Assembly (NCBI GenBank): GCA_017860635.1 | Contig: JAGDMK010000035.1 | Span: 1 to 56,410 of the forward strand | From: Bacteroidota bacterium | Lineage (GTDB): Bacteria > Bacteroidota > Ignavibacteria > UBA10030 > UBA6906 | Direction of reading: 5' to 3' | DNA length: 56,410 nucleotides | Part shown: one piece after another, positions 1 through 56,410 of the stretch | Numbering within the stretch: position 1 is the first letter of the stretch | How the letters are laid out: every line of letters starts with the position of its first letter | The notes under the pieces: generated by a model | The model's database searches: none | What the model was told of the DNA's origin: nothing | The model's input: the letters and a program-made list of their open reading frames with translations, nothing else | Made by a program: the position numbers and the translations under genes

Positions 1-1500
1 CATAGCCTTGCGTGCTGCGTAATTCAACTCTTCTGACCAGACGTCGATGGAGTTCCTGTCGTCAGTGACGATCTGTGTGCCAAACAGTTTCGGTGTGAAT
101 CGGTTGTCCCATGCGTGTACCCGCTGGTACTTGGGTCCGTACCGGTAGTTCGGATCTTTGTAATGCCGCTCCACATCCTTCTTCAGCTCCAATTCCCTGT
201 TCGAAGCCATCAAAACAAGATTGCCTAATCTGTTCGGCGGCTCTGCGATCGGCAGGGCAAGCACCTCTGCAAACTCAGTCCGGACTGTGGCCGCGATGTT
301 TCTCATAACGGGATCGTCCCACCCCATTGCCCATACATTGATCGCCAGTACTCCCTCCGGCTCCAGACGCTCCCTGCACAGTTGAAATGCCTCCTTGCTC
401 ACCATGTGAAATGGTATCGCACCGCTGCCGAATGCATCGATCACAATAATGCTGTAGTGTTTCGTTGTTTCTTGCAGGAACCGCCGCCCGTCCATTGTAT
501 GAATCACCGCCTCGTCCGGCTTCAATCCGAAATACGTGTGCGCGAGGCGGACAATCTCATGGTCGAGCTCTACGGCCTCGACAGTCCATCCTCTGTCAAC
601 GAAGTTCTTTACGATTGAACCACCACCCAGGCCGACAAGCAGTGCGGCTCCTTTCCTGTCAAACATGTACACGGCCAGGTCCATCACGGCGACGTATTCA
701 AGTGGCGATTGCCATGACCCTGTGTCTGCCTGCGAATGGATGGCCCCATCCACGAGCAGATACCTCCCTTCAGGGTGATCTTCAACTCGCAACTCGGCAT
801 AGGGACTCTGGACCACGGTGAGGAGGGATGGTTCCACATGTTGCGCAGAGAAGGCGTTGAGCGCGACCGCAATCAGGCCGATAGCGATGATGATTCCCGC
901 CGCGCCTCGCGATTCTTTGAATATCCTCTGCACAAGGAGCCCGACAAGGCCTGTAAGAATGAGCAAGACCCCGATGGAGAGCGTGAGCGTTGTGACGCCC
1001 AGGTACGGGACAAAATAGAAGCCTGTAGCCAGGGCGGAGATAACCCCAGCCAGCGTGGAAATCGCGGAGATGGTGCCGGCCGAACGTCCCACGACATCAA
1101 GTGAATGAGCCCGCAGGCGGATGGCGATCGGACTCACCATGCCCAGAAGCAACAGGGGCGGGAAGAATAGTAGCAAAGCGGCCAGGAATACTGCAGTGCG
1201 CAATCCCAGGTTCTCGCCGACCGATAGAATCGGTTCGCGTAACAATGGGACAAAGAGAACCCAAACCCCTGCCACAAGAAGTAGTAGGTATAATCGCCTG
1301 GATGCGCCATCCCTGTCTGCTACCCAACCTCCGACAGCATATCCTACTCCCAGGGCAATGAGTGTCACTGCAATCAACGCGGACCAGAGAAACAGACTCA
1401 CGCCATAATACGGTCCGAGAATGCGTGTTCCCAGGATTTCAAGTGCGAGTGTTGCCCCACCTGAGACAAACACGACAAATAGGAGATAGAAGCTCTTCAT
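1..1500 (-). CDS. Fused polytopic-membrane / spermidine-synthase-like (SAM-methyltransferase fold) protein; the 3' end runs off the window
   Basis: Absent from the ORF track because it has no stop inside the window. The reverse complement of 1498-1500 is ATG, and the frame stays open to position 1 (500 codons). The N-terminus is hydrophobic (MKSFYLLFVVFVSGGATLALEILGTRILGPYYGVSLFLWS). The reverse complement of 541-660 reads DRKGAALLVGLGGGSIVKNFVDRGWTVEAVELDHEIVRLA, the spermidine-synthase-type GxGxG SAM-binding block. Confidence 0.75.
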   Translation of the reverse strand, partial: MKSFYLLFVVFVSGGATLALEILGTRILGPYYGVSLFLWSALIAVTLIALGVGYAVGGWVADRDGASRRLYLLLLVAGVWVLFVPLLREPILSVGENLGLRTAVFLAALLLFFPPLLLLGMVSPIAIRLRAHSLDVVGRSAGTISAISTLAGVISALATGFYFVPYLGVTTLTLSIGVLLILTGLVGLLVQRIFKESRGAAGIIIAIGLIAVALNAFSAQHVEPSLLTVVQSPYAELRVEDHPEGRYLLVDGAIHSQADTGSWQSPLEYVAVMDLAVYMFDRKGAALLVGLGGGSIVKNFVDRGWTVEAVELDHEIVRLAHTYFGLKPDEAVIHTMDGRRFLQETTKHYSIIVIDAFGSGAIPFHMVSKEAFQLCRERLEPEGVLAINVWAMGWDDPVMRNIAATVRTEFAEVLALPIAEPPNRLGNLVLMASNRELELKKDVERHYKDPNYRYGPKYQRVHAWDNRFTPKLFGTQIVTDDRNSIDVWSEELNYAARKAM

Positions 1501-1718
1501 GGGTACCCAGCTGGAGTGAAAGTCAATGACGGAGAAAAGTAACACTCCAATATACTACTCCTTTCACAATGAGCAAAACATGGGTCTAATGGTGACGGGC
1601 ACGGGCAACCTGGCCTGTGCTTCCACACTTGTGATTCCGGGCCTGTGCGCGGCACCATTTGCATCTTGAAATAGCCGGGTGTACATTGCCGCCACACTTA
1701 CTCTCGCGGGAGGTCCAA

Positions 1719-4127
1719 ATGATGGCAACCCTCGCTCTGCTCGTCACGCTCCTCTGCATCGGCTTACTTGCCGTTATCGCGTTCCTCGTTTCCCATAGTT
1801 CGAAGATCAAATCCATCGAAAAACATATTGGTTCCCTTCAGGCGAGGGCAGCAGTACTGGAATCGCGAACGAGGGAGATCCTAGAACAATACGCCGGCAC
1901 AAGGATCCCTGTGTCAACAAAGGAGGTTGTTCGTGGGGGTCCAGCCAGTGAGGTCGTCCGTGGGATCTCAGCCACTGATGGTGTTCGTGCGGTTGCAGAT
2001 TCTGAGGCGGCCGGTATGGCAACTCAGCCGCTGCCGACCCCACCAGCACCTCCCGTAACACCGAAGGTCCCTGTGGCTCCAGAGAAGCCGTCGCGCACGA
2101 GAGGAGAATGGGAAGCCCTCATTGGAGGGAAGCTCCTCAACCGCATAGGCGCTCTCGCCCTCATCATCGCCGTCGGGCTCTTTTTGAAGTACGCGTTTGA
2201 CAACAACTGGTTTACTGAATGGATGCGGGTCTCCATTGGTGTCCTGGTCGGGGTGGTCTGCCTCCTGGCGGCGGCACGCGCCGCACGAAAGGGCTTCGAG
2301 GTGTTTGCACAGGGCCTTGTCGGGGCAGGGTTGGCAATCCTCTACCTCTCCGTGTACGCCTCGTTCAATTTCTATGCGCTTGTGTCACAGCCGGCTGCGT
2401 TCGTTGCTATGTCAGCAGTGACGATCCTCTCGTATGTCCAGGCCTTTCGATATAAAGCCCTTGCCGTGTCTCTTCTTGGTCTCCTGGGAGGCTTCCTGAC
2501 GCCGTTCATGTTGAGCACGGGTGAGGCCAACATGGTCGGACTCTTCACCTATGTGGCACTGCTCGACCTCGGGCTGCTTCTTGTCGTTGCGAGAAACGAT
2601 GCATGGATGATCCTTGATCCTCTCGCTCTGCTCGGCACATACTGCATCTACTCGCTCTGGCATAGCGAGTACTATACGCAGGATAAACTGATACCGGTTG
2701 TGCTCTTTCTGACCCTCTTTTGGATCATGTTTCATGGATTTGACCTCTATCGCTTGCGCCGCGGCGTCGCCACATACGCCGAATTCCGTCGCGCGATCAG
2801 CGGCGTTCACAGCGTTATTTTCTTTGGAGCTCTCTCGATTGTGCTCACGGAACGTCCCGTTACGGAACAGGCGATGATGACATTTGTGCTGGGTCTCCTG
2901 TATATCGGGAGCGCGTTGTTCACGGGAGAAAACACCGCTGAGCGGAAGTCCGCTTTCACGCAGTTCATGGTAACGGGTATCGTGCTCTCGCTCGTTGCGG
3001 TGCTGATCGCCTGGGATGGTTTCAACAAGATTGTCATCTGGTCGCTGGCCTGCGTATCGGTCGTGTGGATGGGGGTCACCAAACAACAGAAATCCGTCTG
3101 GGCGACCGGATTGATTCTTCTTGCCTTCTCTTTTCCGATGATGCTCTTCAGTCCTGGTGCATTGCTGTATCATCCGCTCGAAAGCTTCAGACCGGTTCTG
3201 AACGGACGGGCTCTGACGTTCCTCATCGTTGCGCTGTCACTTGGCATGGGTGGACATCTCTATTGGTCCGGTTTGCCCAAGCCTTCCTTGAAGGTGCATG
3301 AATTCTTCCAATACGGCTGGTTCTTTCTCATCGTCATCGCCCTGAATGTTGAGACCATAGATCTCTTTAGTCTCTGGATGGTGAATGCAGCCGACGCAGA
3401 TCGTGAACTCCTGGCGTTCCAGCGTCTCATGGCCGTTGCCGGCGTGAATGGGCTGCTTGGATTTGCCCTCGTGGGACTCGGGCTCGGTGTACGGATGCGC
3501 CCTCTGTTCTATGGGTCTCTCTGGTTGCTTCTGGGCGCCGCCGCGCTTGCTGCGCTCCGGGGGCTCTGGTATTCTCCGACGGAGGCATTTGTTCCGATCC
3601 TCAACATCCGTGTCGTGGTTATGCTCTTGATGGTTTTCGGATTCTTCGGCCTGAGAAAAGTGCTTGCGCAATCTCCGGACGTGTTTGAATGGGGAAAGGA
3701 ATTCGCGGCGATTGCGTCGTACGTTCCAGTAATCCTCCTTCTCGTTCTTTTCTCAGCGGAGGGATGGGACTTTTTCGAACGGGAGAAAGTGCAGGCCGCT
3801 GCGCTCATGTCGGACAGCAGCGCGGGAGAAACCGACCGGCTTCACAATCTGCAACATCTGACCCTTTCGTCAGTATGGCTGATCTTCTCGATTGTCCTTA
3901 TGCTCTTTGGTCTCCTGAAACGCGAACGCGGACTTCGGTTTCTTGCTATCGGATTGTTTGGCATCGCAATCCTGAAGATCTTTATCTATGACCTTTCCTT
4001 CCTCGATACCCTATACAGGATCTTTTCGTTCGTCGGTCTTGGGGTGATCCTGCTTGCTGCATCCTATCTGTATCAGCGGTATCGGGATGTGATTGTCGGG
4101 AATCCGTCACCACCTGCAGCACGTTGA
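1719..4127 (+). CDS. DUF2339-family polytopic membrane protein
   Basis: ORF 1659..4127, with the start moved to ATG 1719, which has GGGAGG a few nt upstream. It has an N-terminal TM helix and a Pro-rich linker, followed by a very long multi-TM body. That body opens with WEALIGGKLLNRIGALALIIAVGLFLKYAFDNNW, which I recognise as the DUF2339 pattern (from memory, not searched). Confidence 0.7.
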   Translation: MMATLALLVTLLCIGLLAVIAFLVSHSSKIKSIEKHIGSLQARAAVLESRTREILEQYAGTRIPVSTKEVVRGGPASEVVRGISATDGVRAVADSEAAGMATQPLPTPPAPPVTPKVPVAPEKPSRTRGEWEALIGGKLLNRIGALALIIAVGLFLKYAFDNNWFTEWMRVSIGVLVGVVCLLAAARAARKGFEVFAQGLVGAGLAILYLSVYASFNFYALVSQPAAFVAMSAVTILSYVQAFRYKALAVSLLGLLGGFLTPFMLSTGEANMVGLFTYVALLDLGLLLVVARNDAWMILDPLALLGTYCIYSLWHSEYYTQDKLIPVVLFLTLFWIMFHGFDLYRLRRGVATYAEFRRAISGVHSVIFFGALSIVLTERPVTEQAMMTFVLGLLYIGSALFTGENTAERKSAFTQFMVTGIVLSLVAVLIAWDGFNKIVIWSLACVSVVWMGVTKQQKSVWATGLILLAFSFPMMLFSPGALLYHPLESFRPVLNGRALTFLIVALSLGMGGHLYWSGLPKPSLKVHEFFQYGWFFLIVIALNVETIDLFSLWMVNAADADRELLAFQRLMAVAGVNGLLGFALVGLGLGVRMRPLFYGSLWLLLGAAALAALRGLWYSPTEAFVPILNIRVVVMLLMVFGFFGLRKVLAQSPDVFEWGKEFAAIASYVPVILLLVLFSAEGWDFFEREKVQAAALMSDSSAGETDRLHNLQHLTLSSVWLIFSIVLMLFGLLKRERGLRFLAIGLFGIAILKIFIYDLSFLDTLYRIFSFVGLGVILLAASYLYQRYRDVIVGNPSPPAAR

Positions 4128-4222
4128 CGTGAGGAGGTATACGCCGAACACAGTGTTCCGCTGGGAGAACTGGCTCCAGAGAAGTCGGAGCTGACAGGAT
4201 GGACAACTACAGGGAGTCAAAC

Positions 4223-4420
4223 ATGAACTGGGAATACAAGACCTTGAAAGTGTCGGCAAGGGGAGGTTTTTTGGGCGGAAAGTTCGACGAGAAGAGCCTT
4301 GATACAAGGCTGAACGAGCTGGGTGATCAGCGTTGGGAACTGGTATCAGCGTTTGCGACGCACCAGGGCTACGGGCAATCGCGAGACGTCGCCGTAATCC
4401 TCAAACGTGAGAAAAGATAG
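4223..4420 (+). CDS. DUF4177-domain small protein
   Basis: ORF 4199..4420, with ATG 4223 preceded by AGGGAG. The sequence MNWEYKTLKVSARGGFLGGKFDEKSLDTRLNELGDQRWELVS fits the DUF4177 pattern. Confidence 0.6.
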   Translation: MNWEYKTLKVSARGGFLGGKFDEKSLDTRLNELGDQRWELVSAFATHQGYGQSRDVAVILKREKR

Positions 4421-4667
4421 ATCCTGCCAACTGCATCGCAAGTGTCATACGGTAGTAGTTGCCGCAGGGATAGCCGCCCGCGAGAACATGCTCTAGGAGT
4501 TCCCGCGAGGTTACATCGAAGGGATTGCCATAGGAACAATCTCCCGCCGCCTCATGTTGTAGCGATATGTCCAGATCCCCGCCCTCAGGCTGATGCGGTT
4601 TCATGAGGCCGGACTGGATCCTCTGCAATCCACTACCAACACCAACTCACTTTTTGCAGGAGAGGCG

Positions 4668-5063
4668 ATGGCGAAACAGATCTTTGTGAACTTTCCGGTC
4701 AAAGACCTTCGGCGTTCGATCCGCTTTTTCGAGAGCCTGGGGTTCGCTTTTGATCCGAAGTTCACAGACGAGAAGGCGGGGTGTCTGATTCTGGGGGAGA
4801 ACATGTACGCCATGCTTCTCGACGAAGAATTTTTCAAGACCTTCACGAGGAAAACCCTCTGCGATGCGACACACAGTACCGAAGTGCTGGTGGCGATCAC
4901 ATGTGACAGCCGGTCACAAGTGGATGATCTTGTCGCAAAGGCCGTGAAAGCCGGCGGCAGGATTTCTCGCGAGCCCGAAGATCACGGGTTTATGTATGGT
5001 CACGCCTTCGAGGACCCGGACGGCCACATCTGGGAACCGTTCTACATGCAGCCGCAGGGATAG
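4668..5063 (+). CDS. VOC (glyoxalase/bleomycin-resistance/dioxygenase fold) family protein
   Basis: ORF 4593..5063, with ATG 4668 after GGAGAGG. FVNFPVKDLRRSIRFFESLGF and HGFMYGHAFEDPDGHIWE are typical VOC-fold blocks. The size is about 131 aa. Confidence 0.8.
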   Translation: MAKQIFVNFPVKDLRRSIRFFESLGFAFDPKFTDEKAGCLILGENMYAMLLDEEFFKTFTRKTLCDATHSTEVLVAITCDSRSQVDDLVAKAVKAGGRISREPEDHGFMYGHAFEDPDGHIWEPFYMQPQG

Positions 5064-5067
5064 GCGC

Positions 5068-6288
5068 TTACTTTGCAGTTTGTGGTCGAGCACGATACAC
5101 GAGGAGCCCCAGAACGGCAATTGCCGCGAATGCTCCCCCGGCCAGGAAAGTCGCCGATGCCCCGATGGAACTCCAGAGCGCGCCTGCAATCGTGCTCGCA
5201 AGGAGCAGCGCGACACCGCTCACAAGGTTGAAGAGGCCGAACGCGGTGCCGCGGAGCTGCGCAGGTGATGTGTCGGCAACGAGCTTGGAAAGCAAGCCCT
5301 GCGTGAAAGCAAGGTGCAATCCCCACAGGCCGGCTCCGGCAAACGTCATGAGCGGCGTCGCGGCAGCAGCGAGCAGCAGGTCGGCAGCGATAAGGAGGAG
5401 AAGCCCGACGAAAAGGAGGGTGCGCGGACTCAGACGGTCTGCAGCTGCACCGGCCGGATATGCGAACCCCGCGTAGAAAAAGTTCATCACAATCATCACC
5501 AGGGGCACGAAGCCCAGCCCGAGCCCGACGTCCTGCGCACGAAGCACCAGAAATGCTTCGCTGAACCGGGCCAGAGTGAATACCGTACCCAGCAACACAA
5601 TCAGCCAATACCGCGACGGCAGGAGCTTTGCGTCTGCCAGCTTGAGGGCTGGCCGCCCTCCTGCACCAGTCTTGCCGTTCCCGGGCTCCCTGACAAAGAG
5701 AGCAAGCAGCGCGACGGCGATGAATGCAGGGGGGACTGCGACCCAGAGCGCGCTCCGGATATTGTCGGCAAACCAGGCCATTGCCAGGACTGCCAGCACC
5801 GGGCCAAGGAACGCACCCACCGAGTCAAGTGCCTGCCTCAATCCGTATGCTGCACCCCGCAACTCCGGCGCGGCTATATCTGCTACAAGAGCGTCACGGG
5901 GTGCACCGCGTATGCCTTTCCCTATCCGATCAACAAAACGGGCACCGAAGACCCAACCAGCCGAAGAAGCGAGCGGAAAAATCGGCTTGGTAAGCGCAGC
6001 AAGTCCGTACCCCAGCAGCATAAGGAGCTTGCGCTTGCGGAGGAAGTCGCTGAGCGCTCCGGAAAAGACTTTCGTGATGGACGCTGTCGCTTCAGCCACG
6101 CCTTCAATGACTCCGATCGTCACCACGGAAACGCCGAGCGTCGTAGCCATGAATACCGGCAGGAGGCTGTGGATGAGTTCCGAAGAGATATCCATGAACA
6201 TCGATCCCATGCCCATGGCCCAGATGCCTGCCGGCAAAGTGCGCCACACTGCGGCTTTGACACGAGGCCCTGTCGATTCTGCTGACAT
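5068..6288 (-). CDS. MFS transporter
   Basis: ORF 5068..6459, with a probable start at ATG 6288 (MSAESTG..). The profile is hydrophobic throughout and consistent with 12 TM helices. It carries an MFS motif-A-like loop, GALSDFLRKRKLLMLLGY. Confidence 0.8.
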   Translation of the reverse strand: MSAESTGPRVKAAVWRTLPAGIWAMGMGSMFMDISSELIHSLLPVFMATTLGVSVVTIGVIEGVAEATASITKVFSGALSDFLRKRKLLMLLGYGLAALTKPIFPLASSAGWVFGARFVDRIGKGIRGAPRDALVADIAAPELRGAAYGLRQALDSVGAFLGPVLAVLAMAWFADNIRSALWVAVPPAFIAVALLALFVREPGNGKTGAGGRPALKLADAKLLPSRYWLIVLLGTVFTLARFSEAFLVLRAQDVGLGLGFVPLVMIVMNFFYAGFAYPAGAAADRLSPRTLLFVGLLLLIAADLLLAAAATPLMTFAGAGLWGLHLAFTQGLLSKLVADTSPAQLRGTAFGLFNLVSGVALLLASTIAGALWSSIGASATFLAGGAFAAIAVLGLLVYRARPQTAK

Positions 6289-6586
6289 TTCATTACCTAT
6301 AAAGTTTTCATGTGCGCAGAGTCTGATATCCGACAATGCAGGACGGCAGCAGGTGACTTCTGCTCGCCTCAAACATGCGAACATTCTTTCGTGCGATGCC
6401 TCCGGCGTTCGGGTAAGCCATCGTCCGCATAACATACAATCTCTGTACGACCTTGTCAATCAAAGGAGGCGCGTCGCGGGGGAACGCTGTTGCGGGAGAG
6501 TGCTTTTGCGGGAGAATGCAGCCCGATCCGGGAAAAATGCGTTGTGGGGAAACGGGAGTTTTGGGAGAAGGGACAACAGGCAGCGG

Positions 6587-9500
6587 TCATCTCATGAGGA
6601 GCATTTTCCCGGTGAAATGCCGGCCAACGTCGGTCGTCAATCGGATCAAATAGACACCGGAAGCCACAGAGAGCCCTCTGGAATCCTTGCCGTCCCACAC
6701 AAACCAGTGACGTCCTGTTTCAAGAGTTCCCTTGAAGAGCGTCCGCACCTCCTCACCGAGAATCGTGTAAAGGGTCAGCGCAACCGCTGAAGCCCGTGGG
6801 ACCGCGACAGGTATCGTGGTCGTCGGGTTGAATGGATTCGGGAAGTTGGTCCCCAGAGCAAACTCCTTTGGCAGGAGATCGTCCAGTACTGTCTGTGTGG
6901 CTTCTTGTGTCCCCACGACAACACGGAACTGAGACACCGGTCTCGCAGGTGTAAAGCTATACACCGAGTCGTTGCGGAGATCCAGCAAGCGGCTGTGCTC
7001 ATCGTCGATCAGAAGAATCCGGTATTCGCCCGGCACATCGCCCATTCCTGAGAATGACAACTGTGCCTGTTCCCGCACACCTGCCCGCACACTCATCGGC
7101 CAGGTCTCTATCGCGTCGACGGTTGTCTTGATGTCCGTTGCGAAGACGCTGCCATCAGGATCCCATCCGGTGCGTTCAAAGAACACCCCAGGTTCTTGTC
7201 CAACGCCCCGCGGCATTCGCAGGTCGAACAGATCTCTCCCGCGGTCTGCCTTCGGGGAGACGCCGATGCTCGTGGCCGCATCGGTGACGTCTCCGGATGA
7301 AAGCTGGATACGAATGCGCCAGGTTGCGGGATCGTCTGTCGCAGGGCTCTTCGCTGCGGCCCAGCCAAGCGGGATCCTCAATACAGCTCGGTTGTCAGCG
7401 TTGTCATACAGGTATCCGACACAGGGCATGAGAACCGAGGACCGGGTGAACGAGCCAGCGTAGGTCCAGATATCTGGCAGATCAATGGCTCCGTTGGCAC
7501 TCTCCACCGATGACCACTGGATCGGTGAGAGGAACGGATTGGTGATCGTGTTCCACCCCGGATGCAGGGGGATCATCACGGATCGTGTCGAATCCAGCGG
7601 GATTGTCGGTATCGTGGTCTTGATCTTCATGGGGCCCCTGTTCAGAACCCAGAAAGCTCGTCCGGGAGTGAACGTGAATGTCGGCGTCCCATCAAATGGA
7701 ACCAGGTAGTTGCTGGTGGCTCCATTATCCCAGTAGACAACCCAGTCGACCTCCTTGGTTCCCGGGAGGAGCGTGTTGATGGGAACACCGCAATTGCCCG
7801 GAAGTCCAACGAGCCGGTACTCCCTCGGTTTGTAATCTCCTCCGGACGCATATGTCGGGAACCAGATGCTATCCGCAACTTCAATCGAAGATGGATAGAC
7901 AAAGGAAGGAGTAAACGACCTGGTCGGTGAGGGCTCGCTGGTGCCAACGGCGTTTCGGGCAAACACGCGCCAGTAGTGTTTCACCCCACGCGCAAGAGAA
8001 GTCACCTGTTTCGATGTGTCGGCGACCGTTGAATCATCGACGACTGTCGTAGCGAACGTCGAACTTGTCGAAACCTGCAGGTGGTATGTGATGCCTGTTG
8101 CGAGCCATGAATGCCAGCGGAACACCACCACGGTATCAATGCCGGGAGCGTCTTCCACGGGCGCTTCGGGAACCGGATAAGGCGTCACAGGCGCAGTAAC
8201 AACAAATGCGAGACTTTGGGATGTGCCGCCTCCGGGGGGGTCGTTTGAAACGAAGACCTGACGCGTGCCGCCGGCCGCCGATGCTGCAATCTGGATGGTG
8301 GCTGTCAATCGTGTCGTCGAATCAAAGGACATTGAATCGACCTCGATTCCTGTTCCCAGGTTTAGCCGCGTTATGTCCTCGTAGAATTCGGTCCCAATAA
8401 CGACCAGCTTGAGCTGCTGAAGCACCGTTCCGCTATTGGGGTTCAGCGATGTGAGACCTGGTGCGGGATTGTTGATCACCTGGAACGCATACGCAAGTGT
8501 CGCCACCCCTCCTCCCGGGGCGCCGTTGAACACGTGGACATCCCGGTTGCCGACAGTCGCGGCAGTATCGATGTCGATCGTGACAGTCATTGCGGTGTCT
8601 GAAACGACCGTTGTTGAGGTGGCGATTTTGTTTCCAAAACTTGCTGTTGTCACGCCCGTGAGGAAGCCTGACCCTGTGACTGTCACAGAAAGACTCTGCC
8701 CCCTTCTTCCGACCGACGGCGAGATCTTCGCGATGACGGGTGCCGGATTGAAGACATCGAACGTATCGGACCGGCCAATTTCCGCGCCGCCCGTCCGGGT
8801 TGCCATGAGCACGAAGCGCCCGGACTGCTGCATTGTAACGGTATGTGATGCCAGCACACCTGCTGAGAAGGTAGAGGTCTTCGTGCCTGCCGGGGCGAGG
8901 ACTCCGTTCGATGAAATGTCAGCCGTGCCACTGAATGAAGTCGCGACATTTCCGAACCTGTCGTTGGCCCGGATCCGGATCTGGAATGGCACCTGTGCGA
9001 TCTTCGTACCGATGCTGCCTCCCCCGGCAGCGTCAATAAGGAACGTATCCACGGATCCGGTCTGATTGGTCAGCACGAATGAAGCGGGCGATGCAACGCC
9101 CAACGCCTGTGCCAGCACAGTAAACGTTCCCACAACGCCATTCGCTGTCAACGGTGAGGCATTAGCCGTGCCAGTCGCATCAGTCATGGCGCTGTCAGCC
9201 AACCCCTTTACGAATCGTCCGGATGCACCGGAGGCAGGCGCGGTGAATATCACCCTGACTCCCGACAGGGGATTGCCGGAAGAGTCTTGCACAATGGCCT
9301 TCAGGTCCGTCGTGAATGGCGTTCCAACCACCGTGCTCTGCGGCGTTCCCGTTGCCGCGAGGATTTTGCCTGGCGAACCGGATGTGTTTGTCAGATCGAA
9401 AGCGGCACCATTGGGGATACCTGTGGCGGTTGCTACTACCTGGTATGTGCCGACAAAGCTGTTGGCGAAGAATGTGGGAGCAGTCGCGATGCCAGACGCA

Positions 9501-12500
9501 GCCGTGGCAGCGGTGGTGATCCTGTTTCCTCCAGAGAATGTCCCGCTCGGTCCGTTTGCGGGAGCCGTGAATGTTACAGTAACTCCGCCGACGGCATTCC
9601 CTGAGGAATCGGTAACGAGCGCTCCCAGAGGAAGCAGAAACGGCTGAGTGACCCTTGCGCTTTGGGGAGATCCTGCGGCAGTGCCAATCCGGGCAGGGAC
9701 ACCGTATGTATTGGTGAGGGAATAGGCCGCAGTCACCACGCCCGACGGGAGTGAAGCCTTTACGGTATATGTGCCTGCCAGAATGTTCGCGGTGAACAGG
9801 CCTGCAGTTGCGATGCCGTTGCTGTCTGTGGTCGCCGTGGATCCGCCGGCAGCAAATGTTCCACTTGCACCTGAATCCGGTGCTGTCCAGGTGACAGCGA
9901 CTCCTTTCGCCGGGTTTCCGGCTGCGTCCCTGACACGAGCCGCGAACCGGGTCGGGAAAGCAGTTCCGACGTGCGCGCTCTGGGGTGTCCCGGCAGTTGC
10001 GGTGATTGTCGCTGCCGCCCCTGCAACAACGGTCAACGTGCCCGACGTGGTTGCCGTCAAAGTTCCGGATGTCGCCCTGATGCGTGCGGTGCCAAGCAGC
10101 CGGCCCGTGAAGGTCGCGCTCTTTTTGTCAGCGCTCGCGACGAGGTCTCCGTCGACGACACTTCCGGTCTTGTTCTGGAGGCTCCAGGAGTCTGATGCAA
10201 GGTTGGAGATGAAGTTCCCAGCCGCATCTCGGCCGACCGCGTATACTGTGAGAGCAGAACCGGATGTGACGTTGCGGTCAGTAACGATGGTCCCGGTCCC
10301 GTTCGCGGCTGATTCGACGCGGACCTGTGTCGGAGTCCCGGCGACAACAACTGTGAGCGTCCCGGAGGCCACGGTACTGAGACCGCTCACGACGGCTCCG
10401 ACGACTGCCGTTCCCGTCAGCCTGCCTGTGAAGATTGCACTCTTCCGGTCGGCACTTGGTACGAGATCTGCAGGGACCACGCCGCCGGTGGAGCTGACCA
10501 ATGTCCAGGACCCCGCCGCAATGTTCAGAACGAAGTTGTCGTAGGTGTCACGTGCTATGGCGTGGAGTGTGATGAATGTTCCGGAGGTCACATTCTGGTT
10601 GCCGATGACCACGCCGCTGCCGTCGGCAGCATTTTCGACCCTCACCTTTGTGGCCAGGCTTGATGTGACGGAAAATGCTGTGCTGACAACATTCCCCGGG
10701 GTGGTGGATACGGTCGAACCCGTCGCCGTGAGCGTGTATCCGACACCCGCTTTGTCAATCGTAATACCGCTGAATGTCGCACGGCCGGTGGACTGGTTGA
10801 CTGTGACGCTTTTTGTGCCGAGAAGCGTCCCGCCTGGTCCCGCGTTATTCTGTATGGCTACTGTAACTGTCTGCGCGACACCGCTCACTGAATTTCCGAA
10901 CGCATCCTGAAGCGTGACCACTGGTTGCACGGCAAAGGCCGTCCCTGCAGTTCCGCCTCCGGGGCTTGTGGTAAATGCCAGTTTGTTTGCCGCGCCGGGC
11001 GTGATCGTGAATTCGTTGCTTGCGACGGACGTCAGGCCGGTGCTTGACGGCGTAAGCTTCTTGGCCCCGATAAGATTCAGGATGAGGTTCCCAAATGTCG
11101 CGAGGCCGTTCGCATCCGTAGGCTGGACAAGAGTTCCCGTCAGCGTTCCTGTTCCAGACGTCAGCGCGATGGAGACTGATACCCCCGACGTGCGGACATT
11201 GTTCCCCTGTGCGTCCTTCACTTGGATGGTTACCGCGGGTGAGATCGAAGCGCCGGCCACGGTATTGGTCGGCTGCTGTGTGAACTCAAGCCGGCTGGCT
11301 GGTCCGGCCGCAATGGTGAATGAGGCGCTGGTTGTGCTCACCAACCCGGAGCTTGAGGCAGAGAGCGTCTTGGTACCGGAGAGATTGATGCTCAGATCAG
11401 CAAATGTGGCAAGGCCGGTTGCATCAGTTGAGCGTGTTGTTGTACCACTCAAGACCCCTGTGCCGGAAGCGAGAGCGAGCGTAATGGGCGTTGCCTGTTC
11501 GGTGACGATGTTGCCAAGGGAGTCCCGCAGCTGGACGGTTACCGCCGGAGATATTGTCAATCCCGCCGCCGCATTGGTCGGCTGTTGGACGAAGGCAAAG
11601 GTCTTTGCCGGACCGGCAGCTATCGTGAAGGCGTTGCTTACCGCCGCCGTGAGGCTGCCGCTGGATGCTCGTAATGTTTTCGATCCCGTGAGGTTGATGC
11701 TCAGATTACTGAATGTGGCAACTCCCGAAGATGTGGTTCGCGTGAGCGTGCCGCTCAGGACTCCAGTACCGGAGGCCAGGGCCATGGTCACGGTCGTCCC
11801 CGTCGTCGTGACGCGGTTGCCAAATGCATCTGTGAGTGCAACAGTCACTGCCGGCGAAATGATTGCGCCCGCGGCGGTATTCAAAGGCTGCTGCACAAAT
11901 GACAGGCGCGCTGCCGCAGCCGGGTTGATCACAATATTCCTTGATGTGGCTGCGGTCAGTGCGCCGCTGCTGAAACGGATGGAAATGGTATCTGCCACGT
12001 TGTGAGAAAGGCTCGAATATCTCACGATTCCGCTGCTCGCAGTGGCGGTGAGGATTCCCTGTAGTGTTCCTGTCCCGGCCAATCGCTCTGCGGTGACAAC
12101 AGTGCTGTTATCAGTCGTCACGCGGTTTCCACCCGCGTCTTCGACATAGAGGACCGGTTGCTGCGAAAATGCCACCCCCGCGGTTGCCGATGAAGAAGGT
12201 TCAGTTGCAATGCGCAGCCGGACTGCGGGACCCAAGGTGATTGAGAAGGTGCTGCTTGTGGCGGATGTTAGTCCCGACGCTGCTGCCCTCACCTGCTTTG
12301 AGCCGATAAGATTGATGCTTATATCGTCGAACGTTGCCCGGCCCGACGTATTTGTTGAACGTGTGGTCGTTCCGCTGAGAGTTCCAGTTCCCGATGAGAG
12401 GGTGAGAGTGACAGCGAGGCCGGCCTGGGCAATATCTTTTCCGGATTTGTCCCTGATCTGAACCGTGATCGCAGGTGTAATCAGTTCCGTAGCTCGGGTG

Positions 12501-12610
12501 GTCGTCGGTTGTTGCACGAAAGCGAGGTTGTTGGCGGTGGGCTCGAGAATAGTCTGGGCTGAATCCAATGAACGCGTTTGTGCATTGCTCTGCACAGAGC
12601 ACAAAGGCAA
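6587..12610 (-). CDS. Giant T9SS-secreted surface protein (adhesin-like) with tandem Ig-like domains, Big_1-like domains, 2 IPT/TIG, FN3, an unassigned ~500-aa module and a C-terminal sorting domain
   Basis: A 2007-aa ORF with these parts:
- About 7 repeats of a ~95-aa module (..FVQQPT..ISPAVTVQ..D..GN......LASGTG.LSGT......G.ATF..LSINL.G.K.L..).
- Three invasin/Big_1-like modules (GTPQSA.VG..F.....V.D..GNP..GV.V.FTAP.SGASG.F).
- Two IPT/TIG modules (PVIAKISPSVGRRGQSLSVTVTGSGF..; PGLTSLNPNSGTVLQQLKLVVIGTEF..).
- One FN3 module.
- A T9SS CTD (FPNPFNPTTTIPVAV....GVYLIRLTTDVGRHFTGKMLLMR).
The track start is a TTG with no signal peptide. A signal-peptide-like ATG ORF (12641, MKSLQGSTGIFAFVLC..) sits in the +1 frame; see the findings. 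Confidence 0.85.
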   Translation of the reverse strand: MPLCSVQSNAQTRSLDSAQTILEPTANNLAFVQQPTTTRATELITPAITVQIRDKSGKDIAQAGLAVTLTLSSGTGTLSGTTTRSTNTSGRATFDDISINLIGSKQVRAAASGLTSATSSTFSITLGPAVRLRIATEPSSSATAGVAFSQQPVLYVEDAGGNRVTTDNSTVVTAERLAGTGTLQGILTATASSGIVRYSSLSHNVADTISIRFSSGALTAATSRNIVINPAAAARLSFVQQPLNTAAGAIISPAVTVALTDAFGNRVTTTGTTVTMALASGTGVLSGTLTRTTSSGVATFSNLSINLTGSKTLRASSGSLTAAVSNAFTIAAGPAKTFAFVQQPTNAAAGLTISPAVTVQLRDSLGNIVTEQATPITLALASGTGVLSGTTTRSTDATGLATFADLSINLSGTKTLSASSSGLVSTTSASFTIAAGPASRLEFTQQPTNTVAGASISPAVTIQVKDAQGNNVRTSGVSVSIALTSGTGTLTGTLVQPTDANGLATFGNLILNLIGAKKLTPSSTGLTSVASNEFTITPGAANKLAFTTSPGGGTAGTAFAVQPVVTLQDAFGNSVSGVAQTVTVAIQNNAGPGGTLLGTKSVTVNQSTGRATFSGITIDKAGVGYTLTATGSTVSTTPGNVVSTAFSVTSSLATKVRVENAADGSGVVIGNQNVTSGTFITLHAIARDTYDNFVLNIAAGSWTLVSSTGGVVPADLVPSADRKSAIFTGRLTGTAVVGAVVSGLSTVASGTLTVVVAGTPTQVRVESAANGTGTIVTDRNVTSGSALTVYAVGRDAAGNFISNLASDSWSLQNKTGSVVDGDLVASADKKSATFTGRLLGTARIRATSGTLTATTSGTLTVVAGAAATITATAGTPQSAHVGTAFPTRFAARVRDAAGNPAKGVAVTWTAPDSGASGTFAAGGSTATTDSNGIATAGLFTANILAGTYTVKASLPSGVVTAAYSLTNTYGVPARIGTAAGSPQSARVTQPFLLPLGALVTDSSGNAVGGVTVTFTAPANGPSGTFSGGNRITTAATAASGIATAPTFFANSFVGTYQVVATATGIPNGAAFDLTNTSGSPGKILAATGTPQSTVVGTPFTTDLKAIVQDSSGNPLSGVRVIFTAPASGASGRFVKGLADSAMTDATGTANASPLTANGVVGTFTVLAQALGVASPASFVLTNQTGSVDTFLIDAAGGGSIGTKIAQVPFQIRIRANDRFGNVATSFSGTADISSNGVLAPAGTKTSTFSAGVLASHTVTMQQSGRFVLMATRTGGAEIGRSDTFDVFNPAPVIAKISPSVGRRGQSLSVTVTGSGFLTGVTTASFGNKIATSTTVVSDTAMTVTIDIDTAATVGNRDVHVFNGAPGGGVATLAYAFQVINNPAPGLTSLNPNSGTVLQQLKLVVIGTEFYEDITRLNLGTGIEVDSMSFDSTTRLTATIQIAASAAGGTRQVFVSNDPPGGGTSQSLAFVVTAPVTPYPVPEAPVEDAPGIDTVVVFRWHSWLATGITYHLQVSTSSTFATTVVDDSTVADTSKQVTSLARGVKHYWRVFARNAVGTSEPSPTRSFTPSFVYPSSIEVADSIWFPTYASGGDYKPREYRLVGLPGNCGVPINTLLPGTKEVDWVVYWDNGATSNYLVPFDGTPTFTFTPGRAFWVLNRGPMKIKTTIPTIPLDSTRSVMIPLHPGWNTITNPFLSPIQWSSVESANGAIDLPDIWTYAGSFTRSSVLMPCVGYLYDNADNRAVLRIPLGWAAAKSPATDDPATWRIRIQLSSGDVTDAATSIGVSPKADRGRDLFDLRMPRGVGQEPGVFFERTGWDPDGSVFATDIKTTVDAIETWPMSVRAGVREQAQLSFSGMGDVPGEYRILLIDDEHSRLLDLRNDSVYSFTPARPVSQFRVVVGTQEATQTVLDDLLPKEFALGTNFPNPFNPTTTIPVAVPRASAVALTLYTILGEEVRTLFKGTLETGRHWFVWDGKDSRGLSVASGVYLIRLTTDVGRHFTGKMLLMR

Positions 12611-12788
12611 AGATCCCTGTGGAGCCCTGAAGGCTTTTCATGTCATGGTTGTGTTGCTCTACAGCGAAAACGGATTACGGATTTGGAGGAAGGGAGGAGT
12701 CTGCAAGTATTCGGTCTATGGGCCGAGGAAGGATGCCTGGCAGTTGGCCGTTCTTCCCCCCGTGCCCAAGGCCGACCGGCACAGGTGA

Positions 12789-12817
12789 AATTTACTATCG
12801 TGAGGCGTTAATGTCAA
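12789..12817 (-). promoter_or_regulatory. Candidate sigma-70-type promoter for the giant adhesin gene (TTGACA-N17-TAAATT)
   Basis: The minus strand reads TTGACA (12817-12812), a 17-nt spacer, then TAAATT (12794-12789). This lies about 150 nt upstream of ATG 12641. The -35 box is embedded in the shared motif AACGGAATATTGAC. Confidence 0.35.
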
Positions 12818-13087
12818 TATTCCGTTGAACCATGCGAAACTGTCAGCCCCCCTCGTCAACCCTCGGCAAGCTGTTTCTCGGGAAATTCTGCTCTTTTTGG
12901 ACAAGTAGCCAGTCTGTCACTCATGTCTGCCTCTTTGCAGCAGTGTGTTCCACATCACAGGTTCAAGCCCGGCTTGAGGCTGGGCTCATTGAACCAGCGT
13001 GTTGCGTTTTGAGTTGTACCGTTGTATGTTGCTGCTCAGGCAGTATGATGCACCTTGGCTCCTGTTACAGCAGAAAGGAAAAACTCC

Positions 13088-13255
13088 ATGCGCACAGCCC
13101 AGGTCGTTATCTTCTGGCTTGGGGTTCTCGCGTTTGTTTCCTCGGCATTCTTCATTGGGCAGGGAATGGGCGACACACTCTGGCGTGTCGGAGTGGCCGC
13201 AATGATGACTGATTTCGTGTGCACAAGGCTGTGGCCTGCTCCCAAAAACATGTAA
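13088..13255 (+). CDS. Small hypothetical membrane protein (55 aa, two hydrophobic segments)
   Basis: ATG 13088 lies inside ORF 13055..13255, with AAAGGA about 9 nt upstream. The sequence is MRTAQVVIFWLGVLAFVSSAFFIGQGMGDTLWRVGVAAMMTDFVCTRLW. There is no recognisable family, so this is weakly supported. Confidence 0.3.
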   Translation: MRTAQVVIFWLGVLAFVSSAFFIGQGMGDTLWRVGVAAMMTDFVCTRLWPAPKNM

Positions 13256-13337
13256 GAAGTGAGGAGCTGCTCTGCCGGGAATCTTCGGGGACTCTGTCGC
13301 CAACACTCCTGTGAACTGTCGATGTGGTGCTTCTGCA

Positions 13338-14291
13338 CTACATGAACCACTTCTTCCTGCCATGCACCACATCACCAAACCGCCGCATGAAGACCATCTC
13401 TTCCTCGTCGAGCGGACCTTTCCGTACAGCGGCGAGATTCTCTTCGAACTCCGCAAGTGACCGAGGGGCAGTCAGCGTGACCCCCACTGCAGGATTATTC
13501 AGCACGAACCGGTAGGTCATGCCTGCGGAAGGAACAGGTTGATCAGCGGGCCAGCCTTTCCCCCCGCGCAGGAGGTATGTCCATCGCGTGGCGGTATAGC
13601 TTACAATGCCGGGATTGTGAGTTGCGAGGTGCGGAAAGATATCCGTTTCCGCTCCCCGGTGCGCTGCATTGTACCGGATCATCAGCACATCCAGAACGCC
13701 TTCACGTGCGAGCTGGCCGGCAAACGCGCGGTTGTGAGTAGAGATCCCGATCCAGCGCGCTTTTCCCTCCTCACGCAGCTTCACCATGTCCTCCAGCACA
13801 CGCAGAGGAAATTCCTTCGGTTTCATCACCCCGAGAAACATCAGCACATCCAGGTACTCGGTGTCAAACTGCCGGAGCCGCTTCTCCGTTGCCTTGCGCA
13901 GATTCGAGTGGGCGAAGATATAGTTGTATGCACCTGTGGCCAGGAGTACCTGTTCTCTGCGGGTCTTCATCACCTCGCGGAGCGCAGTGGTCATCTGGGA
14001 ATCGAAGCCATAGGCGAAGAAGTAGTTCACACCCTCATCCACGGCGCGGAAAACAGTCTCCCGGCCAGGACGATAGGAGGCAGAGAGTCCGAGACGAAAA
14101 ACGGGTTGATTGGTGCGGCCAAGGGTGGTGTGGAGATAATCGGAAATCACGGTACCCTCATTGAAGGGGTGGGAGGGAGAACGATCATCGTCAATCTGCT
14201 TGCAAGCTGTGGCAACAGCAATTGTACCTATCCCCAAGCCTATAATCAAGCGATTGGAACCCTGGGCCAATAGTAAAGCGATTGGAACCAT
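13338..14291 (-). CDS. Aldo/keto reductase family oxidoreductase (start uncertain)
   Basis: AKR-like blocks are present: GVNYFFAYGFDSQ, ARWIGISTHNR, LMIRYNAAHRGAE. The first ~20 codons of the ATG-14291 model are built from the 14236-14344 direct repeats. An alternative start is GTG 14150, with GAGGG 4 nt upstream. It gives VISDYLHTTLGRTNQPVFRLGLSA.., a typical AKR N-terminus. Confidence 0.75.
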   Translation of the reverse strand: MVPIALLLAQGSNRLIIGLGIGTIAVATACKQIDDDRSPSHPFNEGTVISDYLHTTLGRTNQPVFRLGLSASYRPGRETVFRAVDEGVNYFFAYGFDSQMTTALREVMKTRREQVLLATGAYNYIFAHSNLRKATEKRLRQFDTEYLDVLMFLGVMKPKEFPLRVLEDMVKLREEGKARWIGISTHNRAFAGQLAREGVLDVLMIRYNAAHRGAETDIFPHLATHNPGIVSYTATRWTYLLRGGKGWPADQPVPSAGMTYRFVLNNPAVGVTLTAPRSLAEFEENLAAVRKGPLDEEEMVFMRRFGDVVHGRKKWFM

Positions 14292-14344
14292 AAGCCTATA
14301 ATCAAGGATTGGAACCCTGGACAGTTAGTCTAGCGATTGGAACC
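14236..14344. repeat. Direct-repeat array: four GATTGGAACC cores at 27-28-nt spacing, organised as two copies of a 55/56-nt unit
   Basis: The core occurs at 14252-14261, 14280-14289, 14307-14316 and 14335-14344. The longer unit AAGCCTATAATCAAG(C)GATTGGAACCCTGG occurs at 14236-14265 and 14292-14320. The array lies in the divergent region between the AKR gene and the sensor kinase gene. Confidence 0.85.
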
Positions 14345-14595
14345 ATTGGCCGGTGAGCGCTGTTAAGCTATGGGTACAAGCTTGACTGTCACCCACGATT
14401 TCCGCATAGTGTGGGGTAACGTTTTCTCCTGTTCTCTCTATTTGAAAGCGCGATGTGATGCTCGGAGACACCCTGGCTCTTCTCCCGATCACTCCCCCCT
14501 TCCCGGGCATCGCATTCCTCCCATTCCGGCCCATTCGGGTCCGTTGTACTAGCCCAGCTCCAAACCGACATCCACTTCCCGAGGGACACATTCCC

Positions 14596-17500
14596 ATGCG
14601 GATCACCCCGCCCGCTCTGTCACGACGTTGGTTGTCGTATGTGGTGCTCTTTGTGCTTTGCCTGATGGCCACATCCGGTCTTGCCCAGCGGAAGTCCATC
14701 AAGCAGTACGTCCACCAAACCTGGACGGCCGACGACGGCCTCCCGCAAAACTCCGCGGCGAGCATTCTGCAGTCCCGGGACGGATACATCTGGTTCGCCA
14801 CGCAGGAGGGGCTGGCCCGCTTCGACGGAGTGGAATTCAGAGTGTTCGACCGGCGGAATACCAAGGAACTCCCCGCTTCCTGGTACGTCCGCATGAAGGA
14901 AGACAGTGCCGGGGCACTCTGGCTGCGACCCACAGGCTTTGCTCCGGGCATCGTCCGCTATCATGACGGGGTGTTCACGAGTTTCGATACGTCGAACGTG
15001 CTACCTCACAATCGCACCATCACATGGGAGATCGACAAACACGGGACGATGTGGATCGGCACGCTGGGCGGACTCTTCGAGTCTAAGAATGGAAAGTACC
15101 GGACTTACACCGTCAAGGATGGACTCCCCGGCGACACGGTCTTCGGACTGGGTCTGGACAGCAAGGAGAATCTCTGGATCAGTACCTCGCAGGGTCTGGC
15201 CCGGCTCACTTCAGGAAAGCTCGAGAGGATGACGGGGCTGAAGGAATTTCCCGACACAACGTTCCTGCGACTGAATGGGCCGTCCAACTGCTTTGAAGAT
15301 CGCCGCGGCACACTCTGGATGATCAAGGAGGACCGCGAAGGAAGCCTCTGGCTTGCAACGGGAAAAGGGATAGCGCGTTTCTCAGACGGGGCGTTCGAGC
15401 GGTACGACCATGCGGATGGGCTTTCGGACAACACCGTTCAGGACCTCCTGATCGATCGGGAGGGCAGCATCTGGGTCGGAACGAATGGCGGTGGTGTTGA
15501 CCGGTTTCGGGATGAGAAGTTTGTGACCTACTCATCCAAGGTGGGTCTCAACTACGACATGGTGAACACGACCCTTGAGGATCGCACCGGCGCGATCTGG
15601 ATCGGGACTTCGTTCGGCGGAATCAACAGACTGAAGGACGGCGTCATTACCGTGTTCGACAACAAGAAGGGCCCTCCGCTCATCGGAGCCCGCGCACTCG
15701 GGGAGGACGCTGAAGGGACGATCTGGATCGGCACAACCCGGGGCCTCTACACGCTCAAGAACGAAACGATCACCATGCGGTCCCGAATAGTGAACGGCGA
15801 ACCGGACATCTTGCCGGGCGCGTTCCTCCTTACAAAGGCGGGTCAATGGCTCATGGGTTCCCGGGATACATTGTTCTCGTACAAAAACAAGAAATTTACA
15901 CGGATAGCAACCGTCGGCAAACCGGGCGTTCGCGGCGACTTCATCGGGCAGCTCTTCGAGGACAGGCAGGGCACGTTGTGGATCGCTACGGAGAATCAGT
16001 TGTACAGGTTCAAAGGAGGAACTCCTGAGGCCATCGGCCTGGACCAGGGATTCACCGGTGGTTCGGTCAATGCCATGTATGAGGATCAGGAGGGAGTGAT
16101 CTGGATGGGTGCTTCGGACAATGGTCTCTTCCGGTACAAAGACGGGAAGTTCGCCTCCATCTCACCTCGCCAGGGACTGTTCGATTATCTCGCGTTCACG
16201 GTGTTTGAAGATGACGCCGGATATCTCTGGATGTCATGCAACAGGGGGGTATACCGGGTCAGCAAGCAGGAACTCAACAATGTGGCTGATGGGAAGGCCG
16301 AGTCTGTTACCTGCACTGCGTACGGGACAGCCGACGGGATGGAAAGCCGGGAATGCAATGGAGGATATTCACCATCCGGATGCAAGCTGCGGGATGGAAG
16401 ACTCTGCTTTGTGACCACCAGGGGTCTTGCAGTCGTGAACCCTGCGGACATCCGTATCAACAACGTTCCTCCGCCCGTCGTGATCGACCGGTTCCTGGTG
16501 GAAGGGGAACGGCAGCCTTCGACGGAAAGCGTCCGGGTGCCGGCGGGAAAAAGCAGATTTGAATTCCATTATGCCGGGATCAGTTTCACCGGCTCGAATG
16601 ATGTCCGGTACAGGTATCAACTATCCGGACTCGACAAAGGGTGGATCGATGCCGGTTCGCGCCGCGATGCGTACTATACGCATCTCGATCCGGGCGAGTA
16701 CACATTCCGCGTCATTGCAGCCAACAGCGACGGCATTTGGAACGAAGCGGGCGCGTCCGCGAGCTTCGTGCTGGAACCGCACTTCTACCAGACCGCATGG
16801 TTCATCGGACTTGTGGCCTTCGCCTTCCTGACTGCGGGACCTTCCTTCTATTTTTACCGGATGCGGAGCATGAAGCGGAGGCGGGCGGAGCTGGAACACC
16901 TCGTGCAGGAAAGGACAGGAGAGCTTCAGAAAACCCTGAACAATCTCAAGGAGACTCAAAACCAGCTTGTGCTCTCCGAAAAGATGGCATCACTGGGGCA
17001 ACTCACTGCCGGGATCGCCCATGAAATCAAGAATCCTCTGAACTTCATCACGAACTTTTCGGTGCTCTCGCACGACCTCACGAAGGACCTCCGCAAGGAG
17101 CTTGCCGCGGAGAGGGACCGTGTGGATCCCCAGAGGGCTGCCGAAATCGAGAGTCTCCTGAGTGATCTGGAACAGAACGTGGCGAAAATCAATGAACATG
17201 GGAAGCGTGCCGACAGCATCGTCAGGGGCATGCTGCTCCATTCACGGGGCAAATCGGGAGAACGGCAGGAGACCGATCTGAACGCCTTACTCGCCGAATA
17301 TACGAACCTGGCGTACCATGGCATGAGGGCACAGGACCAGACGTTCAACGTAAAGATTGAGACCGACTTCGATCCCACGGTCGGCAAGGTGAGTGTCGTC
17401 CCGCAGGACCTGAGCAGGGCTTTCCTGAATATCGTGAACAACGCCTGCTATGCTGCGAACGACAAGAAGCGATCACTGAAGAATGGCTTTGTTCCCATTG

Positions 17501-17778
17501 TGCGTGTGAGCGCGAAGAGCCTTCCAGGAAGTATCGAAATACGCATCAGAGACAACGGAAACGGAATTCCGCAATCCGTGCGGGACAAGATCTTCAACCC
17601 GTTCTTCACTACGAAGCCCGCCGGCGCGGGGACGGGACTCGGCCTTTCCCTCTCCTATGACATCATCACGCAGGAACACAGGGGCGAGATCAATGTGGAT
17701 ACGAAAGAAGGGGAGTACACGGAGTTCATCATCACCATACCCCGGAACCCCACGAACGAGAAAGGAATTCGGGCATGA
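14596..17778 (+). CDS. Sensor histidine kinase with a large periplasmic two-component-regulator beta-propeller / Y_Y_Y sensor
   Basis: ORF 14455..17778, with the start moved to ATG 14596, which has GAGGGA upstream and a signal/TM segment (LSYVVLFVLCLMATSGLAQ). It contains repeated Reg_prop-type blocks (DGLPQNSAASILQSRDGYIWFATQEGLARFDG and others) and a YYY-like region (FEFHYAGISFTGSNDVRYRYQLSGLDKGW). A TM helix follows, then a coiled coil, the H-box GIAHEIKNPL, and the HATPase N and G boxes (NIVNNACYA; DNGNGIP; GTGLGLSLSYDI). Confidence 0.85.
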   Translation: MRITPPALSRRWLSYVVLFVLCLMATSGLAQRKSIKQYVHQTWTADDGLPQNSAASILQSRDGYIWFATQEGLARFDGVEFRVFDRRNTKELPASWYVRMKEDSAGALWLRPTGFAPGIVRYHDGVFTSFDTSNVLPHNRTITWEIDKHGTMWIGTLGGLFESKNGKYRTYTVKDGLPGDTVFGLGLDSKENLWISTSQGLARLTSGKLERMTGLKEFPDTTFLRLNGPSNCFEDRRGTLWMIKEDREGSLWLATGKGIARFSDGAFERYDHADGLSDNTVQDLLIDREGSIWVGTNGGGVDRFRDEKFVTYSSKVGLNYDMVNTTLEDRTGAIWIGTSFGGINRLKDGVITVFDNKKGPPLIGARALGEDAEGTIWIGTTRGLYTLKNETITMRSRIVNGEPDILPGAFLLTKAGQWLMGSRDTLFSYKNKKFTRIATVGKPGVRGDFIGQLFEDRQGTLWIATENQLYRFKGGTPEAIGLDQGFTGGSVNAMYEDQEGVIWMGASDNGLFRYKDGKFASISPRQGLFDYLAFTVFEDDAGYLWMSCNRGVYRVSKQELNNVADGKAESVTCTAYGTADGMESRECNGGYSPSGCKLRDGRLCFVTTRGLAVVNPADIRINNVPPPVVIDRFLVEGERQPSTESVRVPAGKSRFEFHYAGISFTGSNDVRYRYQLSGLDKGWIDAGSRRDAYYTHLDPGEYTFRVIAANSDGIWNEAGASASFVLEPHFYQTAWFIGLVAFAFLTAGPSFYFYRMRSMKRRRAELEHLVQERTGELQKTLNNLKETQNQLVLSEKMASLGQLTAGIAHEIKNPLNFITNFSVLSHDLTKDLRKELAAERDRVDPQRAAEIESLLSDLEQNVAKINEHGKRADSIVRGMLLHSRGKSGERQETDLNALLAEYTNLAYHGMRAQDQTFNVKIETDFDPTVGKVSVVPQDLSRAFLNIVNNACYAANDKKRSLKNGFVPIVRVSAKSLPGSIEIRIRDNGNGIPQSVRDKIFNPFFTTKPAGAGTGLGLSLSYDIITQEHRGEINVDTKEGEYTEFIITIPRNPTNEKGIRA

Positions 17779-18167
17779 AGATCATGATCGTCGACGATGA
17801 GCGTGATGTAGAGATCCTCTTCCGCCAGCAATTCCGCAAGGAAGTCAAAGACGGACGCGTCGAGCTGTGCTACGCCTTCTCTGGCGAGGAGGCCCTGGAT
17901 TACCTCCAGACCGTCAACCCTCCCGATGTCGTGTGTATTCTTTCGGACATCAACATGCCGGGTATCACCGGACTCGACCTGTTGAAGGCGGTCAAGGAGA
18001 AATACCCGGGCATCAGGGTCTCGATGATCACCGCGTATGGTGACGAGCTCAACTTCAAGACGGCCATGTCAGCGGGCGCGGAGCACTATTTCACCAAGCC
18101 GATAGACTTCGACCAGGTGAAGCGGAACGTTCTGATCCTCGCACCTGCTACTGCCCAGGGATCATGA
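17775..18167 (+). CDS. Stand-alone response-regulator receiver (CheY-like) protein
   Basis: ATGA overlap with the kinase stop. The receiver-domain residues are present: MIVDDE, the phospho-acceptor context ILSDINMPGITGLDLL, and FTKPIDF. Confidence 0.9.
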   Translation: MKIMIVDDERDVEILFRQQFRKEVKDGRVELCYAFSGEEALDYLQTVNPPDVVCILSDINMPGITGLDLLKAVKEKYPGIRVSMITAYGDELNFKTAMSAGAEHYFTKPIDFDQVKRNVLILAPATAQGS

Positions 18168-18170
18168 TCC

Positions 18171-19361
18171 ATGTCAGGGAAGGATATCAGCGTGCCACCG
18201 AGAATTCTCGTTGTTGACGATGAGCCGGATCTCGAACTGCTCATCAAGCAGCGTTTCCGGAAACAGATTCGGGAAAACGAACTCGCGTTCGAGTTTGCAC
18301 AAAATGGCGTCCATGCACTCCAGAAACTGGATGAGCACGGGGACATCTCCGTCATTCTGTCGGATATCAATATGCCCGAAATGGACGGACTGACCCTCCT
18401 GGAGAGGGTGAGTGAACGGAACAATCCGGCCATTAAGTCGGTCATCATATCGGCCTATGGCGACATGGAGAACATCCGGACTGCCATGAACCGCGGGGCC
18501 TTCGACTTTCTGACGAAGCCGATCGACTTTGTCGATCTGGAGCTCACGGTGCAGAAGACCATGCAGCAACTCGAGATCATAAAGCATGCGATGACGGTGA
18601 GGGATGAACTCGTGGCCGTGCAGAGGGACCTGAGCACGGCGACCCGCATCCAGCAGTCATTGCTTCCGAAGACGTTCCCTCCGTTCCCCCATCGCCCCGA
18701 GATCGATCTTTATGCGGAGATGATAACGGCAAAGCAGGTCGGCGGCGACTTCTACGATTACTATTTTATCGATGAAGAGCGTCTCGCCTTCACGGTCGGA
18801 GATGTCTCCGGGAAAGGCATTCCGGCTGCCATCTACATGGCCGTCAGCCGCACGCTCCTGAAGGCGATCGCCCATCAGGTCGTCAATCCGGGTGAGGTCC
18901 TCAGAAAGCTCAACACGCTGTTGATCCCGGAAAGCGAGTCTGCCACGTTCGTGACGGTGTTCTTCGGCGTGCTGAACATCCGTTCGGGAGAGCTGCAATA
19001 CAGCAACGGCGCACACAACGCCCCATTTCTCCTGAGAGCTGGTGGCGGCATCGAAGAGCTTCCGCTGACAGAGGGTTCGATTCTCGGGAAGATTCCTCAT
19101 CTCGATTTCGATACAAGGAGAGTGAAGCTCCAGAAGGGCGACACGCTCTTCCTCTATACAGACGGCGTGAGCGAGGCAATGGATCCGGAAAGCAATCAAT
19201 ATGGCGACGACCGGCTGAAGGGATATCTGGCGTCAACGAACGGGTCCAGCATCGAAGAACTGGTCAAGAACAACCTCGCAGATGTGAAGAAGCACACGCG
19301 TGACGCGCTGCAATCCGACGATATAACAGTTCTTGCGCTGCGCTATCGGGGAGTGCCGTGA
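18171..19361 (+). CDS. Response regulator fused to a PP2C/SpoIIE-type Ser/Thr phosphatase (RsbY/RsbU-like)
   Basis: The N-terminal REC domain shows LVVDDEPD, ILSDINMPEMDGLTLL and LTKPIDF. The C-terminal SpoIIE/PP2C domain shows GGDFYDYYFIDEERLAFTVGDVSGKGIPAAIYMA, LFLYTDGVSEA and DDITVLALRY. It starts 3 nt after the previous stop. Confidence 0.9.
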   Translation: MSGKDISVPPRILVVDDEPDLELLIKQRFRKQIRENELAFEFAQNGVHALQKLDEHGDISVILSDINMPEMDGLTLLERVSERNNPAIKSVIISAYGDMENIRTAMNRGAFDFLTKPIDFVDLELTVQKTMQQLEIIKHAMTVRDELVAVQRDLSTATRIQQSLLPKTFPPFPHRPEIDLYAEMITAKQVGGDFYDYYFIDEERLAFTVGDVSGKGIPAAIYMAVSRTLLKAIAHQVVNPGEVLRKLNTLLIPESESATFVTVFFGVLNIRSGELQYSNGAHNAPFLLRAGGGIEELPLTEGSILGKIPHLDFDTRRVKLQKGDTLFLYTDGVSEAMDPESNQYGDDRLKGYLASTNGSSIEELVKNNLADVKKHTRDALQSDDITVLALRYRGVP

Positions 19362-19447
19362 GGTTCCCTGTGCATGGGGATCAGACGTGGTCTCCGCATT
19401 TGCCAACAGGCGACTTACCTGAGGTTCCCTCAGCATGGGGACCAGAC
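19359..19447 (+). repeat. Two 28-nt direct repeats (TGAGGTTCCCTgtGCATGGGGAtCAGAC / TGAGGTTCCCTcaGCATGGGGAcCAGAC) 61 nt apart
   Basis: Copy 1 spans 19359-19386 and starts with the TGA stop of the REC-PP2C gene. Copy 2 spans 19420-19447. 25 of 28 positions are identical. Each copy has a short TCCC...GGGA inverted element. Confidence 0.7.
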
Positions 19448-19770
19448 ACCTGTGCGCCTGTGAACGTGTGTATAGGCTTTGCCCGTCTTCCTGATCCTCG
19501 TATTTCCCTGAAGGTCTGAAGCAGGGCAGTTCTGCACTGCCACGAACAACCGCACTCCTCCCACTCTGATGGAATCCACCTGGGCATGCCGATATAGTGC
19601 CTGGGCAGAGGGATCCCGCCCGTTCGTCACCAGCATGGCTAATCCTTAGATTCCGCCTGGCTCAGACAAAGTCATGCTAAAAGTCTGAGATTATGTAAAA
19701 TAGCGCAGAATCAGGTTTTCCAGGTCCGGGCGTTTCAATGTTTCCCACATATTTAAGTGAACGTTAACTC

Positions 19771-19800
19771 TTGACTTTCTGGATGTGCTATCTGTAAATT
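19771..19800 (+). promoter_or_regulatory. Candidate sigma-70-type promoter of the TonB-receptor operon (TTGACT-N18-TAAATT)
   Basis: TTGACT at 19771-19776 and TAAATT at 19795-19800, about 130 nt upstream of ATG 19928. A similar TTGACTTT box occurs at 53081 upstream of the GPH transporter gene. Confidence 0.35.
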
Positions 19801-19927
19801 GAACCGGTTAGACCGTTCAATCTCGTTCGATTGCCGTTGTCCATACCCCGCCGAACGGCGCCATACGTTCACGATACACAATAGATTCTGCGCCCACCAT
19901 GCCCACATGGGGAGGAGTCACTGCGAA

Positions 19928-22900
19928 ATGGAACGATTGACAAGGGCGATTGCACTGACGCTGCTGCTTGCGTTGCTTGCCTCTCCGCCTCTCAAGTCGG
20001 GTGAAACCGGGAAGGTTGCCGGGATAATAACCGATAAAGTCACCGGTGAAGCCCTGACGGCTGCCAATATCTCAATCGTCGGCACCTCCATGGGAGGAGC
20101 TGCGAACCTCGAGGGACAATACACCATCCTCCATGTCCCGCCCGGCACCTATAGCCTGCGCGTTTCCCTCATCGGTTACACCACGGTCACCCTCAATGAT
20201 GTGCGAGTGTACATCGACCAGACAGCAAGAGTCGATGTCGCCCTCGCATCCGAATTGATCGAAGGGAGGGAGGTCGTCATCGTTGCAGAAATGCCGACGA
20301 TCAAGAAAGACGTGGCGACGAGCGTCGTTGCCGTGACCGCAAACGAGATTTCCTCTCTTCCTGTGACGAATGTCGTGAGCGCCATCGGCCTGCAGGCGGG
20401 CATTCGCGGCGGATGGGGAGGGCCCGCGGGATATGCGTCTGCGCCGTCCTTCATCTCAAACTACCAGAGAGGAACAGTCAGCGTCAACCAGGGACCCAGC
20501 ATCCGGGGAGGCGGAGGAGACAATGTGCTTTTCATGGTCGATGGCGTCACCATGCGTGATCCGCGCAACAGCGAACCGATGACCAGAGTGCCGTTGAATG
20601 CCGTCCAGGAAATCTCCGTCGAGCGCGGTGGATTCAATGCTGAGTATGGCCAGGTACGCTCCGGTGTCATCAACGTTATTACAAAGGAAGGAGCCAAACG
20701 CGGCTACGCGGGAGGACTTCAGTTGCGCGTACTGCCGCCGCAACCGAAATACTACAAAGTTGACGGTGTTCGAGATGTCACCGACCCCTACTCCTTTGCA
20801 TTGCGCCCGTTCTTTGATCCTGATGTGTGTTGGACAGGCACGGATAACGGGGCGTGGGATACCTACATGAGGGCGCAGTATCCGGAATTCTCCGGGTGGA
20901 ATGCAGTTGCGCGGGTCATGAACACGGACAACGATCCGAACAACGATGTAACCCCGCTTGGTGCGCAACGCATCTTCATGTATGAGACCCGCAAACGGCA
21001 AATCAACAATGAGCCCGACTTCGACATCGATGCCGGCTTCGGCGGGCCGGTCCCGTTCATCGGTGAAGCACTGGGGGATCTGCGTTTCTACGGGTCATAC
21101 CGCAGCACCCGCGAGATGTTGCTCTTCCCTCTTACCAGGCCGGACTACCGTGACTTCGACGCGAATCTGCGGGTGAATGCCGACATCACACCCACCATGA
21201 AACTGCAGGTCTCTGGTGCCTTCGGGAAGCAGTATACCATCAGGCACAACTGGGATGGCACCGGAACATACTTCTTTCCGCGCTACCCGAACGACATTGC
21301 GGGTGTAAGCAGCTACATCGGCAGCTCCACAGATCTCCTGCTCATGTTTTCCGATTTCGCCTTTGCGCTTGCCGATGTCGGCCATCAGTCCGCGGCGGCA
21401 CGATTCACCCACACCATCAGCTCCAATACGTTCTACGAAGTCGCATTGGAACACTTCAGACGCGATTACTGGGTCCGTCCGCCTGCCGTAAGGGACACGT
21501 CACAAAAGTACGAAGTCATTCCGGGTTTCTGGGAGGACTCGAATCCGTTCGGTTATTGGCCGTACGACGTCAATGGAGTCCTGCTCCCGGGAGCTAGCCG
21601 GGAGTTCGTCAGTAGAGCCCGCGACAACAGCGTGATGAACACGACAACGATTAAAGGGGATCTCACCAGCCAGATCAACTTCCATAATCTCCTGAAAGCC
21701 GGTGCCGAGTTCGTGTACAACGATCTCGATTTCGACTACGGCACGATCGGCGGGGCCTCGCAGGACCAGGTCTATTCCGCGCGGGTCCAGAAGAGAGTCT
21801 TCCCGCTGAGGGGGGGGCTCTACCTGCAAGACAAGCTCGAGCTGGAAGAGTTCACGGTCAACGCCGGCTTGCGGCTTGAGTACACCAACTCGAACGTCGA
21901 CTGGTGGGCGGTCAGCGCCTACGACCAGTCATTCTTCTCCTCCAAGTACAACTCGGTCACGGAATACGCCACGGAGGCATCCAAAGCACAGTGGACTCTC
22001 AGTCCCCGCCTCGGCATCTCGCATCCCATAACGGAGGACGCAAAGCTCTTCTTCAACTATGGCCACTTCAAACAACTGCCTCAGTATGAGACGTTATTCC
22101 GGGTGCAGCGGACATCGCAAAACGCGATGACGAGCTTCGGAGACCCGAACCTCATCCTGGCCAAGACCATTTCGTACGAACTGGGATTCGACTACCTCGT
22201 GTTCGATGACATCCTGATTCAAATGGCCGGCTTCTACAATGACATCACCGATCAGCAGGACTTCACGGTATTCTCCGGCACGGTGGGCGGCTTCTCGTAC
22301 ACGAAGTCTACTTCCAACAACTACCAGGACACCCGCGGATTTGAGCTGACAATCCGCAAGAACACCGGAAGGTGGTGGACAGGCTTTGCCAACTACACGT
22401 ACCAGGTAAATACGTCAGGGCACTTCGGGAGTTCGCGGTATTTTGACTCAAAGGGAAGCCAGGCCACATGGGATGCGCAGACGTCGAATCTCTACCAGGA
22501 CCGGCCGATTCCGCAACCCTATGCCCGAGTGAATCTCTATCTGCAGACACCGGAGGATTTTGGGCCGGAGATATTCGGCCATCACATCCTCGGCGGCTGG
22601 GGCTTGAATACGCTGTTTGACTGGCAGGCTGGTTACTGGACCACCTGGAATCCGAGTAGTCTGCCGTACGTCGCATACAACGTCAAGTCGGTGGACTTCT
22701 ACAACCTCTACATGCGATTGGAGAAGATGGTGGATATCGGCAAGTTCAAGGTACAGCTCTTCATGGATATCAACAACGTGTTGAACACGCTCCGCCTGTC
22801 TACCACCAACGATCAGGAGTACATGAAATCGCTGCACCTGCCGACCAGCCCCGACTACAACAACATCCCCGGTGATGACAAGGTAGGCAACTACAGGGAG

Positions 22901-23158
22901 CCTGGTGTGGCCTATCAACCGATGGAGAACGGCGTGGATTTCACACAGGCCGGGCTCAAAGGCGTCATCTACTATCAAGGCTCGAGCGGCAACTACTACG
23001 AGTACGTGAACAGCCAGTGGCAGCAGGTCGAGCAGGGCCGGCTGAACAGGATCCTGGAGGACAAGGCATACGTCGACATGCCGAACGCGGACACATACTG
23101 GTTCCTCGATCCTCGAAGGGTCTACTTTGGCCTGAAGGTCTCATTCAACTTTGACTAA
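19928..23158 (+). CDS. TonB-dependent outer-membrane receptor with an N-terminal carboxypeptidase-regulatory-like domain
   Basis: ORF 19799..23158, with ATG 19928 after GGAGGAG. Its parts, in order:
- signal peptide MERLTRAIALTLLLALLASPPLKSG
- CarboxypepD_reg-like block GKVAGIITDKVTGEALTAANISIVG...GTYSLRVSLIGY
- plug blocks IRGGGGDNVLFMVDGVTMRD and VERGGFNAEYGQVRSGVINVITKEG
- a long beta-barrel-type sequence ending YFGLKVSFNFD. Confidence 0.85.
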   Translation: MERLTRAIALTLLLALLASPPLKSGETGKVAGIITDKVTGEALTAANISIVGTSMGGAANLEGQYTILHVPPGTYSLRVSLIGYTTVTLNDVRVYIDQTARVDVALASELIEGREVVIVAEMPTIKKDVATSVVAVTANEISSLPVTNVVSAIGLQAGIRGGWGGPAGYASAPSFISNYQRGTVSVNQGPSIRGGGGDNVLFMVDGVTMRDPRNSEPMTRVPLNAVQEISVERGGFNAEYGQVRSGVINVITKEGAKRGYAGGLQLRVLPPQPKYYKVDGVRDVTDPYSFALRPFFDPDVCWTGTDNGAWDTYMRAQYPEFSGWNAVARVMNTDNDPNNDVTPLGAQRIFMYETRKRQINNEPDFDIDAGFGGPVPFIGEALGDLRFYGSYRSTREMLLFPLTRPDYRDFDANLRVNADITPTMKLQVSGAFGKQYTIRHNWDGTGTYFFPRYPNDIAGVSSYIGSSTDLLLMFSDFAFALADVGHQSAAARFTHTISSNTFYEVALEHFRRDYWVRPPAVRDTSQKYEVIPGFWEDSNPFGYWPYDVNGVLLPGASREFVSRARDNSVMNTTTIKGDLTSQINFHNLLKAGAEFVYNDLDFDYGTIGGASQDQVYSARVQKRVFPLRGGLYLQDKLELEEFTVNAGLRLEYTNSNVDWWAVSAYDQSFFSSKYNSVTEYATEASKAQWTLSPRLGISHPITEDAKLFFNYGHFKQLPQYETLFRVQRTSQNAMTSFGDPNLILAKTISYELGFDYLVFDDILIQMAGFYNDITDQQDFTVFSGTVGGFSYTKSTSNNYQDTRGFELTIRKNTGRWWTGFANYTYQVNTSGHFGSSRYFDSKGSQATWDAQTSNLYQDRPIPQPYARVNLYLQTPEDFGPEIFGHHILGGWGLNTLFDWQAGYWTTWNPSSLPYVAYNVKSVDFYNLYMRLEKMVDIGKFKVQLFMDINNVLNTLRLSTTNDQEYMKSLHLPTSPDYNNIPGDDKVGNYREPGVAYQPMENGVDFTQAGLKGVIYYQGSSGNYYEYVNSQWQQVEQGRLNRILEDKAYVDMPNADTYWFLDPRRVYFGLKVSFNFD

Positions 23159-23180
23159 TCGCAGACAAAAAGGGGCATCC

Positions 23181-25316
23181 ATGATACGACGAACAGTCAG
23201 AGTGCGCGGTTGGCTCTCTCTGTGCGCGATAGTATGCTTGACAGCGCTTGTGATTTCCCTGGGCCAGGCTCAAGAGATCCGGTGGCTCCGTGTCGGCGAC
23301 CTGCAGTCGTTTGTGACCGACATCGGTGTTGAGTATGAGGGCCAGCCAACGACGGGGAATTCAAATTTCCTCTCCTGGCCTGCGCTGTATAGTATCGACC
23401 AGAACACCCTCCGCGGGAGACTCCTCTGGATCGGCTGCAAGAATTTCAACGATCCGGTGGAGAAAAAGCTGAAGCCGGTCAAGATGATTGGAGCCGGTCT
23501 GCGTGATTTCGATGACCGTCCAAACCAGATCTTTGTCCAGGAGATCACGCTCGTTGGCCGGAGCACGCATCCGACAGTGACCGTGGACAATGCGAGTGCC
23601 ACGGATCTCGACCAGTACGACGACCTTGATGAGCTGGATCCCTCTCTTCCTTGTGACCGCATGGTGCGAGTACGTTTCAACACCTCGATCGGCATCTCCG
23701 TCACGAAAAAGATCATGGCTTTCGCGAGTTCGCGGCACGGGAATTACTTCATTCACGACTACGTCTTCAAGAACACCGGCATCTACAACAGGGCCGGCGC
23801 AGTTCAATCGCAGACCCTTGACAGCACATGGTTCTACTTCGGGCAGAGGTACGCATTCGCGGGCGTCAGCTCTTCGGGATGGGGTTCATCCTGGGGAGCC
23901 TTCGCTTCCTGTTGGGGACATACCACGCTCTATCATACGTTTGGCGAAGATCCCACCTCTCCGGAATACACACACGCCGGCGCTCCGATGAGAGGATACA
24001 TCTCGTACTATGGCCCAAGTCCCGAGAGCAATCAGTCACTCCTTGCCTACGCGGAGGACTGGGGCTGCCCGGACTTCACCGGCAGGACAGGGATGCTGGG
24101 CTCGGCGAAATATGCGGGCTGCATTACCCTGCACGCCGATGCCGGTCCGGCGAATTCAGCTGACGATCCGTATCAGCCGAGGACGACCTGGTTCATCGGG
24201 AGCGACATCCAGGCAATGCAGAGCAGCGGGTCGAGCCAGTATGATAATCTGCTGATGGCTGACCGATATTCCATAGTTACGGAAGGCCACCCGCCCGGAA
24301 GTTATGACGAGGCTGTCGGCGATGGCAACTATGCGAGCGCCTACGGTGACGCGCGGCGGCAGAACGCCTTGCAGGGCCAGGGTTTCGGTCCGTACAGGCT
24401 TGCTCCCGGCGATAGCATCCACATTGTGTTTGCCGAAGGCGTGTCCGGGATTTCCTGGGAGAAGGGGAAGGAAGTGGGGGGCAACTGGCTCAGTTGGAAA
24501 ACCGCCACTGCTCAACCGACCCTCACCATGCCGAACGGCTCAACCACCACAGACCATAACGTGTACAAACGCCGGTGGGTGGAAACCGGAAGGGATTCTC
24601 TCCTCGCCACGTATCGCAATGCGATGGACAACTTCCGGTCGGGGTACACGGTTCCTCTGCCTCCGCCCCCGCCAAGCTCGTTCACCGTGGAATCCGGCGG
24701 CGACAGGATACGGCTAACGTGGGCAAGCAACGCGACCAGCGACCCGCACTTCGGTGGCTATGTCGTCTTTCGATCGAGGGGCACTGTTCAGGACTACCGG
24801 ACTTCGTACGAGAAGGTATTTGAATGCGGCAAGAGTGGTGTGGTCCACGAATTCAACGATGTCACTGCGATTCGCGGGTTCAACTACTTCTACTACGTCC
24901 AATCGAAGGATGACGGGACGCAAGTTGCCGGGACGATACTGTACAGCAGTCCATTCTGGACAATCACTGCGACGTCGAGCCCGGCTACGTTGCAGCGGCC
25001 TGCGGTGACCTCAACGCTCGATTCCGTCCGCGTGGTCCCGAATCCGTTTGACATCCGCGGCAGGTTTTTGCAGTTCGGCGACCGTTCCCAGTATGACCAG
25101 CTCTCTGTCTACGGCCTGCCACCGGTGGCGACGCTGAAGGTGTTCACCGAGCGGGGCGATCTGATCTGGCAGAAGGAGCACACACGCGGGACCGGAGACG
25201 TGCTCTGGACCTCGCAAACCTCTTCGGGGCAGATCATCTCCAGCGGCGTATACATCCTGGTTGTGTCGACACCGGACAATCGGTCGGTCATTCGAAAATT
25301 CGTTGTGATAAGGTAG
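23181..25316 (+). CDS. Secreted hypothetical protein (711 aa) with an FN3 domain and a T9SS-CTD/FlgD-Ig-like C-terminal beta-sandwich
   Basis: ATG 23181 follows AAAAGGGG. The signal peptide is MIRRTVRVRGWLSLCAIVCLTALVISLGQAQE. The ~480-aa N-terminal region has no motif I recognise. An FN3-like block follows (PPPPPSSFTVESGGDRIRLTWASNATSDPHFGGYVVFRS). The C-terminus is VRVVPNPFDIRG...ATLKVFTERGDLIW...ISSGVYILVVSTPDNRSVIRKFVVIR. Confidence 0.7.
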   Translation: MIRRTVRVRGWLSLCAIVCLTALVISLGQAQEIRWLRVGDLQSFVTDIGVEYEGQPTTGNSNFLSWPALYSIDQNTLRGRLLWIGCKNFNDPVEKKLKPVKMIGAGLRDFDDRPNQIFVQEITLVGRSTHPTVTVDNASATDLDQYDDLDELDPSLPCDRMVRVRFNTSIGISVTKKIMAFASSRHGNYFIHDYVFKNTGIYNRAGAVQSQTLDSTWFYFGQRYAFAGVSSSGWGSSWGAFASCWGHTTLYHTFGEDPTSPEYTHAGAPMRGYISYYGPSPESNQSLLAYAEDWGCPDFTGRTGMLGSAKYAGCITLHADAGPANSADDPYQPRTTWFIGSDIQAMQSSGSSQYDNLLMADRYSIVTEGHPPGSYDEAVGDGNYASAYGDARRQNALQGQGFGPYRLAPGDSIHIVFAEGVSGISWEKGKEVGGNWLSWKTATAQPTLTMPNGSTTTDHNVYKRRWVETGRDSLLATYRNAMDNFRSGYTVPLPPPPPSSFTVESGGDRIRLTWASNATSDPHFGGYVVFRSRGTVQDYRTSYEKVFECGKSGVVHEFNDVTAIRGFNYFYYVQSKDDGTQVAGTILYSSPFWTITATSSPATLQRPAVTSTLDSVRVVPNPFDIRGRFLQFGDRSQYDQLSVYGLPPVATLKVFTERGDLIWQKEHTRGTGDVLWTSQTSSGQIISSGVYILVVSTPDNRSVIRKFVVIR

Positions 25317-25327
25317 GGAGCGCAGCG

Positions 25328-26380
25328 ATGAACTACCGTCAGAGTTTGCGTACGATAACCCTCGGCGTGCTGCTGGTCTGCATGGTGGCCGCTCCGGCAT
25401 CCGGGCAGGAGAATCAGAAACTGGCGCAGAGCGGTTTTCAGTTCCTCGGCGTGGTGTCGGATGCCCGCGCGGCAGCGTTAGGGGAAGCCATGACCAGTCT
25501 CCGGTCCGGCTCGAGCGCGCTGTTCTTCAATCCGGCCGGGATGGCCGGGATGAACGGTGATTTTGATTTCACTGCGAGCACAAACAAGTGGATAGCGGAT
25601 ATCACGCATACTACGTTCAGTGCGGCGGTGAATCCATGGCACGGCGACTATGGGATCCTCGGTTTCAGCATCCAGCACATCGACTACGGTGAGTTCCTGG
25701 GCACACGCGTCAACAGTGCAAGTCCGAAGGGTTACGATGATACCGGCACATTCTCCTTGAGCGCACTTGCCCTGGGACTCGGGTACGCGAAGCAGCTTTC
25801 GGAGCGATTCAGCGTTGGAGCGCATGTACGCTGGGTGCGGCAGGATCTCGGAGAAAGCATGACAGCGGTGAACATCCAGACATACTTCCCGGGGACAGAT
25901 TCGAGCTACCGGGTTGCGGACACGGTCTTCGTCAGCAACAAACTGTCGCCACTCGTGTTTGACTTCGGAACGCAATTCAAGACCGGTTTCAAAAGCCTGG
26001 TCTTTGGCATGTCGGTGCGCAATTTCTCCGGAGAGGTCGAATACGCGTCCGAAGGCTTTCAGGCACCGCTGGTGTTCACGTTGGGAATTTCCATAGATGT
26101 GATGGACTTCATCGAAGGTCTTTCGCCGGACCATTCATTGTACTGCAGCATCGATGCGAGTCATCATCGGGATCATCCAGAGCAGCTGAAAATCGGATTG
26201 GAGTACACGCTGATGGATCTGCTCAGTCTGCGGGCCGGGTATGCTTCGAGCAACAACGATGAGACGAACTTCTCTTATGGTATTGGAGTCTCCAAGTACG
26301 GTATCGCCTTTGACTATGCCTACACGCCATACGGAGTATTTGACGCGGTTCAGAGAATGACCGTGCGGTTTTCCTACTGA
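25328..26380 (+). CDS. PorV/PorQ-family-like outer-membrane beta-barrel protein
   Basis: It starts 11 nt after the previous stop, with a GGGAG RBS. The signal peptide is LLVCMVAAPASGQ. The N-terminal block AQSGFQFLGVVSDARAAALGEAMTSL..SSALFFNPAGMA resembles the PorV/PorQ (FadL-like) family signature. It has alternating beta-strand character and ends with an aromatic residue (..MTVRFSY). Confidence 0.65.
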   Translation: MNYRQSLRTITLGVLLVCMVAAPASGQENQKLAQSGFQFLGVVSDARAAALGEAMTSLRSGSSALFFNPAGMAGMNGDFDFTASTNKWIADITHTTFSAAVNPWHGDYGILGFSIQHIDYGEFLGTRVNSASPKGYDDTGTFSLSALALGLGYAKQLSERFSVGAHVRWVRQDLGESMTAVNIQTYFPGTDSSYRVADTVFVSNKLSPLVFDFGTQFKTGFKSLVFGMSVRNFSGEVEYASEGFQAPLVFTLGISIDVMDFIEGLSPDHSLYCSIDASHHRDHPEQLKIGLEYTLMDLLSLRAGYASSNNDETNFSYGIGVSKYGIAFDYAYTPYGVFDAVQRMTVRFSY

Positions 26381-26398
26381 TCCGGGGAAGGAAGAACT

Positions 26399-27646
26399 AT
26401 GAAGAATCCAAGGCGCCTGGTGACAGCCGCGGCCATGAGTGTGACGGGCTTCCTTGTGCTTGCGGCGGGTTGCTCGTATGATGTAGCAGCCCCGCTATGG
26501 GAGCAACCGTATTCGGCCCCGCCAACGCCCAGCATTACCAGCATTCAACCGGCATCTGCCCCCGCCGGGGTGAACACCATCCTTATTGCCGGGCAGAATC
26601 TAAGCGGCGTGCCCATGAGCAACGGCGTGTACTTCGATATCACCCCTGCAGACATTGTCCAGAAGTCGGCTACGGCCATCACCGTGCGCAGGCCTTCCTT
26701 GGCGACGAGTTCATGCACGGTGAACCTGGTGTCTGACAGCGCACTTGTCGTTGCCAAGATCTCATTCGGCAACATCGACCTTGTGATGGATCGCGTGGGT
26801 AATTTCCTGGACAACGTCGCACTCGCTGCTGTCGTGGTGGACAGTGCGGAGAATCTCTTTGTTATTTCGGGAGTGACGCCGGTATCGATCTGGAAAGTAT
26901 CGACGGGCGGCGACAAATCAGCGCTCATGACCAGCGGGATCACCGTGAGACCGCCGTTCGATGCAGCGCTGAGGAGCGGGGTGCTCTATCTGACGAGCAG
27001 CAACAGGGAAATACAGCAGGTCAACATTGCGACAGGGGTCGTCTCACGATGGACGCAACTCCCGGCAGGAAGGGTTGTGAAGGTGGGCGACTTCGACGCA
27101 AACGGATACTTCTATACAGGCGGCGCTGCTGGCGGCGATCTCTGCGTCATCCCTCCCAATCCGCCGACAACGCTCACGCTCGCTCAAATAACGCTGTCAG
27201 GATTCTATGCCGCCGACGAGATTCTCGCCGTCCGGGTCTTCAAAGGGTATCTCTATGTGGCCTCCAAAGCCACCGGGCAGACTGCGGGAAAGATCTGGCG
27301 GCACGCGCTTGGGAATGCCGGACAGCTGGGAACGCAAGAGCTGGTCCTTGATCTCAGCGCGCATGCCACCTTTGCCGCCCGGCAGGTCAAGGCGATCTCT
27401 CTTTCCGCATCGGGAGTACTCTATGTAACGACGGACGCGGAAAACCCGCTGCTCGTTTTCGATCCCGCCAACGGCAGCCTGGACTATTTCTACAAGGGCA
27501 TTGTTCCTCCCTATGGCAAGCACGCCGGCTGGGGGCGCAGCGTCTATCTGTATATGATCAGCGGGGACATTGCAAACACCAACACCGCTCTGCGATGGAA
27601 CGTCGCACGGGTGAATATGGGCACCCCCGGTGCCTCGAGCCAATGA
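26399..27646 (+). CDS. Lipoprotein with an IPT/TIG domain followed by a probable beta-propeller
   Basis: It starts 18 nt after the previous stop, with a GGAAGGAAG RBS. The lipobox is FLVLAAGC. The IPT/TIG-like block is PSITSIQPASAPAGVNTILIAGQNLSGV...ATAITVRRP. The remaining ~300 aa carry repeated strand motifs (..LYVTS.., ..GYFYTGG.., ..LYVASK.., ..LYVTTD..). Confidence 0.7.
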   Translation: MKNPRRLVTAAAMSVTGFLVLAAGCSYDVAAPLWEQPYSAPPTPSITSIQPASAPAGVNTILIAGQNLSGVPMSNGVYFDITPADIVQKSATAITVRRPSLATSSCTVNLVSDSALVVAKISFGNIDLVMDRVGNFLDNVALAAVVVDSAENLFVISGVTPVSIWKVSTGGDKSALMTSGITVRPPFDAALRSGVLYLTSSNREIQQVNIATGVVSRWTQLPAGRVVKVGDFDANGYFYTGGAAGGDLCVIPPNPPTTLTLAQITLSGFYAADEILAVRVFKGYLYVASKATGQTAGKIWRHALGNAGQLGTQELVLDLSAHATFAARQVKAISLSASGVLYVTTDAENPLLVFDPANGSLDYFYKGIVPPYGKHAGWGRSVYLYMISGDIANTNTALRWNVARVNMGTPGASSQ

Positions 27647-27711
27647 TCCCTGTATGAGCATCAGATTGCATCCGGGGCGAGTCTCTTAGAACAGCCAAAG
27701 GTTTTCACGCG

Positions 27712-27749
27712 AAAAAGGGTCGGAACGGGATTTCTGACCGTCCTTTTTT
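27712..27749 (+). terminator. Probable rho-independent terminator after the four-gene outer-membrane module
   Basis: AAAAA, then GGAACGG, a 9-nt loop and CCGTCC (a 6-bp stem with one bulge), followed directly by TTTTTT at 27744-27749. Confidence 0.5.
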
Positions 27750-27811
27750 CATACCGTTCAGCGGGATGCAGCGTCCGTGCCTGTCACGTTGTGAACGAAG
27801 GGGTCAGCGCA

Positions 27812-30652
27812 ATGGAGAAGAATCCCTGGTCCGCCATCCTTCTGGCGGCATGTCTGATCGCGCCACATGTCTCCCCGGCGCAGGAGAAACACGCAGATGG
27901 CATGCTGTTCGAACTCGTAGGGCAGAAGGAGACCGATCCCCGGTATATGAAAATCCAGATTTGCACGGAGAAGATTGTCCGTGTGATCGCCGCAAAGGAG
28001 AAGGACTTCTCTCTCCGCCCGAGTCTGATGGTTCAAAAGGCCTCATGGGACCCTGTCCCCTGGTCGGTGCGCGAGAAGACTGATCTGGTGGAAATCTCCA
28101 CGTCCAAACTGATGGTCCGGGTTCATCGGCGCACCGGGGCGGTGTCGTTCTTCGATGCGGCCGGCCGGCTGCTCCTGAAGGAGAAGGACGGCGGGGGAAA
28201 AGTGCTTACTGCAACAGAGGTCCTGGGGGAAAAGACGTGGCACATCCAGCAGCTCTTTGACTCCCCGGCCGATGAGGCATTCTATGGCCTGGGTGCGCAT
28301 CAGAGCTCACTGATGAACTACAAGGGATACGATGTGGATTTGCAGCAGCACAATATTGTCGACGTCATTCCCTTTCTCGTTTCGAACAAGCAGTACGGAA
28401 TCCTGTGGGACAACTACTCCCGTACGAAGTTCGGAGACACCCGGGACTACCAGCCGTTGTCGACCCTGAAGCTTTTCAATGCGCAGGGCAAACAGGGCGG
28501 GCTAACCGCCGAGTATTTCCGCAATGCGCAGTTCGGCTCGCTGCTGACGTCACAGACGGAAGCGACCATTGCGCACGAATATGTCGATTCCATGGGCACA
28601 TTTCCGGACGGGTTCAACCTCACTACAGGGAGCATTCGCTGGAGCGGTACCATTGGGTCCCATGAGGCGGGGACGCACAAGTTGCGGGTCTATTCCTCTT
28701 CGTACTTGAAACTCTGGCTGGATGGCAAGTTGATGGTCGACTCATGGCGGCAGAACTGGCTGCCGTGGATACACGAGCTGCGCCTGCCCATGAAACCCGG
28801 GAAACGATATCCGATCAGAATCGAATGGATACCCAACGGCGGAAATGTAGGGCTGACATGCCTCGGCCCTGAGGACCCCGTGTATCACAAGAGTCTTTCA
28901 CTCTGGTCCAATGTCGCCGATCAGATCGATTACTACTTTATCCATGGAAAGAATCCCGATGAGTTGATCCGGGGATACCGTACGGTGACGGGCCGAGTCC
29001 CTCTGATGCCCAAATGGGCGATGGGCTACTGGCAGAGCCGCGAGCGATACCGCTCACAGGATGAACTCCTTTCCGTCGTGCGGGAATTCCGTCGGCGGCA
29101 GTTCCCCCTCGACAATATTGTGCAGGATTGGTTTTACTGGAAAGAAGACCAGTGGGGGAGCCATGAGTTCGACTCCACGCGATTCCCCGATCCGGCCGGC
29201 ATGGTGAAGCAACTCCATGATACCCTTCACGCCCGCATCATGATCACAGCCTGGCCCAAATTCTATGTGGGGACGAAGCACTATGAGGAGTTCAGGGAAA
29301 AGGGATGGCTCTACATGCACAACATCGAGAAGGGTGTGCGCGACTGGGTGGGACCGGGATACGTGTCGACTTTTTTTGATCCTTTCAGCAGTGAGGCAAG
29401 AGATCTTTACTGGGCGCAGATCAACGATAAGCTCTTTCGCTTAGGAATCGATGCCTGGTGGCTTGATTCCACAGAGCCGGACCTTCAATCCAACGTGTCG
29501 CCTACCGAAACGCTCCTGCGCATGCACCCGAATGCACTGGGTACGGCGGCCCGATACGAAAACGCATATTCCCTGATGATGACCAGGGGTGTGTATGAGA
29601 ACCAGCGCAAAACCTCGCCCGACCAGCGCGTCTGTATCCTCACCCGATCGGCATACGCCGGGCAGCAGCGCTATGCGTCCGCGACCTGGAGCGGAGACGT
29701 GGCCACACGCTGGTACGACCTGGGAGCACAAATCAAAGCCGGGCTGAACTTCTCGCTCTCGGGCATCCCATACTGGACAACCGATATCGGCGGATTCGCG
29801 GTCGAGCCGCGCTACGAGCATCCAAACGATGCTGACCTGGATGAATGGCGGGAGCTCAACACGCGGTGGTTCCAGTTTGGGACGTTCTGTCCGCTGTTTC
29901 GCTCGCACGGGCAGTTTCCACTTCGCGAACCATTCAATCTGGCTCCCGACGGTCATCCTGCGTATCAGACCCTGCTTGCCTATACCAGACTCCGCTACCG
30001 CCTGATGCCCTACATCTATTCCCTCGCCGGAATGGTCACGCAAAGCGATTATACCATCCTGCGGGCCCTTGTCATGGACTTCGGTAACGACAAACGCGTC
30101 GCGAACATCGGCGACCAATTCCTGTTCGGTCCGGCGCTGCTGATCAATCCGGTAACGTCCTACAAGACAAGAGCACGTCAGGTCTATCTTCCCGCTGGCG
30201 CCGGGTGGTACGGACTGAGATCCGGTGTGCACTACAGAGGAGGCCAGACGATCCGGGCGGATGCGCCTTACACGGATATCCCGATATTTGTGAAGGAAGG
30301 GTCCATTGTGCCGTGCGGTCCCGAGATCGAGTATACGGATCAAAGGCCTGCCGATCCCATCAGGCTGTTCGTCTACACTGGCGCCGATGGGTCGTTCACA
30401 CTGTATGAAGATGAAGCGCTTAACTACAACTACGAAAAGGGCGCGTACGTGAGCATTCCGATGACGTACAGCGAGAAAGACACGCGTCTGACAATCGGAG
30501 AACGCAAAGGTGAGTTTCCTGGAATGCTCAGGAATCGCACGTTCGAAATCGTGTGGATCGGCAAAGGGAAGCCCGCCGGTATGGATTTTTCCGGAAAGCC
30601 AGACGCGGTGGTGAGCTACGATGGAACTCCACAATCGATCGGCATGAGGTGA
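27812..30652 (+). CDS. Glycoside hydrolase family 31 with an inserted PA14 domain (alpha-xylosidase-like)
   Basis: ORF 27791..30652, with ATG 27812. The signal peptide is MEKNPWSAILLAACLIAPHVSPAQE. A PA14-like block is present (LTAEYFRNAQFGSLL....IRWSGTIGSHEAGTHKLRVYSSSYLKLWLDGKLMVDSW). The GH31 nucleophile block is GIDAWWLDSTEPD, and ATWSGDV is the second catalytic-region block. Confidence 0.9.
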   Translation: MEKNPWSAILLAACLIAPHVSPAQEKHADGMLFELVGQKETDPRYMKIQICTEKIVRVIAAKEKDFSLRPSLMVQKASWDPVPWSVREKTDLVEISTSKLMVRVHRRTGAVSFFDAAGRLLLKEKDGGGKVLTATEVLGEKTWHIQQLFDSPADEAFYGLGAHQSSLMNYKGYDVDLQQHNIVDVIPFLVSNKQYGILWDNYSRTKFGDTRDYQPLSTLKLFNAQGKQGGLTAEYFRNAQFGSLLTSQTEATIAHEYVDSMGTFPDGFNLTTGSIRWSGTIGSHEAGTHKLRVYSSSYLKLWLDGKLMVDSWRQNWLPWIHELRLPMKPGKRYPIRIEWIPNGGNVGLTCLGPEDPVYHKSLSLWSNVADQIDYYFIHGKNPDELIRGYRTVTGRVPLMPKWAMGYWQSRERYRSQDELLSVVREFRRRQFPLDNIVQDWFYWKEDQWGSHEFDSTRFPDPAGMVKQLHDTLHARIMITAWPKFYVGTKHYEEFREKGWLYMHNIEKGVRDWVGPGYVSTFFDPFSSEARDLYWAQINDKLFRLGIDAWWLDSTEPDLQSNVSPTETLLRMHPNALGTAARYENAYSLMMTRGVYENQRKTSPDQRVCILTRSAYAGQQRYASATWSGDVATRWYDLGAQIKAGLNFSLSGIPYWTTDIGGFAVEPRYEHPNDADLDEWRELNTRWFQFGTFCPLFRSHGQFPLREPFNLAPDGHPAYQTLLAYTRLRYRLMPYIYSLAGMVTQSDYTILRALVMDFGNDKRVANIGDQFLFGPALLINPVTSYKTRARQVYLPAGAGWYGLRSGVHYRGGQTIRADAPYTDIPIFVKEGSIVPCGPEIEYTDQRPADPIRLFVYTGADGSFTLYEDEALNYNYEKGAYVSIPMTYSEKDTRLTIGERKGEFPGMLRNRTFEIVWIGKGKPAGMDFSGKPDAVVSYDGTPQSIGMR

Positions 30653-30654
30653 CA

Positions 30655-33096
30655 ATGACACGAACATGGATGAGTATGATCGCAATCGGTCTGTTTGCAC
30701 TTCCGGCATTCTGGATGACAGCATGCTCGGGCTCCTCTCCACGAGTCAGAAAGACTGAAGACTTTTGTGCGGGCTGGAAGTTTCATCTTGGCGACGTGAC
30801 GAACGGCTATGAGACTGCTCTGGATGATTCCCCGTGGCGGTTGATAGATCTCCCTCACGATTGGAGCATCGAGGGAGAGTTCAGCAATGACCACCCCGCT
30901 ACTCCCGGAGGGGGTGCGTTGCCTGGAGGCATCGGGTGGTACAGGAAGACGTTCACCGTACCGTCGGCCAACAAGGAAGGGCTGGTGTTCGTGGAGTTTG
31001 ATGGCATCTACAGGAACAGCGAGGTGTGGATCAACGGTCACGCTCTGGGCAAACGTCCCAATGGGTATATCTCCTTCCGATACGAGCTGACACCGTTCCT
31101 GAAGTATGGGAACGAGATGAATCTCATTGCGGTCAGAGTCGACAACGCGCAGCAGCCCAATTCCCGGTGGTATTCGGGCTCCGGGATCTACAGGAATGTC
31201 CGGCTAGTGACGACAGGGAAGCTCTTTGTGGACCAGTGGGGGACGTGCATCACAACTCCTGAGGTGACGGGGAAATCGGCGACAGTCTCAATCAGGACCA
31301 GGGTCCGCAATCGCATGCCTCACGATCAATCCTTCACCGTGCACACAGAAGTGATCGATGAGCAGGGAAAGAGCGTAGCCAGTACGGAAGCGCAAGGCAC
31401 TACGCTCAAGGATTCTGTCGGTGAGGTTGCCCAGACCCTCACAATTCAGAATCCTCCCTTGTGGTCGGTCGAACACACGCACATGCTCAAAGCGATAACA
31501 ACCATCGTGGTAGATGGACGGGTCAGTGATGACTATGAGACGCCGTTTGGCATCCGCACGTTCAGGTTTGCCAGTGACAGCGGTTTCTTCCTGAACGGGA
31601 AGCCGCTGAAGATCAAGGGCGTGTGCAACCACCACGACCTCGGTTGCTTGGGCGCGGCCGTCAATCGCAGGGCCCTGGAGCGTCAGCTTGAGATCATGAA
31701 GGCGATGGGGGTCAACGCTATCCGCACATCCCACAATCCGCCGGCACCAGAGCTTTTGGACCTGTGCGATGTGATGGGTTTTCTTGTGATGGACGAGGCA
31801 TTTGATATGTGGAAGAAAAAGAAAACAGACTACGACTACGCCCTGGATTGGGATGCATGGCACGTACGGGACCTGCAGGATATGATTCTCCGTGACCGGA
31901 ACCACCCCAGTGTGTTCCTCTGGAGCATCGGCAATGAGGTGCTGGAGCAATTTCAAAAGGAAGACAGCAGCGGGACGGTTATCGCGAAGGAGCTTGCAGC
32001 GATCGTCAGGGACATCGATCCGACCCGCCCCATCACCGCAGCCTGCAACGACCAGGATCCCTTGAATCCTGTCATCAGATCCGGGGCGCTCGATCTGATC
32101 GGCTACAACTACTCGCACACGACATTCGCAGCATTTCCGCAGATCTATCCCGGGAAGAGATTCCTGGCCACCGAGACTACTTCGGGGCTTGCGACACGCG
32201 GCTCCTACGATATGCCGTCCGACAGCATCCGTCGGTGGCCGCTGCGATGGGATAAGCCTTTTCTCGAGGGCAACCCCGACAATTCGTGTTCGTCCTACGA
32301 CAATTGCAGCACCCCCTGGGGATCCACACACGAAGAGACGTGGAAGATCGTGAAGAAACATGCATTCCTCTCGGGCATGTTCATCTGGACGGGCTTCGAC
32401 TATCTGGGTGAACCCACCCCGTATTCCTGGCCTTCACGAAGCTCGTATTTCGGCATTGTGGATCTGGCGGGTATGCCGAAGGATGTCTATTATTTGTATC
32501 AGGGCGAGTGGACGGACACGCCGGTGCTTCATCTGTTCCCGCATTGGAACTGGAGCGACGGAGAGCTCGTGGATGTGTGGGCATACACAAATTGCGACGA
32601 AGTGGAGTTGTTCCTGAATGGTCAGTCTCAAGGAACAAAAACCAAGACGGGAGACGACCTCCACATTGCATGGCGGCTTGCCTTCACGCCGGGTGCGTTG
32701 AAAGCTGTTGGCCGCAAGGCCGGAAAAGAAGACCTCATTCGCGAGGTGAGGACGGCCGGGATCCCTTCCACAATCGTGCTGACGCCGGACAGGAAGGTGA
32801 TCACGGCGGATGGCAAGGATCTGTCGTTTGTCACTGTCAGCCTCCTCGACGACGCTGGTACGCTCGTGCCGCACGCTGATAACCTCGTCACCTTTGAGGT
32901 GGAGGGTGAGGGCCGCCTGGTGGGTGTCGACAATGGCCTCCAGACAAGCCATGAACCATTCAAAGCATCATACCGGAAGGCGTTCAATGGACTCTGTCTT
33001 GCGGTTATCCAGTCAAGCAAGACTGCCGGACAGATTACGGTGACGGCGAGTTCTGCAGGTCTGAAGGGAGCAACAACTGTCATCACTGCGCGATAG
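30655..33096 (+). CDS. Glycoside hydrolase family 2 (beta-galactosidase-like), probable lipoprotein
   Basis: ORF 30553..33096, with ATG 30655, 2 nt after the GH31 stop and with GAGG upstream. The lipobox is FWMTAC. GH2 blocks are present: WYRKTF, NGYISFRYELT, NHPSVFLWSIGNEV (acid/base) and MFIWTGFDYLGEP (nucleophile). Confidence 0.9.
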   Translation: MTRTWMSMIAIGLFALPAFWMTACSGSSPRVRKTEDFCAGWKFHLGDVTNGYETALDDSPWRLIDLPHDWSIEGEFSNDHPATPGGGALPGGIGWYRKTFTVPSANKEGLVFVEFDGIYRNSEVWINGHALGKRPNGYISFRYELTPFLKYGNEMNLIAVRVDNAQQPNSRWYSGSGIYRNVRLVTTGKLFVDQWGTCITTPEVTGKSATVSIRTRVRNRMPHDQSFTVHTEVIDEQGKSVASTEAQGTTLKDSVGEVAQTLTIQNPPLWSVEHTHMLKAITTIVVDGRVSDDYETPFGIRTFRFASDSGFFLNGKPLKIKGVCNHHDLGCLGAAVNRRALERQLEIMKAMGVNAIRTSHNPPAPELLDLCDVMGFLVMDEAFDMWKKKKTDYDYALDWDAWHVRDLQDMILRDRNHPSVFLWSIGNEVLEQFQKEDSSGTVIAKELAAIVRDIDPTRPITAACNDQDPLNPVIRSGALDLIGYNYSHTTFAAFPQIYPGKRFLATETTSGLATRGSYDMPSDSIRRWPLRWDKPFLEGNPDNSCSSYDNCSTPWGSTHEETWKIVKKHAFLSGMFIWTGFDYLGEPTPYSWPSRSSYFGIVDLAGMPKDVYYLYQGEWTDTPVLHLFPHWNWSDGELVDVWAYTNCDEVELFLNGQSQGTKTKTGDDLHIAWRLAFTPGALKAVGRKAGKEDLIREVRTAGIPSTIVLTPDRKVITADGKDLSFVTVSLLDDAGTLVPHADNLVTFEVEGEGRLVGVDNGLQTSHEPFKASYRKAFNGLCLAVIQSSKTAGQITVTASSAGLKGATTVITAR

Positions 33097-33116
33097 GCCT
33101 GCGGATGGTGCGGGGG

Positions 33117-33208
33117 GAGATGAGATGAGATGAGATGAGATGAGATGAGATGAGATGAGATGAGATGAGATGAGATGAGATGAGATGAGATGAGATGAGA
33201 TGAGATGA
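33117..33208. repeat. Perfect pentanucleotide microsatellite (GAGAT)x18 (+GA), preceded by G6
   Basis: Read directly from the sequence. The G6 run is at 33112-33117. GAGAT units run from 33117 to 33206, followed by GA. The tract lies in the 118-nt gap between the GH2 stop (33096) and ATG 33215. Confidence 0.95.
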
Positions 33209-33214
33209 TGAACG

Positions 33215-35161
33215 ATGAGGGATTTCTGCGCATGTGTTGTTGTGGTTCTTTGTACCGCTCTGGTGGTGCCGGCGTACAGCCAGGACAGCGTGAATTGCTT
33301 TCTGACGGACTTCAACTCTAAACATGTCACCGTGCCTCCGTATGAAGATGTGCCAGCAGTTGCAGCGTCCTGGTCAGTGCAGGTTGTTGTGAACCCGACC
33401 GACACGGTCGGAAGAGTGTCGAAATACATCTTCGGCAATGCGGTGGCGGTTTGGGTGGGCACGAACCAGAACAATCCGACTCTGGTAGGGCATCTGAAGA
33501 AACTGTCGCCAACGCTCATTCGTTTTCCGGGGGGAAGCTGGTCAGATATCTACTTCTGGAATGGGAATCCCGGTGATCTCCCCACCACGATTCCCGATGG
33601 TGCAAACAATGGCCAGCCGATCGCGCTTTCACCTCAGATGGGCCCGTATCAAAGTCTCACGCCGGACGGTTACTATGCCATGCGCCAGGAACTTGGCACA
33701 CAGGGGCTCATCACAGTGAACTATGGATATGCCCGTTACGGTTTGGGTGATAATCCGGTGGCAAGGGCAGCCCATCTTGCGGCAGACTGGGTGCGGTACG
33801 ACAACGGACGCACCAGGTTCTGGGAAATCGGCAATGAGAACGGTGGACCCTGGGAAGCGGGGTGGCAGATTGACACGACCACAAACAAGGATAGCCAGCC
33901 GAAGATCATCACCGGTGAGCTCTACGGAAGACATTTCAGGGTCTTTGCCGATTCCATGAGAGCCGCCGCCGCGCAAATCGGTGCAACCATTTTCATCGGG
34001 GGGCAGGTCCTGCACTACGACGGCACGTCGAGCTGGAACGTCGCAGACCGTCAATGGAACGAAGGATTCTTCAGGGAAGCGGGTGGTGCGGCTGATTTCT
34101 ATGTCATGCACAACTACTTCAGTGCAAACAATTCCACAAACCCGCAGACCATCCTGACCTGGGCTTCGGACGAGCTGAAGAGGAATGGCGATTTCATCCG
34201 CCAGGACATTGCAGCGAAGCAGGCAGCATCAAGGCCTATCGCCCTGACAGAGTACAATATGGGTTCTTCCAATGCCACCGCAGAAGGGTCGTTCATCAAG
34301 GGCATGCACGCAGTGGTGCAGTTCTGCGAGCTGGCCAGACAGAAATTCGGATTGTCAGCTCGCTGGCTCGTGGCAAACTGGCAGGCGGATGGCATGTTCT
34401 ACAATGGAAGCACATCCGGCATCCCCGCATGGAACCCCCGTCCTGAGTTCTATTATGCCCATTTTGCACAGCGGTTCATGGGTGACCACATGGTCACGGC
34501 GACCGTTCCCGGCAGCCAGGTTATATCGGCGTGTGCGTCGACCTTTGCATCGGGCCATCTGGCGGTGATTGTCGTGAACAAGGGAGTGGGTACGTATGTG
34601 ATGAGCCTTGTTCCGAACACCTACGCTTTCGGAGACCGGTACTACGTCTATTCACTCAAGGGCGGTACGGACAACGGGAGTTTCTCTCAGGAGGTGTATG
34701 TCAATGACGATGGGCCGAGCGCACCCTCGTGGGGACCACCCATCGAGAGTCTGGACTCCCTGAAGGCATATGCCTATCCGACCGATGGAACACAGATCAA
34801 GGTGCCGCTTCCTGCGCGGTCAGTGCAGTTCATCCTGCTTGAGCCCGGCAGCCACATCATTACCAGCGCGGAAGATGTACCGTCCGGGTCAGTGGAGCAA
34901 TTTGAGCTGATGCAGAACTTCCCCAACCCGTTCAACCCGCACACCACAATCCAGTACTCGCTTCGGGAAGCCAGCACCGTATCACTGCGGGTGTACGACG
35001 TCATGGGAAGGGAAGTCGCGAGTCTTCTCAATGACGAGAGACGGCCAGCAGGGCGCCACGAAGTTGACTTCGAGGCGGAGAACCTCCCGAGCGGCGCCTA
35101 TTTCTATACGCTAAGGACAGAGCGCTCGAAAGCGACAAGAGTAATGATGCTTGTGAAGTAG
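33215..35161 (+). CDS. Clan GH-A glycoside hydrolase, GH51-like (alpha-L-arabinofuranosidase-like), with a T9SS C-terminal sorting domain
   Basis: The signal peptide is MRDFCACVVVVLCTALVVPAYSQ. LIRFPGGSWSDIYFWNG and FWEIGNENGGPWEAGW resemble the GH51 blocks (PGGNF..Y.W and GNEMDGPWQ.G). ALTEYN is the candidate nucleophile block. The CTD is FPNPFNPHTTIQYSL...SGAYFYTLRTERSKATRVMMLVK. The family call is tentative. Confidence 0.7.
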   Translation: MRDFCACVVVVLCTALVVPAYSQDSVNCFLTDFNSKHVTVPPYEDVPAVAASWSVQVVVNPTDTVGRVSKYIFGNAVAVWVGTNQNNPTLVGHLKKLSPTLIRFPGGSWSDIYFWNGNPGDLPTTIPDGANNGQPIALSPQMGPYQSLTPDGYYAMRQELGTQGLITVNYGYARYGLGDNPVARAAHLAADWVRYDNGRTRFWEIGNENGGPWEAGWQIDTTTNKDSQPKIITGELYGRHFRVFADSMRAAAAQIGATIFIGGQVLHYDGTSSWNVADRQWNEGFFREAGGAADFYVMHNYFSANNSTNPQTILTWASDELKRNGDFIRQDIAAKQAASRPIALTEYNMGSSNATAEGSFIKGMHAVVQFCELARQKFGLSARWLVANWQADGMFYNGSTSGIPAWNPRPEFYYAHFAQRFMGDHMVTATVPGSQVISACASTFASGHLAVIVVNKGVGTYVMSLVPNTYAFGDRYYVYSLKGGTDNGSFSQEVYVNDDGPSAPSWGPPIESLDSLKAYAYPTDGTQIKVPLPARSVQFILLEPGSHIITSAEDVPSGSVEQFELMQNFPNPFNPHTTIQYSLREASTVSLRVYDVMGREVASLLNDERRPAGRHEVDFEAENLPSGAYFYTLRTERSKATRVMMLVK

Positions 35162-35302
35162 CTGGTGACTTCGCAGAACCAGGGACGGGCTCAAGAAAGG
35201 GCACAGTGCGCGTTCCAACGATGAACAACATCATAGACCGTTCAAGGATTTTGTTGGAACGGCACGAGTAATCAACGGGTAATCCGGGAGAGTCGACTAC
35301 AA

Positions 35303-35338
35303 AAAGACGTCCGTGGCGGGAGAACCACGGACGTCTTT
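35303..35338. terminator. Bidirectional rho-independent terminator between convergent genes
   Basis: A perfect 14-bp stem, AAAGACGTCCGTGG / CCACGGACGTCTTT, with an 8-nt loop (CGGGAGAA). It is flanked by an A-run upstream and TTTGATTT downstream, so it can act on both strands. Confidence 0.8.
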
Positions 35339-35369
35339 GATTTCTGATGCCTATGCTGTTGTCAACCCC

Positions 35370-37199
35370 TTACTTCGTCAGCATCATCTTCTTGGTGATC
35401 GAACCCTGCGCGGAGTGCAGGCGATAGAAATACATGCCGCTGGAAAATCCACTGGCCTGGAACGTCGCAGTGTGGACTCCTGCAGTCTGCACGCCGTCCG
35501 CCAGTACCGCAATCTCCTGTCCGAGCAGGTTGTACACAGAAAGGCGAACCTGTTTGGTCTGGTCCAGCGAATACGAGATTGTTGTGCTGGGGTTGAAGGG
35601 ATTCGGATAGTTCTGGTCAAGGCCAAACTCCGCCGGGATGTTCTCGGTTGACGGAACACTTGTGGCCGTCGAGAGTCCGGCGTAGGATGTGGCCATGCGG
35701 ATTTCATCGAAGATCAGGCGTCCATTGATGCCATCCCCTCCGAATTCCAATGCCATGTTGTCAATGCCCGCCGCAGGGACAGTACTGTTTCTCTTCACGA
35801 TCGCAGTGCTCGTGTCGGGTTGCGTGGCGGGATTCGGATCGACCCACATATATGTTCTGCAGGCATCCGTGCCTGTGCCGGACATGCTGATACTCATGAC
35901 AAGCCACTTTGGTCCAGCGGTGATCGGCACCGTGGAGACGTCGTCACCTGAGGCACCCGGCCATCCGCTGCCGCAGGTCCAGACTGGTGTTGTGGCTCCG
36001 CCGCCCTTGCCGAGCGCGAGGATTTCTGTCGTGCTGCTGTACAGCTTCACCATGAAATAGGTGTTCCCTACCGGGATGGAGTCTTTGACATCAATCATAT
36101 AGCTGAGCCAGTATTTCTTCCCGGCTGTATTCGGCCACGCCGCCGCCAGCGGGCGCTTGTAGCGGTTGTGGTCCGACCATGCATTGCTCTTCAGCACCTG
36201 GAGATGAGTCGTGTCATACGGAAGGGTCCAGCTGAGATCGGCGTAACTGAAGCGAGTCCCCGAGAACGCCACGAGGCCATCAACGCCATTATCACCTGGG
36301 TCGGTTGCCCACGGTCCTCCATAACCATCCGTCGCCGTTCCCACACCGTTCAGTGTCGTCAGCTTGTAGGTGAACGACTCCCGTGCTATTGAGCCTACTG
36401 GTGTAGCAGCGGAAAGATCGGCGAAGGAATTTGCGAGGGTGATCTCATCGAACACTATCCGGACATTCGGGCCGTCGCCTCCAAACTCCAGTGCGATGTT
36501 GTCGATGCCTGCAGCCGGAACCGTGCTGTTCCTCTTGACAATTGCAGTGCTCGTGTCGGGTTCCGTGGCGGGATTCGGATCAACCCACATGTATGTTCTG
36601 CAGGCATCCGTGCCGTTGCCGGACATGGTGATACTCATGACGAGCCACTTCGGTCCTGCAGTGAGTGCCACCGTGGAGACATCATCACCTGATGCACCAG
36701 GCCATCCGCTGCCACAGGTCCAGACAGGTGTTGTAGCTCCACCGCCCTTACCGAGCGCGAGGATTTCTGTCGCGCTGCTGTACAGCTTCACCATGAAGTA
36801 GGTATTGGCAACCGGCAGGGGCTCTTTGAGATCTATCAGATAGGCGAGCCAGTATTTCTTTCCGGCTGAGTTCGGCCACGCCGCGGCCAGCGGGCGCTTG
36901 TAGCGGTTGTGGTCCGACCAGGCAATGCTCTTCGTCCACTGGACATGGAAGGTATCGTGGGGAACCGTCCAGCTGAGGTCGCCGTAGCTGAAGCGGGAGT
37001 TTGCGATGGTCACGAGCCCTTCGATCCCATTGTCTTCGTTCTTCACCCACGGGCCGCCAAAACCACTGGTTGCTGTGCCCAGACCCGCCAGCGTCGTATG
37101 AGGATAGCTGAATGCCTCCCGGACGGGTGTCTGCGACAGGGCAAGCGAAGTCATCAGCAGGAGAAGCAATGCAATAGTGCAAACTGTTTTCATGCGCAT
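35370..37199 (-). CDS. T9SS-secreted hypothetical protein made of two tandem ~240-aa repeats plus a C-terminal sorting domain
   Basis: ORF 35370..37262, with ATG 37199 and AAGGAG 8 nt upstream. The signal peptide is MRMKTVCTIALLLLLMTSLALSQ. Residues ~27-262 and ~272-510 are paralogous. The CTD is YPNPFNPSTTISYSL....SGMYFYRLHSAQGSITKKMMLTK. Confidence 0.8.
   Translation of the reverse strand: MRMKTVCTIALLLLLMTSLALSQTPVREAFSYPHTTLAGLGTATSGFGGPWVKNEDNGIEGLVTIANSRFSYGDLSWTVPHDTFHVQWTKSIAWSDHNRYKRPLAAAWPNSAGKKYWLAYLIDLKEPLPVANTYFMVKLYSSATEILALGKGGGATTPVWTCGSGWPGASGDDVSTVALTAGPKWLVMSITMSGNGTDACRTYMWVDPNPATEPDTSTAIVKRNSTVPAAGIDNIALEFGGDGPNVRIVFDEITLANSFADLSAATPVGSIARESFTYKLTTLNGVGTATDGYGGPWATDPGDNGVDGLVAFSGTRFSYADLSWTLPYDTTHLQVLKSNAWSDHNRYKRPLAAAWPNTAGKKYWLSYMIDVKDSIPVGNTYFMVKLYSSTTEILALGKGGGATTPVWTCGSGWPGASGDDVSTVPITAGPKWLVMSISMSGTGTDACRTYMWVDPNPATQPDTSTAIVKRNSTVPAAGIDNMALEFGGDGINGRLIFDEIRMATSYAGLSTATSVPSTENIPAEFGLDQNYPNPFNPSTTISYSLDQTKQVRLSVYNLLGQEIAVLADGVQTAGVHTATFQASGFSSGMYFYRLHSAQGSITKKMMLTK
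35670..37121 (-). repeat. Intragenic tandem duplication (two ~715-nt units, 35670-36386 and 36414-37121)
   Basis: Long blocks are shared by both units: WSDHNRYKRPLAAAWPN.AGKKYWL, NTYFMVKLYSS.TEILALGKGGGATTPVWTCGSGWPGASGDDVSTV, and TDACRTYMWVDPNPAT.PDTSTAIVKRNSTVPAAGIDN.ALEFGGDG. Nucleotide identity in the core is high by eye, with only a few mismatches per 70 nt in the best stretch. Confidence 0.8.
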
Positions 37200-37640
37200 A
37201 GAATTGCTCCTTTGTGAATGGTGAGACTGCTGTGAATGTGAGCTGCAAAAGCGAACAGTCAATATTCCGTTTTACCGCTAACTGTATCGCTAACTATCGA
37301 GGATGAACGAAAGAAATTCGTTGACTTGGGAATCAATTGCTCGAGAGTTTTCCCAGGGATCCTGCTGACCGAAAATGAGGTGTGGGGATCGAATTCATGT
37401 GAATCTTGGATAAATCTATTAGAAAGTCAAGTCTTTTTTCTGGAATTGGCCACATTTAGCCACATTCGGTGATCGCCGCCCGGTCTGCACCAGTTGCGTC
37501 GTACGAGGGTCGATGTGAAGGGCGGGCGGAGCGGCAGGTGAGCCGTGAGGGCTACACTCCGTTGAACCGCCGCTTAAACCTCTTGTCTCGAGGTGCTGTC
37601 TAATTACGAAGCTTCCTAACAAATCACCAAGGAGGTACAG

Positions 37641-38033
37641 ATGATGAAAGGTAGTGCAATCCTCTGTCTGGCATTCTTTGTAGGGCTCACAGCTTTTGCT
37701 CAGCCTCAACGAATGACCCCCCAGGAACGAACCGATCAGCTGGCGAAAGAGCTGTCGCTGACAGAAGAACAGAAAGCCAAGGTCCTCGAACATTTCACGC
37801 AAGAACAGCAAGTCTTCCAGAAGCTGCGCGAGGAAAGTCAGGGCGACCGCGAAGCGATGCGGGCGGCTATGGGCAAACGGCGTGAAGAGTCGAACATGAA
37901 GATGAAAGCGATTCTTACAGAAGAGCAGTATGCAAAGTACGAAACACTGAGAGGCGGCATGCGCCCTGGCGGAAGGGGACAGCAGCCTCCTCCGGGACGG
38001 GGTGATAAACCCGGTCCGGGGAAAGGCGACTAA
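37641..38033 (+). CDS. Periplasmic LTXXQ-motif protein (Spy/CpxP-like family)
   Basis: AAGGAGG lies 5 nt upstream of the start. The signal peptide is MMKGSAILCLAFFVGLTAFAQ. There are two LTEEQ motifs (LSLTEEQKAKV, AILTEEQYAKY) and a Gly/Pro-rich basic tail. Confidence 0.6.
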   Translation: MMKGSAILCLAFFVGLTAFAQPQRMTPQERTDQLAKELSLTEEQKAKVLEHFTQEQQVFQKLREESQGDREAMRAAMGKRREESNMKMKAILTEEQYAKYETLRGGMRPGGRGQQPPPGRGDKPGPGKGD

Positions 38034-38052
38034 CTCGCTGCGTAAACGAAAG

Positions 38053-38080
38053 AACCCCTTGAATCCCAAGGGGTTTTTTG
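38053..38080 (+). terminator. Rho-independent terminator
   Basis: AACCCCTTG, a 5-nt loop and CAAGGGGTT, running into TTTTTTG. It starts about 20 nt after the stop at 38033. Confidence 0.75.
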
Positions 38081-38191
38081 TGCCTCTTTGTTCTCCCGGG
38101 ATTGCAGTTCCGTGTGAGCACCTTCAAGGGATTTAACCATACCATGCTTCGTGTCGTATCATCACTAAACAGTATCACCCCCGGCTGAAGG

Positions 38192-38794
38192 ATGCGCTCA
38201 TCCAAACAGTATGATGCTTCAGCAACACCTCATCTGCCCGGTCTCATCGACCGGTCGCTCCGGCATGAGAGAAGTGCATTCCGCCAGCTCGTGGAGGAAC
38301 ACCAGCACTATGTCTTCGCTCTTGCCTTCAGGGTAGTGCGGGATGAGGAGGACGCCCGGGACGTGACCCAGGAGACATTCATCCGTGTGTGGAAGCACCT
38401 TCACACATACGACATGCGGACGAAATTCACGACATGGCTCTACACCATCACCATGAATCTGGCGTATGATCAGCTCAAGGGAAACAGGCGCAAGCGGCAC
38501 CGGCTTTCCGTCATTGAGTCAAGTGACCTTGATAATGTCGCGGCGCCGATGGAAGAGGAGGCGGGCATCGTGAACCGCGATCTCGCTGAGAAGATTGCAG
38601 AACTGGCCGGAGGACTTCCGCCAAAACAACAGAAGGTGTTCATTCTGCGAGATCTGCAGGATCTGAGTGTGGACGAGGTAGCCCGCGTGCTTTCCATGTC
38701 GGTGAACTCGGTGAAGACGAATCTCTGCTATGCGCGCCGGTCAATACGGGAAAAGATGCAGCAGATGGATGGTACGAGGAGGAGGTCTCCATGA
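38192..38794 (+). CDS. ECF-type RNA polymerase sigma-70 family factor
   Basis: Region 2 block: FRQLVEEHQHYVFALAFRVVRDEEDARDVTQETFIRVWKHL..FTTWLYTITMNLAYDQLK. Region 4 block: LPPKQQKVFILRDLQDLSVDEVARVLSMSVNSVKTNLCYARRSIREKM. Confidence 0.9.
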   Translation: MRSSKQYDASATPHLPGLIDRSLRHERSAFRQLVEEHQHYVFALAFRVVRDEEDARDVTQETFIRVWKHLHTYDMRTKFTTWLYTITMNLAYDQLKGNRRKRHRLSVIESSDLDNVAAPMEEEAGIVNRDLAEKIAELAGGLPPKQQKVFILRDLQDLSVDEVARVLSMSVNSVKTNLCYARRSIREKMQQMDGTRRRSP

Positions 38795-39552
38795 AGTGCC
38801 GCGAGGTGCAACACCAACTCTATCTCTACCGGCCGCCTGGCGAATTGACAACTGAACATCAGAAGGCGGTTGAACGCCATCTCGCCGTTTGTCCCGACTG
38901 CGCAGCCATGCGGGACTCCATGCTGGAGCTGGAGAAGCGAATTTCGGAGATCCGCGGGATGGAACCGAGGACTAAAGACCCAGCCGGCCTTACCGACACG
39001 GTCATGCGCGCGGCGCTTGATGCCGATGGTCCGGCGATGCGGTCTGCGGGAGTACTGTTTGACTGGTCGGTCTCGCCGGCTTTTCGCGTCGCAGCCTGCC
39101 TGATTCTCTTCCTTCTCAGCGGACTGTTTTTCGCGCAGACTGCTGTTGACGCAAGGAAGGTGACGGCGCTGGAGTACCGGCTTAAATCGGAACGTGTGTC
39201 CGCAGGAGATCGCTGGCCAGCAGCCGCCCGGAAGGCCGGGCTGTCTCCCCCAGTCTTGAGCCTGCTCACATTGCCTGCCCATGTGCGGAACAACGCTGCG
39301 GGCTATCTGAGCGGAATCACGAACGAACCGGACCTGGCTGCAGTGCTGGGGATGCTGTTCGAACGACAGCGCAATGAAGGGGATGCACTGTTTGAGTATC
39401 TGGCAACGCGCTATCCACGCCTCGCCACTGTCCGGATCGATGACGGCGTCGATGCTCGTGAACAGGAGATTCTCTCCTCAGACGGAGAGGCGTGTATAAA
39501 AGAGATTTCACAGTTGATGCACAAGACAGGAGTTCGTCATGACCGACCGTAG
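38791..39552 (+). CDS. Anti-sigma factor with an N-terminal zf-HC2 motif and one TM segment
   Basis: ATGA overlap with the sigma-factor stop. The zinc-finger motif is MKCREVQHQL....HLAVCPDCAAM (H-x3-C-x2-C). The central hydrophobic segment is FRVAACLILFLLSGLFFA. Confidence 0.8.
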   Translation: MKCREVQHQLYLYRPPGELTTEHQKAVERHLAVCPDCAAMRDSMLELEKRISEIRGMEPRTKDPAGLTDTVMRAALDADGPAMRSAGVLFDWSVSPAFRVAACLILFLLSGLFFAQTAVDARKVTALEYRLKSERVSAGDRWPAAARKAGLSPPVLSLLTLPAHVRNNAAGYLSGITNEPDLAAVLGMLFERQRNEGDALFEYLATRYPRLATVRIDDGVDAREQEILSSDGEACIKEISQLMHKTGVRHDRP

Positions 39553-40111
39553 ATCGTATGTCCTTGCCATGCTGGTGTCCGTGTTGTCACTGTGGACCAC
39601 CGGCTGTCTGGAGCATCAGGTGAAGACCACCATCAATGCCGACGGAAGCTGCGAACGCACGATCACGCTGAATGCAGACGCAAAAAAAGTTCCCGAGACG
39701 TCGTTTCCGCTTCCGACCGGTGCGGGCTGGGACACAAGCTGGGCTCAGGCAGGCGATGCACGGTACGCGGTATCCTTCTCAAAGAAGTTCAAGGATTTTG
39801 AAGGCCTGACGGGAGAATACACCCAACCCATTGACTCCATGAAAATCCACCTTGCGCTTTCAGTGAAGAAGTCCTTCAGGTGGTTCTACACATACTATGA
39901 CTATGCGGAGACCTATGGACGCTTCACGGATTACACGCTCGTTGATCCGCAGACGGTCCTCACCGAAGAAGAGATCCGCATGCTGACGTACGGAGATACA
40001 AGCAAGACCCTGAAGAACACTGCAGGACTCTCTCCTGACGCCTGCCAATGTGGCGGCGCACAAAGAAGAACTGTTCCGGACGCTTGTAGGGTATGCCGGT
40101 CCGGGGCTTGA
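39539..40111 (+). CDS. Lipoprotein of unknown function (probably only the 5' part of a frame-disrupted gene)
   Basis: It overlaps the anti-sigma stop by 14 nt. The lipobox is LSLWTTGC. The last ~30 aa (..AGLSPDACQCGGAQRRTVPDACRVCRSGA) look like out-of-frame translation of the next ORF. Confidence 0.55.
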   Translation: MTDRRSYVLAMLVSVLSLWTTGCLEHQVKTTINADGSCERTITLNADAKKVPETSFPLPTGAGWDTSWAQAGDARYAVSFSKKFKDFEGLTGEYTQPIDSMKIHLALSVKKSFRWFYTYYDYAETYGRFTDYTLVDPQTVLTEEEIRMLTYGDTSKTLKNTAGLSPDACQCGGAQRRTVPDACRVCRSGA

Positions 40112-41012
40112 GATGAAGGATCCGGAAGACCTTCTGAGAGATTTGTCCTCATATCGTGGCACCCGGGCAGAGATGTTCTCTGAAAGCGGTGTCACCGACG
40201 AGGGACTGAACGCCTTTGCCGAAATAGCGGCCAGGATACTCAAGAGTGACGCAACCTGGAAGCTTAAGGATTCCGTTCGTGCCGGGTGGCAGGATGTGCT
40301 CACGATGGTGGGAGGGAAAGGCACAAAGGGAGAGTCATTCACGAATGACGTGATCCTTCCAGGCATTCTTCTGGAGACCAACGCGCCGGAAGTGAAAGGG
40401 AGTACGGTTTCCTGGAAGTTCAACGTGGATCAGCTTGCGCTACGCGAGTTTGAAATGCGTGCAAGATCCAGAGTGGTGAATGAGTGGGCGGTTGCCGTTA
40501 CCGGTGTTCTCGTGCTAATGTCCTTATCTCACAAGAACCATTCTCACCGTTTGCCGGACGCTGCCTATCTGCAACTGGCAGACATACACTCCGCTTCCGA
40601 CGGAAACGCCCGAGGCATTGATGCCATTCCAGATCATGGTATGCCTGCCCGGTGCCCGCTCGCCATCCACAAGCACCTGCACAAGTTCCCCGTTCATATC
40701 ATAGACCGTCGCACGCACAGCACTCTGTTGCGTGATGCTGTATGCAATGGTGGTGCTTGGATTGAACGGGTTGGGATAGTTCTGGTCCAGCCGGAATTCA
40801 TGAGTGATGGCTTTGCTGAACGGCGGTTCCTTAACCACAGAGGTGGCTGTCTCAGCCGGATAGAATGTATATGCAACACCGCCCTTGTCGAACCACGAAT
40901 GGGACAGGTCGCTCTTGTTGAAGACGTACGAATAGCCATTGGATCTCGCCGGATCGTGCACGACCGGATCCCCATTTGCCGTGAATCCGGCCAGCATCAT
41001 CAAATGTCCTGA
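40050..41012 (+). CDS. +1-frame continuation ORF of the lipoprotein gene; the coding-like part ends near 40525 and the rest is antisense to the convergent peptidase gene
   Basis: The frame is open from 40014. It gives a plausible sequence (..AAHKEELFRTLVGYAGPGLEMKDPEDLL....SRVVNEWAVAVTGVLVLMSLS, a terminal TM helix) up to about 40525. No in-frame stop occurs until 41012, which is 490 nt into the opposing CTD-coding region. Confidence 0.35.
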   Translation: MAAHKEELFRTLVGYAGPGLEMKDPEDLLRDLSSYRGTRAEMFSESGVTDEGLNAFAEIAARILKSDATWKLKDSVRAGWQDVLTMVGGKGTKGESFTNDVILPGILLETNAPEVKGSTVSWKFNVDQLALREFEMRARSRVVNEWAVAVTGVLVLMSLSHKNHSHRLPDAAYLQLADIHSASDGNARGIDAIPDHGMPARCPLAIHKHLHKFPVHIIDRRTHSTLLRDAVCNGGAWIERVGIVLVQPEFMSDGFAERRFLNHRGGCLSRIECICNTALVEPRMGQVALVEDVRIAIGSRRIVHDRIPICRESGQHHQMS

Positions 41013-41903
41013 ATACAGCGGTGCTCCCACAGACATCGCAATACGCCCTCCCCGGGCAAGGACATCCCGCGCCTGGCTCCAGGTTCTGTACCGTGTGACC
41101 GCGCCATCCAAACCGTATCCGGCGGCATTCTGAACGACCCTCGGCCAGATACCGAAAATCCTGAAGTAGGGGTCGCGTGTGGTCTGGGCAAACGTCAGCG
41201 GATTAACGGGGATGTTGTAGCTGAGCAGGATCATTGAGACCGACGTGGGAGAACAGATGCTCCCGCCGATGTCGGGATCCACACCGTACTGGTACACAAA
41301 TGTTGTAGGGATGAGTATCTGTGCGGGCTTGTCCGCGAGAATCTGAGTGAAGTTCTGGGCCGTGGTCGTGGCGGTATCGCTGACGAAAAAGCTCAGTTTG
41401 TGGAGCGTTGGTGATGGCAGCCCGGCGCTTGCGCGCGTCATGATCACCTTGAATTGCCATGCGCCGGCATATGAGCTGAGCTTCACATAGTCGTAATCGA
41501 TGTACCCGCCGGAGTAACTTGTAGCACCGTAGGAGCTCCAGATGTTCGCGTTCCAGAAACCGACAGTTAACCATGGTGACCACCCGGTGCCTGACGGGAA
41601 ACGCATCTGGATTTTGAAAGCGCTGGAGTTGTCAGGTGCGGAGCCATTCCAGGACGGCAACCCGTGATTGAACGGATACTGCGCAAACTGGGGGGTGAAG
41701 ATCACAGATCCATCTGTGCGGTTTGACTGCAGCTGCAGCCGCTTCCCGTCACCGCTCAGCTCCAGCCCGTCATTGGTTTCTATCCTCTGGACTAGGGAGT
41801 CGATACGGAGGACGTAGTGCTGATCAGGGTAACTTTGGCCGGAAGCGGAAAGGACGAAGAGGACATGCAGTGCGACAAGGACAGACAGTATTCGTGAGAT
41901 CAT
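40524..41903 (-). CDS. Peptidase C39-like (papain-fold, BtrH/C39_2-like) domain protein with a T9SS C-terminal sorting domain
   Basis: ORF 40524..42236, with the start moved to ATG 41903 (signal peptide MISRILSVLVALHVLFVLSASGQ). The Cys block is DIGGSICSPTSVSMILL. The His block is YSGHLMMLAGF..GDPVVHDP. The CTD is YPNPFNPSTTIAYSI....SGVYVCQLQIGSVRQTVRMVLVR. Confidence 0.8.
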   Translation of the reverse strand: MISRILSVLVALHVLFVLSASGQSYPDQHYVLRIDSLVQRIETNDGLELSGDGKRLQLQSNRTDGSVIFTPQFAQYPFNHGLPSWNGSAPDNSSAFKIQMRFPSGTGWSPWLTVGFWNANIWSSYGATSYSGGYIDYDYVKLSSYAGAWQFKVIMTRASAGLPSPTLHKLSFFVSDTATTTAQNFTQILADKPAQILIPTTFVYQYGVDPDIGGSICSPTSVSMILLSYNIPVNPLTFAQTTRDPYFRIFGIWPRVVQNAAGYGLDGAVTRYRTWSQARDVLARGGRIAMSVGAPLYSGHLMMLAGFTANGDPVVHDPARSNGYSYVFNKSDLSHSWFDKGGVAYTFYPAETATSVVKEPPFSKAITHEFRLDQNYPNPFNPSTTIAYSITQQSAVRATVYDMNGELVQVLVDGERAPGRHTMIWNGINASGVSVGSGVYVCQLQIGSVRQTVRMVLVR

Positions 41904-41990
41904 GCAGTAGCCCGGTACCGGTTTGGATGAATTGCCCCTGAAATGTGTCCACAACAATATATGAAATCCCGGCCAAAGAATGGAGAGCTC

Positions 41991-42073
41991 GTGTGCAATG
42001 ATTCGTTGACAGATCTCAACCGGATTGATCTGTGTGCAGAGTCCCATGTGCAATGATCCATGTGCAATGATCC
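41991..42073. repeat. Three copies of a 14-nt element (ATGTGCAATGATCC), two of them perfectly tandem
   Basis: GTGTGCAATGATTC is at 41991-42004. ATGTGCAATGATCC is at 42046-42059 and again immediately at 42060-42073. A 7-bp inverted repeat, ACAGATC-N11-GATCTGT, lies between them (about 42009-42033). The elements sit in the divergent region between the peptidase gene and the lipoprotein/ABC operon. Confidence 0.8.
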
Positions 42074-42234
42074 GACTCGGGCCATTTGGTTTCTTCCCGC
42101 AGTCACAGTATATTGAAATACGTGGGGATTGCCGCTTCCAGCGCGGGATACCCCATGAAAGGCGGGGCACCGGCACGATCGACGGCCGCCCGTCACTAAC
42201 CGTTGACTCCCTTGTGCTGAGGAGGATGAATCGC

Positions 42235-44460
42235 ATGAAACAAACACTCCCCGCTCTGCTCGCTTTCCTCCTGCTGTACGGATGCGCCGCCTACAAAGAG
42301 CTGAGCCCCGAACCGCCGATCACCCCGGCCGAGCGCGGCTATGTCCAGCTCACGGACGGCGACGAGAATTTCCAGCTGGAGACGGACACCAAGTACTTCA
42401 TGGTGGTCCCCGGCCCGGGAAAGGACCAGTTCTATCTTGTGATCGCCACCGACAAGAAATGGGCCATCGAGCCACTGCTGACGCGCATCTTCGATAAAGG
42501 AGACGGGCCCGGTGAGCGCATCCCCGATGAAGCTGCGGCAGATGATTCTCTCCTGGTCTATCCCGTCGATGCCTCCAGCGCCACATACTTCTGGGTCCTG
42601 GAATCGGTCAAGGCAGACGTGGAACTCACCATGCGGTATCGGTTCGTCCCCCGCTGGCGGTTCACTTTTGAGAACAAATCCGCCGAATACCTCCGTACCC
42701 TGGAACAGAACACGGTCGACCGGACGACATTCAACGCCATCGACGGCCAGTTCTCATTCAGCGGATTCGATTTTGCCGGCAGACGTTCCATGCTGAAGAA
42801 CACGACCGCGGCGGTTACGACGATCAGCGATGACCTGAAGAGACTCGAAGGACTGTTCCCGCCGGATGTCCGCGGCTCACAGGACACCGCCTACCGCCGG
42901 CTCGTTGACCTGCAGAGAAAGGTGGCGGACGAACTCGATTTCCAGCAATCGTATGCTGCGGGGCTTGCGGCCTTTCAGCAATTGAACGACACGCCCGGAA
43001 AAACCCGGGAGTTCCTCTCAGCCGCCCCGGATTTCGTACGGCTGCTCCGCGACCCCCGGATCCCCGACCGGATCAGCACGCGTGCACGCCGCGACATTGT
43101 CTCCCGCTTTCCCGAGATATTCCGCCACTACGATGCCCAAGTGCGCTCGCACAAAGACCCTGTCGCATTCACGCTCACTCCTCCACTGGAATCCGTGAGG
43201 CAGCTCTACGAGGCGTGCGGGATGCCATACCCCAAGGAGTTCGGCACATTGAAGAACTATGTTGATCAGTTCAACAATGAAGCCGATGCCGTTCGGAACG
43301 CAGCGTCATTGCTGAAGAAGCTGGAACAGATGCCGGCAACGGAAGCAGAACTTCTGTCGGATTCCGCATATGCCGGTCTGATCACAACCGCGTCGACAGC
43401 GGTCGGGATGCTTCCCCGGGATAGCCGGCTGCCCGAGTTTGTGCAGTACAGGGATTACCCTGCGGCTGCCGCCCTGCAAAAGGAAGTTGCGGATGCGGCC
43501 GGACGCGCCGAAGGGTTCCGGCAGCTGTACACCACGGCGAGAGATCTGGCTGCCTCCACCTCCGCAGGAAACTGGTCCGCGTCGGAGTCCCTGTTGCAGA
43601 TGATGGATGTCAACATGCAACTGGCGGAGTATCCCGTTGTGAACCGTCAGAGGAACCGCCTCATCGAGGTCTTCGAGCGCACCATCTTCGAACGAGTCAT
43701 GGCGGCCACGAGAGCGCGGGCAGAAGCGTTTGCCGCAACCAACGTCACCACCCTCGAGCGGGTCCGGGAAATGTATTCGGACAGTGCGTTCATGCCGGCG
43801 TACGAGCTGCGCTACAGTGCTGCAGGGACGGCCGAGCTCTCCCGGAAACGCCAGCAGGTGCAGAACGAGATCGATCAGATCAAATACTACCGCTTCCCGG
43901 AGAGCGCCATACGGGCGTTGTACCGGATGTTGACCGAAAACATCACTGACCGTGGAGTGGAAAAGGCGCGGGCCATTGTGACTCACGGTGCGAACTACCG
44001 GGGAACAGACAAGCAAATCAAGGGCACCGTCAGTGAATGCGATCCCACGGTGCCCAAAACCATCGTGCGTCCAAAGGAATACCGTCGCGTCCTTGCCTTG
44101 CCGGTCACCAGCAATCCCCGGGGGACAAATGAGTATATGTTCCGTCTGCTCCTCCAGATCCCGTCGGATGCGCAGTTCCCGGTGTTTGACGTGAACATCA
44201 AACTTCCCGCTGACGTTGCACGGAATGCCGGCAGTGCGCCCTGGTACTCGTCCATCACCATCAACAAGACACCGATCAAGAATGAGGGGCGCTACCGCAT
44301 CACGGCGCCCACAGAGGCAAACGGATACGAATCCATGGTCACGCCCGTCCAGATGGACAAGGGAGGCCGTAACATACTTGAGGTCCGGTTCACCTATCCC
44401 GGATTCCGCGTCTTCGAGGTAAGCGGCATGGCGCAGGTACCGATCATCCGCAAGAACTGA
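42235..44460 (+). CDS. Large lipoprotein of unknown function (741 aa); first gene of the ABC-importer operon
   Basis: ORF 42025..44460. ATG 42235 lies 9 nt after GAGGAGG; ATG 42226 is an alternative. The lipobox is LLLYGC. It has a beta-rich N-terminal ~170 aa, a long predicted helical middle and a beta-rich C-terminal ~130 aa. I recognise no family motif. Confidence 0.7.
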   Translation: MKQTLPALLAFLLLYGCAAYKELSPEPPITPAERGYVQLTDGDENFQLETDTKYFMVVPGPGKDQFYLVIATDKKWAIEPLLTRIFDKGDGPGERIPDEAAADDSLLVYPVDASSATYFWVLESVKADVELTMRYRFVPRWRFTFENKSAEYLRTLEQNTVDRTTFNAIDGQFSFSGFDFAGRRSMLKNTTAAVTTISDDLKRLEGLFPPDVRGSQDTAYRRLVDLQRKVADELDFQQSYAAGLAAFQQLNDTPGKTREFLSAAPDFVRLLRDPRIPDRISTRARRDIVSRFPEIFRHYDAQVRSHKDPVAFTLTPPLESVRQLYEACGMPYPKEFGTLKNYVDQFNNEADAVRNAASLLKKLEQMPATEAELLSDSAYAGLITTASTAVGMLPRDSRLPEFVQYRDYPAAAALQKEVADAAGRAEGFRQLYTTARDLAASTSAGNWSASESLLQMMDVNMQLAEYPVVNRQRNRLIEVFERTIFERVMAATRARAEAFAATNVTTLERVREMYSDSAFMPAYELRYSAAGTAELSRKRQQVQNEIDQIKYYRFPESAIRALYRMLTENITDRGVEKARAIVTHGANYRGTDKQIKGTVSECDPTVPKTIVRPKEYRRVLALPVTSNPRGTNEYMFRLLLQIPSDAQFPVFDVNIKLPADVARNAGSAPWYSSITINKTPIKNEGRYRITAPTEANGYESMVTPVQMDKGGRNILEVRFTYPGFRVFEVSGMAQVPIIRKN

Positions 44461-44494
44461 CACCGATTACCATGACCCAGCACGAAGGAGATGA

Positions 44495-46297
44495 ATGATG
44501 GCAGGCGAGACTCCAACGAACAGCGTTGAGACTCAGAAACCCGAACCTGTGCGGCAGGCAGGGGGCAGGCGTAAGTACTACTTCATCGCGGCCGGGGCAC
44601 TCCTCGCCGTGGCCGCCGTCGTAGTCTATCTCCTGACCCGCCCCGGCCTTGCCGATCAGATCGTCATACCATACATCGCCCACCAGAAGCCGGCGGTGGA
44701 TCCGCATCTTCCGAACGCCAACGCCCTTGCGGACAAGCTCGACGAGGTCGTGTTTGACGGCCTGTTCAACGTTTCCGCAAACCCGAGCGGCGTTGTGTAC
44801 GAAGACGGGCTCGGAGAGTTCCTCGGGATCGACGACCAGAATATCGTACAGGTTCGGTTGAAGAGCGATGTGCGCTGGCACGACAGTTATACGGTGACAC
44901 GCGATGGCGACGAGGTCGTCATTGCCGATGGGCGCCAGCACCTCTTCTCGGCACGTGACCTCTCATTCACGCTCCGCCGGATTCAGGCGCTCGGGTCGCT
45001 CTCTCCTGACTGGATCCTTGTGTCGCAGGCCATTGACCCTGTCGCATTCGAAGGCCCGGACCAGGATAACATCATCCGGTTCCGTTTCAAATCGGACAGG
45101 ATTTGGACACAGGCCGACATCAAGGAGGTGCTCTCGTTCAAAATCCTTCCAGACGATTCACCCATGAACGCCCTGATGTACACGGTGGGGACCGCATCCT
45201 TTCTCACCCTCCCTCCTGACGAAGGGAAAGCAGAGTACCACAAAGTACCCGGGTCGCAGGCATCGATCACCAGCGTCGTGCTTGCTCCTTTCATTGACAA
45301 CAGCACATACACAACAGAATTCAGCAGCGGGAATATCAACGTACTTCTGGAAACACCCTTCGGCAGCCTTTCTCCCATCCTCGGCGATTCAACGGAATCG
45401 TTCACCAAGTCCAGCATCAGCACGACGTTCTTTGCCGTACTGTTCAACACCGAACGGCTCTCTCGCGAACAGCGCATCGAGCTGCGAAAGCTCCTGGACA
45501 GCAGGATCCTCGCAGACCGGTTTTTCAAAGTCGGCACTCCGCAGCAACGGCACATTCTTGACTACAAAGGAAACCGGGACAACTACGCCGACTACATCAA
45601 CAGCAGTGTCTTCCCGTCCAGTTCGTATTACGTCGACGAGGAGATCGTCGTTCCCGCAGGGGACTCAACCCTTCCCAACCTGTCTCTCCTGCCGGACACG
45701 GTACAGATCCGCGCCTGTGTGAACTACGGCTTCCGTGAAGAATACGCCGACATGCTCACCATCCTCAACGATCCGTCGGTCACGCGCGGACGGGTTCGTG
45801 CGCTGGCCGTGGGAAACGATGACATCATCCAGGGCAAGTACGACGCCCTCCTGATTGCCATCAGCGGCTACCGCAGCAACTTCCTGTTCGATCTCTACGA
45901 CGTGTTCATGCGGGAACCGGACCTTGCGACGTACACGATTGCCCTTGTTGCCGGCACTGACGGCACCGGATCACCTGTGGCGCAGCCGGCTTCGTTTCAG
46001 AGCACGAAGAATTTCTTCCGGCTCGACGCCACACGGGAAGGGCCGGAGCGTGCCGACATAGCGACTCTGCTCCAGTATGTTCACGGGTTCATGTCCACGC
46101 GCTTCATCGGGGACAAGCAGGAGTACGCACGCCGCGTTCATGAGATCGAGCATTCCATGGCCCTGGGAGCCTGGCTCTTCTCGATGCCGTCTCTGGCGTA
46201 CTTCCGGACACAGTTTGACCCGAATTCCATCGACCTGTATGGTGTTGCCTCACAGCTTTCAACGATCGAGAAATGGCGGGAGAAGACGGACGATTAG
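44495..46297 (+). CDS. Membrane-anchored ABC transporter substrate-binding protein, family 5 (Opp/Dpp-like), divergent
   Basis: AAGGAG lies upstream of the start. It has an N-terminal TM anchor (YYFIAAGALLAVAAVVVYLL) rather than a lipobox. The SBP_bac_5-like opening is DPHLPNANALADKLDEVVFDGLFNV......VQVRLKSDVRWHDSY...LFSARDLSFTLRRI. Confidence 0.7.
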   Translation: MMAGETPTNSVETQKPEPVRQAGGRRKYYFIAAGALLAVAAVVVYLLTRPGLADQIVIPYIAHQKPAVDPHLPNANALADKLDEVVFDGLFNVSANPSGVVYEDGLGEFLGIDDQNIVQVRLKSDVRWHDSYTVTRDGDEVVIADGRQHLFSARDLSFTLRRIQALGSLSPDWILVSQAIDPVAFEGPDQDNIIRFRFKSDRIWTQADIKEVLSFKILPDDSPMNALMYTVGTASFLTLPPDEGKAEYHKVPGSQASITSVVLAPFIDNSTYTTEFSSGNINVLLETPFGSLSPILGDSTESFTKSSISTTFFAVLFNTERLSREQRIELRKLLDSRILADRFFKVGTPQQRHILDYKGNRDNYADYINSSVFPSSSYYVDEEIVVPAGDSTLPNLSLLPDTVQIRACVNYGFREEYADMLTILNDPSVTRGRVRALAVGNDDIIQGKYDALLIAISGYRSNFLFDLYDVFMREPDLATYTIALVAGTDGTGSPVAQPASFQSTKNFFRLDATREGPERADIATLLQYVHGFMSTRFIGDKQEYARRVHEIEHSMALGAWLFSMPSLAYFRTQFDPNSIDLYGVASQLSTIEKWREKTDD

Positions 46298-46319
46298 CTG
46301 TTTCGGGACATCGGCGGTG

Positions 46320-47261
46320 ATGCAGGTGCGCGGTGCAGGGCATCGTCCGTGCCTCATGGGAATTCACGTACGGGGTCCGTGGATCCGGGTGCCGATGTCC
46401 CTCTGGCTGCTCCTGCCGTGCATCGTGATGCTTCACGCAGGCCGGGCAGAGAATTCTCCCCGCCGGGCGGATTTCTTCATCGTCGAACGTGCCGGCGCCC
46501 TGCGAATCTACGACCACTACCAGCAGCCTGTCCGCGATCCCGGACTCCAGGGCATTCTTCCGTTCACACCATTCAGGATCACTGCCTGGCAGTCCATGAT
46601 GGGCGACGGCCTCACATCCTCTTCCACTGTGGAACTCCACGGCCGCCGCTTTTTTCTCCTTCGGGATCCGGAGACCCGGTTGCTCGTCGGAGAACACAGT
46701 GCGGGGTACACGCTCACTGTCCGCGACGCCGAGATCCTGGATGATACACTGCTGGTTACTGCCCCCCGCGGCGTCGAACTCCTCGCCCCCGGCAGGGGTT
46801 CGGCAATCCGGCTGACCAGGGGGGACCGCCTCATCCTCCTCTTCCGCTGGCAGGGCAAGACCTATGGTTATACAGACCGCGCCGGGGGCTCCTTTGGCTG
46901 GATATCCCTGCCTGCGGGCGCTGCACGCACTTCAAGGTCAGCCATCCCTGGATCGGCCGGGACTGGAGCTTCTCCCCCTGCCGAGATCATATCACGCATT
47001 CGTGGCCCGGTCGACGAGCTGAACTCGACGCTCCGGCGTCTGTACACATTTCTCGATGCGGAAAGTGGCATACGCCGGCAACCCCCTCAGTGGTCCGTGG
47101 AACCCGAGGGCAGATCACTCTTCTGCCTGCTTCGCTCCGAGCTCCCGGCAGCGACGTATGCCGAGAGCTCTGCCCAGCTGGCAAAACGGATCGAAGGACG
47201 GCTGCTTGGTACAGGATACAACGTACGCCACCAACCGGGACGGATCGAGATCCAGCCATGA
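46320..47261 (+). CDS. Secreted hypothetical protein (start uncertain: 46320, 46356 or 46395)
   Basis: Only the part of ORF 46077..47261 after the SBP stop (46297) can be real. The signal-like segment is MSLWLLLPCIVMLHAGRAE. The stop overlaps the next ATG (ATGA at 47258-47261). No family is recognised. Confidence 0.55.
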   Translation: MQVRGAGHRPCLMGIHVRGPWIRVPMSLWLLLPCIVMLHAGRAENSPRRADFFIVERAGALRIYDHYQQPVRDPGLQGILPFTPFRITAWQSMMGDGLTSSSTVELHGRRFFLLRDPETRLLVGEHSAGYTLTVRDAEILDDTLLVTAPRGVELLAPGRGSAIRLTRGDRLILLFRWQGKTYGYTDRAGGSFGWISLPAGAARTSRSAIPGSAGTGASPPAEIISRIRGPVDELNSTLRRLYTFLDAESGIRRQPPQWSVEPEGRSLFCLLRSELPAATYAESSAQLAKRIEGRLLGTGYNVRHQPGRIEIQP

Positions 47262-48332
47262 CCCGGCAGCTCCTTGATCACGTCTATAGTGTTGTGGTGG
47301 TTCTTGCAGTATTCTTCGTCATCCTGAAGATCGTCGCACCCTCTCCGGACGCCGCACGGCAATCGCGCGAATCGGAGATCGCCCCCTATCTCGACCTCGA
47401 CATTCTGGATTACAGCTCCCCGCTCGATCGTGCGATTCTGAAAGAGGCCCTCACAGCATACTATCCCGGTGAGCCCGGCCGGGGAGATTCCCTGCTTTCT
47501 GCCATCGACGCCCATCGCCGTGAGGCCTTCACAAATCCTGCGCTCAAAGCGGGTGCGGAGAAACCGGGTCTGACGCCGCGCACGCTTGCCCGGCTTGCCC
47601 CCATGTACGTGCAGTTCGTCCTTCTGTATGCCGTCGTACTGGTTCTGACTGTGTACGGTGCGCGGATGATGGGGACCTTCAGGTTCATCCGGACGCAGCA
47701 ACGGCGCCTCCCCGCACTTCTGGAATTCCTGTACACCCCTGGCGGCCCTGATGCGAAGCCTCGTGAACGGGATGCTGTATGCTCTGCTGTTTTCCCCTGC
47801 CTACGTCATCGCATACTCCTTCAAATCACACATGGAAGGAGGGGCCTATCTGTTCATGGTCGTCCTGGGAGTCGTCTCCAACGGAATGCTTGTCACCTCT
47901 GCAAACAGGTTCTACACTTTTCTGGTCCACGAAAGCGCCAGGGGATACGTGGACACCGCCATTGTCAAAGGCCTGAACGCATCCTACATGTGGAATGTCC
48001 CGGATGGACTTCCCCGCAGGGCCATTCTGCGGCCCGCGGGAGCTTCCCGGGGCCACGTCTTTCACCATATCTACGAAAACGCCAGGTACCTGTATATTCC
48101 CGCAGTCAAGCAGCAGGCTTCGTTCCTCATCACCGGTCTCGTGATCATCGAGATGGCACTGAACATCCAGGGACATCTCTGCTATGAGCTCATGCAGAAC
48201 ATCCTGTACCGCGACTATGAAGTGGTGGCGGGGATTGTGATAGCTATCTTCCTGGTCGTCAAGGCAACGGAAGTCATGGTCGACATCTGGTTCATCCGGG
48301 AATCACGGCGGTACGAGAATGCCAATGCGTGA
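47258..48332 (+). pseudogene. ABC transporter permease (OppB/DppB-like) with an interrupted reading frame near 47735 (frameshift or assembly error)
   Basis: The 5' part is in the frame of ORF 47090..48187 and starts at ATG 47258 (MTRQLLDHVYSVVVVLAVFFVIL..). After about 47740 that frame becomes Arg/His-rich nonsense. The +1 frame (ORF 47751..48332) carries the conserved permease core: VDTAIVKGL.....HHIYENARYLYIPAVKQQASFLITGLVIIEMALNIQGHLCYELMQNILYRDYEVVAGIVIAIF. A C4 run lies at 47735-47739. Confidence 0.6.
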
Positions 48333-49227
48333 CTTAGGAAGCCGGCAACGGATCCCATGGCTGCTCGTACGGCTGACCAGGCTCGTTACGGATTCACCCG
48401 ACAGGCTCTGGGCGGGACTCTGGATCCTCGGGATCGGCGCGCTGTGGGCATGGGATGCGGCCTTCCTCAACCGGCCGGCGTACCTCCGGCTCCAGGCGGC
48501 ATTTGTCAACACGATGGCCGGCGCCACACTCACGGTCCTGTTCACGCTCGTGCTGGGCTGGTCTGCGGGCCTCGTTCTTGACAGCCTGTCGCGGCGTTCA
48601 TCCCGCATTCCCTACCTGCTGCTCACGTTCACGCTGAGCCTGATCCGTTCCCTTCCGCAGATCGTCGGTATCCTCATTGGCTACGTGCTGCTGACGATCT
48701 TCATCGAGCGCGACATCGTGCGGAGCACATATCTCCATCTGATCTGGACCGCCCTGCTCATCAGTGTCTTTACCTTTCTCGAATTGACCGATCTTCTCCG
48801 GGAGCGCATCGATCAGTACCGGAAGACCGATTTCTTCAACGCGATGCTCTGCTGCGGGATTCCGGAGCGGCGGATCATCAACGTGGATGTGCTCTGGAAG
48901 AACAGCCTCGCGCACATCTTCCAGAAGCTCATCGCAACATTCGGCATGGCGATCTTCCTCCAGTGCAGCATCGATTTCATTATCTCCGTCGGACTCTCGA
49001 TGGATGTCAGCCTCAGCAATTTCTCCCCGACACTGGGCAGTCTTCTTGCCTCCCTCGACAGCAAACAGGACATACTTGCCATCGGTGTGGCGCTCGGCAG
49101 GCCCGGCTACGCGGGTGAGCTGCTGTTCCGTCACCTCCAGGGCATCAGCGTGGCGTTCCTCATTGTGTTCTCGCTGGTGTGCATGTACAAGATTTCGAAC
49201 GGCATCGTTCGCAGGTACCGCCTGTGA
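48319..49227 (+). CDS. ABC transporter permease (OppC/DppC-like), divergent
   Basis: It overlaps the previous gene by 14 nt. It has six hydrophobic segments and an EAA-loop-like region (TDFFNAMLCCGIPERRIINVDVLWKNSLAHIFQKLIATFGMAIFLQCSIDFI). Confidence 0.65.
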   Translation: MPMRDLGSRQRIPWLLVRLTRLVTDSPDRLWAGLWILGIGALWAWDAAFLNRPAYLRLQAAFVNTMAGATLTVLFTLVLGWSAGLVLDSLSRRSSRIPYLLLTFTLSLIRSLPQIVGILIGYVLLTIFIERDIVRSTYLHLIWTALLISVFTFLELTDLLRERIDQYRKTDFFNAMLCCGIPERRIINVDVLWKNSLAHIFQKLIATFGMAIFLQCSIDFIISVGLSMDVSLSNFSPTLGSLLASLDSKQDILAIGVALGRPGYAGELLFRHLQGISVAFLIVFSLVCMYKISNGIVRRYRL

Positions 49228-50648
49228 CGCACACCGACTACACGATCACCATCCGCAAAGGCGGGACAGTCCTCGTCGACATGCAGGGGTTTGTCCTTCC
49301 TCCCGGCAGGATTACGTTCCTGTTCGGCGAATCCGGAATCGGCAAATCGTTGACCGGCAAAGCCCTGTTCGGACTTCTCGATCCTGACGATCTGACTGCC
49401 ACCGTCAACGGCCAATCCTACGAAACCTATCGGGCATCCGCGGCGGCGCGGAAGATGCGGGCGAAAGGGTTTTTCGTCTTTCAGGAGCCTTCGTCCCATC
49501 TCAACCCGCTCATGACACTCCAAGAACAGCTCGACGAAGCGCATTCCGACACGGCCGGCCTCTCCCCGATTCTGCGCGCACTCTGGCAGGGCTCTGAAGA
49601 TGACGATCTCCGGGACCTGCTCCGTGTCTACCCGAAGCCGCACCGCCCCAGCGGCGGGGAAAAACAACGCATCCTCTGTGCCATGGCCCTGCACCGGATG
49701 ATGACGACGCCGGATCTCGGCGGCACGGATGAGGCCCTCTTCGTTTTCGACGAGCCGACGGGGAGTCTTGACAACCGGTACCGGGACGTCGTCCTCGGAC
49801 TGATCGCCGAGGCCTTCCGCCGCCGGCCGTGTACTGTACTGATCATCACCCATGATTACTCCATGATCAGCATGGTCACCGAACACTGGCATGACATCAG
49901 AGACCGGGTCGCGTTCACGGAAATGACGCTCACAGAGGAAGGGCAGCGGCAGAAAGCCTTCGCACCCGACACCTACATCTCGTGGATCAGGAAGCTGCAG
50001 CCACTCCGGCCTACGGATGCGGGTGAGGCCGCGGCTCCGGCGATACTCCGGGTCGAGCCATCCCATTCCGTCTTCGGGCGTGACCTCACTATCACCGGCC
50101 GGGACTCGCGATTACCGCATCCCCTGACCATCGCACCGGGAACAATGGCCTACCTGAAAGCTCCTGGAGGAATACATCTCTCGGAGAAAACGCACCGCTC
50201 GACGTGGGAACGGGAGATCTGGGGACGGAAGGCAGCCATGGTCTTCCAGCATGCCGATGAAGCGTTGAATCCGCGATCGCGTGTCAGCGAGGTGTTCGAC
50301 GGGCTGCCAGGGCTCACCATCTCTCGCGAGGAAGTAGGCAGGCGGGTGCTTGCATTCATCGGCGGGGATTCAGAAGCCGGATTTCTGGAGCGCCGTGCAG
50401 GCTCACTCAGCGGAGGTCAGAAGCAGAGGCTCAACATCCTGCGGAGTCTACTGCTGGAGACTCCGTTGCTGATTCTGGATGAGCCGCTCAACGGTCTCGA
50501 CTTTGCCAGCATGAAGAACGTGTTGGACCTCCTGCACGAGCGGCTCGCACGGGGCCAGGGAATTCTGCTGATCTCGCACAACGAAGAGGTGTTTGACGCG
50601 TTGATCCCTGCGAAAGATCTGTACTATCTGACCGCAGAACCCTCCTGA
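49224..50648 (+). CDS. Fused double-NBD ABC transporter ATPase (OppD/F-like) with a degenerate second Walker A
   Basis: The GTG 49224 start overlaps the previous stop (GTGA).
- NBD1: Walker A GESGIGKS, signature SGGEKQR, Walker B LFVFDEP, H-loop ITHD.
- NBD2: Walker A position reads GGIHLSEKT (Glu in place of the second Gly), signature LSGGQKQR, Walker B LLILDEP, H-loop ISHN. Confidence 0.85.
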   Translation: MTHTDYTITIRKGGTVLVDMQGFVLPPGRITFLFGESGIGKSLTGKALFGLLDPDDLTATVNGQSYETYRASAAARKMRAKGFFVFQEPSSHLNPLMTLQEQLDEAHSDTAGLSPILRALWQGSEDDDLRDLLRVYPKPHRPSGGEKQRILCAMALHRMMTTPDLGGTDEALFVFDEPTGSLDNRYRDVVLGLIAEAFRRRPCTVLIITHDYSMISMVTEHWHDIRDRVAFTEMTLTEEGQRQKAFAPDTYISWIRKLQPLRPTDAGEAAAPAILRVEPSHSVFGRDLTITGRDSRLPHPLTIAPGTMAYLKAPGGIHLSEKTHRSTWEREIWGRKAAMVFQHADEALNPRSRVSEVFDGLPGLTISREEVGRRVLAFIGGDSEAGFLERRAGSLSGGQKQRLNILRSLLLETPLLILDEPLNGLDFASMKNVLDLLHERLARGQGILLISHNEEVFDALIPAKDLYYLTAEPS

Positions 50649-50795
50649 CGCCGATGTTCATTATTGTCTTTCAATGGGCCTCGCTGTGGATTGCGCTCGC
50701 AGTGGCAATCACGGCGACAACGAAGAAACGCTCAGGAAAGGAGTCGTCGACAACAGCGATCGTGTAAACTCGCGCCGGATGCGCCACCGGTGGGC

Positions 50796-51875
50796 TCAGG
50801 GCGTGAGGAGCTTCTGTTTGGCCTGAAGATAGTAGCAGTAATTGCTGTACGTGACATCCATGGGGACCCTGTGATCGACGCAGGGGATGAACCGCCCCTG
50901 CTCGATGAGGGGACGCAGGCGATCGATCTCTGCATCAATTGCCGACCTGCCCGCAATGAGAGCGCGTTTGTCCACGCCGCCCAGGAGTAGGACCGAAGGA
51001 AGGTCTCTCCTCAGCTTGAACGCATCGGTGTGCGCCGCTTCGAGCGGAAACATGCAGTTGATGCCAGCCTCCAGCCATCCCGGTGCGAGCTCATGGATCC
51101 GGCCGTCACAGTCCAGGACGTTGATGTCGATGCCGTGCTCGCGGAGAGCACCGGTGATGCGCTTGTAGCGGGGGACCATGAGCTCTTCAAAAAGACGGGG
51201 CGAGATCAGAGGCCCTCTGTTGTAGCACATGTCTTCCCACCACCACGCGATGTCCACTCCGCTTGCCGGAAGGGCCCGGTCGATCAGCGCGAGCGTCAAT
51301 TCCGTGATGTGCTCCATCATCTCTTCAACCCATGGCCTGTCGGTCATGATTGCCACGGAGAACTCCTCGACACCCATCCAGTTTCTCAGCCAGCCATACA
51401 GTGCCCCGGCGTGAAAGAATGTCGGACGGCCCGTCTGTTTTGCCTTGTGGAAGAACGCTGCCAGGTCATCTATTCTTCCTTCTGTATTGGGATCCAGACG
51501 CTCGCTCCGGAGGCGTTCCCAGTCTTCCCGCGTCTCAAGCCCGAATTTGATGTAGCGCGGCATCGTCGAGGTCTTTATAAACGCTTCGGTGATGTTTCCT
51601 TCGTCGTCTCTGACAATTTCCCGTTCGCCGTCAGTCGATAAGACCTTCCGCTCGAAGCGGGGATAGAGGCCAGTCCGGATCGGGATTTCTTCAAACAATG
51701 TAATGCCATCAAGGCCGAAGTACTCCTCGGCTTCAGCATCTGTCGTCACGTCTCTCGGAAGGCCTTGAGTGTGCCAGGCTGAAAGGGTGAGGGTCCAGTA
51801 GCCGAATTCCACGTTTGGGATCCGGTCTGTGTACTGGCCTCTGAACACGTTAAGGAGTTGTTCTCGTACGGTCAC
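50796..51875 (-). CDS. Uroporphyrinogen-decarboxylase (URO-D/MtaA-like) family protein
   Basis: A 359-aa ORF. The opening is MTVREQLLNVFRGQYTDRIPNVEFGYW. Later blocks (WWWEDMCYNRGPLISPRLFEELMVPRYKRI, GINCMFPLE) resemble the URO-D superfamily members that are often annotated next to sugar-utilisation genes. The family call is from memory. Confidence 0.7.
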   Translation of the reverse strand: MTVREQLLNVFRGQYTDRIPNVEFGYWTLTLSAWHTQGLPRDVTTDAEAEEYFGLDGITLFEEIPIRTGLYPRFERKVLSTDGEREIVRDDEGNITEAFIKTSTMPRYIKFGLETREDWERLRSERLDPNTEGRIDDLAAFFHKAKQTGRPTFFHAGALYGWLRNWMGVEEFSVAIMTDRPWVEEMMEHITELTLALIDRALPASGVDIAWWWEDMCYNRGPLISPRLFEELMVPRYKRITGALREHGIDINVLDCDGRIHELAPGWLEAGINCMFPLEAAHTDAFKLRRDLPSVLLLGGVDKRALIAGRSAIDAEIDRLRPLIEQGRFIPCVDHRVPMDVTYSNYCYYLQAKQKLLTP

Positions 51876-51884
51876 GGATTCTTC

Positions 51885-53057
51885 TCACTCCCCGGACAGC
51901 ACCACCGTGGTGACCTCCGCGCGGGCATGATACCGGATGGGTGCAAGTGAGAGTCCTACGCCATCGGTGACCACCACCGCTGTTGAGCCCACTGTGTACG
52001 TGCCGCTGTAGAACTCCGTCTCCCGCATGCTCGGCGTCACCGGAAAGCCGAGCGGATGCAGGACAACCTGTCCGCCGTGCGTATGGCCTGCCAGCACGAG
52101 GTGGTATCCCCGCTCTGATGCAAGGCGAATGAGCCACTCTGCGGGTTGATGGACCAGCAGCATCTTGAGGTCCGCCTCCGGAGCCACATCCAGAATGCTC
52201 CGCAGCTTCGCTTCGTTCAGTCTGTTGCTGTAAATGTGCGTGAGCCCCGTGATAAGTACTCTCTTTCCGTTTCGATGCAGGATCATGTGTTCATTCTCGA
52301 GGAACATCCAACCGCACTCAACCTGAAATCTGCGTATTGCATCAGGGTCAGACCATTGATCGTGATCTCCCATCACCGCAACGGATGCAAGGGACCCTTT
52401 CATGGAGCACATGACTTTTTCTGCTGCAGTGAGATAGTTGGTTCCGCCTGTTACCACGTCGCCAGAGGAGAGAAGGAGTTCCGGATTCTGACGTCGGACG
52501 ATCTCCAGAACCTGGTTGACCTTCGACTCGCCCGTGTATCTGTCAACCTGGATATCGCCAACAAGCGTGATGCGCAGATTCTTCAGTCCTCCAGGCAGGT
52601 GCTTGACACCTACGGTCACCGTGCTGTCACGTACCTGCGTGGTATCGATCAGGATGCGGGCCGGGACGTAGAGAATGGCGCATACGGCGAGGACGAGCCG
52701 TACAGAGGCAAGCACCTTGCGCCACTGCTGGACCCGGGCCGGAACAAGGCGGCCGGCGAGCGACGCGATATCCAGAAGAAGGAACGGGGCAATAAGCTCA
52801 CCGACGATAATCAGGCCGACCCACTGGGGATACATAAGCAGATAGTCAGCGAGCCACCCTGCATTGAACAGCTCCCCGCGGGGCACAGGATGTCCAATGA
52901 AGTGAAGGACAACGACGAGGAGGGGAAAGCTGAAGAGCCAGAGAATCACGAGGAGAGCGATCCTCTTTGCGCGGCGTTTTGCGCCGGGACGCAGGAGCCC
53001 GACGGATGCGGACACCCGCAAGGCGACGTAGAGGGTGAGCGGCAACGCAACCCACAA
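51885..53057 (-). CDS. Membrane-anchored metallophosphoesterase (YkuE-like)
   Basis: It has N-terminal TM helices followed by calcineurin-like phosphoesterase motifs: LVGDIQVD, SSGDVVTGG, VMGDHD, LLVHQP and LAGHTHGGQV. Confidence 0.85.
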   Translation of the reverse strand: MWVALPLTLYVALRVSASVGLLRPGAKRRAKRIALLVILWLFSFPLLVVVLHFIGHPVPRGELFNAGWLADYLLMYPQWVGLIIVGELIAPFLLLDIASLAGRLVPARVQQWRKVLASVRLVLAVCAILYVPARILIDTTQVRDSTVTVGVKHLPGGLKNLRITLVGDIQVDRYTGESKVNQVLEIVRRQNPELLLSSGDVVTGGTNYLTAAEKVMCSMKGSLASVAVMGDHDQWSDPDAIRRFQVECGWMFLENEHMILHRNGKRVLITGLTHIYSNRLNEAKLRSILDVAPEADLKMLLVHQPAEWLIRLASERGYHLVLAGHTHGGQVVLHPLGFPVTPSMRETEFYSGTYTVGSTAVVVTDGVGLSLAPIRYHARAEVTTVVLSGE

Positions 53058-53298
53058 TTTCCGGGTGCCCGCAAAGCGATTTGACTTTGATGGTGCGTTG
53101 GGTATCTTCTTGATGTGATCACCACCGGCACCGCGGGGACGCGACCAGCCTCAGACAGCCGAAACGGAACCGGTGGGAGCACGTGCCTGACCCCCGTTCT
53201 GTGTACCGCATCCCTCCTGACCGCAAGAGAAATCCCGGTGTGGAGATGTGTTTGAAACGGCGCGATGCCGCTCGCTAGTGAAAACCAAGGATAGCCTT

Positions 53299-54792
53299 AT
53301 GGCAGCACAGCCAGTCACCTGCTCACGCTCCAGCATGGTCAGCTATTCGGTCGGGGAATGTGCCAACTCCCTGATCATGAACTCGCTCTTTGGCTTCGCG
53401 ATGCTGTACTACACGGATGCGCTGGGACTCAAACATTCCGATGCGGGCATCGCAATGGCGTTGGCTGTGTTCTGGGATGCCATCACCGATCCCGTGATGG
53501 GTCATATCACAGACAACACGAAGAGCAAATTCGGGAGAAGGCACCCCTGGTTGGTGGTGGGTGGACTCGGAGTGATTGCCGCGTATGTGTTCCTCTGGTA
53601 CGTACCTGCCGTCTTCAGGGCCGATACACAGCTGTTGTTCTGGTATCTGGTCGGCATCAACCTGGTGCAGCGGACTGCGATCACGGTTTTCTATATTCCG
53701 TTTACGGCCCTGGGATTCGAGATGTGCACGGACTACCGGGGGAGAGTGACGCTGCAGGGGATCAGATCCGCAATGAATATGCTTGCAAACCTGCTTGGCC
53801 CTGGCCTGGCCTGGGCCGTCTTCTTCGCCAACAACGACGTTGTCCGGGCGACATCAGTGGAGGACAACTACCTGCGCATGGGTCTGAGTTTTGCCGCCGT
53901 CTCACTCCTCTGTATTCTCTCCGTGATCGTTCTGACGAGGAAGTACATCAAAGACAGCAGGCAGATGGTCACCGAAGGGAACAGCATCGGAGGATTCATC
54001 ACGGATATGAAAGAGATTGCCGCCGACAGCTATCCCCGGTTTGTCTTCATCTTCATCACCGTCATAACCGTAGGAATTGCGCTCGTCAGTTCTCTTCAGA
54101 TGTACCTCTATGAACACTTCATGAGGCTCGGCGGTGTTGAGAAATCGATAACCCATGGCGGATCAATGGTAGGTTTCGGGATCGGCGCGTTGATGGCAGC
54201 GTTTGTGGCCCGTAAGCTGGACAAGAAAGGTGCGGTGCTCTTTGCGGGTTCTCTCAGCGTGACATGCAATTTCATCCTCGCTGCACTGTTCCTTCCTGCC
54301 ATTCTGATTCCGGGGCAGTCCGTTGTCCTTCTCTCGTGGCCAATCCCGTATGCGTTCATCATCTTCGCGATACTTCATGGCACGTACTGGCTTGGCAACG
54401 GCATCATGTTTCCCACGGCCACATCCATGATGGCTGATGTGTCGGAGATCAACGAGATCAAAACCGGGATCAACAAGGATGGGGCCTACTCTGCGGTGTT
54501 CAGCTTCTCGCAGAAATGCGCAATTTCTCTGGGCGTGCTGATCAGCGGTTACAGCCTTTCTCTGATCGGGTTTGAACCGGGGAAAGAAGTGGCGCAGAGT
54601 GCTGATACACTGTGGAGGCTGTGCGCGGTAACATTGCTCGCGGGCCCGGCGATCTCGCTGATATCACTGGCCCTGATTCGATTTTATCCCGTCAACAACG
54701 AACTGCTTGAGAAGTTGAGAGCCAGCCGGATTCCCGAGAGTGTCCCCTCTCAGCGGGAGCCTCTTCAAGGCACCTCGAACACAGAGTCCTGA
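53299..54792 (+). CDS. MFS transporter of the glycoside-pentoside-hexuronide (GPH) cation symporter family
   Basis: ORF 53248..54792, with a probable start at ATG 53299 or 53335. The GPH N-terminal signature is YSVGECANSLIMNSLFGFAMLYYTDALGL...AMALAVFWDAITDPVMGHITDNTKSKFGRRHPW. The hydrophobicity profile is consistent with 12 TM helices. Confidence 0.85.
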   Translation: MAAQPVTCSRSSMVSYSVGECANSLIMNSLFGFAMLYYTDALGLKHSDAGIAMALAVFWDAITDPVMGHITDNTKSKFGRRHPWLVVGGLGVIAAYVFLWYVPAVFRADTQLLFWYLVGINLVQRTAITVFYIPFTALGFEMCTDYRGRVTLQGIRSAMNMLANLLGPGLAWAVFFANNDVVRATSVEDNYLRMGLSFAAVSLLCILSVIVLTRKYIKDSRQMVTEGNSIGGFITDMKEIAADSYPRFVFIFITVITVGIALVSSLQMYLYEHFMRLGGVEKSITHGGSMVGFGIGALMAAFVARKLDKKGAVLFAGSLSVTCNFILAALFLPAILIPGQSVVLLSWPIPYAFIIFAILHGTYWLGNGIMFPTATSMMADVSEINEIKTGINKDGAYSAVFSFSQKCAISLGVLISGYSLSLIGFEPGKEVAQSADTLWRLCAVTLLAGPAISLISLALIRFYPVNNELLEKLRASRIPESVPSQREPLQGTSNTES

Positions 54793-54941
54793 CGTGGAGG
54801 ACGCGTCCGGATCGAACGCCGGACATCCACGGACTATGGATGGTGTCTCCGAATCTCCACCAACGACAGGCTACAGCCTCCCCGGGCATGCAAGCAGAAA
54901 GTGACGCACCATAAAGCAGGTGCGCCACCTGCTGTCGACTC

Positions 54942-56264
54942 TCACTTTCCGCCGACCGTCATCTCCGCGACCTTGATCGTCGGTCCTGTGATCGAGTCCT
55001 TGAACTTCAGATCATTTCCCACCATCTGGATCCCCTGGAGGATCTGACCGAGGTTGCCGGAGATCGTGATCTCAGAAACCGGGAATGCAATCTCTCCTTT
55101 TTCGATCCAGAGTCCGAACGCCCCCCGTGAAATGTCGCCCGTCGTCGGCACAAGCCCGAACCCGATCGTTCCCGTGAGGAAGAGCCCCCGGTCTACGGAT
55201 TTGATGATCTCCTCCGGAGTCGAGGAACCGGCGGCCAGGTACAGGTTGTTCGGTCCGGATGCATTGCCTGTGGACTTCATGCCGAGTTTCTTCGCGGCAT
55301 AGGTATCCGTCAGATAGCTTCTGAGCACCCCTTTCTCCATGACGACGGTCTTCCGCACCGGAACCCCTTCAGTGTCAAAAGGCCTTGTTCCGATGCCGCC
55401 GGGAATCAATCCGTCATCGATGATGGTCACGAGATCATTGCCGACTTTCATGCCCACTTTCCCGGCAAGGAACGACTGCTTCAAGTAGACGCTGTTCCCG
55501 TTGATGCAATTGTAGAAGAAACTGAGTAAACTCGACGTCATGGGAGGTTCGAGTACGACCGGTACGTTTTGCGTGTCGACTTTCTTCCCTCCAATTAGCC
55601 GCGTCACCCGGTTGATTGCCTTCCGGGCAATCTCCTCCGGTGTCTCCAGTCCGGCGAGTGAAGGCGACTCATCTCCCCAGCCCTCGTCGAAGAGATTCGC
55701 TCCCTCACCAGCCTGAAGGTAGACAGAGGAGGAGCAGTTGGTACGATTGTAGGATCCCGAGAATCCGTTGGAATTGGCCAGGTGCAGGGCCCCCGTGTTC
55801 GTACGGAATCCTGCTCCAAAGCTCTTCTTGACGCGCTTGTCCCCGAGGCAGATCGCCTCGGTTTCCCTGGCTGCGGCGATTTTCTTCTCAGGTGACATCG
55901 CAGGCACTGCGGGGTCAGAGATCTTCAGCGATGCCAGATCGACCGATAGCGCCTCTTTCACTGGAAGGCCCGCAAGCGGATCAGCACTAGAGAGTTTGGC
56001 CCGCTCTATCGCATTTGTTACAAGTCGCTGGAGAGTGTCCTTCGACAGATCCGATGAACTGGCGCGGGCCATCTTTCCCTCAACAAACACCCTGAGGGAA
56101 AGGCCCTTCGAACCAGCCTCTGTCAATTTCTCGATTTCCCCTTCCCGGACATCAACGGAGAATTCCGTTCCTTCCCGGACAAGGACCTCGGCCTGAGTGG
56201 CGCCGTTCTTCCGGGAAAAGTCAACGAAGTCTTCTGCGAGGTGAAGAAGCTGCTCTGAGTTCAT
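54942..56264 (-). CDS. pmbA: PmbA/TldE-type metalloprotease modulator (TldD/PmbA family)
   Basis: A 440-aa ORF. The opening is MNSEQLLHLAEDFVDFSRKNGATQAEVLV..GTEFSVDVREGEIEKL, and the C-terminus is ..ISGNLGQILQGIQMVGNDL......MTVGGK. Both are typical of PmbA. A hairpin (AGCAGGTG-CGC-CACCTGCT, about 54917-54935) lies just downstream on the minus strand. Confidence 0.85.
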   Translation of the reverse strand: MNSEQLLHLAEDFVDFSRKNGATQAEVLVREGTEFSVDVREGEIEKLTEAGSKGLSLRVFVEGKMARASSSDLSKDTLQRLVTNAIERAKLSSADPLAGLPVKEALSVDLASLKISDPAVPAMSPEKKIAAARETEAICLGDKRVKKSFGAGFRTNTGALHLANSNGFSGSYNRTNCSSSVYLQAGEGANLFDEGWGDESPSLAGLETPEEIARKAINRVTRLIGGKKVDTQNVPVVLEPPMTSSLLSFFYNCINGNSVYLKQSFLAGKVGMKVGNDLVTIIDDGLIPGGIGTRPFDTEGVPVRKTVVMEKGVLRSYLTDTYAAKKLGMKSTGNASGPNNLYLAAGSSTPEEIIKSVDRGLFLTGTIGFGLVPTTGDISRGAFGLWIEKGEIAFPVSEITISGNLGQILQGIQMVGNDLKFKDSITGPTIKVAEMTVGGK

Positions 56265-56410
56265 GACCGGCCTCCCACCGTCATCTGACGGAGTTTCAGC
56301 GTGGGCGTTCCTGCAGTCACGGAAGCAGACTGACCGTCCTTACCGCAGCTGCCGAGGAAGAACTGAGTGTCGTTGCCGATCATCTCCACCTCATTGAGGA
56401 TCTGGACGTT
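56261..56410 (-). CDS. tldD: TldD-type protease, C-terminal 49 codons (the 5' part lies outside the window)
   Basis: The reverse complement of 56261-56410 reads NVQILNEVEMIGNDTQFFLGSCGKDGQSASVTAGTPTLKLRQMTVGGRS*. This is the conserved TldD C-terminus (G.CGK.GQ...V..G.PT......TVGG). Its stop TGA overlaps the pmbA ATG (TCATGA). Confidence 0.65.
   Translation of the reverse strand, partial: NVQILNEVEMIGNDTQFFLGSCGKDGQSASVTAGTPTLKLRQMTVGGRS

Follow-up and report, generated by a model that had tools for sequence, protein, structure and literature searches.

A four-gene outer-membrane module with a TonB-dependent transporter, a PorV-family barrel and no SusD match: a candidate glycan-uptake system at a xyloglucan-type locus of a Bacteroidota bacterium

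PUL prediction and much glycan-ecology inference are built on the susC/susD pair. The window, which is the whole stretch of 56,410 nucleotides analysed here (Bacteroidota bacterium, assembly GCA_017860635.1, contig JAGDMK010000035.1), carries a TonB-dependent transporter (TBDT) gene followed by glycoside hydrolase genes with no SusD match among the ORFs scanned. The features of the locus are listed below.

14455-17778, + strand: sensor histidine kinase (Pfam: Reg_prop repeats, Y_Y_Y, HisKA, HATPase_c)
17775-18167, + strand: stand-alone response-regulator receiver (Pfam Response_reg, 77.9 bits)
18171-19361, + strand: receiver fused to a PP2C (SpoIIE) phosphatase (Pfam SpoIIE, 173 bits; Response_reg, 81.5 bits)
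19928-23158, + strand: TBDT, 1076 aa (ORF list and Pfam)
23181-25316, + strand: P711, 711 aa, secreted; family unnamed
25328-26380, + strand: PorV/PorQ-family barrel, 350 aa, a module-specific paralogue
26399-27646, + strand: IPT/TIG lipoprotein, 415 aa, with a lipobox Cys
27718-27749, + strand: terminator-like hairpin and T6, 3' of the fourth gene
27791-30652, + strand: GH31 α-xylosidase with a PA14 insert (Pfam; start codon uncertain)
30553-33096, + strand: GH2 glycosidase (Pfam)
33215-35161, + strand: T9SS cargo protein, 648 aa, type A CTD, recurring next to the module at 9 further loci
35370-37262, - strand: T9SS cargo protein, 630 aa, type A CTD, no assigned function

Analysis of the ORFs reproduced the four same-strand genes described in the initial annotation, with their coordinates and the intergenic gaps of 22 nt (23159-23180), 11 nt (25317-25327) and 18 nt (26381-26398), and a Shine-Dalgarno-like GGAGG was found upstream of the TBDT start codon. 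The hairpin and T6 said to close the block were recovered as a stem-loop at 27718-27739 with a T6 run after it, in a terminator scan of the window that showed no overall enrichment (14 found vs 11.4 expected from shuffles). Upstream, the kinase at 14455-17778 is an HTCS-type periplasmic sensor in which Pfam indicated neither a fused receiver nor an AraC domain; kinases homologous to it are found next to the module at no fewer than 14 other loci, and this kinase is the probable regulator of the locus.

Pfam matches agreed with the GH31 and GH2 genes expected downstream. The listed start of the GH2 ORF overlaps the GH31 gene, so its true start is probably later. The adjoining GH31 scored 965.6 bits against BoGH31A (5jou) and 852 bits against CjXyl31A, and by sequence is a close homologue of BoGH31A, the xyloglucan α-xylosidase of the B. 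ovatus xyloglucan PUL. The label "GH51-like" given to 33215-35161 was not confirmed: profile searches of its product revealed the T9SS CTD only, faint GH51 similarity (E 0.6 and 0.08) and no recognised catalytic domain. The 35370-37262 product has full-length homologues next to the module at 8 other loci. A Pfam scan of the window ORFs showed no obvious endo-xyloglucanase at the locus.

The assignment of 19928-23158 as a TonB-dependent receptor was confirmed by matches to CarboxypepD_reg, PF07715 Plug (40.1 bits, cutoff 23.9) and PF14905 OMP_b-brl_3 (60.8 bits, cutoff 27), the protein comprising a signal peptide, a CarboxypepD_reg-type N-terminal extension, a plug and a large barrel. The motif REVVIVAE between the extension and the plug was picked out by eye as a candidate TonB box. 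Against the SusC/RagA model TIGR04056 the TBDT scored 65.8 bits, under the cutoff of 368.25, in a match spanning only residues 29-257. In size and layout (N-terminal extension, plug and a barrel of roughly 1000 aa) the TBDT is like SusC, but its subfamily is a different one.

The reported lack of a SusD/RagB-like gene after the receptor held true, since the ORFs scanned in the window gave no family match, whether for the module's four proteins (to E 0.1) or for other gene-like ORFs of at least 190 aa (to E 0.001), and in related loci SusD was missing from the 25 families most often seen in 82 flanking ORFs. The locus was also considered as a canonical PUL under the PULDB definition and rejected: the locus has GH31 and GH2 as neighbouring CAZymes, but susD is absent from the ORFs scanned and the TBDT falls under the SusC cutoff. 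Because PULDB predicts PULs from the susC/susD tandem (PMC5753385), it would miss this module. susCD has been found to be scarce in CAZyme clusters of Ignavibacteriales (PMC10576277). No earlier description of the module was found in the full-text literature, a search that covered curated PUL resources only indirectly.

The second gene codes for P711, whose parts are given below.

Residues 1-30: signal peptide
About residues 31-490 (nt 23271-24650, + strand): β-supersandwich N-domain (AlphaFold2 model, Foldseek)
Between the N-domain and the FN3-like domain: poly-Pro linker
About residues 500-600 (nt 24678-24980, + strand): FN3-like domain
About residues 617-711 (nt 25029-25313, + strand): PorZ-like T9SS CTD

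P711 has no Pfam family and outside its CTD gave no Pfam, NCBIfam or PDB sequence match, neither to SusD nor to any characterised family. The FN3 domain attributed to it was borne out by the AlphaFold2 model and Foldseek only. The N-domain model (pLDDT 90.6) is a β-supersandwich and its Foldseek matches were the non-catalytic β-supersandwich domains of the carbohydrate enzymes GH94, GH116 and dextran dextrinase, and also of YidC; a carbohydrate-binding fold is only hinted at, because the TM-scores are low (0.27-0.36). The possibility that P711 is itself a SusD/RagB protein was rejected, as it matched no SusD model, its AlphaFold2 model is a β-supersandwich and not all-α TPR-like, and its signal is of the SPase I type without a lipobox. 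Clustered at 50% identity, the P711 family falls into at least 386 groups.

No region of P711 is more strongly conserved than the CTD (identity 0.72 vs 0.54 for the N-domain), which AlphaFold2 modelled as a β-sandwich. For the CTD-like tail noted in the initial annotation, the C-terminus scored 29.4 bits against the C-terminus of the PorZ model and 20.5 bits, just under the cutoff of 23, against the T9SS type A model TIGR04183. PF18962 was not reported for P711, and two homologues have a precomputed PF18962 match. The PorZ CTD was the sole match of the P711 family profile in the PDB (E 5e-4). As a control, the ordinary cargo CTDs of the window scored 30-51 bits on TIGR04183 and at most 16 on PorZ, while three of the four module CTDs tested scored 16-33 on PorZ and at most 20.5 on TIGR04183, the fourth matching nothing. 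By these profile scores the P711 CTD resembles the PorZ CTD more than the CTDs of ordinary cargo.

Long variants of the P711 family carry the same N-domain fused to CBM5/12, β-helix/pectinesterase-like and BNR modules and end in a true PF18962 tail (5/6 tested pass PF18962); one of them is placed after a complete module and has no barrel of its own. Three family copies without the special CTD (L034, L071 and L074) are also without a TBDT neighbour, and the two with downstream sequence present (L034 and L071) are without a barrel too. Locus L076 has a TBDT and a CTD-bearing P711, yet no barrel within 22 kb, and its IPT gene lies upstream of the TBDT.

The third gene had been read as a PorV/PorQ-like barrel and not a plain FadL, and this reading stood: the product scored 175.7 bits on the PorV/PorQ family model NF033709 (cutoff 90; full-length coverage, 35-349), with no FadL transporter model match. 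It lies under the equivalog cutoffs of PorV (NF033710, 72.9 vs 250), PorQ (NF033711, 81.8 vs 220) and PorV2 (47.7 vs 325). PDB PorV 6h3i_F was matched at E 6e-6, and homologues carry the NCBI name "PorV/PorQ family protein". P711 and the barrel were also examined as a T9SS type B pair, which was rejected because CHU_C scored 15.6 bits (cutoff 27) and no PorP/SprF model matched the barrel.

The fourth gene product, with lipobox LAAG-C, gave Pfam matches to TIG (35 bits) and, in the repeat-rich C-terminal region, DUF6923 (34 bits, cutoff 27), and one homologue carries DUF5074. The lipoprotein with an IPT/TIG domain named in the initial annotation was therefore retained, and its probable propeller found weak support. 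It is the most variable component of the module (mean pairwise identity 0.42) and may be a substrate-specific binding protein or a lid. A propeller lid is known in BtuG on BtuB (PMC10404256).

Gene-neighbourhood comparison revealed the four-gene order in 76 independent loci from MAGs labelled Ignavibacteriota/Melioribacteraceae, KSB1/Zhuqueibacter, Calditrichia and Neomarinimicrobiota. The most conserved link is the TBDT directly upstream of the P711-family gene (71/74), and the barrel follows P711 in 47 of 50 cases and the IPT lipoprotein follows the barrel in 41 of 44, so that the predicted conservation of the order beside CAZymes in related genomes extends across phyla. Modules are often multi-copy within a genome, including tandem paralogues, as PULs are. 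Their neighbours include GH31, GH2, GH43, GDSL esterases, LacI, HTCS-like kinases, sugar kinase, isomerase and epimerase genes, and many T9SS cargo proteins; some flanking genes are non-carbohydrate (TPR proteins, σ54 activators, peptidases). Comparison of identity matrices showed strong co-variation of TBDT and P711, at r 0.91 and, in the comparison of N-domain with barrel, 0.87 (partial r 0.77 given the barrel), against 0.47 for TBDT and the IPT lipoprotein.

The same set of genes in the same order across several Bacteroidota-related phyla suggests that the module is probably an undescribed SusD-less system of plant-sugar capture and import. With modest preference we read the four genes as one outer-membrane nutrient-capture and import module that has, at a xyloglucan-type CAZyme locus, the role of SusC, SusD and SGBPs in PULs. 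Synteny and co-divergence give indirect support from sequence, and we infer a physical complex of the TBDT, P711, the barrel and the lipoprotein. P711, which is Sec-exported, would cross the outer membrane via the T9SS; its CTD would not be cleaved and would stay on the dedicated PorV-family barrel, much as PorQ keeps PorZ and PorV keeps PorU, and in this way the barrel-CTD pair would stand in for the lipid anchor that SusD has. The FN3 spacer may set the supersandwich over or beside the transporter, where it may help to hold or pass on oligosaccharides, and the variable IPT lipoprotein may provide substrate-specific binding or a lid like BtuG on BtuB; either P711 or the lipoprotein may cap the transporter. 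Xyloglucan oligosaccharides would be imported by TonB-driven transport to periplasmic GH31 α-xylosidase and GH2, the locus being turned on by the upstream HTCS-type sensor kinase. Substrate-specific binding, the usual role of SusD, is disfavoured for P711 itself, because it is highly conserved across paralogous modules with differing neighbour enzymes. Locus L076, with no barrel within 22 kb, and the score of the P711 CTD under the curated T9SS cutoffs also weigh against the one-module reading.

The claim that the barrel tethers the CTD protein is supported indirectly. In its favour are the conserved and PorZ-like CTD and the variants with ordinary or missing CTDs, which are without a barrel, while a mirror-tree comparison of the P711 CTD with the barrel, the TBDT being controlled for, gave a partial r of about 0.09, so the pair is not singled out by co-divergence. 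The barrel is proposed as a candidate anchor or shuttle for the P711 CTD. The CTDs of PorZ-PorQ and PorU-PorV are retained, and protection of the CTD by a cognate PorV-like barrel has already been put forward as a hypothesis (PMC10202324).

In common with SusC/SusD PUL "utilisomes", such as the B. ovatus xyloglucan locus, the module opens with the gene for a TBDT that matches SusC in size and layout, places surface-protein genes next and CAZymes after them, has an HTCS-type periplasmic sensor close by, occurs as multiple paralogous loci per genome and adjoins a BoGH31A-like GH31. Unlike these PULs it has no SusD, its TBDT fails the SusC/RagA model (65.8 vs 368 bits), its second gene codes for a β-rich T9SS-type protein and not an α-helical lipoprotein, and a PorV-family barrel is an integral conserved part. 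CUT loci of Xanthomonas and other Proteobacteria are likewise SusD-less, TBDT-centred carbohydrate utilisation loci with CAZymes, but we know of none with a T9SS-type surface protein, a PorV-family barrel or an IPT lipoprotein. The pairing of a CTD-bearing surface protein with a PorV/PorQ-family barrel recalls PorZ-PorQ and PorU-PorV of Porphyromonas gingivalis, and the P711 CTD is closest to that of PorZ, which PorQ binds and PorZ retains; however, the module barrel fails the equivalog cutoffs of both PorV and PorQ, the passenger protein is not a relative of PorZ or PorU, and the pair is multi-copy in nutrient-uptake loci by a TBDT and not a single housekeeping part of secretion. A cargo gene followed by a dedicated barrel gene is also the arrangement of type B CTD cargo with PorP/SprF-like barrels (SprB-SprF), from which the module differs in its PorV/PorQ-family barrel and in a CTD scoring higher on type A and PorZ models than on CHU_C. 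As in BtuB-BtuG and related TBDT-lipoprotein complexes of Bacteroides, a non-SusC TBDT is accompanied by a β-rich lipoprotein as candidate cap, here with a repeat domain (DUF6923), but the context is glycan and not vitamin, and two further conserved parts are present (P711 and the barrel).

The same genes could instead form two co-regulated but physically separate units, a TBDT with an IPT lid or binder resembling BtuB-BtuG, and P711 with its barrel as a T9SS cargo-anchor pair (a surface adhesin or glycan-binding protein) making no contact with the transporter. Precedents are the cargo gene followed by a dedicated barrel gene of T9SS type B substrates (PMC10202324) and the propeller-lipoprotein lids on non-SusC TBDTs (PMC10404256), and the IPT gene can precede the TBDT, as in L076. 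We nevertheless judge this arrangement unlikely, as the TBDT-P711 adjacency is the strongest link of the module, the TBDT-P711 coupling persists given the barrel and exceeds that of TBDT and IPT, and where family copies are without the special CTD, both the TBDT and the barrel are gone from their neighbourhood.

Lower still we place the proposal that P711 cuts polysaccharide at the cell surface as an enzyme of a new glycoside hydrolase or lyase family, with the barrel merely its anchor. The very high conservation with numerous invariant residues (Asp, Glu, Trp, Tyr and Arg), the carbohydrate-active enzymes among its fold relatives and the lack of an obvious endo-xyloglucanase would fit an enzyme, but the matches are to the non-catalytic N-terminal sandwich with the catalytic (α/α)6 domain absent, sequence matches were confined to the CTD, and about equal conservation beside different enzyme sets is unexpected for a substrate-specific one. 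General or non-glycan uptake (e.g. of peptides, lipids or cofactors), with the barrel as a FadL-type channel and the CAZyme vicinity due to chance, appears very improbable: PorV-family proteins are FadL homologues (PMC12578637) and some neighbours are non-carbohydrate genes, but the barrel matches PorV/PorQ and not FadL transporter models, the genes that recur beside the module encode GHs, esterases, LacI, HTCS-type sensors and sugar catabolism, and P711 variants bear CBM5/12 and pectinesterase-like modules.

Sediments, soils, hot springs and digesters harbour abundant Ignavibacteriota, KSB1, Calditrichota and Marinimicrobia, which have many CAZymes and few susCD pairs. A conserved multi-copy module serving as the alternative would be a marker for polysaccharide loci in these phyla, and a role would be given to the large family of "hypothetical proteins" to which P711 belongs. 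Since the module has cultured carriers, Rosettibacter primus and R. firmus, the idea is directly testable. More tentatively, and short of what we would call probable, the FCB group (Fibrobacterota-Chlorobiota-Bacteroidota) may have, in several of its phyla other than Bacteroidota, a four-part "utilisome" as main glycan importer, with a T9SS-delivered transporter partner held by its own PorV-family barrel in place of a lipid anchor, the P711 family being the functional analogue of SusD. The uses of PorV-family barrels would then widen from the housekeeping of secretion to the anchoring of nutrient-transporter parts, and components of the T9SS would be structurally coupled directly to TonB-dependent nutrient uptake.

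Analysis of the ORF calls and of the nucleotide sequence indicated that the four genes of the module lie on the forward strand at the coordinates claimed in the initial annotation, separated by the claimed spacers of 22, 11 and 18 nt. Domain scans established the identities of the components.

Features of the four-gene module
19928-23158, forward strand: gene 1, TonB-dependent transporter (TBDT) with a CarboxypepD_reg N-terminal extension, a Plug domain and an OMP_b-brl_3 barrel
23181-25316, forward strand: gene 2, the 711-aa secreted protein (P711), matching no Pfam family
25328-26380, forward strand: gene 3, barrel passing the NCBIfam PorV/PorQ subfamily model (175.7 bits vs 90)
26399-27646, forward strand: gene 4, lipoprotein with a lipobox, an IPT/TIG domain and a DUF6923 repeat region

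The lipobox and TIG domain expected of gene 4 were both recovered, and no SusD/RagB family match was detected among the window ORFs scanned, in agreement with the absence claimed beforehand. A GGAGG motif is located just 5' of the TBDT start codon, and the terminator scan placed the predicted hairpin and T6 closing the block at 27718-27749. Since the terminator and promoter scans gave no enrichment over shuffles, the operon boundaries are only suggested. An Rfam scan of 19300-28000 returned zero matches. Searches of the PDB by sequence were uninformative for the IPT lipoprotein and for the TBDT, of which only the N-terminal extension was matched. The four-gene observation of the initial annotation is confirmed.

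The barrel, labelled 'PorV/PorQ family protein' by NCBI, scores far under the NCBIfam equivalog cutoffs of PorV, PorQ and PorV2, and its sole relative of solved structure in the PDB search is F. johnsoniae PorV. The PorV/PorQ model scores rule out an ordinary FadL/OmpP1 transporter and uphold the family assignment first proposed; judged by its sequence, gene 3 codes for a PorV/PorQ family member that is neither PorV nor PorQ.

With each species represented by a single genome, a scan recovered 76 loci, in metagenome-assembled genomes (MAGs) labelled Ignavibacteriota/Melioribacter, KSB1/Zhuqueibacter, Calditrichia, Neomarinimicrobiota and 'Bacteroidota'. Neighbours were counted by tblastn of the window proteins around 83 P711 copies. 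The TBDT gene is immediately 5' of P711 in 71/74 cases, a PorV-family barrel immediately 3' in 47/50, and the IPT lipoprotein next after the barrel in 41/44; these synteny counts rule out a chance gene order and establish a unit conserved in relatives. Independent gene calls on public contigs agreed with this arrangement and placed GH31, then GH2 or other glycosidase genes, after it. Several module copies occur per genome, and tandem duplication is frequent (loci L002, L013, L041 and L051/L078). The sole true exception to the order is locus L076 (CAZSDW010000006.1), the only one with a TBDT and a CTD-bearing P711 yet no barrel nearby: IPT lipoprotein, TBDT and P711 are followed by sugar catabolic genes, and no PorV-family barrel was found within 22 kb.

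P711 is a 'hypothetical protein' at NCBI, and its 669 detected homologues (50-74% identity), from KSB1, Melioribacteraceae and Ignavibacteriales MAGs, are all annotated 'hypothetical'. Among 1.84 billion representatives searched with a profile, 386 P711-family clusters reached E<1e-30. The partial protein MEM3373248.1, deposited as 'Candidatus Anstonellales archaeon' and probably from a mis-binned bacterial contig, falls in one cluster with proteins from two cultured species, Rosettibacter primus and R. firmus. [quoted passage not shown] A match to a SusD-like or characterised family, which would have spoken against the initial annotation, was found in none of Pfam, NCBIfam and PDB.

The AlphaFold2 model of the β-supersandwich part (N-domain), obtained from the N-terminal 468 residues and 63 aligned homologues, was confident (pLDDT 90.6, pTM 0.92). 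The modelled fold is unlike that of SusD, which is α-helical. Foldseek gave partial PDB matches only (TM 0.27-0.36, E down to 2.5e-7), including the periplasmic domain of YidC. One rival explanation holds that P711 is a new enzyme; the enzymes matched (GH94 phosphorylases, dextran dextrinase, GH116 and cyclic glucan synthase) are matched at their non-catalytic N-terminal β-supersandwich, and P711 is predicted from the model to contain no catalytic domain. Long family variants, of 1100-1600 aa, carry this N-domain fused to CBM5/12, β-helix/pectinesterase-like or BNR modules and end in a standard PF18962 tail; one of them sits 3' of a complete module, without a barrel of its own.

Beyond the N-domain, the full-length P711 model shows a poly-Pro linker and two C-terminal β-sandwiches, which Foldseek aligned with FN3 pairs and with PorZ. 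The CTD falls slightly under the cutoff of the T9SS type A model (20.5 vs 23) and scores 29.4 bits, above its type A score, on the C-terminus of the PorZ model. The family profile matched exactly one PDB entry, the PorZ CTD (5m11, E 5e-4). Ordinary cargo tails of the window served as a control: against TIGR04183 they reach 30-51 bits, against PorZ no more than 16. Of four module P711 tails compared with them, those of the window, L001 and L009 reverse this pattern, and that of L042 gave no match. Identities were compared in 31 complete modules and the window.

Mean pairwise identity of module components
P711 CTD: 0.72
P711 FN3: 0.64
PorV-family barrel: 0.63
TBDT: 0.58
P711 N-domain: 0.54
IPT lipoprotein: 0.42

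Conservation is highest at the CTD within P711 and in the barrel among whole module proteins; a CTD that served as an ordinary cargo signal and was cleaved would not be expected to be so conserved. The P711-family copies of L034, L071 and L074 lack both a conserved CTD and a TBDT neighbour, and L034 and L071, which have enough downstream sequence, also lack the barrel. We regard it as established that the CTD is peculiar and that it correlates with the barrel. PorZ and PorU retain their CTDs, sitting on PorQ and PorV, and cognate PorV-like barrels have been hypothesised to shield CTDs from cleavage (PMC10202324). Cargo with its own barrel is likewise known for T9SS type B substrates, but neither the module barrel nor the P711 tail is of type B.

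According to a second rival explanation, TBDT-lipoprotein and cargo-anchor are two separate units. The identity matrices of TBDT and P711 correlate at r = 0.91, and those of N-domain and TBDT barrel at r = 0.87 (partial r 0.77 given the PorV-family barrel). The mirror-tree test of CTD and PorV-family barrel gave no specific signal (partial r 0.09); it is uninformative for this pair and confounded by shared paralogue history. TBDT-P711 coupling is all that this test showed, and the same history may be its cause. A propeller-lipoprotein lid on a non-SusC transporter is known from BtuB-BtuG (PMC10404256). The IPT lipoprotein, with a conserved C-[EKS]-Y-D-V-A-E-P-x-W motif after the lipobox, varies more than any other component, in keeping with what a substrate-facing protein would show.

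A third rival, a non-glycan system, has to be set against the carbohydrate context established here. Module neighbours often include homologues of GH31 or GH2 and kinases of the HTCS type; a xylose-isomerase-like protein, an FGGY kinase and an aldose epimerase also occur beside modules. A Pfam census of 82 flanking ORFs counted T9SS tails (22), LacI regulators (7), GDSL esterases (6), σ54 activators (4) and GH43 (2), with SusD absent from the 25 commonest families. In the window, the downstream GH31 and GH2 genes of the initial annotation were clear in the domain scan, and its 'GH51-like' gene proved to code for a T9SS cargo protein without a recognisable catalytic domain. Because the GH31 matches BoGH31A, the α-xylosidase encoded in the xyloglucan locus of Bacteroides ovatus, at 965.6 bits, we read this as a putative xyloglucan-oligosaccharide locus; this homology and background knowledge of the B. 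ovatus locus are the basis for the substrate. Start codons of GH31 and GH2 are uncertain: the longest GH2 ORF overlaps the GH31 end by 100 nt (30553-30652), and alternative GH31 starts are GTG at 27791 and an ATG a few codons further in.

Other genes near the module
6587-12610, reverse strand: 2007-aa protein with Big_1, TIG and CarboxypepD_reg-like domains and a FlgD_ig-type C-terminal tail, a probable large T9SS surface protein
14455-19361, forward strand: HTCS-type periplasmic sensor kinase, stand-alone receiver and receiver-PP2C (SpoIIE) phosphatase, in that order
33215-35161, forward strand: 648-aa T9SS cargo protein without a recognisable catalytic domain
35370-37262, reverse strand: 630-aa T9SS cargo protein, likewise
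38192-39552, forward strand, and 40524-42236, reverse strand: ECF sigma factor and zf-HC2 anti-sigma pair, then a Peptidase_C39-like protein with a T9SS tail
Elsewhere, often directly 3' of the IPT lipoprotein gene (L002:14955-16940; L011:14615-16588; L027:14837-16792): ~650-aa protein with DUF362 and a FlgD_ig/Por_Secre_tail CTD

Full-length homologues of the 648-aa protein adjoin the module in 9 other loci and those of the 630-aa protein in 8, MAGs with differing phylum labels being among them; both proteins are candidate components of this system, as surface enzymes or binders, and PDB sequence searches with them were uninformative. The regulators do not form a single hybrid two-component protein: the sensor kinase lacks receiver and AraC domains, and the composition of the set points to a possible partner-switching output. 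Such kinases are found beside the module in 14 or more further loci. A 27-nt motif, GAGGTTCCCTnnGCATGGGGAnCAGAC, occurs twice on the forward strand (19360-19386 and 19421-19447, 61 nt apart) where no such repeats are expected by chance; the first copy overlaps the receiver-PP2C stop codon, in the 566-nt gap ahead of the TBDT gene. The motif has no Rfam match.

The module lies outside the SusC/SusD system because the TBDT fails the SusC model and no SusD was found in the window ORFs scanned. In PULDB, the prediction of polysaccharide-utilisation loci (PULs) is based on a susCD tandem (PMC5753385). Such pairs are described as rare in the CAZyme clusters of Ignavibacteriales and as missing from Kapabacteria (PMC10576277). 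No earlier description of the four-gene SusD-less module was found in the full-text literature, whose coverage was incomplete, e.g. without the original Rosettibacter description.

The initial interpretation is partly supported. What stands of it is a real, conserved, SusD-less module; the proposed tethering of P711 by the barrel has indirect support and precedent, and a physical complex of the components is putative. We propose that the module may work like the outer-membrane apparatus of PULs. P711 would be exported by the T9SS and its CTD retained on the dedicated PorV-family barrel, positioning the supersandwich domain at the TBDT. The IPT lipoprotein would bind substrate, the upstream HTCS-type kinase would control the locus, and oligosaccharides would be imported by TonB drive to periplasmic GH31 and GH2.

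Follow-up and report, generated by a model that had tools for sequence, protein, structure and literature searches.

A putative T9SS-exported glycan-binding protein encoded between a TonB-dependent receptor and a PorV-like barrel in an Ignavibacteria genome

Introduction

To our knowledge, nearly all that is understood of glycan capture at the outer membrane comes from the SusC/SusD model of Bacteroidota. In the polymer-degrading sister phyla of soils, sediments, hot springs and digesters, SusC-like receptors are numerous and SusD is mostly missing. The locus described here lies in a genome of the class Ignavibacteria, in a window (the whole stretch of DNA that was analysed) of 56,410 nucleotides. 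Its central gene, referred to below as the target gene, resembles the second gene of a SusC/SusD (RagA/RagB) pair in that it directly follows a gene for a TonB-dependent receptor with a CarboxypepD_reg N-terminal domain. As in SusC/SusD loci, it is part of a glycoside-hydrolase operon with a sensor kinase upstream, its product is predicted to be surface-exposed and to have a carbohydrate-associated fold, and a further surface lipoprotein, here a TIG protein, follows in the module in the manner of SusE/F-type binders. The differences are equally marked: the target protein is not a lipoprotein and lacks the TPR-helical SusD fold, its anchoring is proposed to depend on a type IX secretion system (T9SS) C-terminal domain (CTD) and a PorV-family barrel rather than on lipid, and the receptor fails the SusC/RagA model.

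A second group of related systems comprises T9SS cargo proteins that have cognate barrels, namely PorU-PorV, PorZ-PorQ and type B cargo with PorP/SprF (as in SprB-SprF). In the published model, a cognate barrel holds its cargo in place and keeps the CTD from being cleaved (PMC10202324; PMC10994853). The target gene likewise adjoins its own PorV-like barrel gene, its CTD is unlike the bulk of type A domains and is best matched by PorZ, and the order of cargo followed by barrel is also that of porU-porV in the same genome. However, the barrel encoded here is not a PorV, PorQ or PorV2 equivalog, and the CTD fails the type B/CHU_C model. The pair is also wired to a TonB-dependent receptor and glycan degradation rather than to secretion housekeeping or gliding, and about 15 pairs of this type occur in one genome.

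Finally, non-SusD lipoprotein lids (BtuG, XusB, HmuY, DUF4249 and DUF4625) have been described for the TonB-dependent transporters of Bacteroides (Price et al., bioRxiv 10.1101/2023.03.17.533168), in a paper that mentions neither the T9SS nor a PorV-like barrel. These lids are also accessory, outer-facing proteins encoded beside non-SusC transporters and conserved with them across families, but all are lipoproteins, and none is associated with a T9SS or a PorV-like barrel. Full-text searches of the literature returned no description of a cassette of receptor, CTD protein and PorV-like barrel, and the system would be an apparently undescribed alternative to the SusC/SusD pair of Bacteroides.

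The target gene and its product

The ORF at 23181-25316 on the forward strand is a genuine gene that encodes 711 amino acids without stops. The ATG at 23181 is preceded by AAGGGG and agrees with the starts of the orthologues; with the alternative TTG at 23151 as start, the gene would overlap that of the receptor. The protein belongs to a large family: over 669 homologues share 50-74% identity with it, and 396 clusters, built at 50% identity, score E<=1e-30 against it. The family occurs in cultured organisms, Rosettibacter primus 4148-Me (locus L034) among them.

The initial annotation, made from the sequence alone, described a signal peptide, an unassigned N-terminal region, a Pro-rich hinge, an FN3 domain and a CTD, and this layout is borne out by translation, Pfam and AF2 modelling: a signal peptide is followed by about 460 residues that match nothing in Pfam, a proline hinge, an FN3 fold and a seven-stranded CTD. 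Every motif quoted in that annotation is present in the translation, where WGSSWGAFASCWGHTTLYHTFGEDP, QPRTTWFIGSDIQAMQSSGSSQYDNLLMADRY, PLPPPPPSS, VRVVPNPF, ATLKVF, ISSGVYILVV and KFVVIR were located. The AF2 model of the full-length protein (pLDDT 86.9, pTM 0.82) resolves a signal helix (residues 8-30), an N-terminal domain (32-490), an FN3-like sandwich (500-605) and the seven-stranded CTD (617-709). The Pfam fn3 profile has no match in the protein; assignment to FN3 comes from the model, in which residues 500-605 form a beta-sandwich, and from Foldseek, which matches this region to many tandem FN3 structures at E ~1e-5. The sole Pfam match anywhere in the protein is a sub-threshold hit to CHU_C (15.6 bits, cut-off 27).

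Conservation is uneven along the chain. Among orthologues the signal peptide is only 28% identical in pairwise comparisons, and prolines 495-498 of the hinge are invariant or nearly so in 51 orthologues. No lipobox is present in the translated signal peptide, which rules out anchoring as a lipoprotein. Membership in the SusD/RagB family was also rejected, given the missing lipobox, a model that is almost entirely beta, the lack of a Pfam match and the absence of PF07980 from the genome.

The four-gene module and its conservation

The target gene is the second of four closely spaced genes (Table 1), separated by gaps of 22, 11 and 18 nt and equipped with ribosome-binding sites. The receptor ORF opens with a TTG at 19799, and its likely start is the ATG at 19928, which begins a signal peptide (MERLTRAIALTLLL...). 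The SusC/RagA model TIGR04056 matches only the N-terminus of the receptor, at 65 bits against a cut-off of 368, and the receptor is thus not a member of the SusC subfamily. The barrel gene starts 11 nt past the target stop codon and is preceded by GGAG. Its product passes the PorV/PorQ family model NF033709 (175.7 bits, cut-off 90) and falls below the equivalog cut-offs for PorV (72.9 versus 250), PorQ (81.8 versus 220) and PorV2 (47.7 versus 325).

Table 1. Features of the target gene and its neighbours (positions in the window)
Feature	Position	Strand	Description	Basis
TonB-dependent receptor	19928..23158	+	CarboxypepD_reg N-domain, Plug, OMP_b-brl_3 barrel	Pfam, NCBIfam
Signal peptide of target	23181..23273	+	residues 1-31, ...SLGQA/QE	translation, AF2 helix 8-30
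N-terminal domain	23274..24650	+	residues 32-490; proposed glycan-binding part	AF2, Foldseek
Hexaproline hinge	24657..24674	+	residues 493-498	sequence
FN3-like beta-sandwich	24675..24995	+	residues 499-605	AF2 strands, Foldseek
Variant T9SS CTD and stop codon	25029..25316	+	residues 617-711, 7 strands; VVPNPF, insert, KFVVIR	
PorV/PorQ-family outer-membrane barrel	25328..26380	+	350 aa; proposed private carrier/anchor	NF033709, synteny
TIG/IPT and DUF6923 beta-propeller-like lipoprotein	26399..27646	+	lipobox LAAGC; fourth conserved module gene	profile matches
Terminator-like hairpin and T-run	27718..27749	+	past the four-gene module	consensus match only; regional count not above shuffles
GH31 and PA14	27791-30652	+		Pfam, NCBIfam
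GH2 GalB-type beta-galactosidase	30553 to 33096 (ORF)	+		Pfam, NCBIfam
Arabinofuranosidase-like enzyme	33215-35161	+	canonical type A CTD	Pfam, NCBIfam

Glycoside hydrolase genes downstream of the module span 27791..35161 on the same strand. The Pfam and NCBIfam matches in the window include enzymes that remove side chains and no obvious backbone-cleaving enzyme.

Gene order was compared in 80 loci from Ignavibacteriota, KSB1, Calditrichota, Marinimicrobia and 'Bacteroidetes' MAGs. A TonB receptor gene lies 5' of the target family in 67 of 70 loci, and a TIG lipoprotein gene comes after the PorV-like gene in 54 of 58. The initial annotation had proposed co-occurrence with the PorV-like neighbour as a check, and this holds across several phyla: a PorV-like gene follows the target family in 61/64 loci. 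The 64 are those in which the sequence extends far enough downstream, and in the other three the family occurs without a PorV-like or receptor neighbour. Among 55 related loci, 15 have a GH31 homologue in the flank, mostly directly past the module and mostly beside the closest orthologues.

Related cassettes and the T9SS of the genome

The genome that contains the window encodes a complete T9SS, with SprA (811 bits), PorU (598) and a canonical PorV (255) all above their cut-offs. The gene for the canonical PorV directly follows that for PorU on another contig, in the same order as the target and its barrel. SprA is also present in all 10 of the other genomes tested that carry the target family. 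The SusD model PF07980 has no match in the window's genome, and 7 of the 11 genomes tested lack it.

The genome holds about 15 pairs of cargo and PorV-like genes. For thirteen CTD proteins the next gene downstream is PorV-like, a fourteenth cassette (C183) contains the same genes in another order, and nearly all of the cassette CTD proteins come after a TonB receptor. In one cassette, on contig C352, the PorV-like gene comes immediately after the receptor gene and no CTD protein is encoded in between. Over 13 cassettes, the divergences of CTD, PorV-like barrel and receptor are correlated with one another (Mantel rho 0.54-0.67, p 2e-4), a correlation that is not counted here as evidence of contact because duplication of whole cassettes explains it.

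The partner proteins of the genome's other cassettes were compared with the target to see whether they share its N-terminal domain. HMM hits extend only to those of cassettes C81, C183, C384 and C292, and weakly to those of C371 and C97. Alignment of the target with the C166 and C322 proteins in hhalign recovers only a short GP[YF]-x-[LI]-x-x-GD strand motif, with probabilities of 48% and 1%, and Pfam finds nothing beyond weak FlgD_ig matches in seven cassette partner proteins. Since the HMM and hhalign reach only some partners, a common origin of all of them is unproven.

The variant C-terminal domain

In shape, the C-terminal domain of the target is that of a type A CTD, a seven-stranded beta-sandwich of some 80-100 residues at the extreme C-terminus. 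The AF2 model places its strands at residues 617-621, 640-644, 650-656, 661-667, 673-677, 689-696 and 702-709, with the chain ending at 711. By score it falls outside the type, at 20.5 bits against a cut-off of 23 for TIGR04183 (Por_Secre_tail), and PF18962 has no match to the protein at E<=1. The best NCBIfam matches are the CTDs of PorZ and PorU, with the PorZ C-terminus model NF052228 at E 2.8e-7. Among PDB sequences it is again the PorZ CTD (5m11, E 1.4e-3) that is found, in agreement with Foldseek; this domain is the closest relative of solved structure and the sole sequence match of the target CTD in these searches. Assignment to type B (TIGR04131/PF13585 CHU_C with PorP/SprF) was rejected, with CHU_C at 15.6 bits versus 27 and a neighbour of the PorV/PorQ rather than the PorP/SprF family.

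The CTD had been said to depart from the consensus of the four other cargo proteins in the window, and these indeed carry the canonical NYPNPFNPxTTI (33215-35161 on the forward strand; 35370-37262, 40524-42236 and 6587-12610 on the reverse). The target CTD profile finds about 125 other terminal CTDs in the genome. A maximum-likelihood tree of all 125 of the genome's terminal CTDs places the 14 from cassettes on one side of a single branch (SH-aLRT 99), a grouping matched by none of 500 label shuffles. The alignment of the genome's CTDs that had been suggested as a check thus places the target domain in a separate clade, drawn solely from cassettes with a PorV-like gene. These 14 domains have in common VVPNPY, an insert of 12-28 residues, F-x-N/H-L-P, a conserved His and KF-x-V-I-K/R; the F-x-N-L-P motif reads YGLPP in the target.

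Within the target family the CTD is the most conserved part, with a pairwise identity of 72%, followed by FN3 at 66% and the N-terminal domain at 58%. In a control family of T9SS cargo from the same lineages and at the same divergence, the CTD is 50% identical and the body 60%, and the median ratio of CTD to body identity is 1.31 in the target family versus 0.85 in the control. This comparison indicates that the target CTD is under constraint stronger than that on a transit signal.

The N-terminal domain

Because full-length Foldseek searches are dominated by the FN3 and CTD tandem, the N-terminal domain was modelled separately (pLDDT 83, pTM 0.87). AF2 predicts a Trp-rich beta-supersandwich with helical additions. 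Foldseek matches it to the N-terminal domains of GH94, GH116 and GH65 enzymes and of dextran dextrinase, as well as to the P1 domain of YidC; the best match is 5nz7, with an E-value of 8.5e-7 and a TM-score of 0.35. The supersandwich matches are partial, with TM 0.33-0.37 and 8-12% identity over part of the 460-residue domain. In their own enzymes, such N-terminal supersandwiches are accessory domains and are not proven binders. Neither the single sequence nor a profile of 51 sequences gave a match for this region in Pfam, NCBIfam or the PDB.

The target shares this N-terminal supersandwich with the GH94 cellobiose and cellodextrin phosphorylases, GH116, GH65 and dextran dextrinase, but it lacks their (alpha/alpha)6 catalytic domain and any relation to them at the sequence level. 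A GH94/GH65/GH116-type enzyme was rejected as an identification: the N-terminal fold alone is matched, and the hinge, FN3 and CTD come after residue 490. No catalytic domain was matched by sequence or fold anywhere in the protein. The orthologue alignment shows D91, D150, R160, R223, W238, W245, R271, Q332, D342 and Y354 to be invariant and H318, D320 and E419 nearly so; a catalytic site that has escaped recognition could also account for the conserved Asp, Glu, His and Arg. Some relatives of the target carry CBM5/12, and others carry beta-helix/pectinesterase or BNR propeller domains. The domain is a candidate new carbohydrate-binding or catalytic family.

Discussion

We lean, with modest confidence, towards a model in which the target protein is a glycan binder exported by the T9SS and held at the surface by its CTD, docked on a private PorV-family carrier beside the transporter. 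The protein would work at the cell surface, where it would capture substrate as the partner of the TonB-dependent receptor whose gene precedes its own. With its signal peptide it would cross the inner membrane via Sec, and it would then cross the outer membrane through the T9SS translocon SprA. The general carrier PorV would be bypassed, and the variant CTD would be received by the PorV/PorQ-family barrel encoded next to it. The CTD would remain uncut and stay docked on this barrel, as the CTDs of PorU and PorZ do on PorV and PorQ and type B cargo does on PorP/SprF, which would fix the protein in the outer membrane beside the receptor. The FN3 domain and the proline hinge may serve as a stalk, on which the N-terminal supersandwich would bind an oligosaccharide or polysaccharide and hand it to the receptor. 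The TIG lipoprotein may be a further surface component of the module. At this locus the protein probably binds a glycan decorated with alpha-xylosyl or alpha-glucosyl, galactosyl and arabinosyl groups, a guess whose sole basis is the GH31, GH2 and arabinofuranosidase-like genes that follow the module, and GH31 is near the module in no more than the 15 of 55 loci given above.

The initial annotation had proposed a glycan-binding or capturing role, and the structure search that it suggested places the N-terminal domain among the beta-supersandwiches of carbohydrate-active enzymes rather than in an enzyme family unrelated to glycans. The fold thus strengthens this proposal, and binding itself is a prediction. 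It may instead be that the target is a secreted hydrolase or lyase of an unrecognised carbohydrate-active family, built on a large beta-sandwich, that cuts a polymer at the cell surface for the receptor to import the products, with the PorV-like barrel still acting as carrier or anchor. We regard this as unlikely. The many invariant charged and aromatic residues of the N-terminal domain would suit an enzyme, as would its size, far greater than the portion that matches known supersandwiches, the fusion of relatives to beta-helix/pectinesterase-like regions, and the lack of an obvious backbone-cleaving enzyme beside the side-chain-removing ones in the window. However, no catalytic domain is matched, the top fold matches are all non-catalytic N-terminal domains whose enzymes need the (alpha/alpha)6 domain that is absent here, and the gene slot right after the receptor is that of SusD-type binders in known loci.

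The fate of the CTD is a separate matter. The PorV-like barrel could be a mere shuttle that takes the target from SprA to PorU, where the CTD would be cut and the protein released or linked to LPS like type A cargo. The homology of the target CTD to type A CTDs, evident from the roughly 125 terminal CTDs that its profile finds, is consistent with this, as is the presence of PorU in the genome; a private shuttle would likewise explain the strict gene linkage, and strong CTD conservation fits a dedicated shuttle with cleavage as well as it fits permanent docking. Nevertheless, there would seem to be little need for some 15 private shuttles beside a general PorV if the cargo ended in the same state, the known cognate PorV-like barrels (PorU-PorV, PorZ-PorQ and type B with PorP/SprF) all keep their cargo (PMC10202324), and the closest solved CTD, that of PorZ, is retained. 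Such a shuttle therefore seems to us as improbable as a catalytic role. Far less credible still is that the CTD is a generic FlgD-Ig/Big-like domain with no link to the T9SS and that the barrel is a FadL-type channel serving the receptor without the target. All T9SS CTD models do score below their curated cut-offs, other cassette proteins have weak FlgD_ig matches, and the C352 cassette manages without an intervening CTD protein, but the domain is always at the extreme C-terminus with the seven-stranded CTD fold, it branches among the T9SS CTDs of the genome, the CTDs of PorZ and PorU match it best, and the barrel passes the PorV/PorQ family model. A plain domain of this sort would also be expected in organisms that lack a T9SS, and SprA was found in every tested genome with the target family. 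The earlier suggestion that the CTD is a variant specialised for the adjacent PorV paralogue rather than for general T9SS sorting is supported, as all three of the proposed checks favour the initial annotation, with one qualification: export must still pass through the common SprA translocon, and the CTD would be specialised for a private carrier without being independent of the T9SS, with docking as the predicted outcome.

If the docked binder that we favour is taken one step further, the variant tail may represent a third class of T9SS CTD, with its own PorV-like carrier and anchor barrels devoted to nutrient-uptake machines, and the receptor, target, barrel and TIG lipoprotein may form a stable complex. 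This extension is tentative, and we hold it as a real possibility rather than an expectation. Were it true, Ignavibacteriota, KSB1, Calditrichota, Marinimicrobia and related phyla would have in this complex their own equivalent of the Bacteroidota SusCD 'utilisome', built through type IX secretion and not lipoprotein export, and each of the roughly 15 cassettes in a genome would owe its substrate specificity to the variable N-terminal domain of its target-like protein. The family spans hundreds of 50%-identity clusters and has no Pfam model. Together with its private barrel, it would offer a concrete answer to how phyla without SusD feed their receptors, and would add nutrient uptake to secretion and gliding as a function of T9SS carrier barrels.

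Gene, family and domain layout

The gene under study encodes a 711-aa secreted protein, here called X, in an open reading frame whose ATG start is preceded by AAGGGG and shared in position by 51 orthologues. The X motifs quoted in the initial annotation are all found in the translation, and its claim that the N-terminal region belongs to no recognizable family is borne out by the curated libraries (Pfam and NCBIfam). The sole Pfam match is a sub-threshold hit to CHU_C (residues 648-702), and the best NCBIfam match is to the last 90 residues of PorZ (E 2.8e-7), with Por_Secre_tail below threshold; a phmmer search against all PDB sequences returned no match. The X family is large. Homologues at 50-74% identity number more than 669, every one annotated as hypothetical; their sources are KSB1, Ignavibacteria, Melioribacteraceae and MAGs assigned to "Bacteroidota". 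Searching 1.84 billion representatives with a profile yields 396 clusters at E<=1e-30. Some relatives carry extra CBM5/12 modules. Longer ones have extra beta-helix/pectinesterase-like regions or BNR/sortilin propellers, and in these the T9SS tail always comes last. AlphaFold2, given 51 sequences, yields a confident model (pLDDT 86.9, pTM 0.82) that provides most of the domain boundaries listed below.

Features of the locus, of X and of related loci in the same genome. Identity is the mean pairwise value among 51 X-family members.
Feature	Position	Description	Identity
Regulatory genes	14455-19361	Reg_prop/YYY propeller sensor kinase, then single-domain receiver, then receiver-PP2C (SpoIIE) protein	
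TonB-dependent receptor	19928-23158 (+)	CarboxypepD_reg, Plug, barrel; SusC/RagA model failed	
X	23181-25316 (+)	711 aa	
PorV/PorQ-family barrel	25328-26380 (+)	350 aa; family model 175.7 bits vs cut-off 90; PorV, PorQ and PorV2 equivalogs all failed	
TIG lipoprotein	26399-27646 (+)	TIG + DUF6923; lipobox LAAGC	
GH31/GH2 overlap	30553-30652	100 nt, counted from first GTG of GH2 ORF	
Arabinofuranosidase-like enzyme	33215-35161 (+)	canonical type A tail; control cargo	
Signal helix/peptide of X	residues 8-30	AlphaFold2 model	28%
N-domain of X	residues 32-490	mostly beta, long helix at its end; AlphaFold2 model	58%
Hinge of X	residues 493-498	hexaproline	
FN3-like sandwich of X	residues 500-605	AlphaFold2 model	66%
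C-terminal sandwich of X	residues 617-709	seven strands; AlphaFold2 model	72%
Permuted cassette	C183:4871-12626	TIG lipoprotein, PorV-like barrel, receptor, X paralogue	
Variant cassette	C352:16-7452	TonB receptor, PorV-like barrel directly after, 366-aa lipoprotein, 928-aa protein	
PorU-PorV	C300:1-3117 and C19:13-1473	split PorU, single canonical PorV directly after	

Fold of the N-terminal domain

In a Foldseek search with the whole model, tandem FN3 structures dominate, and PorZ (5m11) is also among the matches. The N-domain was therefore modelled alone (pLDDT 83, pTM 0.87). Against the PDB, the best hits are N-terminal beta-supersandwich domains. They belong to GH94 phosphorylases (cellodextrin, cellobiose and laminaribiose; 5nz7, E 8.5e-7, TM 0.35), to dextran dextrinase, to cyclic glucan synthase (its glycoside-phosphorylase domain), to GH116, GH65 and GH161 enzymes and, more weakly, to YidC (P1 domain). 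No counterpart of the catalytic (alpha/alpha)6 domain is found in X. The matched supersandwiches are accessory domains of carbohydrate-active enzymes, and they align with no more than a portion of the 460-aa N-domain. The predicted fold is therefore considered carbohydrate-associated; fold alone neither proves binding nor rules out catalysis.

Organization of the locus and its relatives

X is the second of four genes on the same strand (TonB-dependent receptor, X, barrel and TIG lipoprotein), separated by 22, 11 and 18 nt, with GGAG between the X stop and the barrel ATG and a terminator-like hairpin 3' of the fourth gene. Sensor kinase and receiver genes lie 5' of this module, and no DNA-binding response regulator adjoins the uptake locus. 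On the 3' side are genes for a GH31 enzyme with PA14, a GH2 GalB-type beta-galactosidase and the arabinofuranosidase-like enzyme. The GH2 ORF overlaps the end of the GH31 gene, and its true start is probably further downstream than the first GTG.

The same four genes occur on the contigs of two X orthologues (KSB1 and Melioribacteraceae). When one genome per species was scanned, 80 loci emerged. They are spread over Ignavibacteriota, KSB1, Calditrichia, Neomarinimicrobiota and MAGs carrying the label Bacteroidetes, and include one in the cultured Rosettibacter primus 4148-Me. Where the flank is sufficient, a PorV-like gene is immediately 3' of X in 61/64 loci, a TonB receptor immediately 5' in 67/70, and a TIG lipoprotein 3' of the barrel in 54/58. 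The X family occurs without cassette neighbours in three loci. In some Ignavibacteriota MAGs (L072, L085, L087 and L088) the X homologue is split between two overlapping frames or is lengthened. In L088 it reaches ~1,350 aa and has neither a receptor nor a barrel gene beside it. Frameshifts or fusion variants may explain these cases. Tandem pairs of complete cassettes are also present, in L001/L015 (Candidatus Zhuqueibacter pondensis, KSB1), L044 and L029, where the X, barrel and TIG genes of the first lead into the receptor, X, barrel and TIG genes of the second.

The genome itself (GCA_017860635.1; 3.9 Mb, 395 contigs, 88% complete) encodes 13 CTD-bearing proteins with a PorV-like gene immediately 3', nearly all behind a TonB receptor. 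The partner proteins of the cassettes span 590 to 1182 aa, and a Pfam scan of seven gave nothing beyond weak FlgD_ig. Paralogy with X in the N-domain can be demonstrated for only four, and profile comparison of X with two others finds just a short strand motif in common. In one further, paralogous cassette (C183) the gene order is permuted; the four genes therefore travel together despite rearrangement. A variant on C352 has no CTD protein between receptor and barrel. Among the 13 cassettes compared, tail, barrel and receptor co-diverge (Mantel rho 0.54-0.67, p 2e-4), which shows that cassettes duplicate as units and is no demonstration of contact.

A distinct lineage of T9SS tails

SprA (811 bits) and one canonical PorV (255 bits) are present in the genome, as is PorU (598 bits), whose gene is divided between two contigs. 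The PorU-PorV gene order is that of the uptake cassettes, a CTD protein and then a PorV-family barrel. The initial annotation had allowed that the C-terminal domain of X might also occur in organisms lacking a T9SS; this is not what is seen, because SprA is encoded in 10/10 other X-carrying genomes as well.

A profile of the X-family tail picks up ~125 further domains at the extreme C-termini of proteins in this genome; the X tail is therefore homologous to ordinary T9SS tails. With 19 PorV-like ORFs besides, this is a very large cargo set for 3.9 Mb. The top ranks of the search are held almost only by proteins encoded 5' of a PorV-like gene (1, 2, 4-11, 13, 14 and 23 of 127). In alignment, cassette tails have VVPNPY in place of NYPNPFNPxTTI, an insert of 12-28 residues, a strand F-x-N/H-L-P-x-x-C-x-I-x-I, a conserved His and the end KF-x-V-I-K/R. 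A maximum-likelihood tree of all 125 tails, restricted to the columns they share, places the 14 cassette tails and no others on one side of a single branch (SH-aLRT 99); label shuffles give a mean of 13.5 changes, with 0/500 as low. The cassette CTD is thus a distinct lineage. The tail of PorU (C300), encoded 5' of the canonical PorV, is of the ordinary type, and that of X fails both curated CTD models.

The tail is also the most conserved part of X. In the control cargo, with homologues from the same lineages at the same divergence (49-76% identity), the tail is 50% identical versus 60% for the body, and the median ratio of tail to body identity is 1.31 in the X family versus 0.85 in the control. 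A purely transit, cleavable tail would not be expected to be a protein's most constrained part.

Proposed mechanism and alternatives

PorV is the carrier of type A tails, while type B tails use alternative PorP/SprF carriers that are usually encoded beside the cargo and then serve as its surface anchors. PorU and PorZ retain their own tails and stay bound to PorV and PorQ, and one review proposes that handling by a cognate PorV-like barrel shields a CTD from cleavage (PMC10994853, PMC10202324). X fits this pattern point by point, given its private adjoining PorV-family barrel, divergent tail lineage, best tail match to PorZ and most conserved tail. On the strength of that fit, we propose that X would be exported by the T9SS, received by its own barrel and held there, tail retained, in a putative complex beside the TonB receptor, where the N-domain may capture substrate. 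The GH31 (PA14), GH2 and arabinofuranosidase-like genes hint weakly that the ligand is a plant-type glycan with decorations, for example xyloglucan oligosaccharides; a GH31 homologue flanks 15/55 related loci, mostly immediately 3' of the module and mostly near the closest orthologues.

It could be instead that the barrel is a private shuttle only and that PorU later removes the tail; a dedicated shuttle would account for the conserved tail equally well. X could also be a new enzyme rather than a binder. In favour of this are its numerous invariant residues of acidic and aromatic type and the lack of an obvious backbone-cleaving enzyme in the window; against it, X matches no catalytic fold. 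That the tail is a generic Ig domain without a T9SS link is very unlikely, both because cassette tails form their lineage within the T9SS tails of the genome and because every X-carrying genome tested has SprA.

Relation to known systems

Functionally, the module resembles SusC/SusD, but X lacks every hallmark of SusD, being neither a lipoprotein nor a helical TPR protein nor a match to the family profile. SusD (PF07980) has no match in this genome and is missing from 7/11 genomes tested, the remainder having one to three copies. In mechanism the module is like the PorZ-PorQ, PorU-PorV and SprB-SprF pairs. It departs from them in that the X tail passes neither curated CTD model, the barrel corresponds to no named equivalog and the pair is tied to a TonB-dependent receptor. 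Known non-SusD lids on the transporters of Bacteroides are all lipoproteins, and the paper describing them (bioRxiv 10.1101/2023.03.17.533168) makes no mention of T9SS or PorV. Full-text searches turned up no account of the cassette or the X family. We propose that X is T9SS cargo that has its own private carrier and was recruited to partner a transporter.

Follow-up and report, generated by a model that had tools for sequence, protein, structure and literature searches.

Contingency loci are a textbook trait of pathogens adapted to their hosts, Neisseria, Haemophilus, Campylobacter and Moraxella among them, and to our knowledge the evidence for them in free-living environmental bacteria is thin. 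The pentameric (CTCTT)n repeat of the Neisseria opa genes is located inside the region coding for the signal peptide and toggles the reading frame, while the TA repeats of H. influenzae hif are placed between the −35 and −10 elements. Other repeats lie in the 5′ leader. In the summary of Attia and Hansen (2006) given in PMC4679880, M. catarrhalis uspA2 carries 6 to 23 copies of AGAT in its 5′ UTR, with an optimum at 18. The 5′-UTR repeat (ATCTTTC)n of H. influenzae hmw1A and hmw2A is processed by RNase III and tunes expression gradually (PMC12721329), and the (GCAGA)n repeat of S. gallolyticus pil1/pil3 constitutes a leader-peptide attenuation switch (PMC3894217). The nearest environmental precedent is a set of TAACTGA heptamer arrays that immediately precede start codons in marine Beggiatoaceae, Cyanobacteria and some Bacteroidetes, whose proposed role is the binding of a post-transcriptional regulator (PMC4679880).

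The locus described here, a (GAGAT)n tract in the window (the whole stretch of 56,410 nucleotides that was analysed, from a metagenome-assembled genome, MAG), combines features of these systems. As in Neisseria opa, it is a pentamer subject to slipped-strand mispairing and linked to a surface or exported protein; unlike opa, the tract is entirely non-coding. It resembles uspA2, as that gene is summarised in the source above, in using a short heteropolymeric repeat of nearly the same letters (AGAT versus GAGAT), in lying in the leader shortly before a gene whose product is exported or surface-bound, in its copy range (6 to 23 versus 15 to at least 28) and in leaving the frame untouched, so that a graded rather than an on/off effect would be expected. 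In the same account the uspA2 repeat is a tetramer and belongs to a host-adapted pathogen, in which the gene is monocistronic and has a promoter of its own, whereas the GAGAT pentamer lies between two glycan-degradation cistrons in the MAG of a free-living wetland member of the Ignavibacteria; moreover, the effect on expression is reported there as demonstrated for uspA2, whereas that of the GAGAT tract is proposed. With hmw1A and hmw2A the tract shares its placement in the leader of an exported-protein gene (there a transcribed adhesin leader) and natural variation in copy number. However, the hmw unit is a heptamer, and its repeats pair with a G-rich partner in a long hairpin, of which they are one arm and which RNase III cleaves, whereas (GAGAU)n is predicted to be unpaired and its ViennaRNA ensemble holds no such hairpin with a complementary arm. 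The pil1/pil3 repeat, likewise a pentanucleotide, has about 20 units, precedes surface-structure genes as part of their leader and is reused at more than one locus of a genome or lineage; it is translated in a leader peptide and acts with a terminator hairpin, whereas in the window the plus-strand frames are closed and there is no terminator. The TAACTGA arrays, finally, share with the tract an occurrence in environmental non-pathogens, a short stop-codon-bearing unit repeated a few nucleotides before start codons, and whole-unit insertions and deletions between close strains, and they reach 43 copies in some Bacteroidetes. The genomes that carry them hold tens to hundreds of arrays, mostly of 2 to 6 copies, whereas the MAG studied here holds one array, of another unit and in another lineage.

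Variation of short repeats upstream of surface-protein genes is thus known, and it is the setting that is new: free-living Ignavibacteria, a glycan-utilisation operon, and a unit that is reused at secretome genes. No reports of such loci in Ignavibacteria were found in the literature. Here the variation of a long perfect pentamer at population level is seen directly in independent metagenome assemblies, at the gene of a predicted secreted glycan-degrading enzyme.

The repeat tract and its flanks

The tract occupies most of the 118-nt gap that separates, in the window, the gene of an 813-amino-acid GH2 glycoside hydrolase (30655 to 33096, plus strand; Pfam Glyco_hydro_2_N, Glyco_hydro_2, Glyco_hydro_2_C, DUF4982 and Glyco_hydro2_C5) from the next gene on the same strand. 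From the GH2 stop codon TAG (33094–33096) the order is GCCTGCGGATGGTGC, GGGGGG, (GAGAT)18, GA, TGAACG and the ATG at 33215. The unique part of the leader (33097–33116, plus strand) ends in the G-run, whose six residues span 33112–33117, the final G doubling as the first letter of GAGAT unit 1. Tandem Repeats Finder describes a perfect (GAGAT)18.4 on the plus strand at 33117–33208, of period 5, with 100% matches, no indels and a score of 184. The final six nucleotides before the start codon, TGAACG, lie at 33209–33214, and their TGA (33209–33211) is in frame with the ORF starting at 33215.

The first-pass annotation of this DNA had read the tract as 18 perfect units plus GA following six G residues, with every plus-strand frame closed by a TGA within 15 nt, so as to form a chain of mini-ORFs, and with all three minus-strand frames open. 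The sequence and the repeat finder agree with the first point and the ORF listing with the others: the plus-strand leader contains 17 mini-ORFs reading MR* and one reading MVRGEMR*, and on the minus strand three ORFs traverse the tract, one per frame. A coding repeat on the minus strand was considered and rejected, given that these antisense ORFs shift in length and frame between alleles and run antisense to the conserved GH2 gene.

The scan for repeats covered all 395 contigs of the MAG (3.94 Mb, 58% GC). The GAGAT tract is the longest perfect short-unit repeat of the genome; the second is a (CTCAC)4 of 20 bp, and no other perfect repeat above 20 bp with units of 1–9 nt was present. The further GAGAT/ATCTC tracts that had been considered worth looking for were searched genome-wide, and no second one of at least four units was encountered. 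As in contingency loci, the repeat is uninterrupted and stands far above the genome background (18.4 units versus 20 bp for the next longest), and it is confirmed that it is not a product of chance.

Copy number in independent assemblies

The locus was compared among independent assemblies of different samples that encode flanking proteins 100% identical to those of the window; the 813-amino-acid GH2 gene call is identical in five other assemblies. Two ENA assemblies contain 15 units, ERZ27228609 (contig L029, with the arrangement G6-(GAGAT)15) and ERZ27266656 (L038), and two JGI assemblies contain 16, 3300033413 (L032, with one SNP in the spacer that follows the tract) and 3300033482 (L035), against 18 in the window. 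A k = 141 contig of ENA ERZ27276616 (L030) opens with 139 nt of pure repeat, that is, at least 27.8 (about 28) units. In ENA ERZ27276622 (L036, L031) the locus is broken at the tract, the left contig ending after 16 units and the right one starting with 18, for a length of at least 18 units; the split suggests length heterogeneity within that sample. Two Logan contigs (L033, L037) end after six units, as expected at k = 31, and are uninformative on length. A search of metagenome contigs for the locus with a 30-mer of the right flank gave no match.

Relative to the window, the flanks of these alleles have two mismatches over some 4 kb upstream and about 5–12 over 6.8 kb downstream, a divergence of at most 0.2%. 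Near-identical populations thus differ by whole units, from 15 to at least 28. Single k-mers of 99–141 nt cover the tracts of 75–90 nt in the spanned alleles, which rules out that the assemblers invented these. Unit number changes much faster than the flanks accumulate substitutions, which is the signature of slipped-strand mispairing, and the GAGAT tract is a real hypermutable slippage microsatellite. Comparison of the locus among related assemblies, which the first-pass annotation had proposed as a check, therefore bears out its view of the tract as slippage-prone (15, 15, 16, 16, 18, at least 18 and at least 27.8 units), and also its statement that changes in length leave the coding frame intact.

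Two minor observations concern the same comparison. The end of contig L138 carries a messy version of the tract with 17 units, which is either an error-laden tip or a decayed allele, and clusters at 90% identity contributed only one additional GH2 variant.

The junction with the start codon

The 3′ side of the tract measures 31 nt in L029, L030, L031, L032 and L035, and consists of a 23-nt spacer, ACCCCATGCCTACTGCAAGGAGA, followed by GATGAACG and the ATG; L033 and L038 show the spacer in part. The window lacks the first 23 of those 31 nucleotides, and its (GAGAT)18 runs straight into GATGAACG. At the junction (33206/33207, plus strand) the window allele reads GAGATGAGAT|GATGAACGATGAGG, i.e. 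GAGAT|GATGAACG, versus GAGAT|ACCCCATGCC in the spacer allele. Hence the placement of the tract 6 nt from the ATG in a gap of 118 nt, which the first-pass annotation had noted, holds for the window but not for the five other assemblies extending to the 3′ side, and this geometry is atypical and may be a misassembly.

The spacer carries an AAGGAG Shine-Dalgarno (SD) site 9 nt before the ATG, and in this genome the SD words GGAG, GAGG and AGGA peak about 5-fold at positions −13 to −9. A uORF of 13 codons (MRYPMPTARRDER*) starts in the spacer allele at the final ATG of the tract and lies mostly inside the spacer; its TGA overlaps the main ATG (ATGA), an arrangement independent of copy number.

The window allele may be an assembly error, the population really having the form G6-(GAGAT)n-spacer-ATG; the repeat itself would be undisputed, and the odds of this reading fall a little short of even. 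Among the other assemblies, all those extending to the 3′ side have the spacer. Two further stretches that L029, L030 and L031 all contain are missing from the window contig, one of 71 nt at 40019/40020 and one of 188 nt at 40516/40517; neither gap has flanking repeats, and together they break a gene of 370 amino acids, which the 71-nt gap frameshifts. The junction is furthermore not a clean fusion of the tract to the lone downstream copy, an extra GAT being left over. However, an overlap of 2–7 nt is not normally joined by De Bruijn assemblers, and at a sister locus encoding an identical protein the stretch from the tract to a lone GAGATGAGA is lost in G200:C43 and kept in SRR32688029. Several deletions in the strain and errors in the contig assembly are about equally likely, and the window allele is not to be trusted without reads.

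The downstream hydrolase and its neighbourhood

The gene presumed to be affected by the tract (33215–35161, plus strand) encodes a protein of 648 amino acids with a signal peptide and a T9SS Por_Secre_tail at residues 569–641 (Pfam), so that, as in contingency loci, the linked gene encodes a secreted function. No Pfam match was obtained for its catalytic domain, nor any PDB sequence match at E ≤ 0.01. The motifs FWEIGNE (E208) and TEYN (E346) are invariant in 29 orthologues. The AlphaFold (AF2) model has a pLDDT of 80.7, and its best Foldseek matches are GH51 arabinofuranosidases (E about 1e-21, TM 0.62–0.70), followed by GH79 and GH44, which score almost level with GH51 in structural alignments of 13–17% identity. 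The predicted model displays the elements of the GH51 fold, a (β/α)8 barrel with a β-sandwich, the acid/base Glu of the GNE motif and a nucleophile Glu, whereas neither the family HMMs nor the characterised members place the protein in GH51 by sequence. The model therefore describes a predicted secreted clan GH-A hydrolase (GH51/GH79-like) of barrel plus β-sandwich architecture, GH51-like in fold only. This is in line with the first description of the protein as a GH51-like T9SS cargo.

The hydrolase is the last gene of an operon-type cluster resembling a polysaccharide utilisation locus (PUL), and the tract accordingly lies near the cluster end. The cluster comprises a TonB-dependent receptor (19799–23158, plus strand), three outer-membrane or unknown proteins, a GH31 enzyme with PA14, the GH2 enzyme, the tract and the T9SS cargo. 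Between 19799 and 35161 every gene has the same orientation, and a sensor kinase and a response regulator are encoded upstream. The hydrolase had been taken for the sole surface-exported enzyme of the locus, which has to be corrected: a second gene with a T9SS C-terminal domain (Pfam) is found at 35370–37262 on the minus strand. Five genomes of the same genus have no full-length orthologue of the hydrolase, and the gene is hence accessory.

Origin and transcription of the leader

In the closest orthologue (genome G014, 71% identity) the GH2-hydrolase pair is kept, with a stop-to-start distance of 15–30 nt and no tract. The junction there reads TAA-CGGGGGACAAACACG-ATG, so that a G-run follows the GH2 stop codon in that genome too, and AGATGAGAT, equivalent to 1.8 units, spans the probable start codon. 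This short stretch is a plausible seed of the tract. Upstream of the gene, all 80 orthologous loci examined are devoid of short-unit repeats. The tract is therefore best read as a lineage-specific insertion or expansion into an operon junction that measures 15–30 nt in the closest orthologue.

No sigma-70-like promoter and no terminator was predicted around the tract in either the window or the spacer allele, and the leader had no match to an Rfam family at E ≤ 1. Taken together with the orthologous gap of 15–30 nt, the absence of predicted promoters and terminators places the tract in an intercistronic leader, and we infer that it is co-transcribed between the GH2 and hydrolase cistrons. The proposal that copy number alters the spacing to a promoter is consequently not supported. 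A repeat of the promoter-spacer type was also rejected on its own terms, since neither allele has a sigma-70-like hexamer pair within or near the tract and a length of 75 to at least 139 nt is too long for a −35/−10 spacer.

Recurrence of the pentamer in the family

Arrays of at least five GAGAT units occur in seven of 68 genomes of the family and in none of 209 genomes of the order's eight other families. They represent, besides the window, four distinct loci in genera g21 and g13, i.e. five distinct loci in all. The four sister arrays are located 18–70 nt upstream of the SD/ATG of genes for exported proteins: a 441-amino-acid lipobox lipoprotein, an FG-GAP protein with signal peptide, and BNR-like proteins followed by a Por_Secre_tail. 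At the three sister loci that were scanned, the array lies downstream of a strong promoter (TTGACA/TTGACT, 17-nt spacer, TATATT/TATGTT; 10–11 of 12 matches). In their 5′ leaders the sister arrays read (AUCUC)n, the opposite orientation to the GAGAU of the window. In some of them an ATG-initiated ORF runs through (AUCUC)n with a stop codon that shifts with n, and this ATG is CTG in two of five alleles.

The sister arrays vary as well. Two MAGs have 11 versus 9 units between 2.5-kb flanks with no mismatches, and an identical lipoprotein is preceded by five units and a 55-nt spacer in SRR32688029 versus 21 units, with the spacer lost, in G200. Orthologous arrays nevertheless stay perfect across species, with 9, 10 and 11 units in g21 and 5 and 5 in g13. 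In two other families of the order a different pentamer, (TAGAG)6–10, occupies similar positions. At least 119 metagenome contigs carry eight or more GAGAT units, many of them eukaryote-like and some prokaryote-like; the window locus is not among them. The view that such repeats are rare in environmental bacteria accordingly suits this genome but not the GAGAT unit, arrays of which exist in related genera and in numerous metagenome contigs.

A proposed model for the action of the tract

Taking into account that: (i) the tract is perfect, unique in its genome and variable in length between near-identical populations; (ii) arrays of the pentamer, also variable, adjoin the starts of exported-protein genes elsewhere in the family; and (iii) uspA2 (AGAT)n and hmw1A (ATCTTTC)n are precedents for the tuning of expression from the 5′ leader, we propose, with a probability of roughly one half, that the tract is a slippage microsatellite in an untranslated leader whose copy number modulates the output of the hydrolase. 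Slipped-strand mispairing adds and removes 5-nt units, so that coexisting or successive populations have 15 to at least 28 of them. In the model, copy number would then act as a stochastic and heritable modulator of the amount of hydrolase relative to GH2, a rheostat more than an on/off switch. The route would be the length of the AUG/UGA-dense stretch, with its roughly 17 AUG-AGA-UGA mini-ORFs, between the ribosomes terminating on GH2 and the downstream SD/AUG. Each unit would contribute a further 5 nt of untranslated RNA, the gap growing from about 30 nt in the orthologue to 126–190 nt or more here, and a longer gap should weaken translational coupling or re-initiation and leave the mRNA bare and exposed. 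A rarer fusion of the tract with the lone downstream GAGAT, such as the window allele may represent, would delete the SD-bearing spacer and produce a low-expression state.

An effect of length is what remains, since the models based on structure, on a leader peptide and on promoter spacing are unsupported. Folding with ViennaRNA for n = 0–35 and both allele types revealed no dependence on n; the tract is predicted to be unpaired, and the predicted accessibility of the SD/AUG is flat for n = 2–35. The leader-structure model was thus rejected, and with it the suggestion that copy number would alter the structure of the leader, from two units upwards. The same predictions tell against the proposed modulation, as do the wide range of alleles without obvious discrete states and the opposite orientation of the sister arrays, AUCUC there and GAGAU here, which makes a shared RNA mechanism unlikely; no single mechanism fits all the loci.

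If copy number tunes expression, glycan foraging and cell-surface make-up would be stochastically diverse within clones of soil and wetland Ignavibacteria, with a bearing on the evasion of phages and predators, on secreted enzymes as public goods, and on variation hidden by the consensus of a MAG. Breaks and differences between contigs at such tracts are, moreover, biological signal.

Alternative explanations

The tract could also be a neutral or slightly deleterious microsatellite, grown by slippage from a proto-repeat at the start codon, in a junction that tolerates changes in length without meaningful effect on expression. We regard this as possible, though the less favoured account. It would sit well with folding that does not change with n, with an orientation that differs between loci, with the broad allele spectrum and with the presence in G014 of the candidate seed. 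The gene being accessory, relaxed selection could tolerate a neutral repeat, and GAGAT arrays occur in assorted metagenome contexts, including prokaryote-like contigs, e.g. L201 and L145, in which no gene start is nearby. However, a neutral origin leaves several features to be accounted for. The tract is the only long short-unit repeat in a genome of 3.9 Mb; at each of the five distinct loci of the family the array is part of the 5′ leader of a gene for an exported protein; and perfect arrays persist at orthologous loci across the species of g21 and g13. In addition, a leader extended by 75 to at least 139 nt contains 14 to 27 or more decoy AUGs and would probably not leave translation unaffected.

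A more far-reaching variant of the proposed modulation is that one family of free-living Ignavibacteria has recruited GAGAT/ATCTC as a reusable hypermutable module of secretome leaders (for lipoproteins, BNR/sialidase-like T9SS cargo and a GH51-like hydrolase), a phasome outside host-associated pathogens, possibly read by a lineage-specific factor, and extending down to single PUL cistrons and to bet-hedged enzyme stoichiometry. This is speculative and we consider it unlikely; were it true, clonal populations of soil and wetland would be stochastic, heritable mosaics of surface and secreted proteins.

Improbable too is that the arrays form variable clusters of binding sites with a 10-bp periodicity, two units per helical turn, for a putative family-specific DNA- or RNA-binding factor. 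The use of one pentamer only, at five loci of one family, in either orientation and at genes of exported proteins speaks for this reading, and fits a site in duplex DNA better than one in RNA. The factor is purely hypothetical, however, no candidate having been found, and 5 to at least 28 copies are far beyond the need of any known operator. The window array furthermore lies inside an operon with no promoter nearby, and the TAGAG arrays of other families point to general slippage instead of a specific site.

A switch of the pil1 type, in which the repeat belongs to a leader-peptide ORF and n mod 3 decides on terminator disruption or on reaching the main start, is very improbable as a general account, and at the window locus the sequence alone refutes it. 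A pentamer does shift the frame at every step, as in the working (GCAGA)n of S. gallolyticus (PMC3894217), and an ATG-initiated ORF crosses (AUCUC)n at some sister loci. In the window, however, all plus-strand frames reach a TGA within 15 nt, so that no leader peptide could be read across the tract, and a terminator hairpin is lacking downstream of it. The sole uORF that reaches the main ATG (13 codons) starts at the last unit whatever the value of n, and the sister-locus leader ORF is not conserved, with CTG for its ATG in two of five alleles.

Among the prokaryote-like metagenome contigs, L167 has the same layout as the locus studied here, with a stop codon, (GAGAT)15, AAGGAG and the ATG of a protein that starts with a signal peptide in succession.

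Possible origin of the GAGAT tract and leader ORF of a sister locus

The closest hydrolase orthologue (71% identity), in genome G014, has no tract ahead of it. At its locus, L010 (G014:C7, approximately 1453-1500), the sequence AGATGAGATAC is located at the probable start codon of the orthologue (ATG AGA TAC). The 10-mer found there, GATGAGATAC, recurs in the common allele, where it is made up of the tract's 3′ end and the opening bases of the 23-nt spacer that follows. Judging from this sequence likeness, the GAGAT repeat may have grown from a duplicated start-codon context.

The sister locus of genus g21 bears an (ATCTC)n array in the leader of an exported-protein gene. Here (L266, L270 and L271) the array is crossed by an ATG-initiated leader ORF (MSHL...) whose stop shifts with the copy number, 9 units placing a TAA at −35 and 11 or 21 units placing the stop at −15, an arrangement reminiscent of the pil1 leader-peptide switch. 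The leader ORF is not conserved, since CTG replaces its ATG in L267 and L268.

Pentamer arrays in other genomes

Two further families of the order carry (TAGAG)6-10 arrays (G090:C23:13247, G091:C2:237916, G042:C27:5572, and G244 at C19:56523 and C101:5421). At least two of these arrays (L258 and L259) sit some 50-65 nt upstream of genes in divergent orientation whose products have hydrophobic N-termini. Within the order to which the window organism belongs, pentamer arrays may be a more general habit. Two metagenome contigs (L150, WNGL01005287.1, and L185, WNFX01006940.1) carry a compound microsatellite in which (GAGAT)16 or 13 precedes (AAGAT)6-7; the same two co-directional ORFs are placed on either side of it, and its copy number is unequal between the contigs.

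Sequence differences between the window and other assemblies

A degenerate copy of the tract occupies the end, within the last ~190 nt, of contig k141_7003858 of ENA assembly ERZ27276616 (L138). Some 12 substitutions are spread over its approximately 17 units (GAGAA, GAAAT and GACCT among the variants), and the flanks beside it are unusually mismatched (5/34 and 3/16), while elsewhere the contig matches the window at 99.7% identity. Another contig from this sample has 27.8 or more perfect units. The degenerate copy is either a contig tip laden with errors or an allele that has decayed and become stabilised.

Relative to three other assemblies from its population, which agree with one another here (L029, L030 and L031), the window lacks 71 nt at 40019/40020 and 188 nt at 40516/40517, with no flanking repeats at either gap. 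The first gap frameshifts a 370-aa gene downstream of an ECF sigma/anti-sigma pair and the second removes its end, and because of both window 39539-41012 reads as a split lipoprotein gene without a stop. Either the strain bears deletions or the contig is in error. Compared with the same three loci, the window also contains an in-frame 3-nt (GCC) insertion at 38832-38834, where the zf-HC2 anti-sigma gene is located.

Other repeats in the window

Within the minus-strand T9SS cargo gene at 35370-37262, two 525-nt segments (35730-36254 and 36471-36995) share 85% identity by BLAST and, on that alignment, are an internal duplication. An imperfect tandem repeat at 14236-14351, described by a 28-nt unit in 4.1 copies or alternatively by 55 nt in two, is located immediately upstream of a Reg_prop/Y_Y_Y sensor kinase gene (14455-17778).
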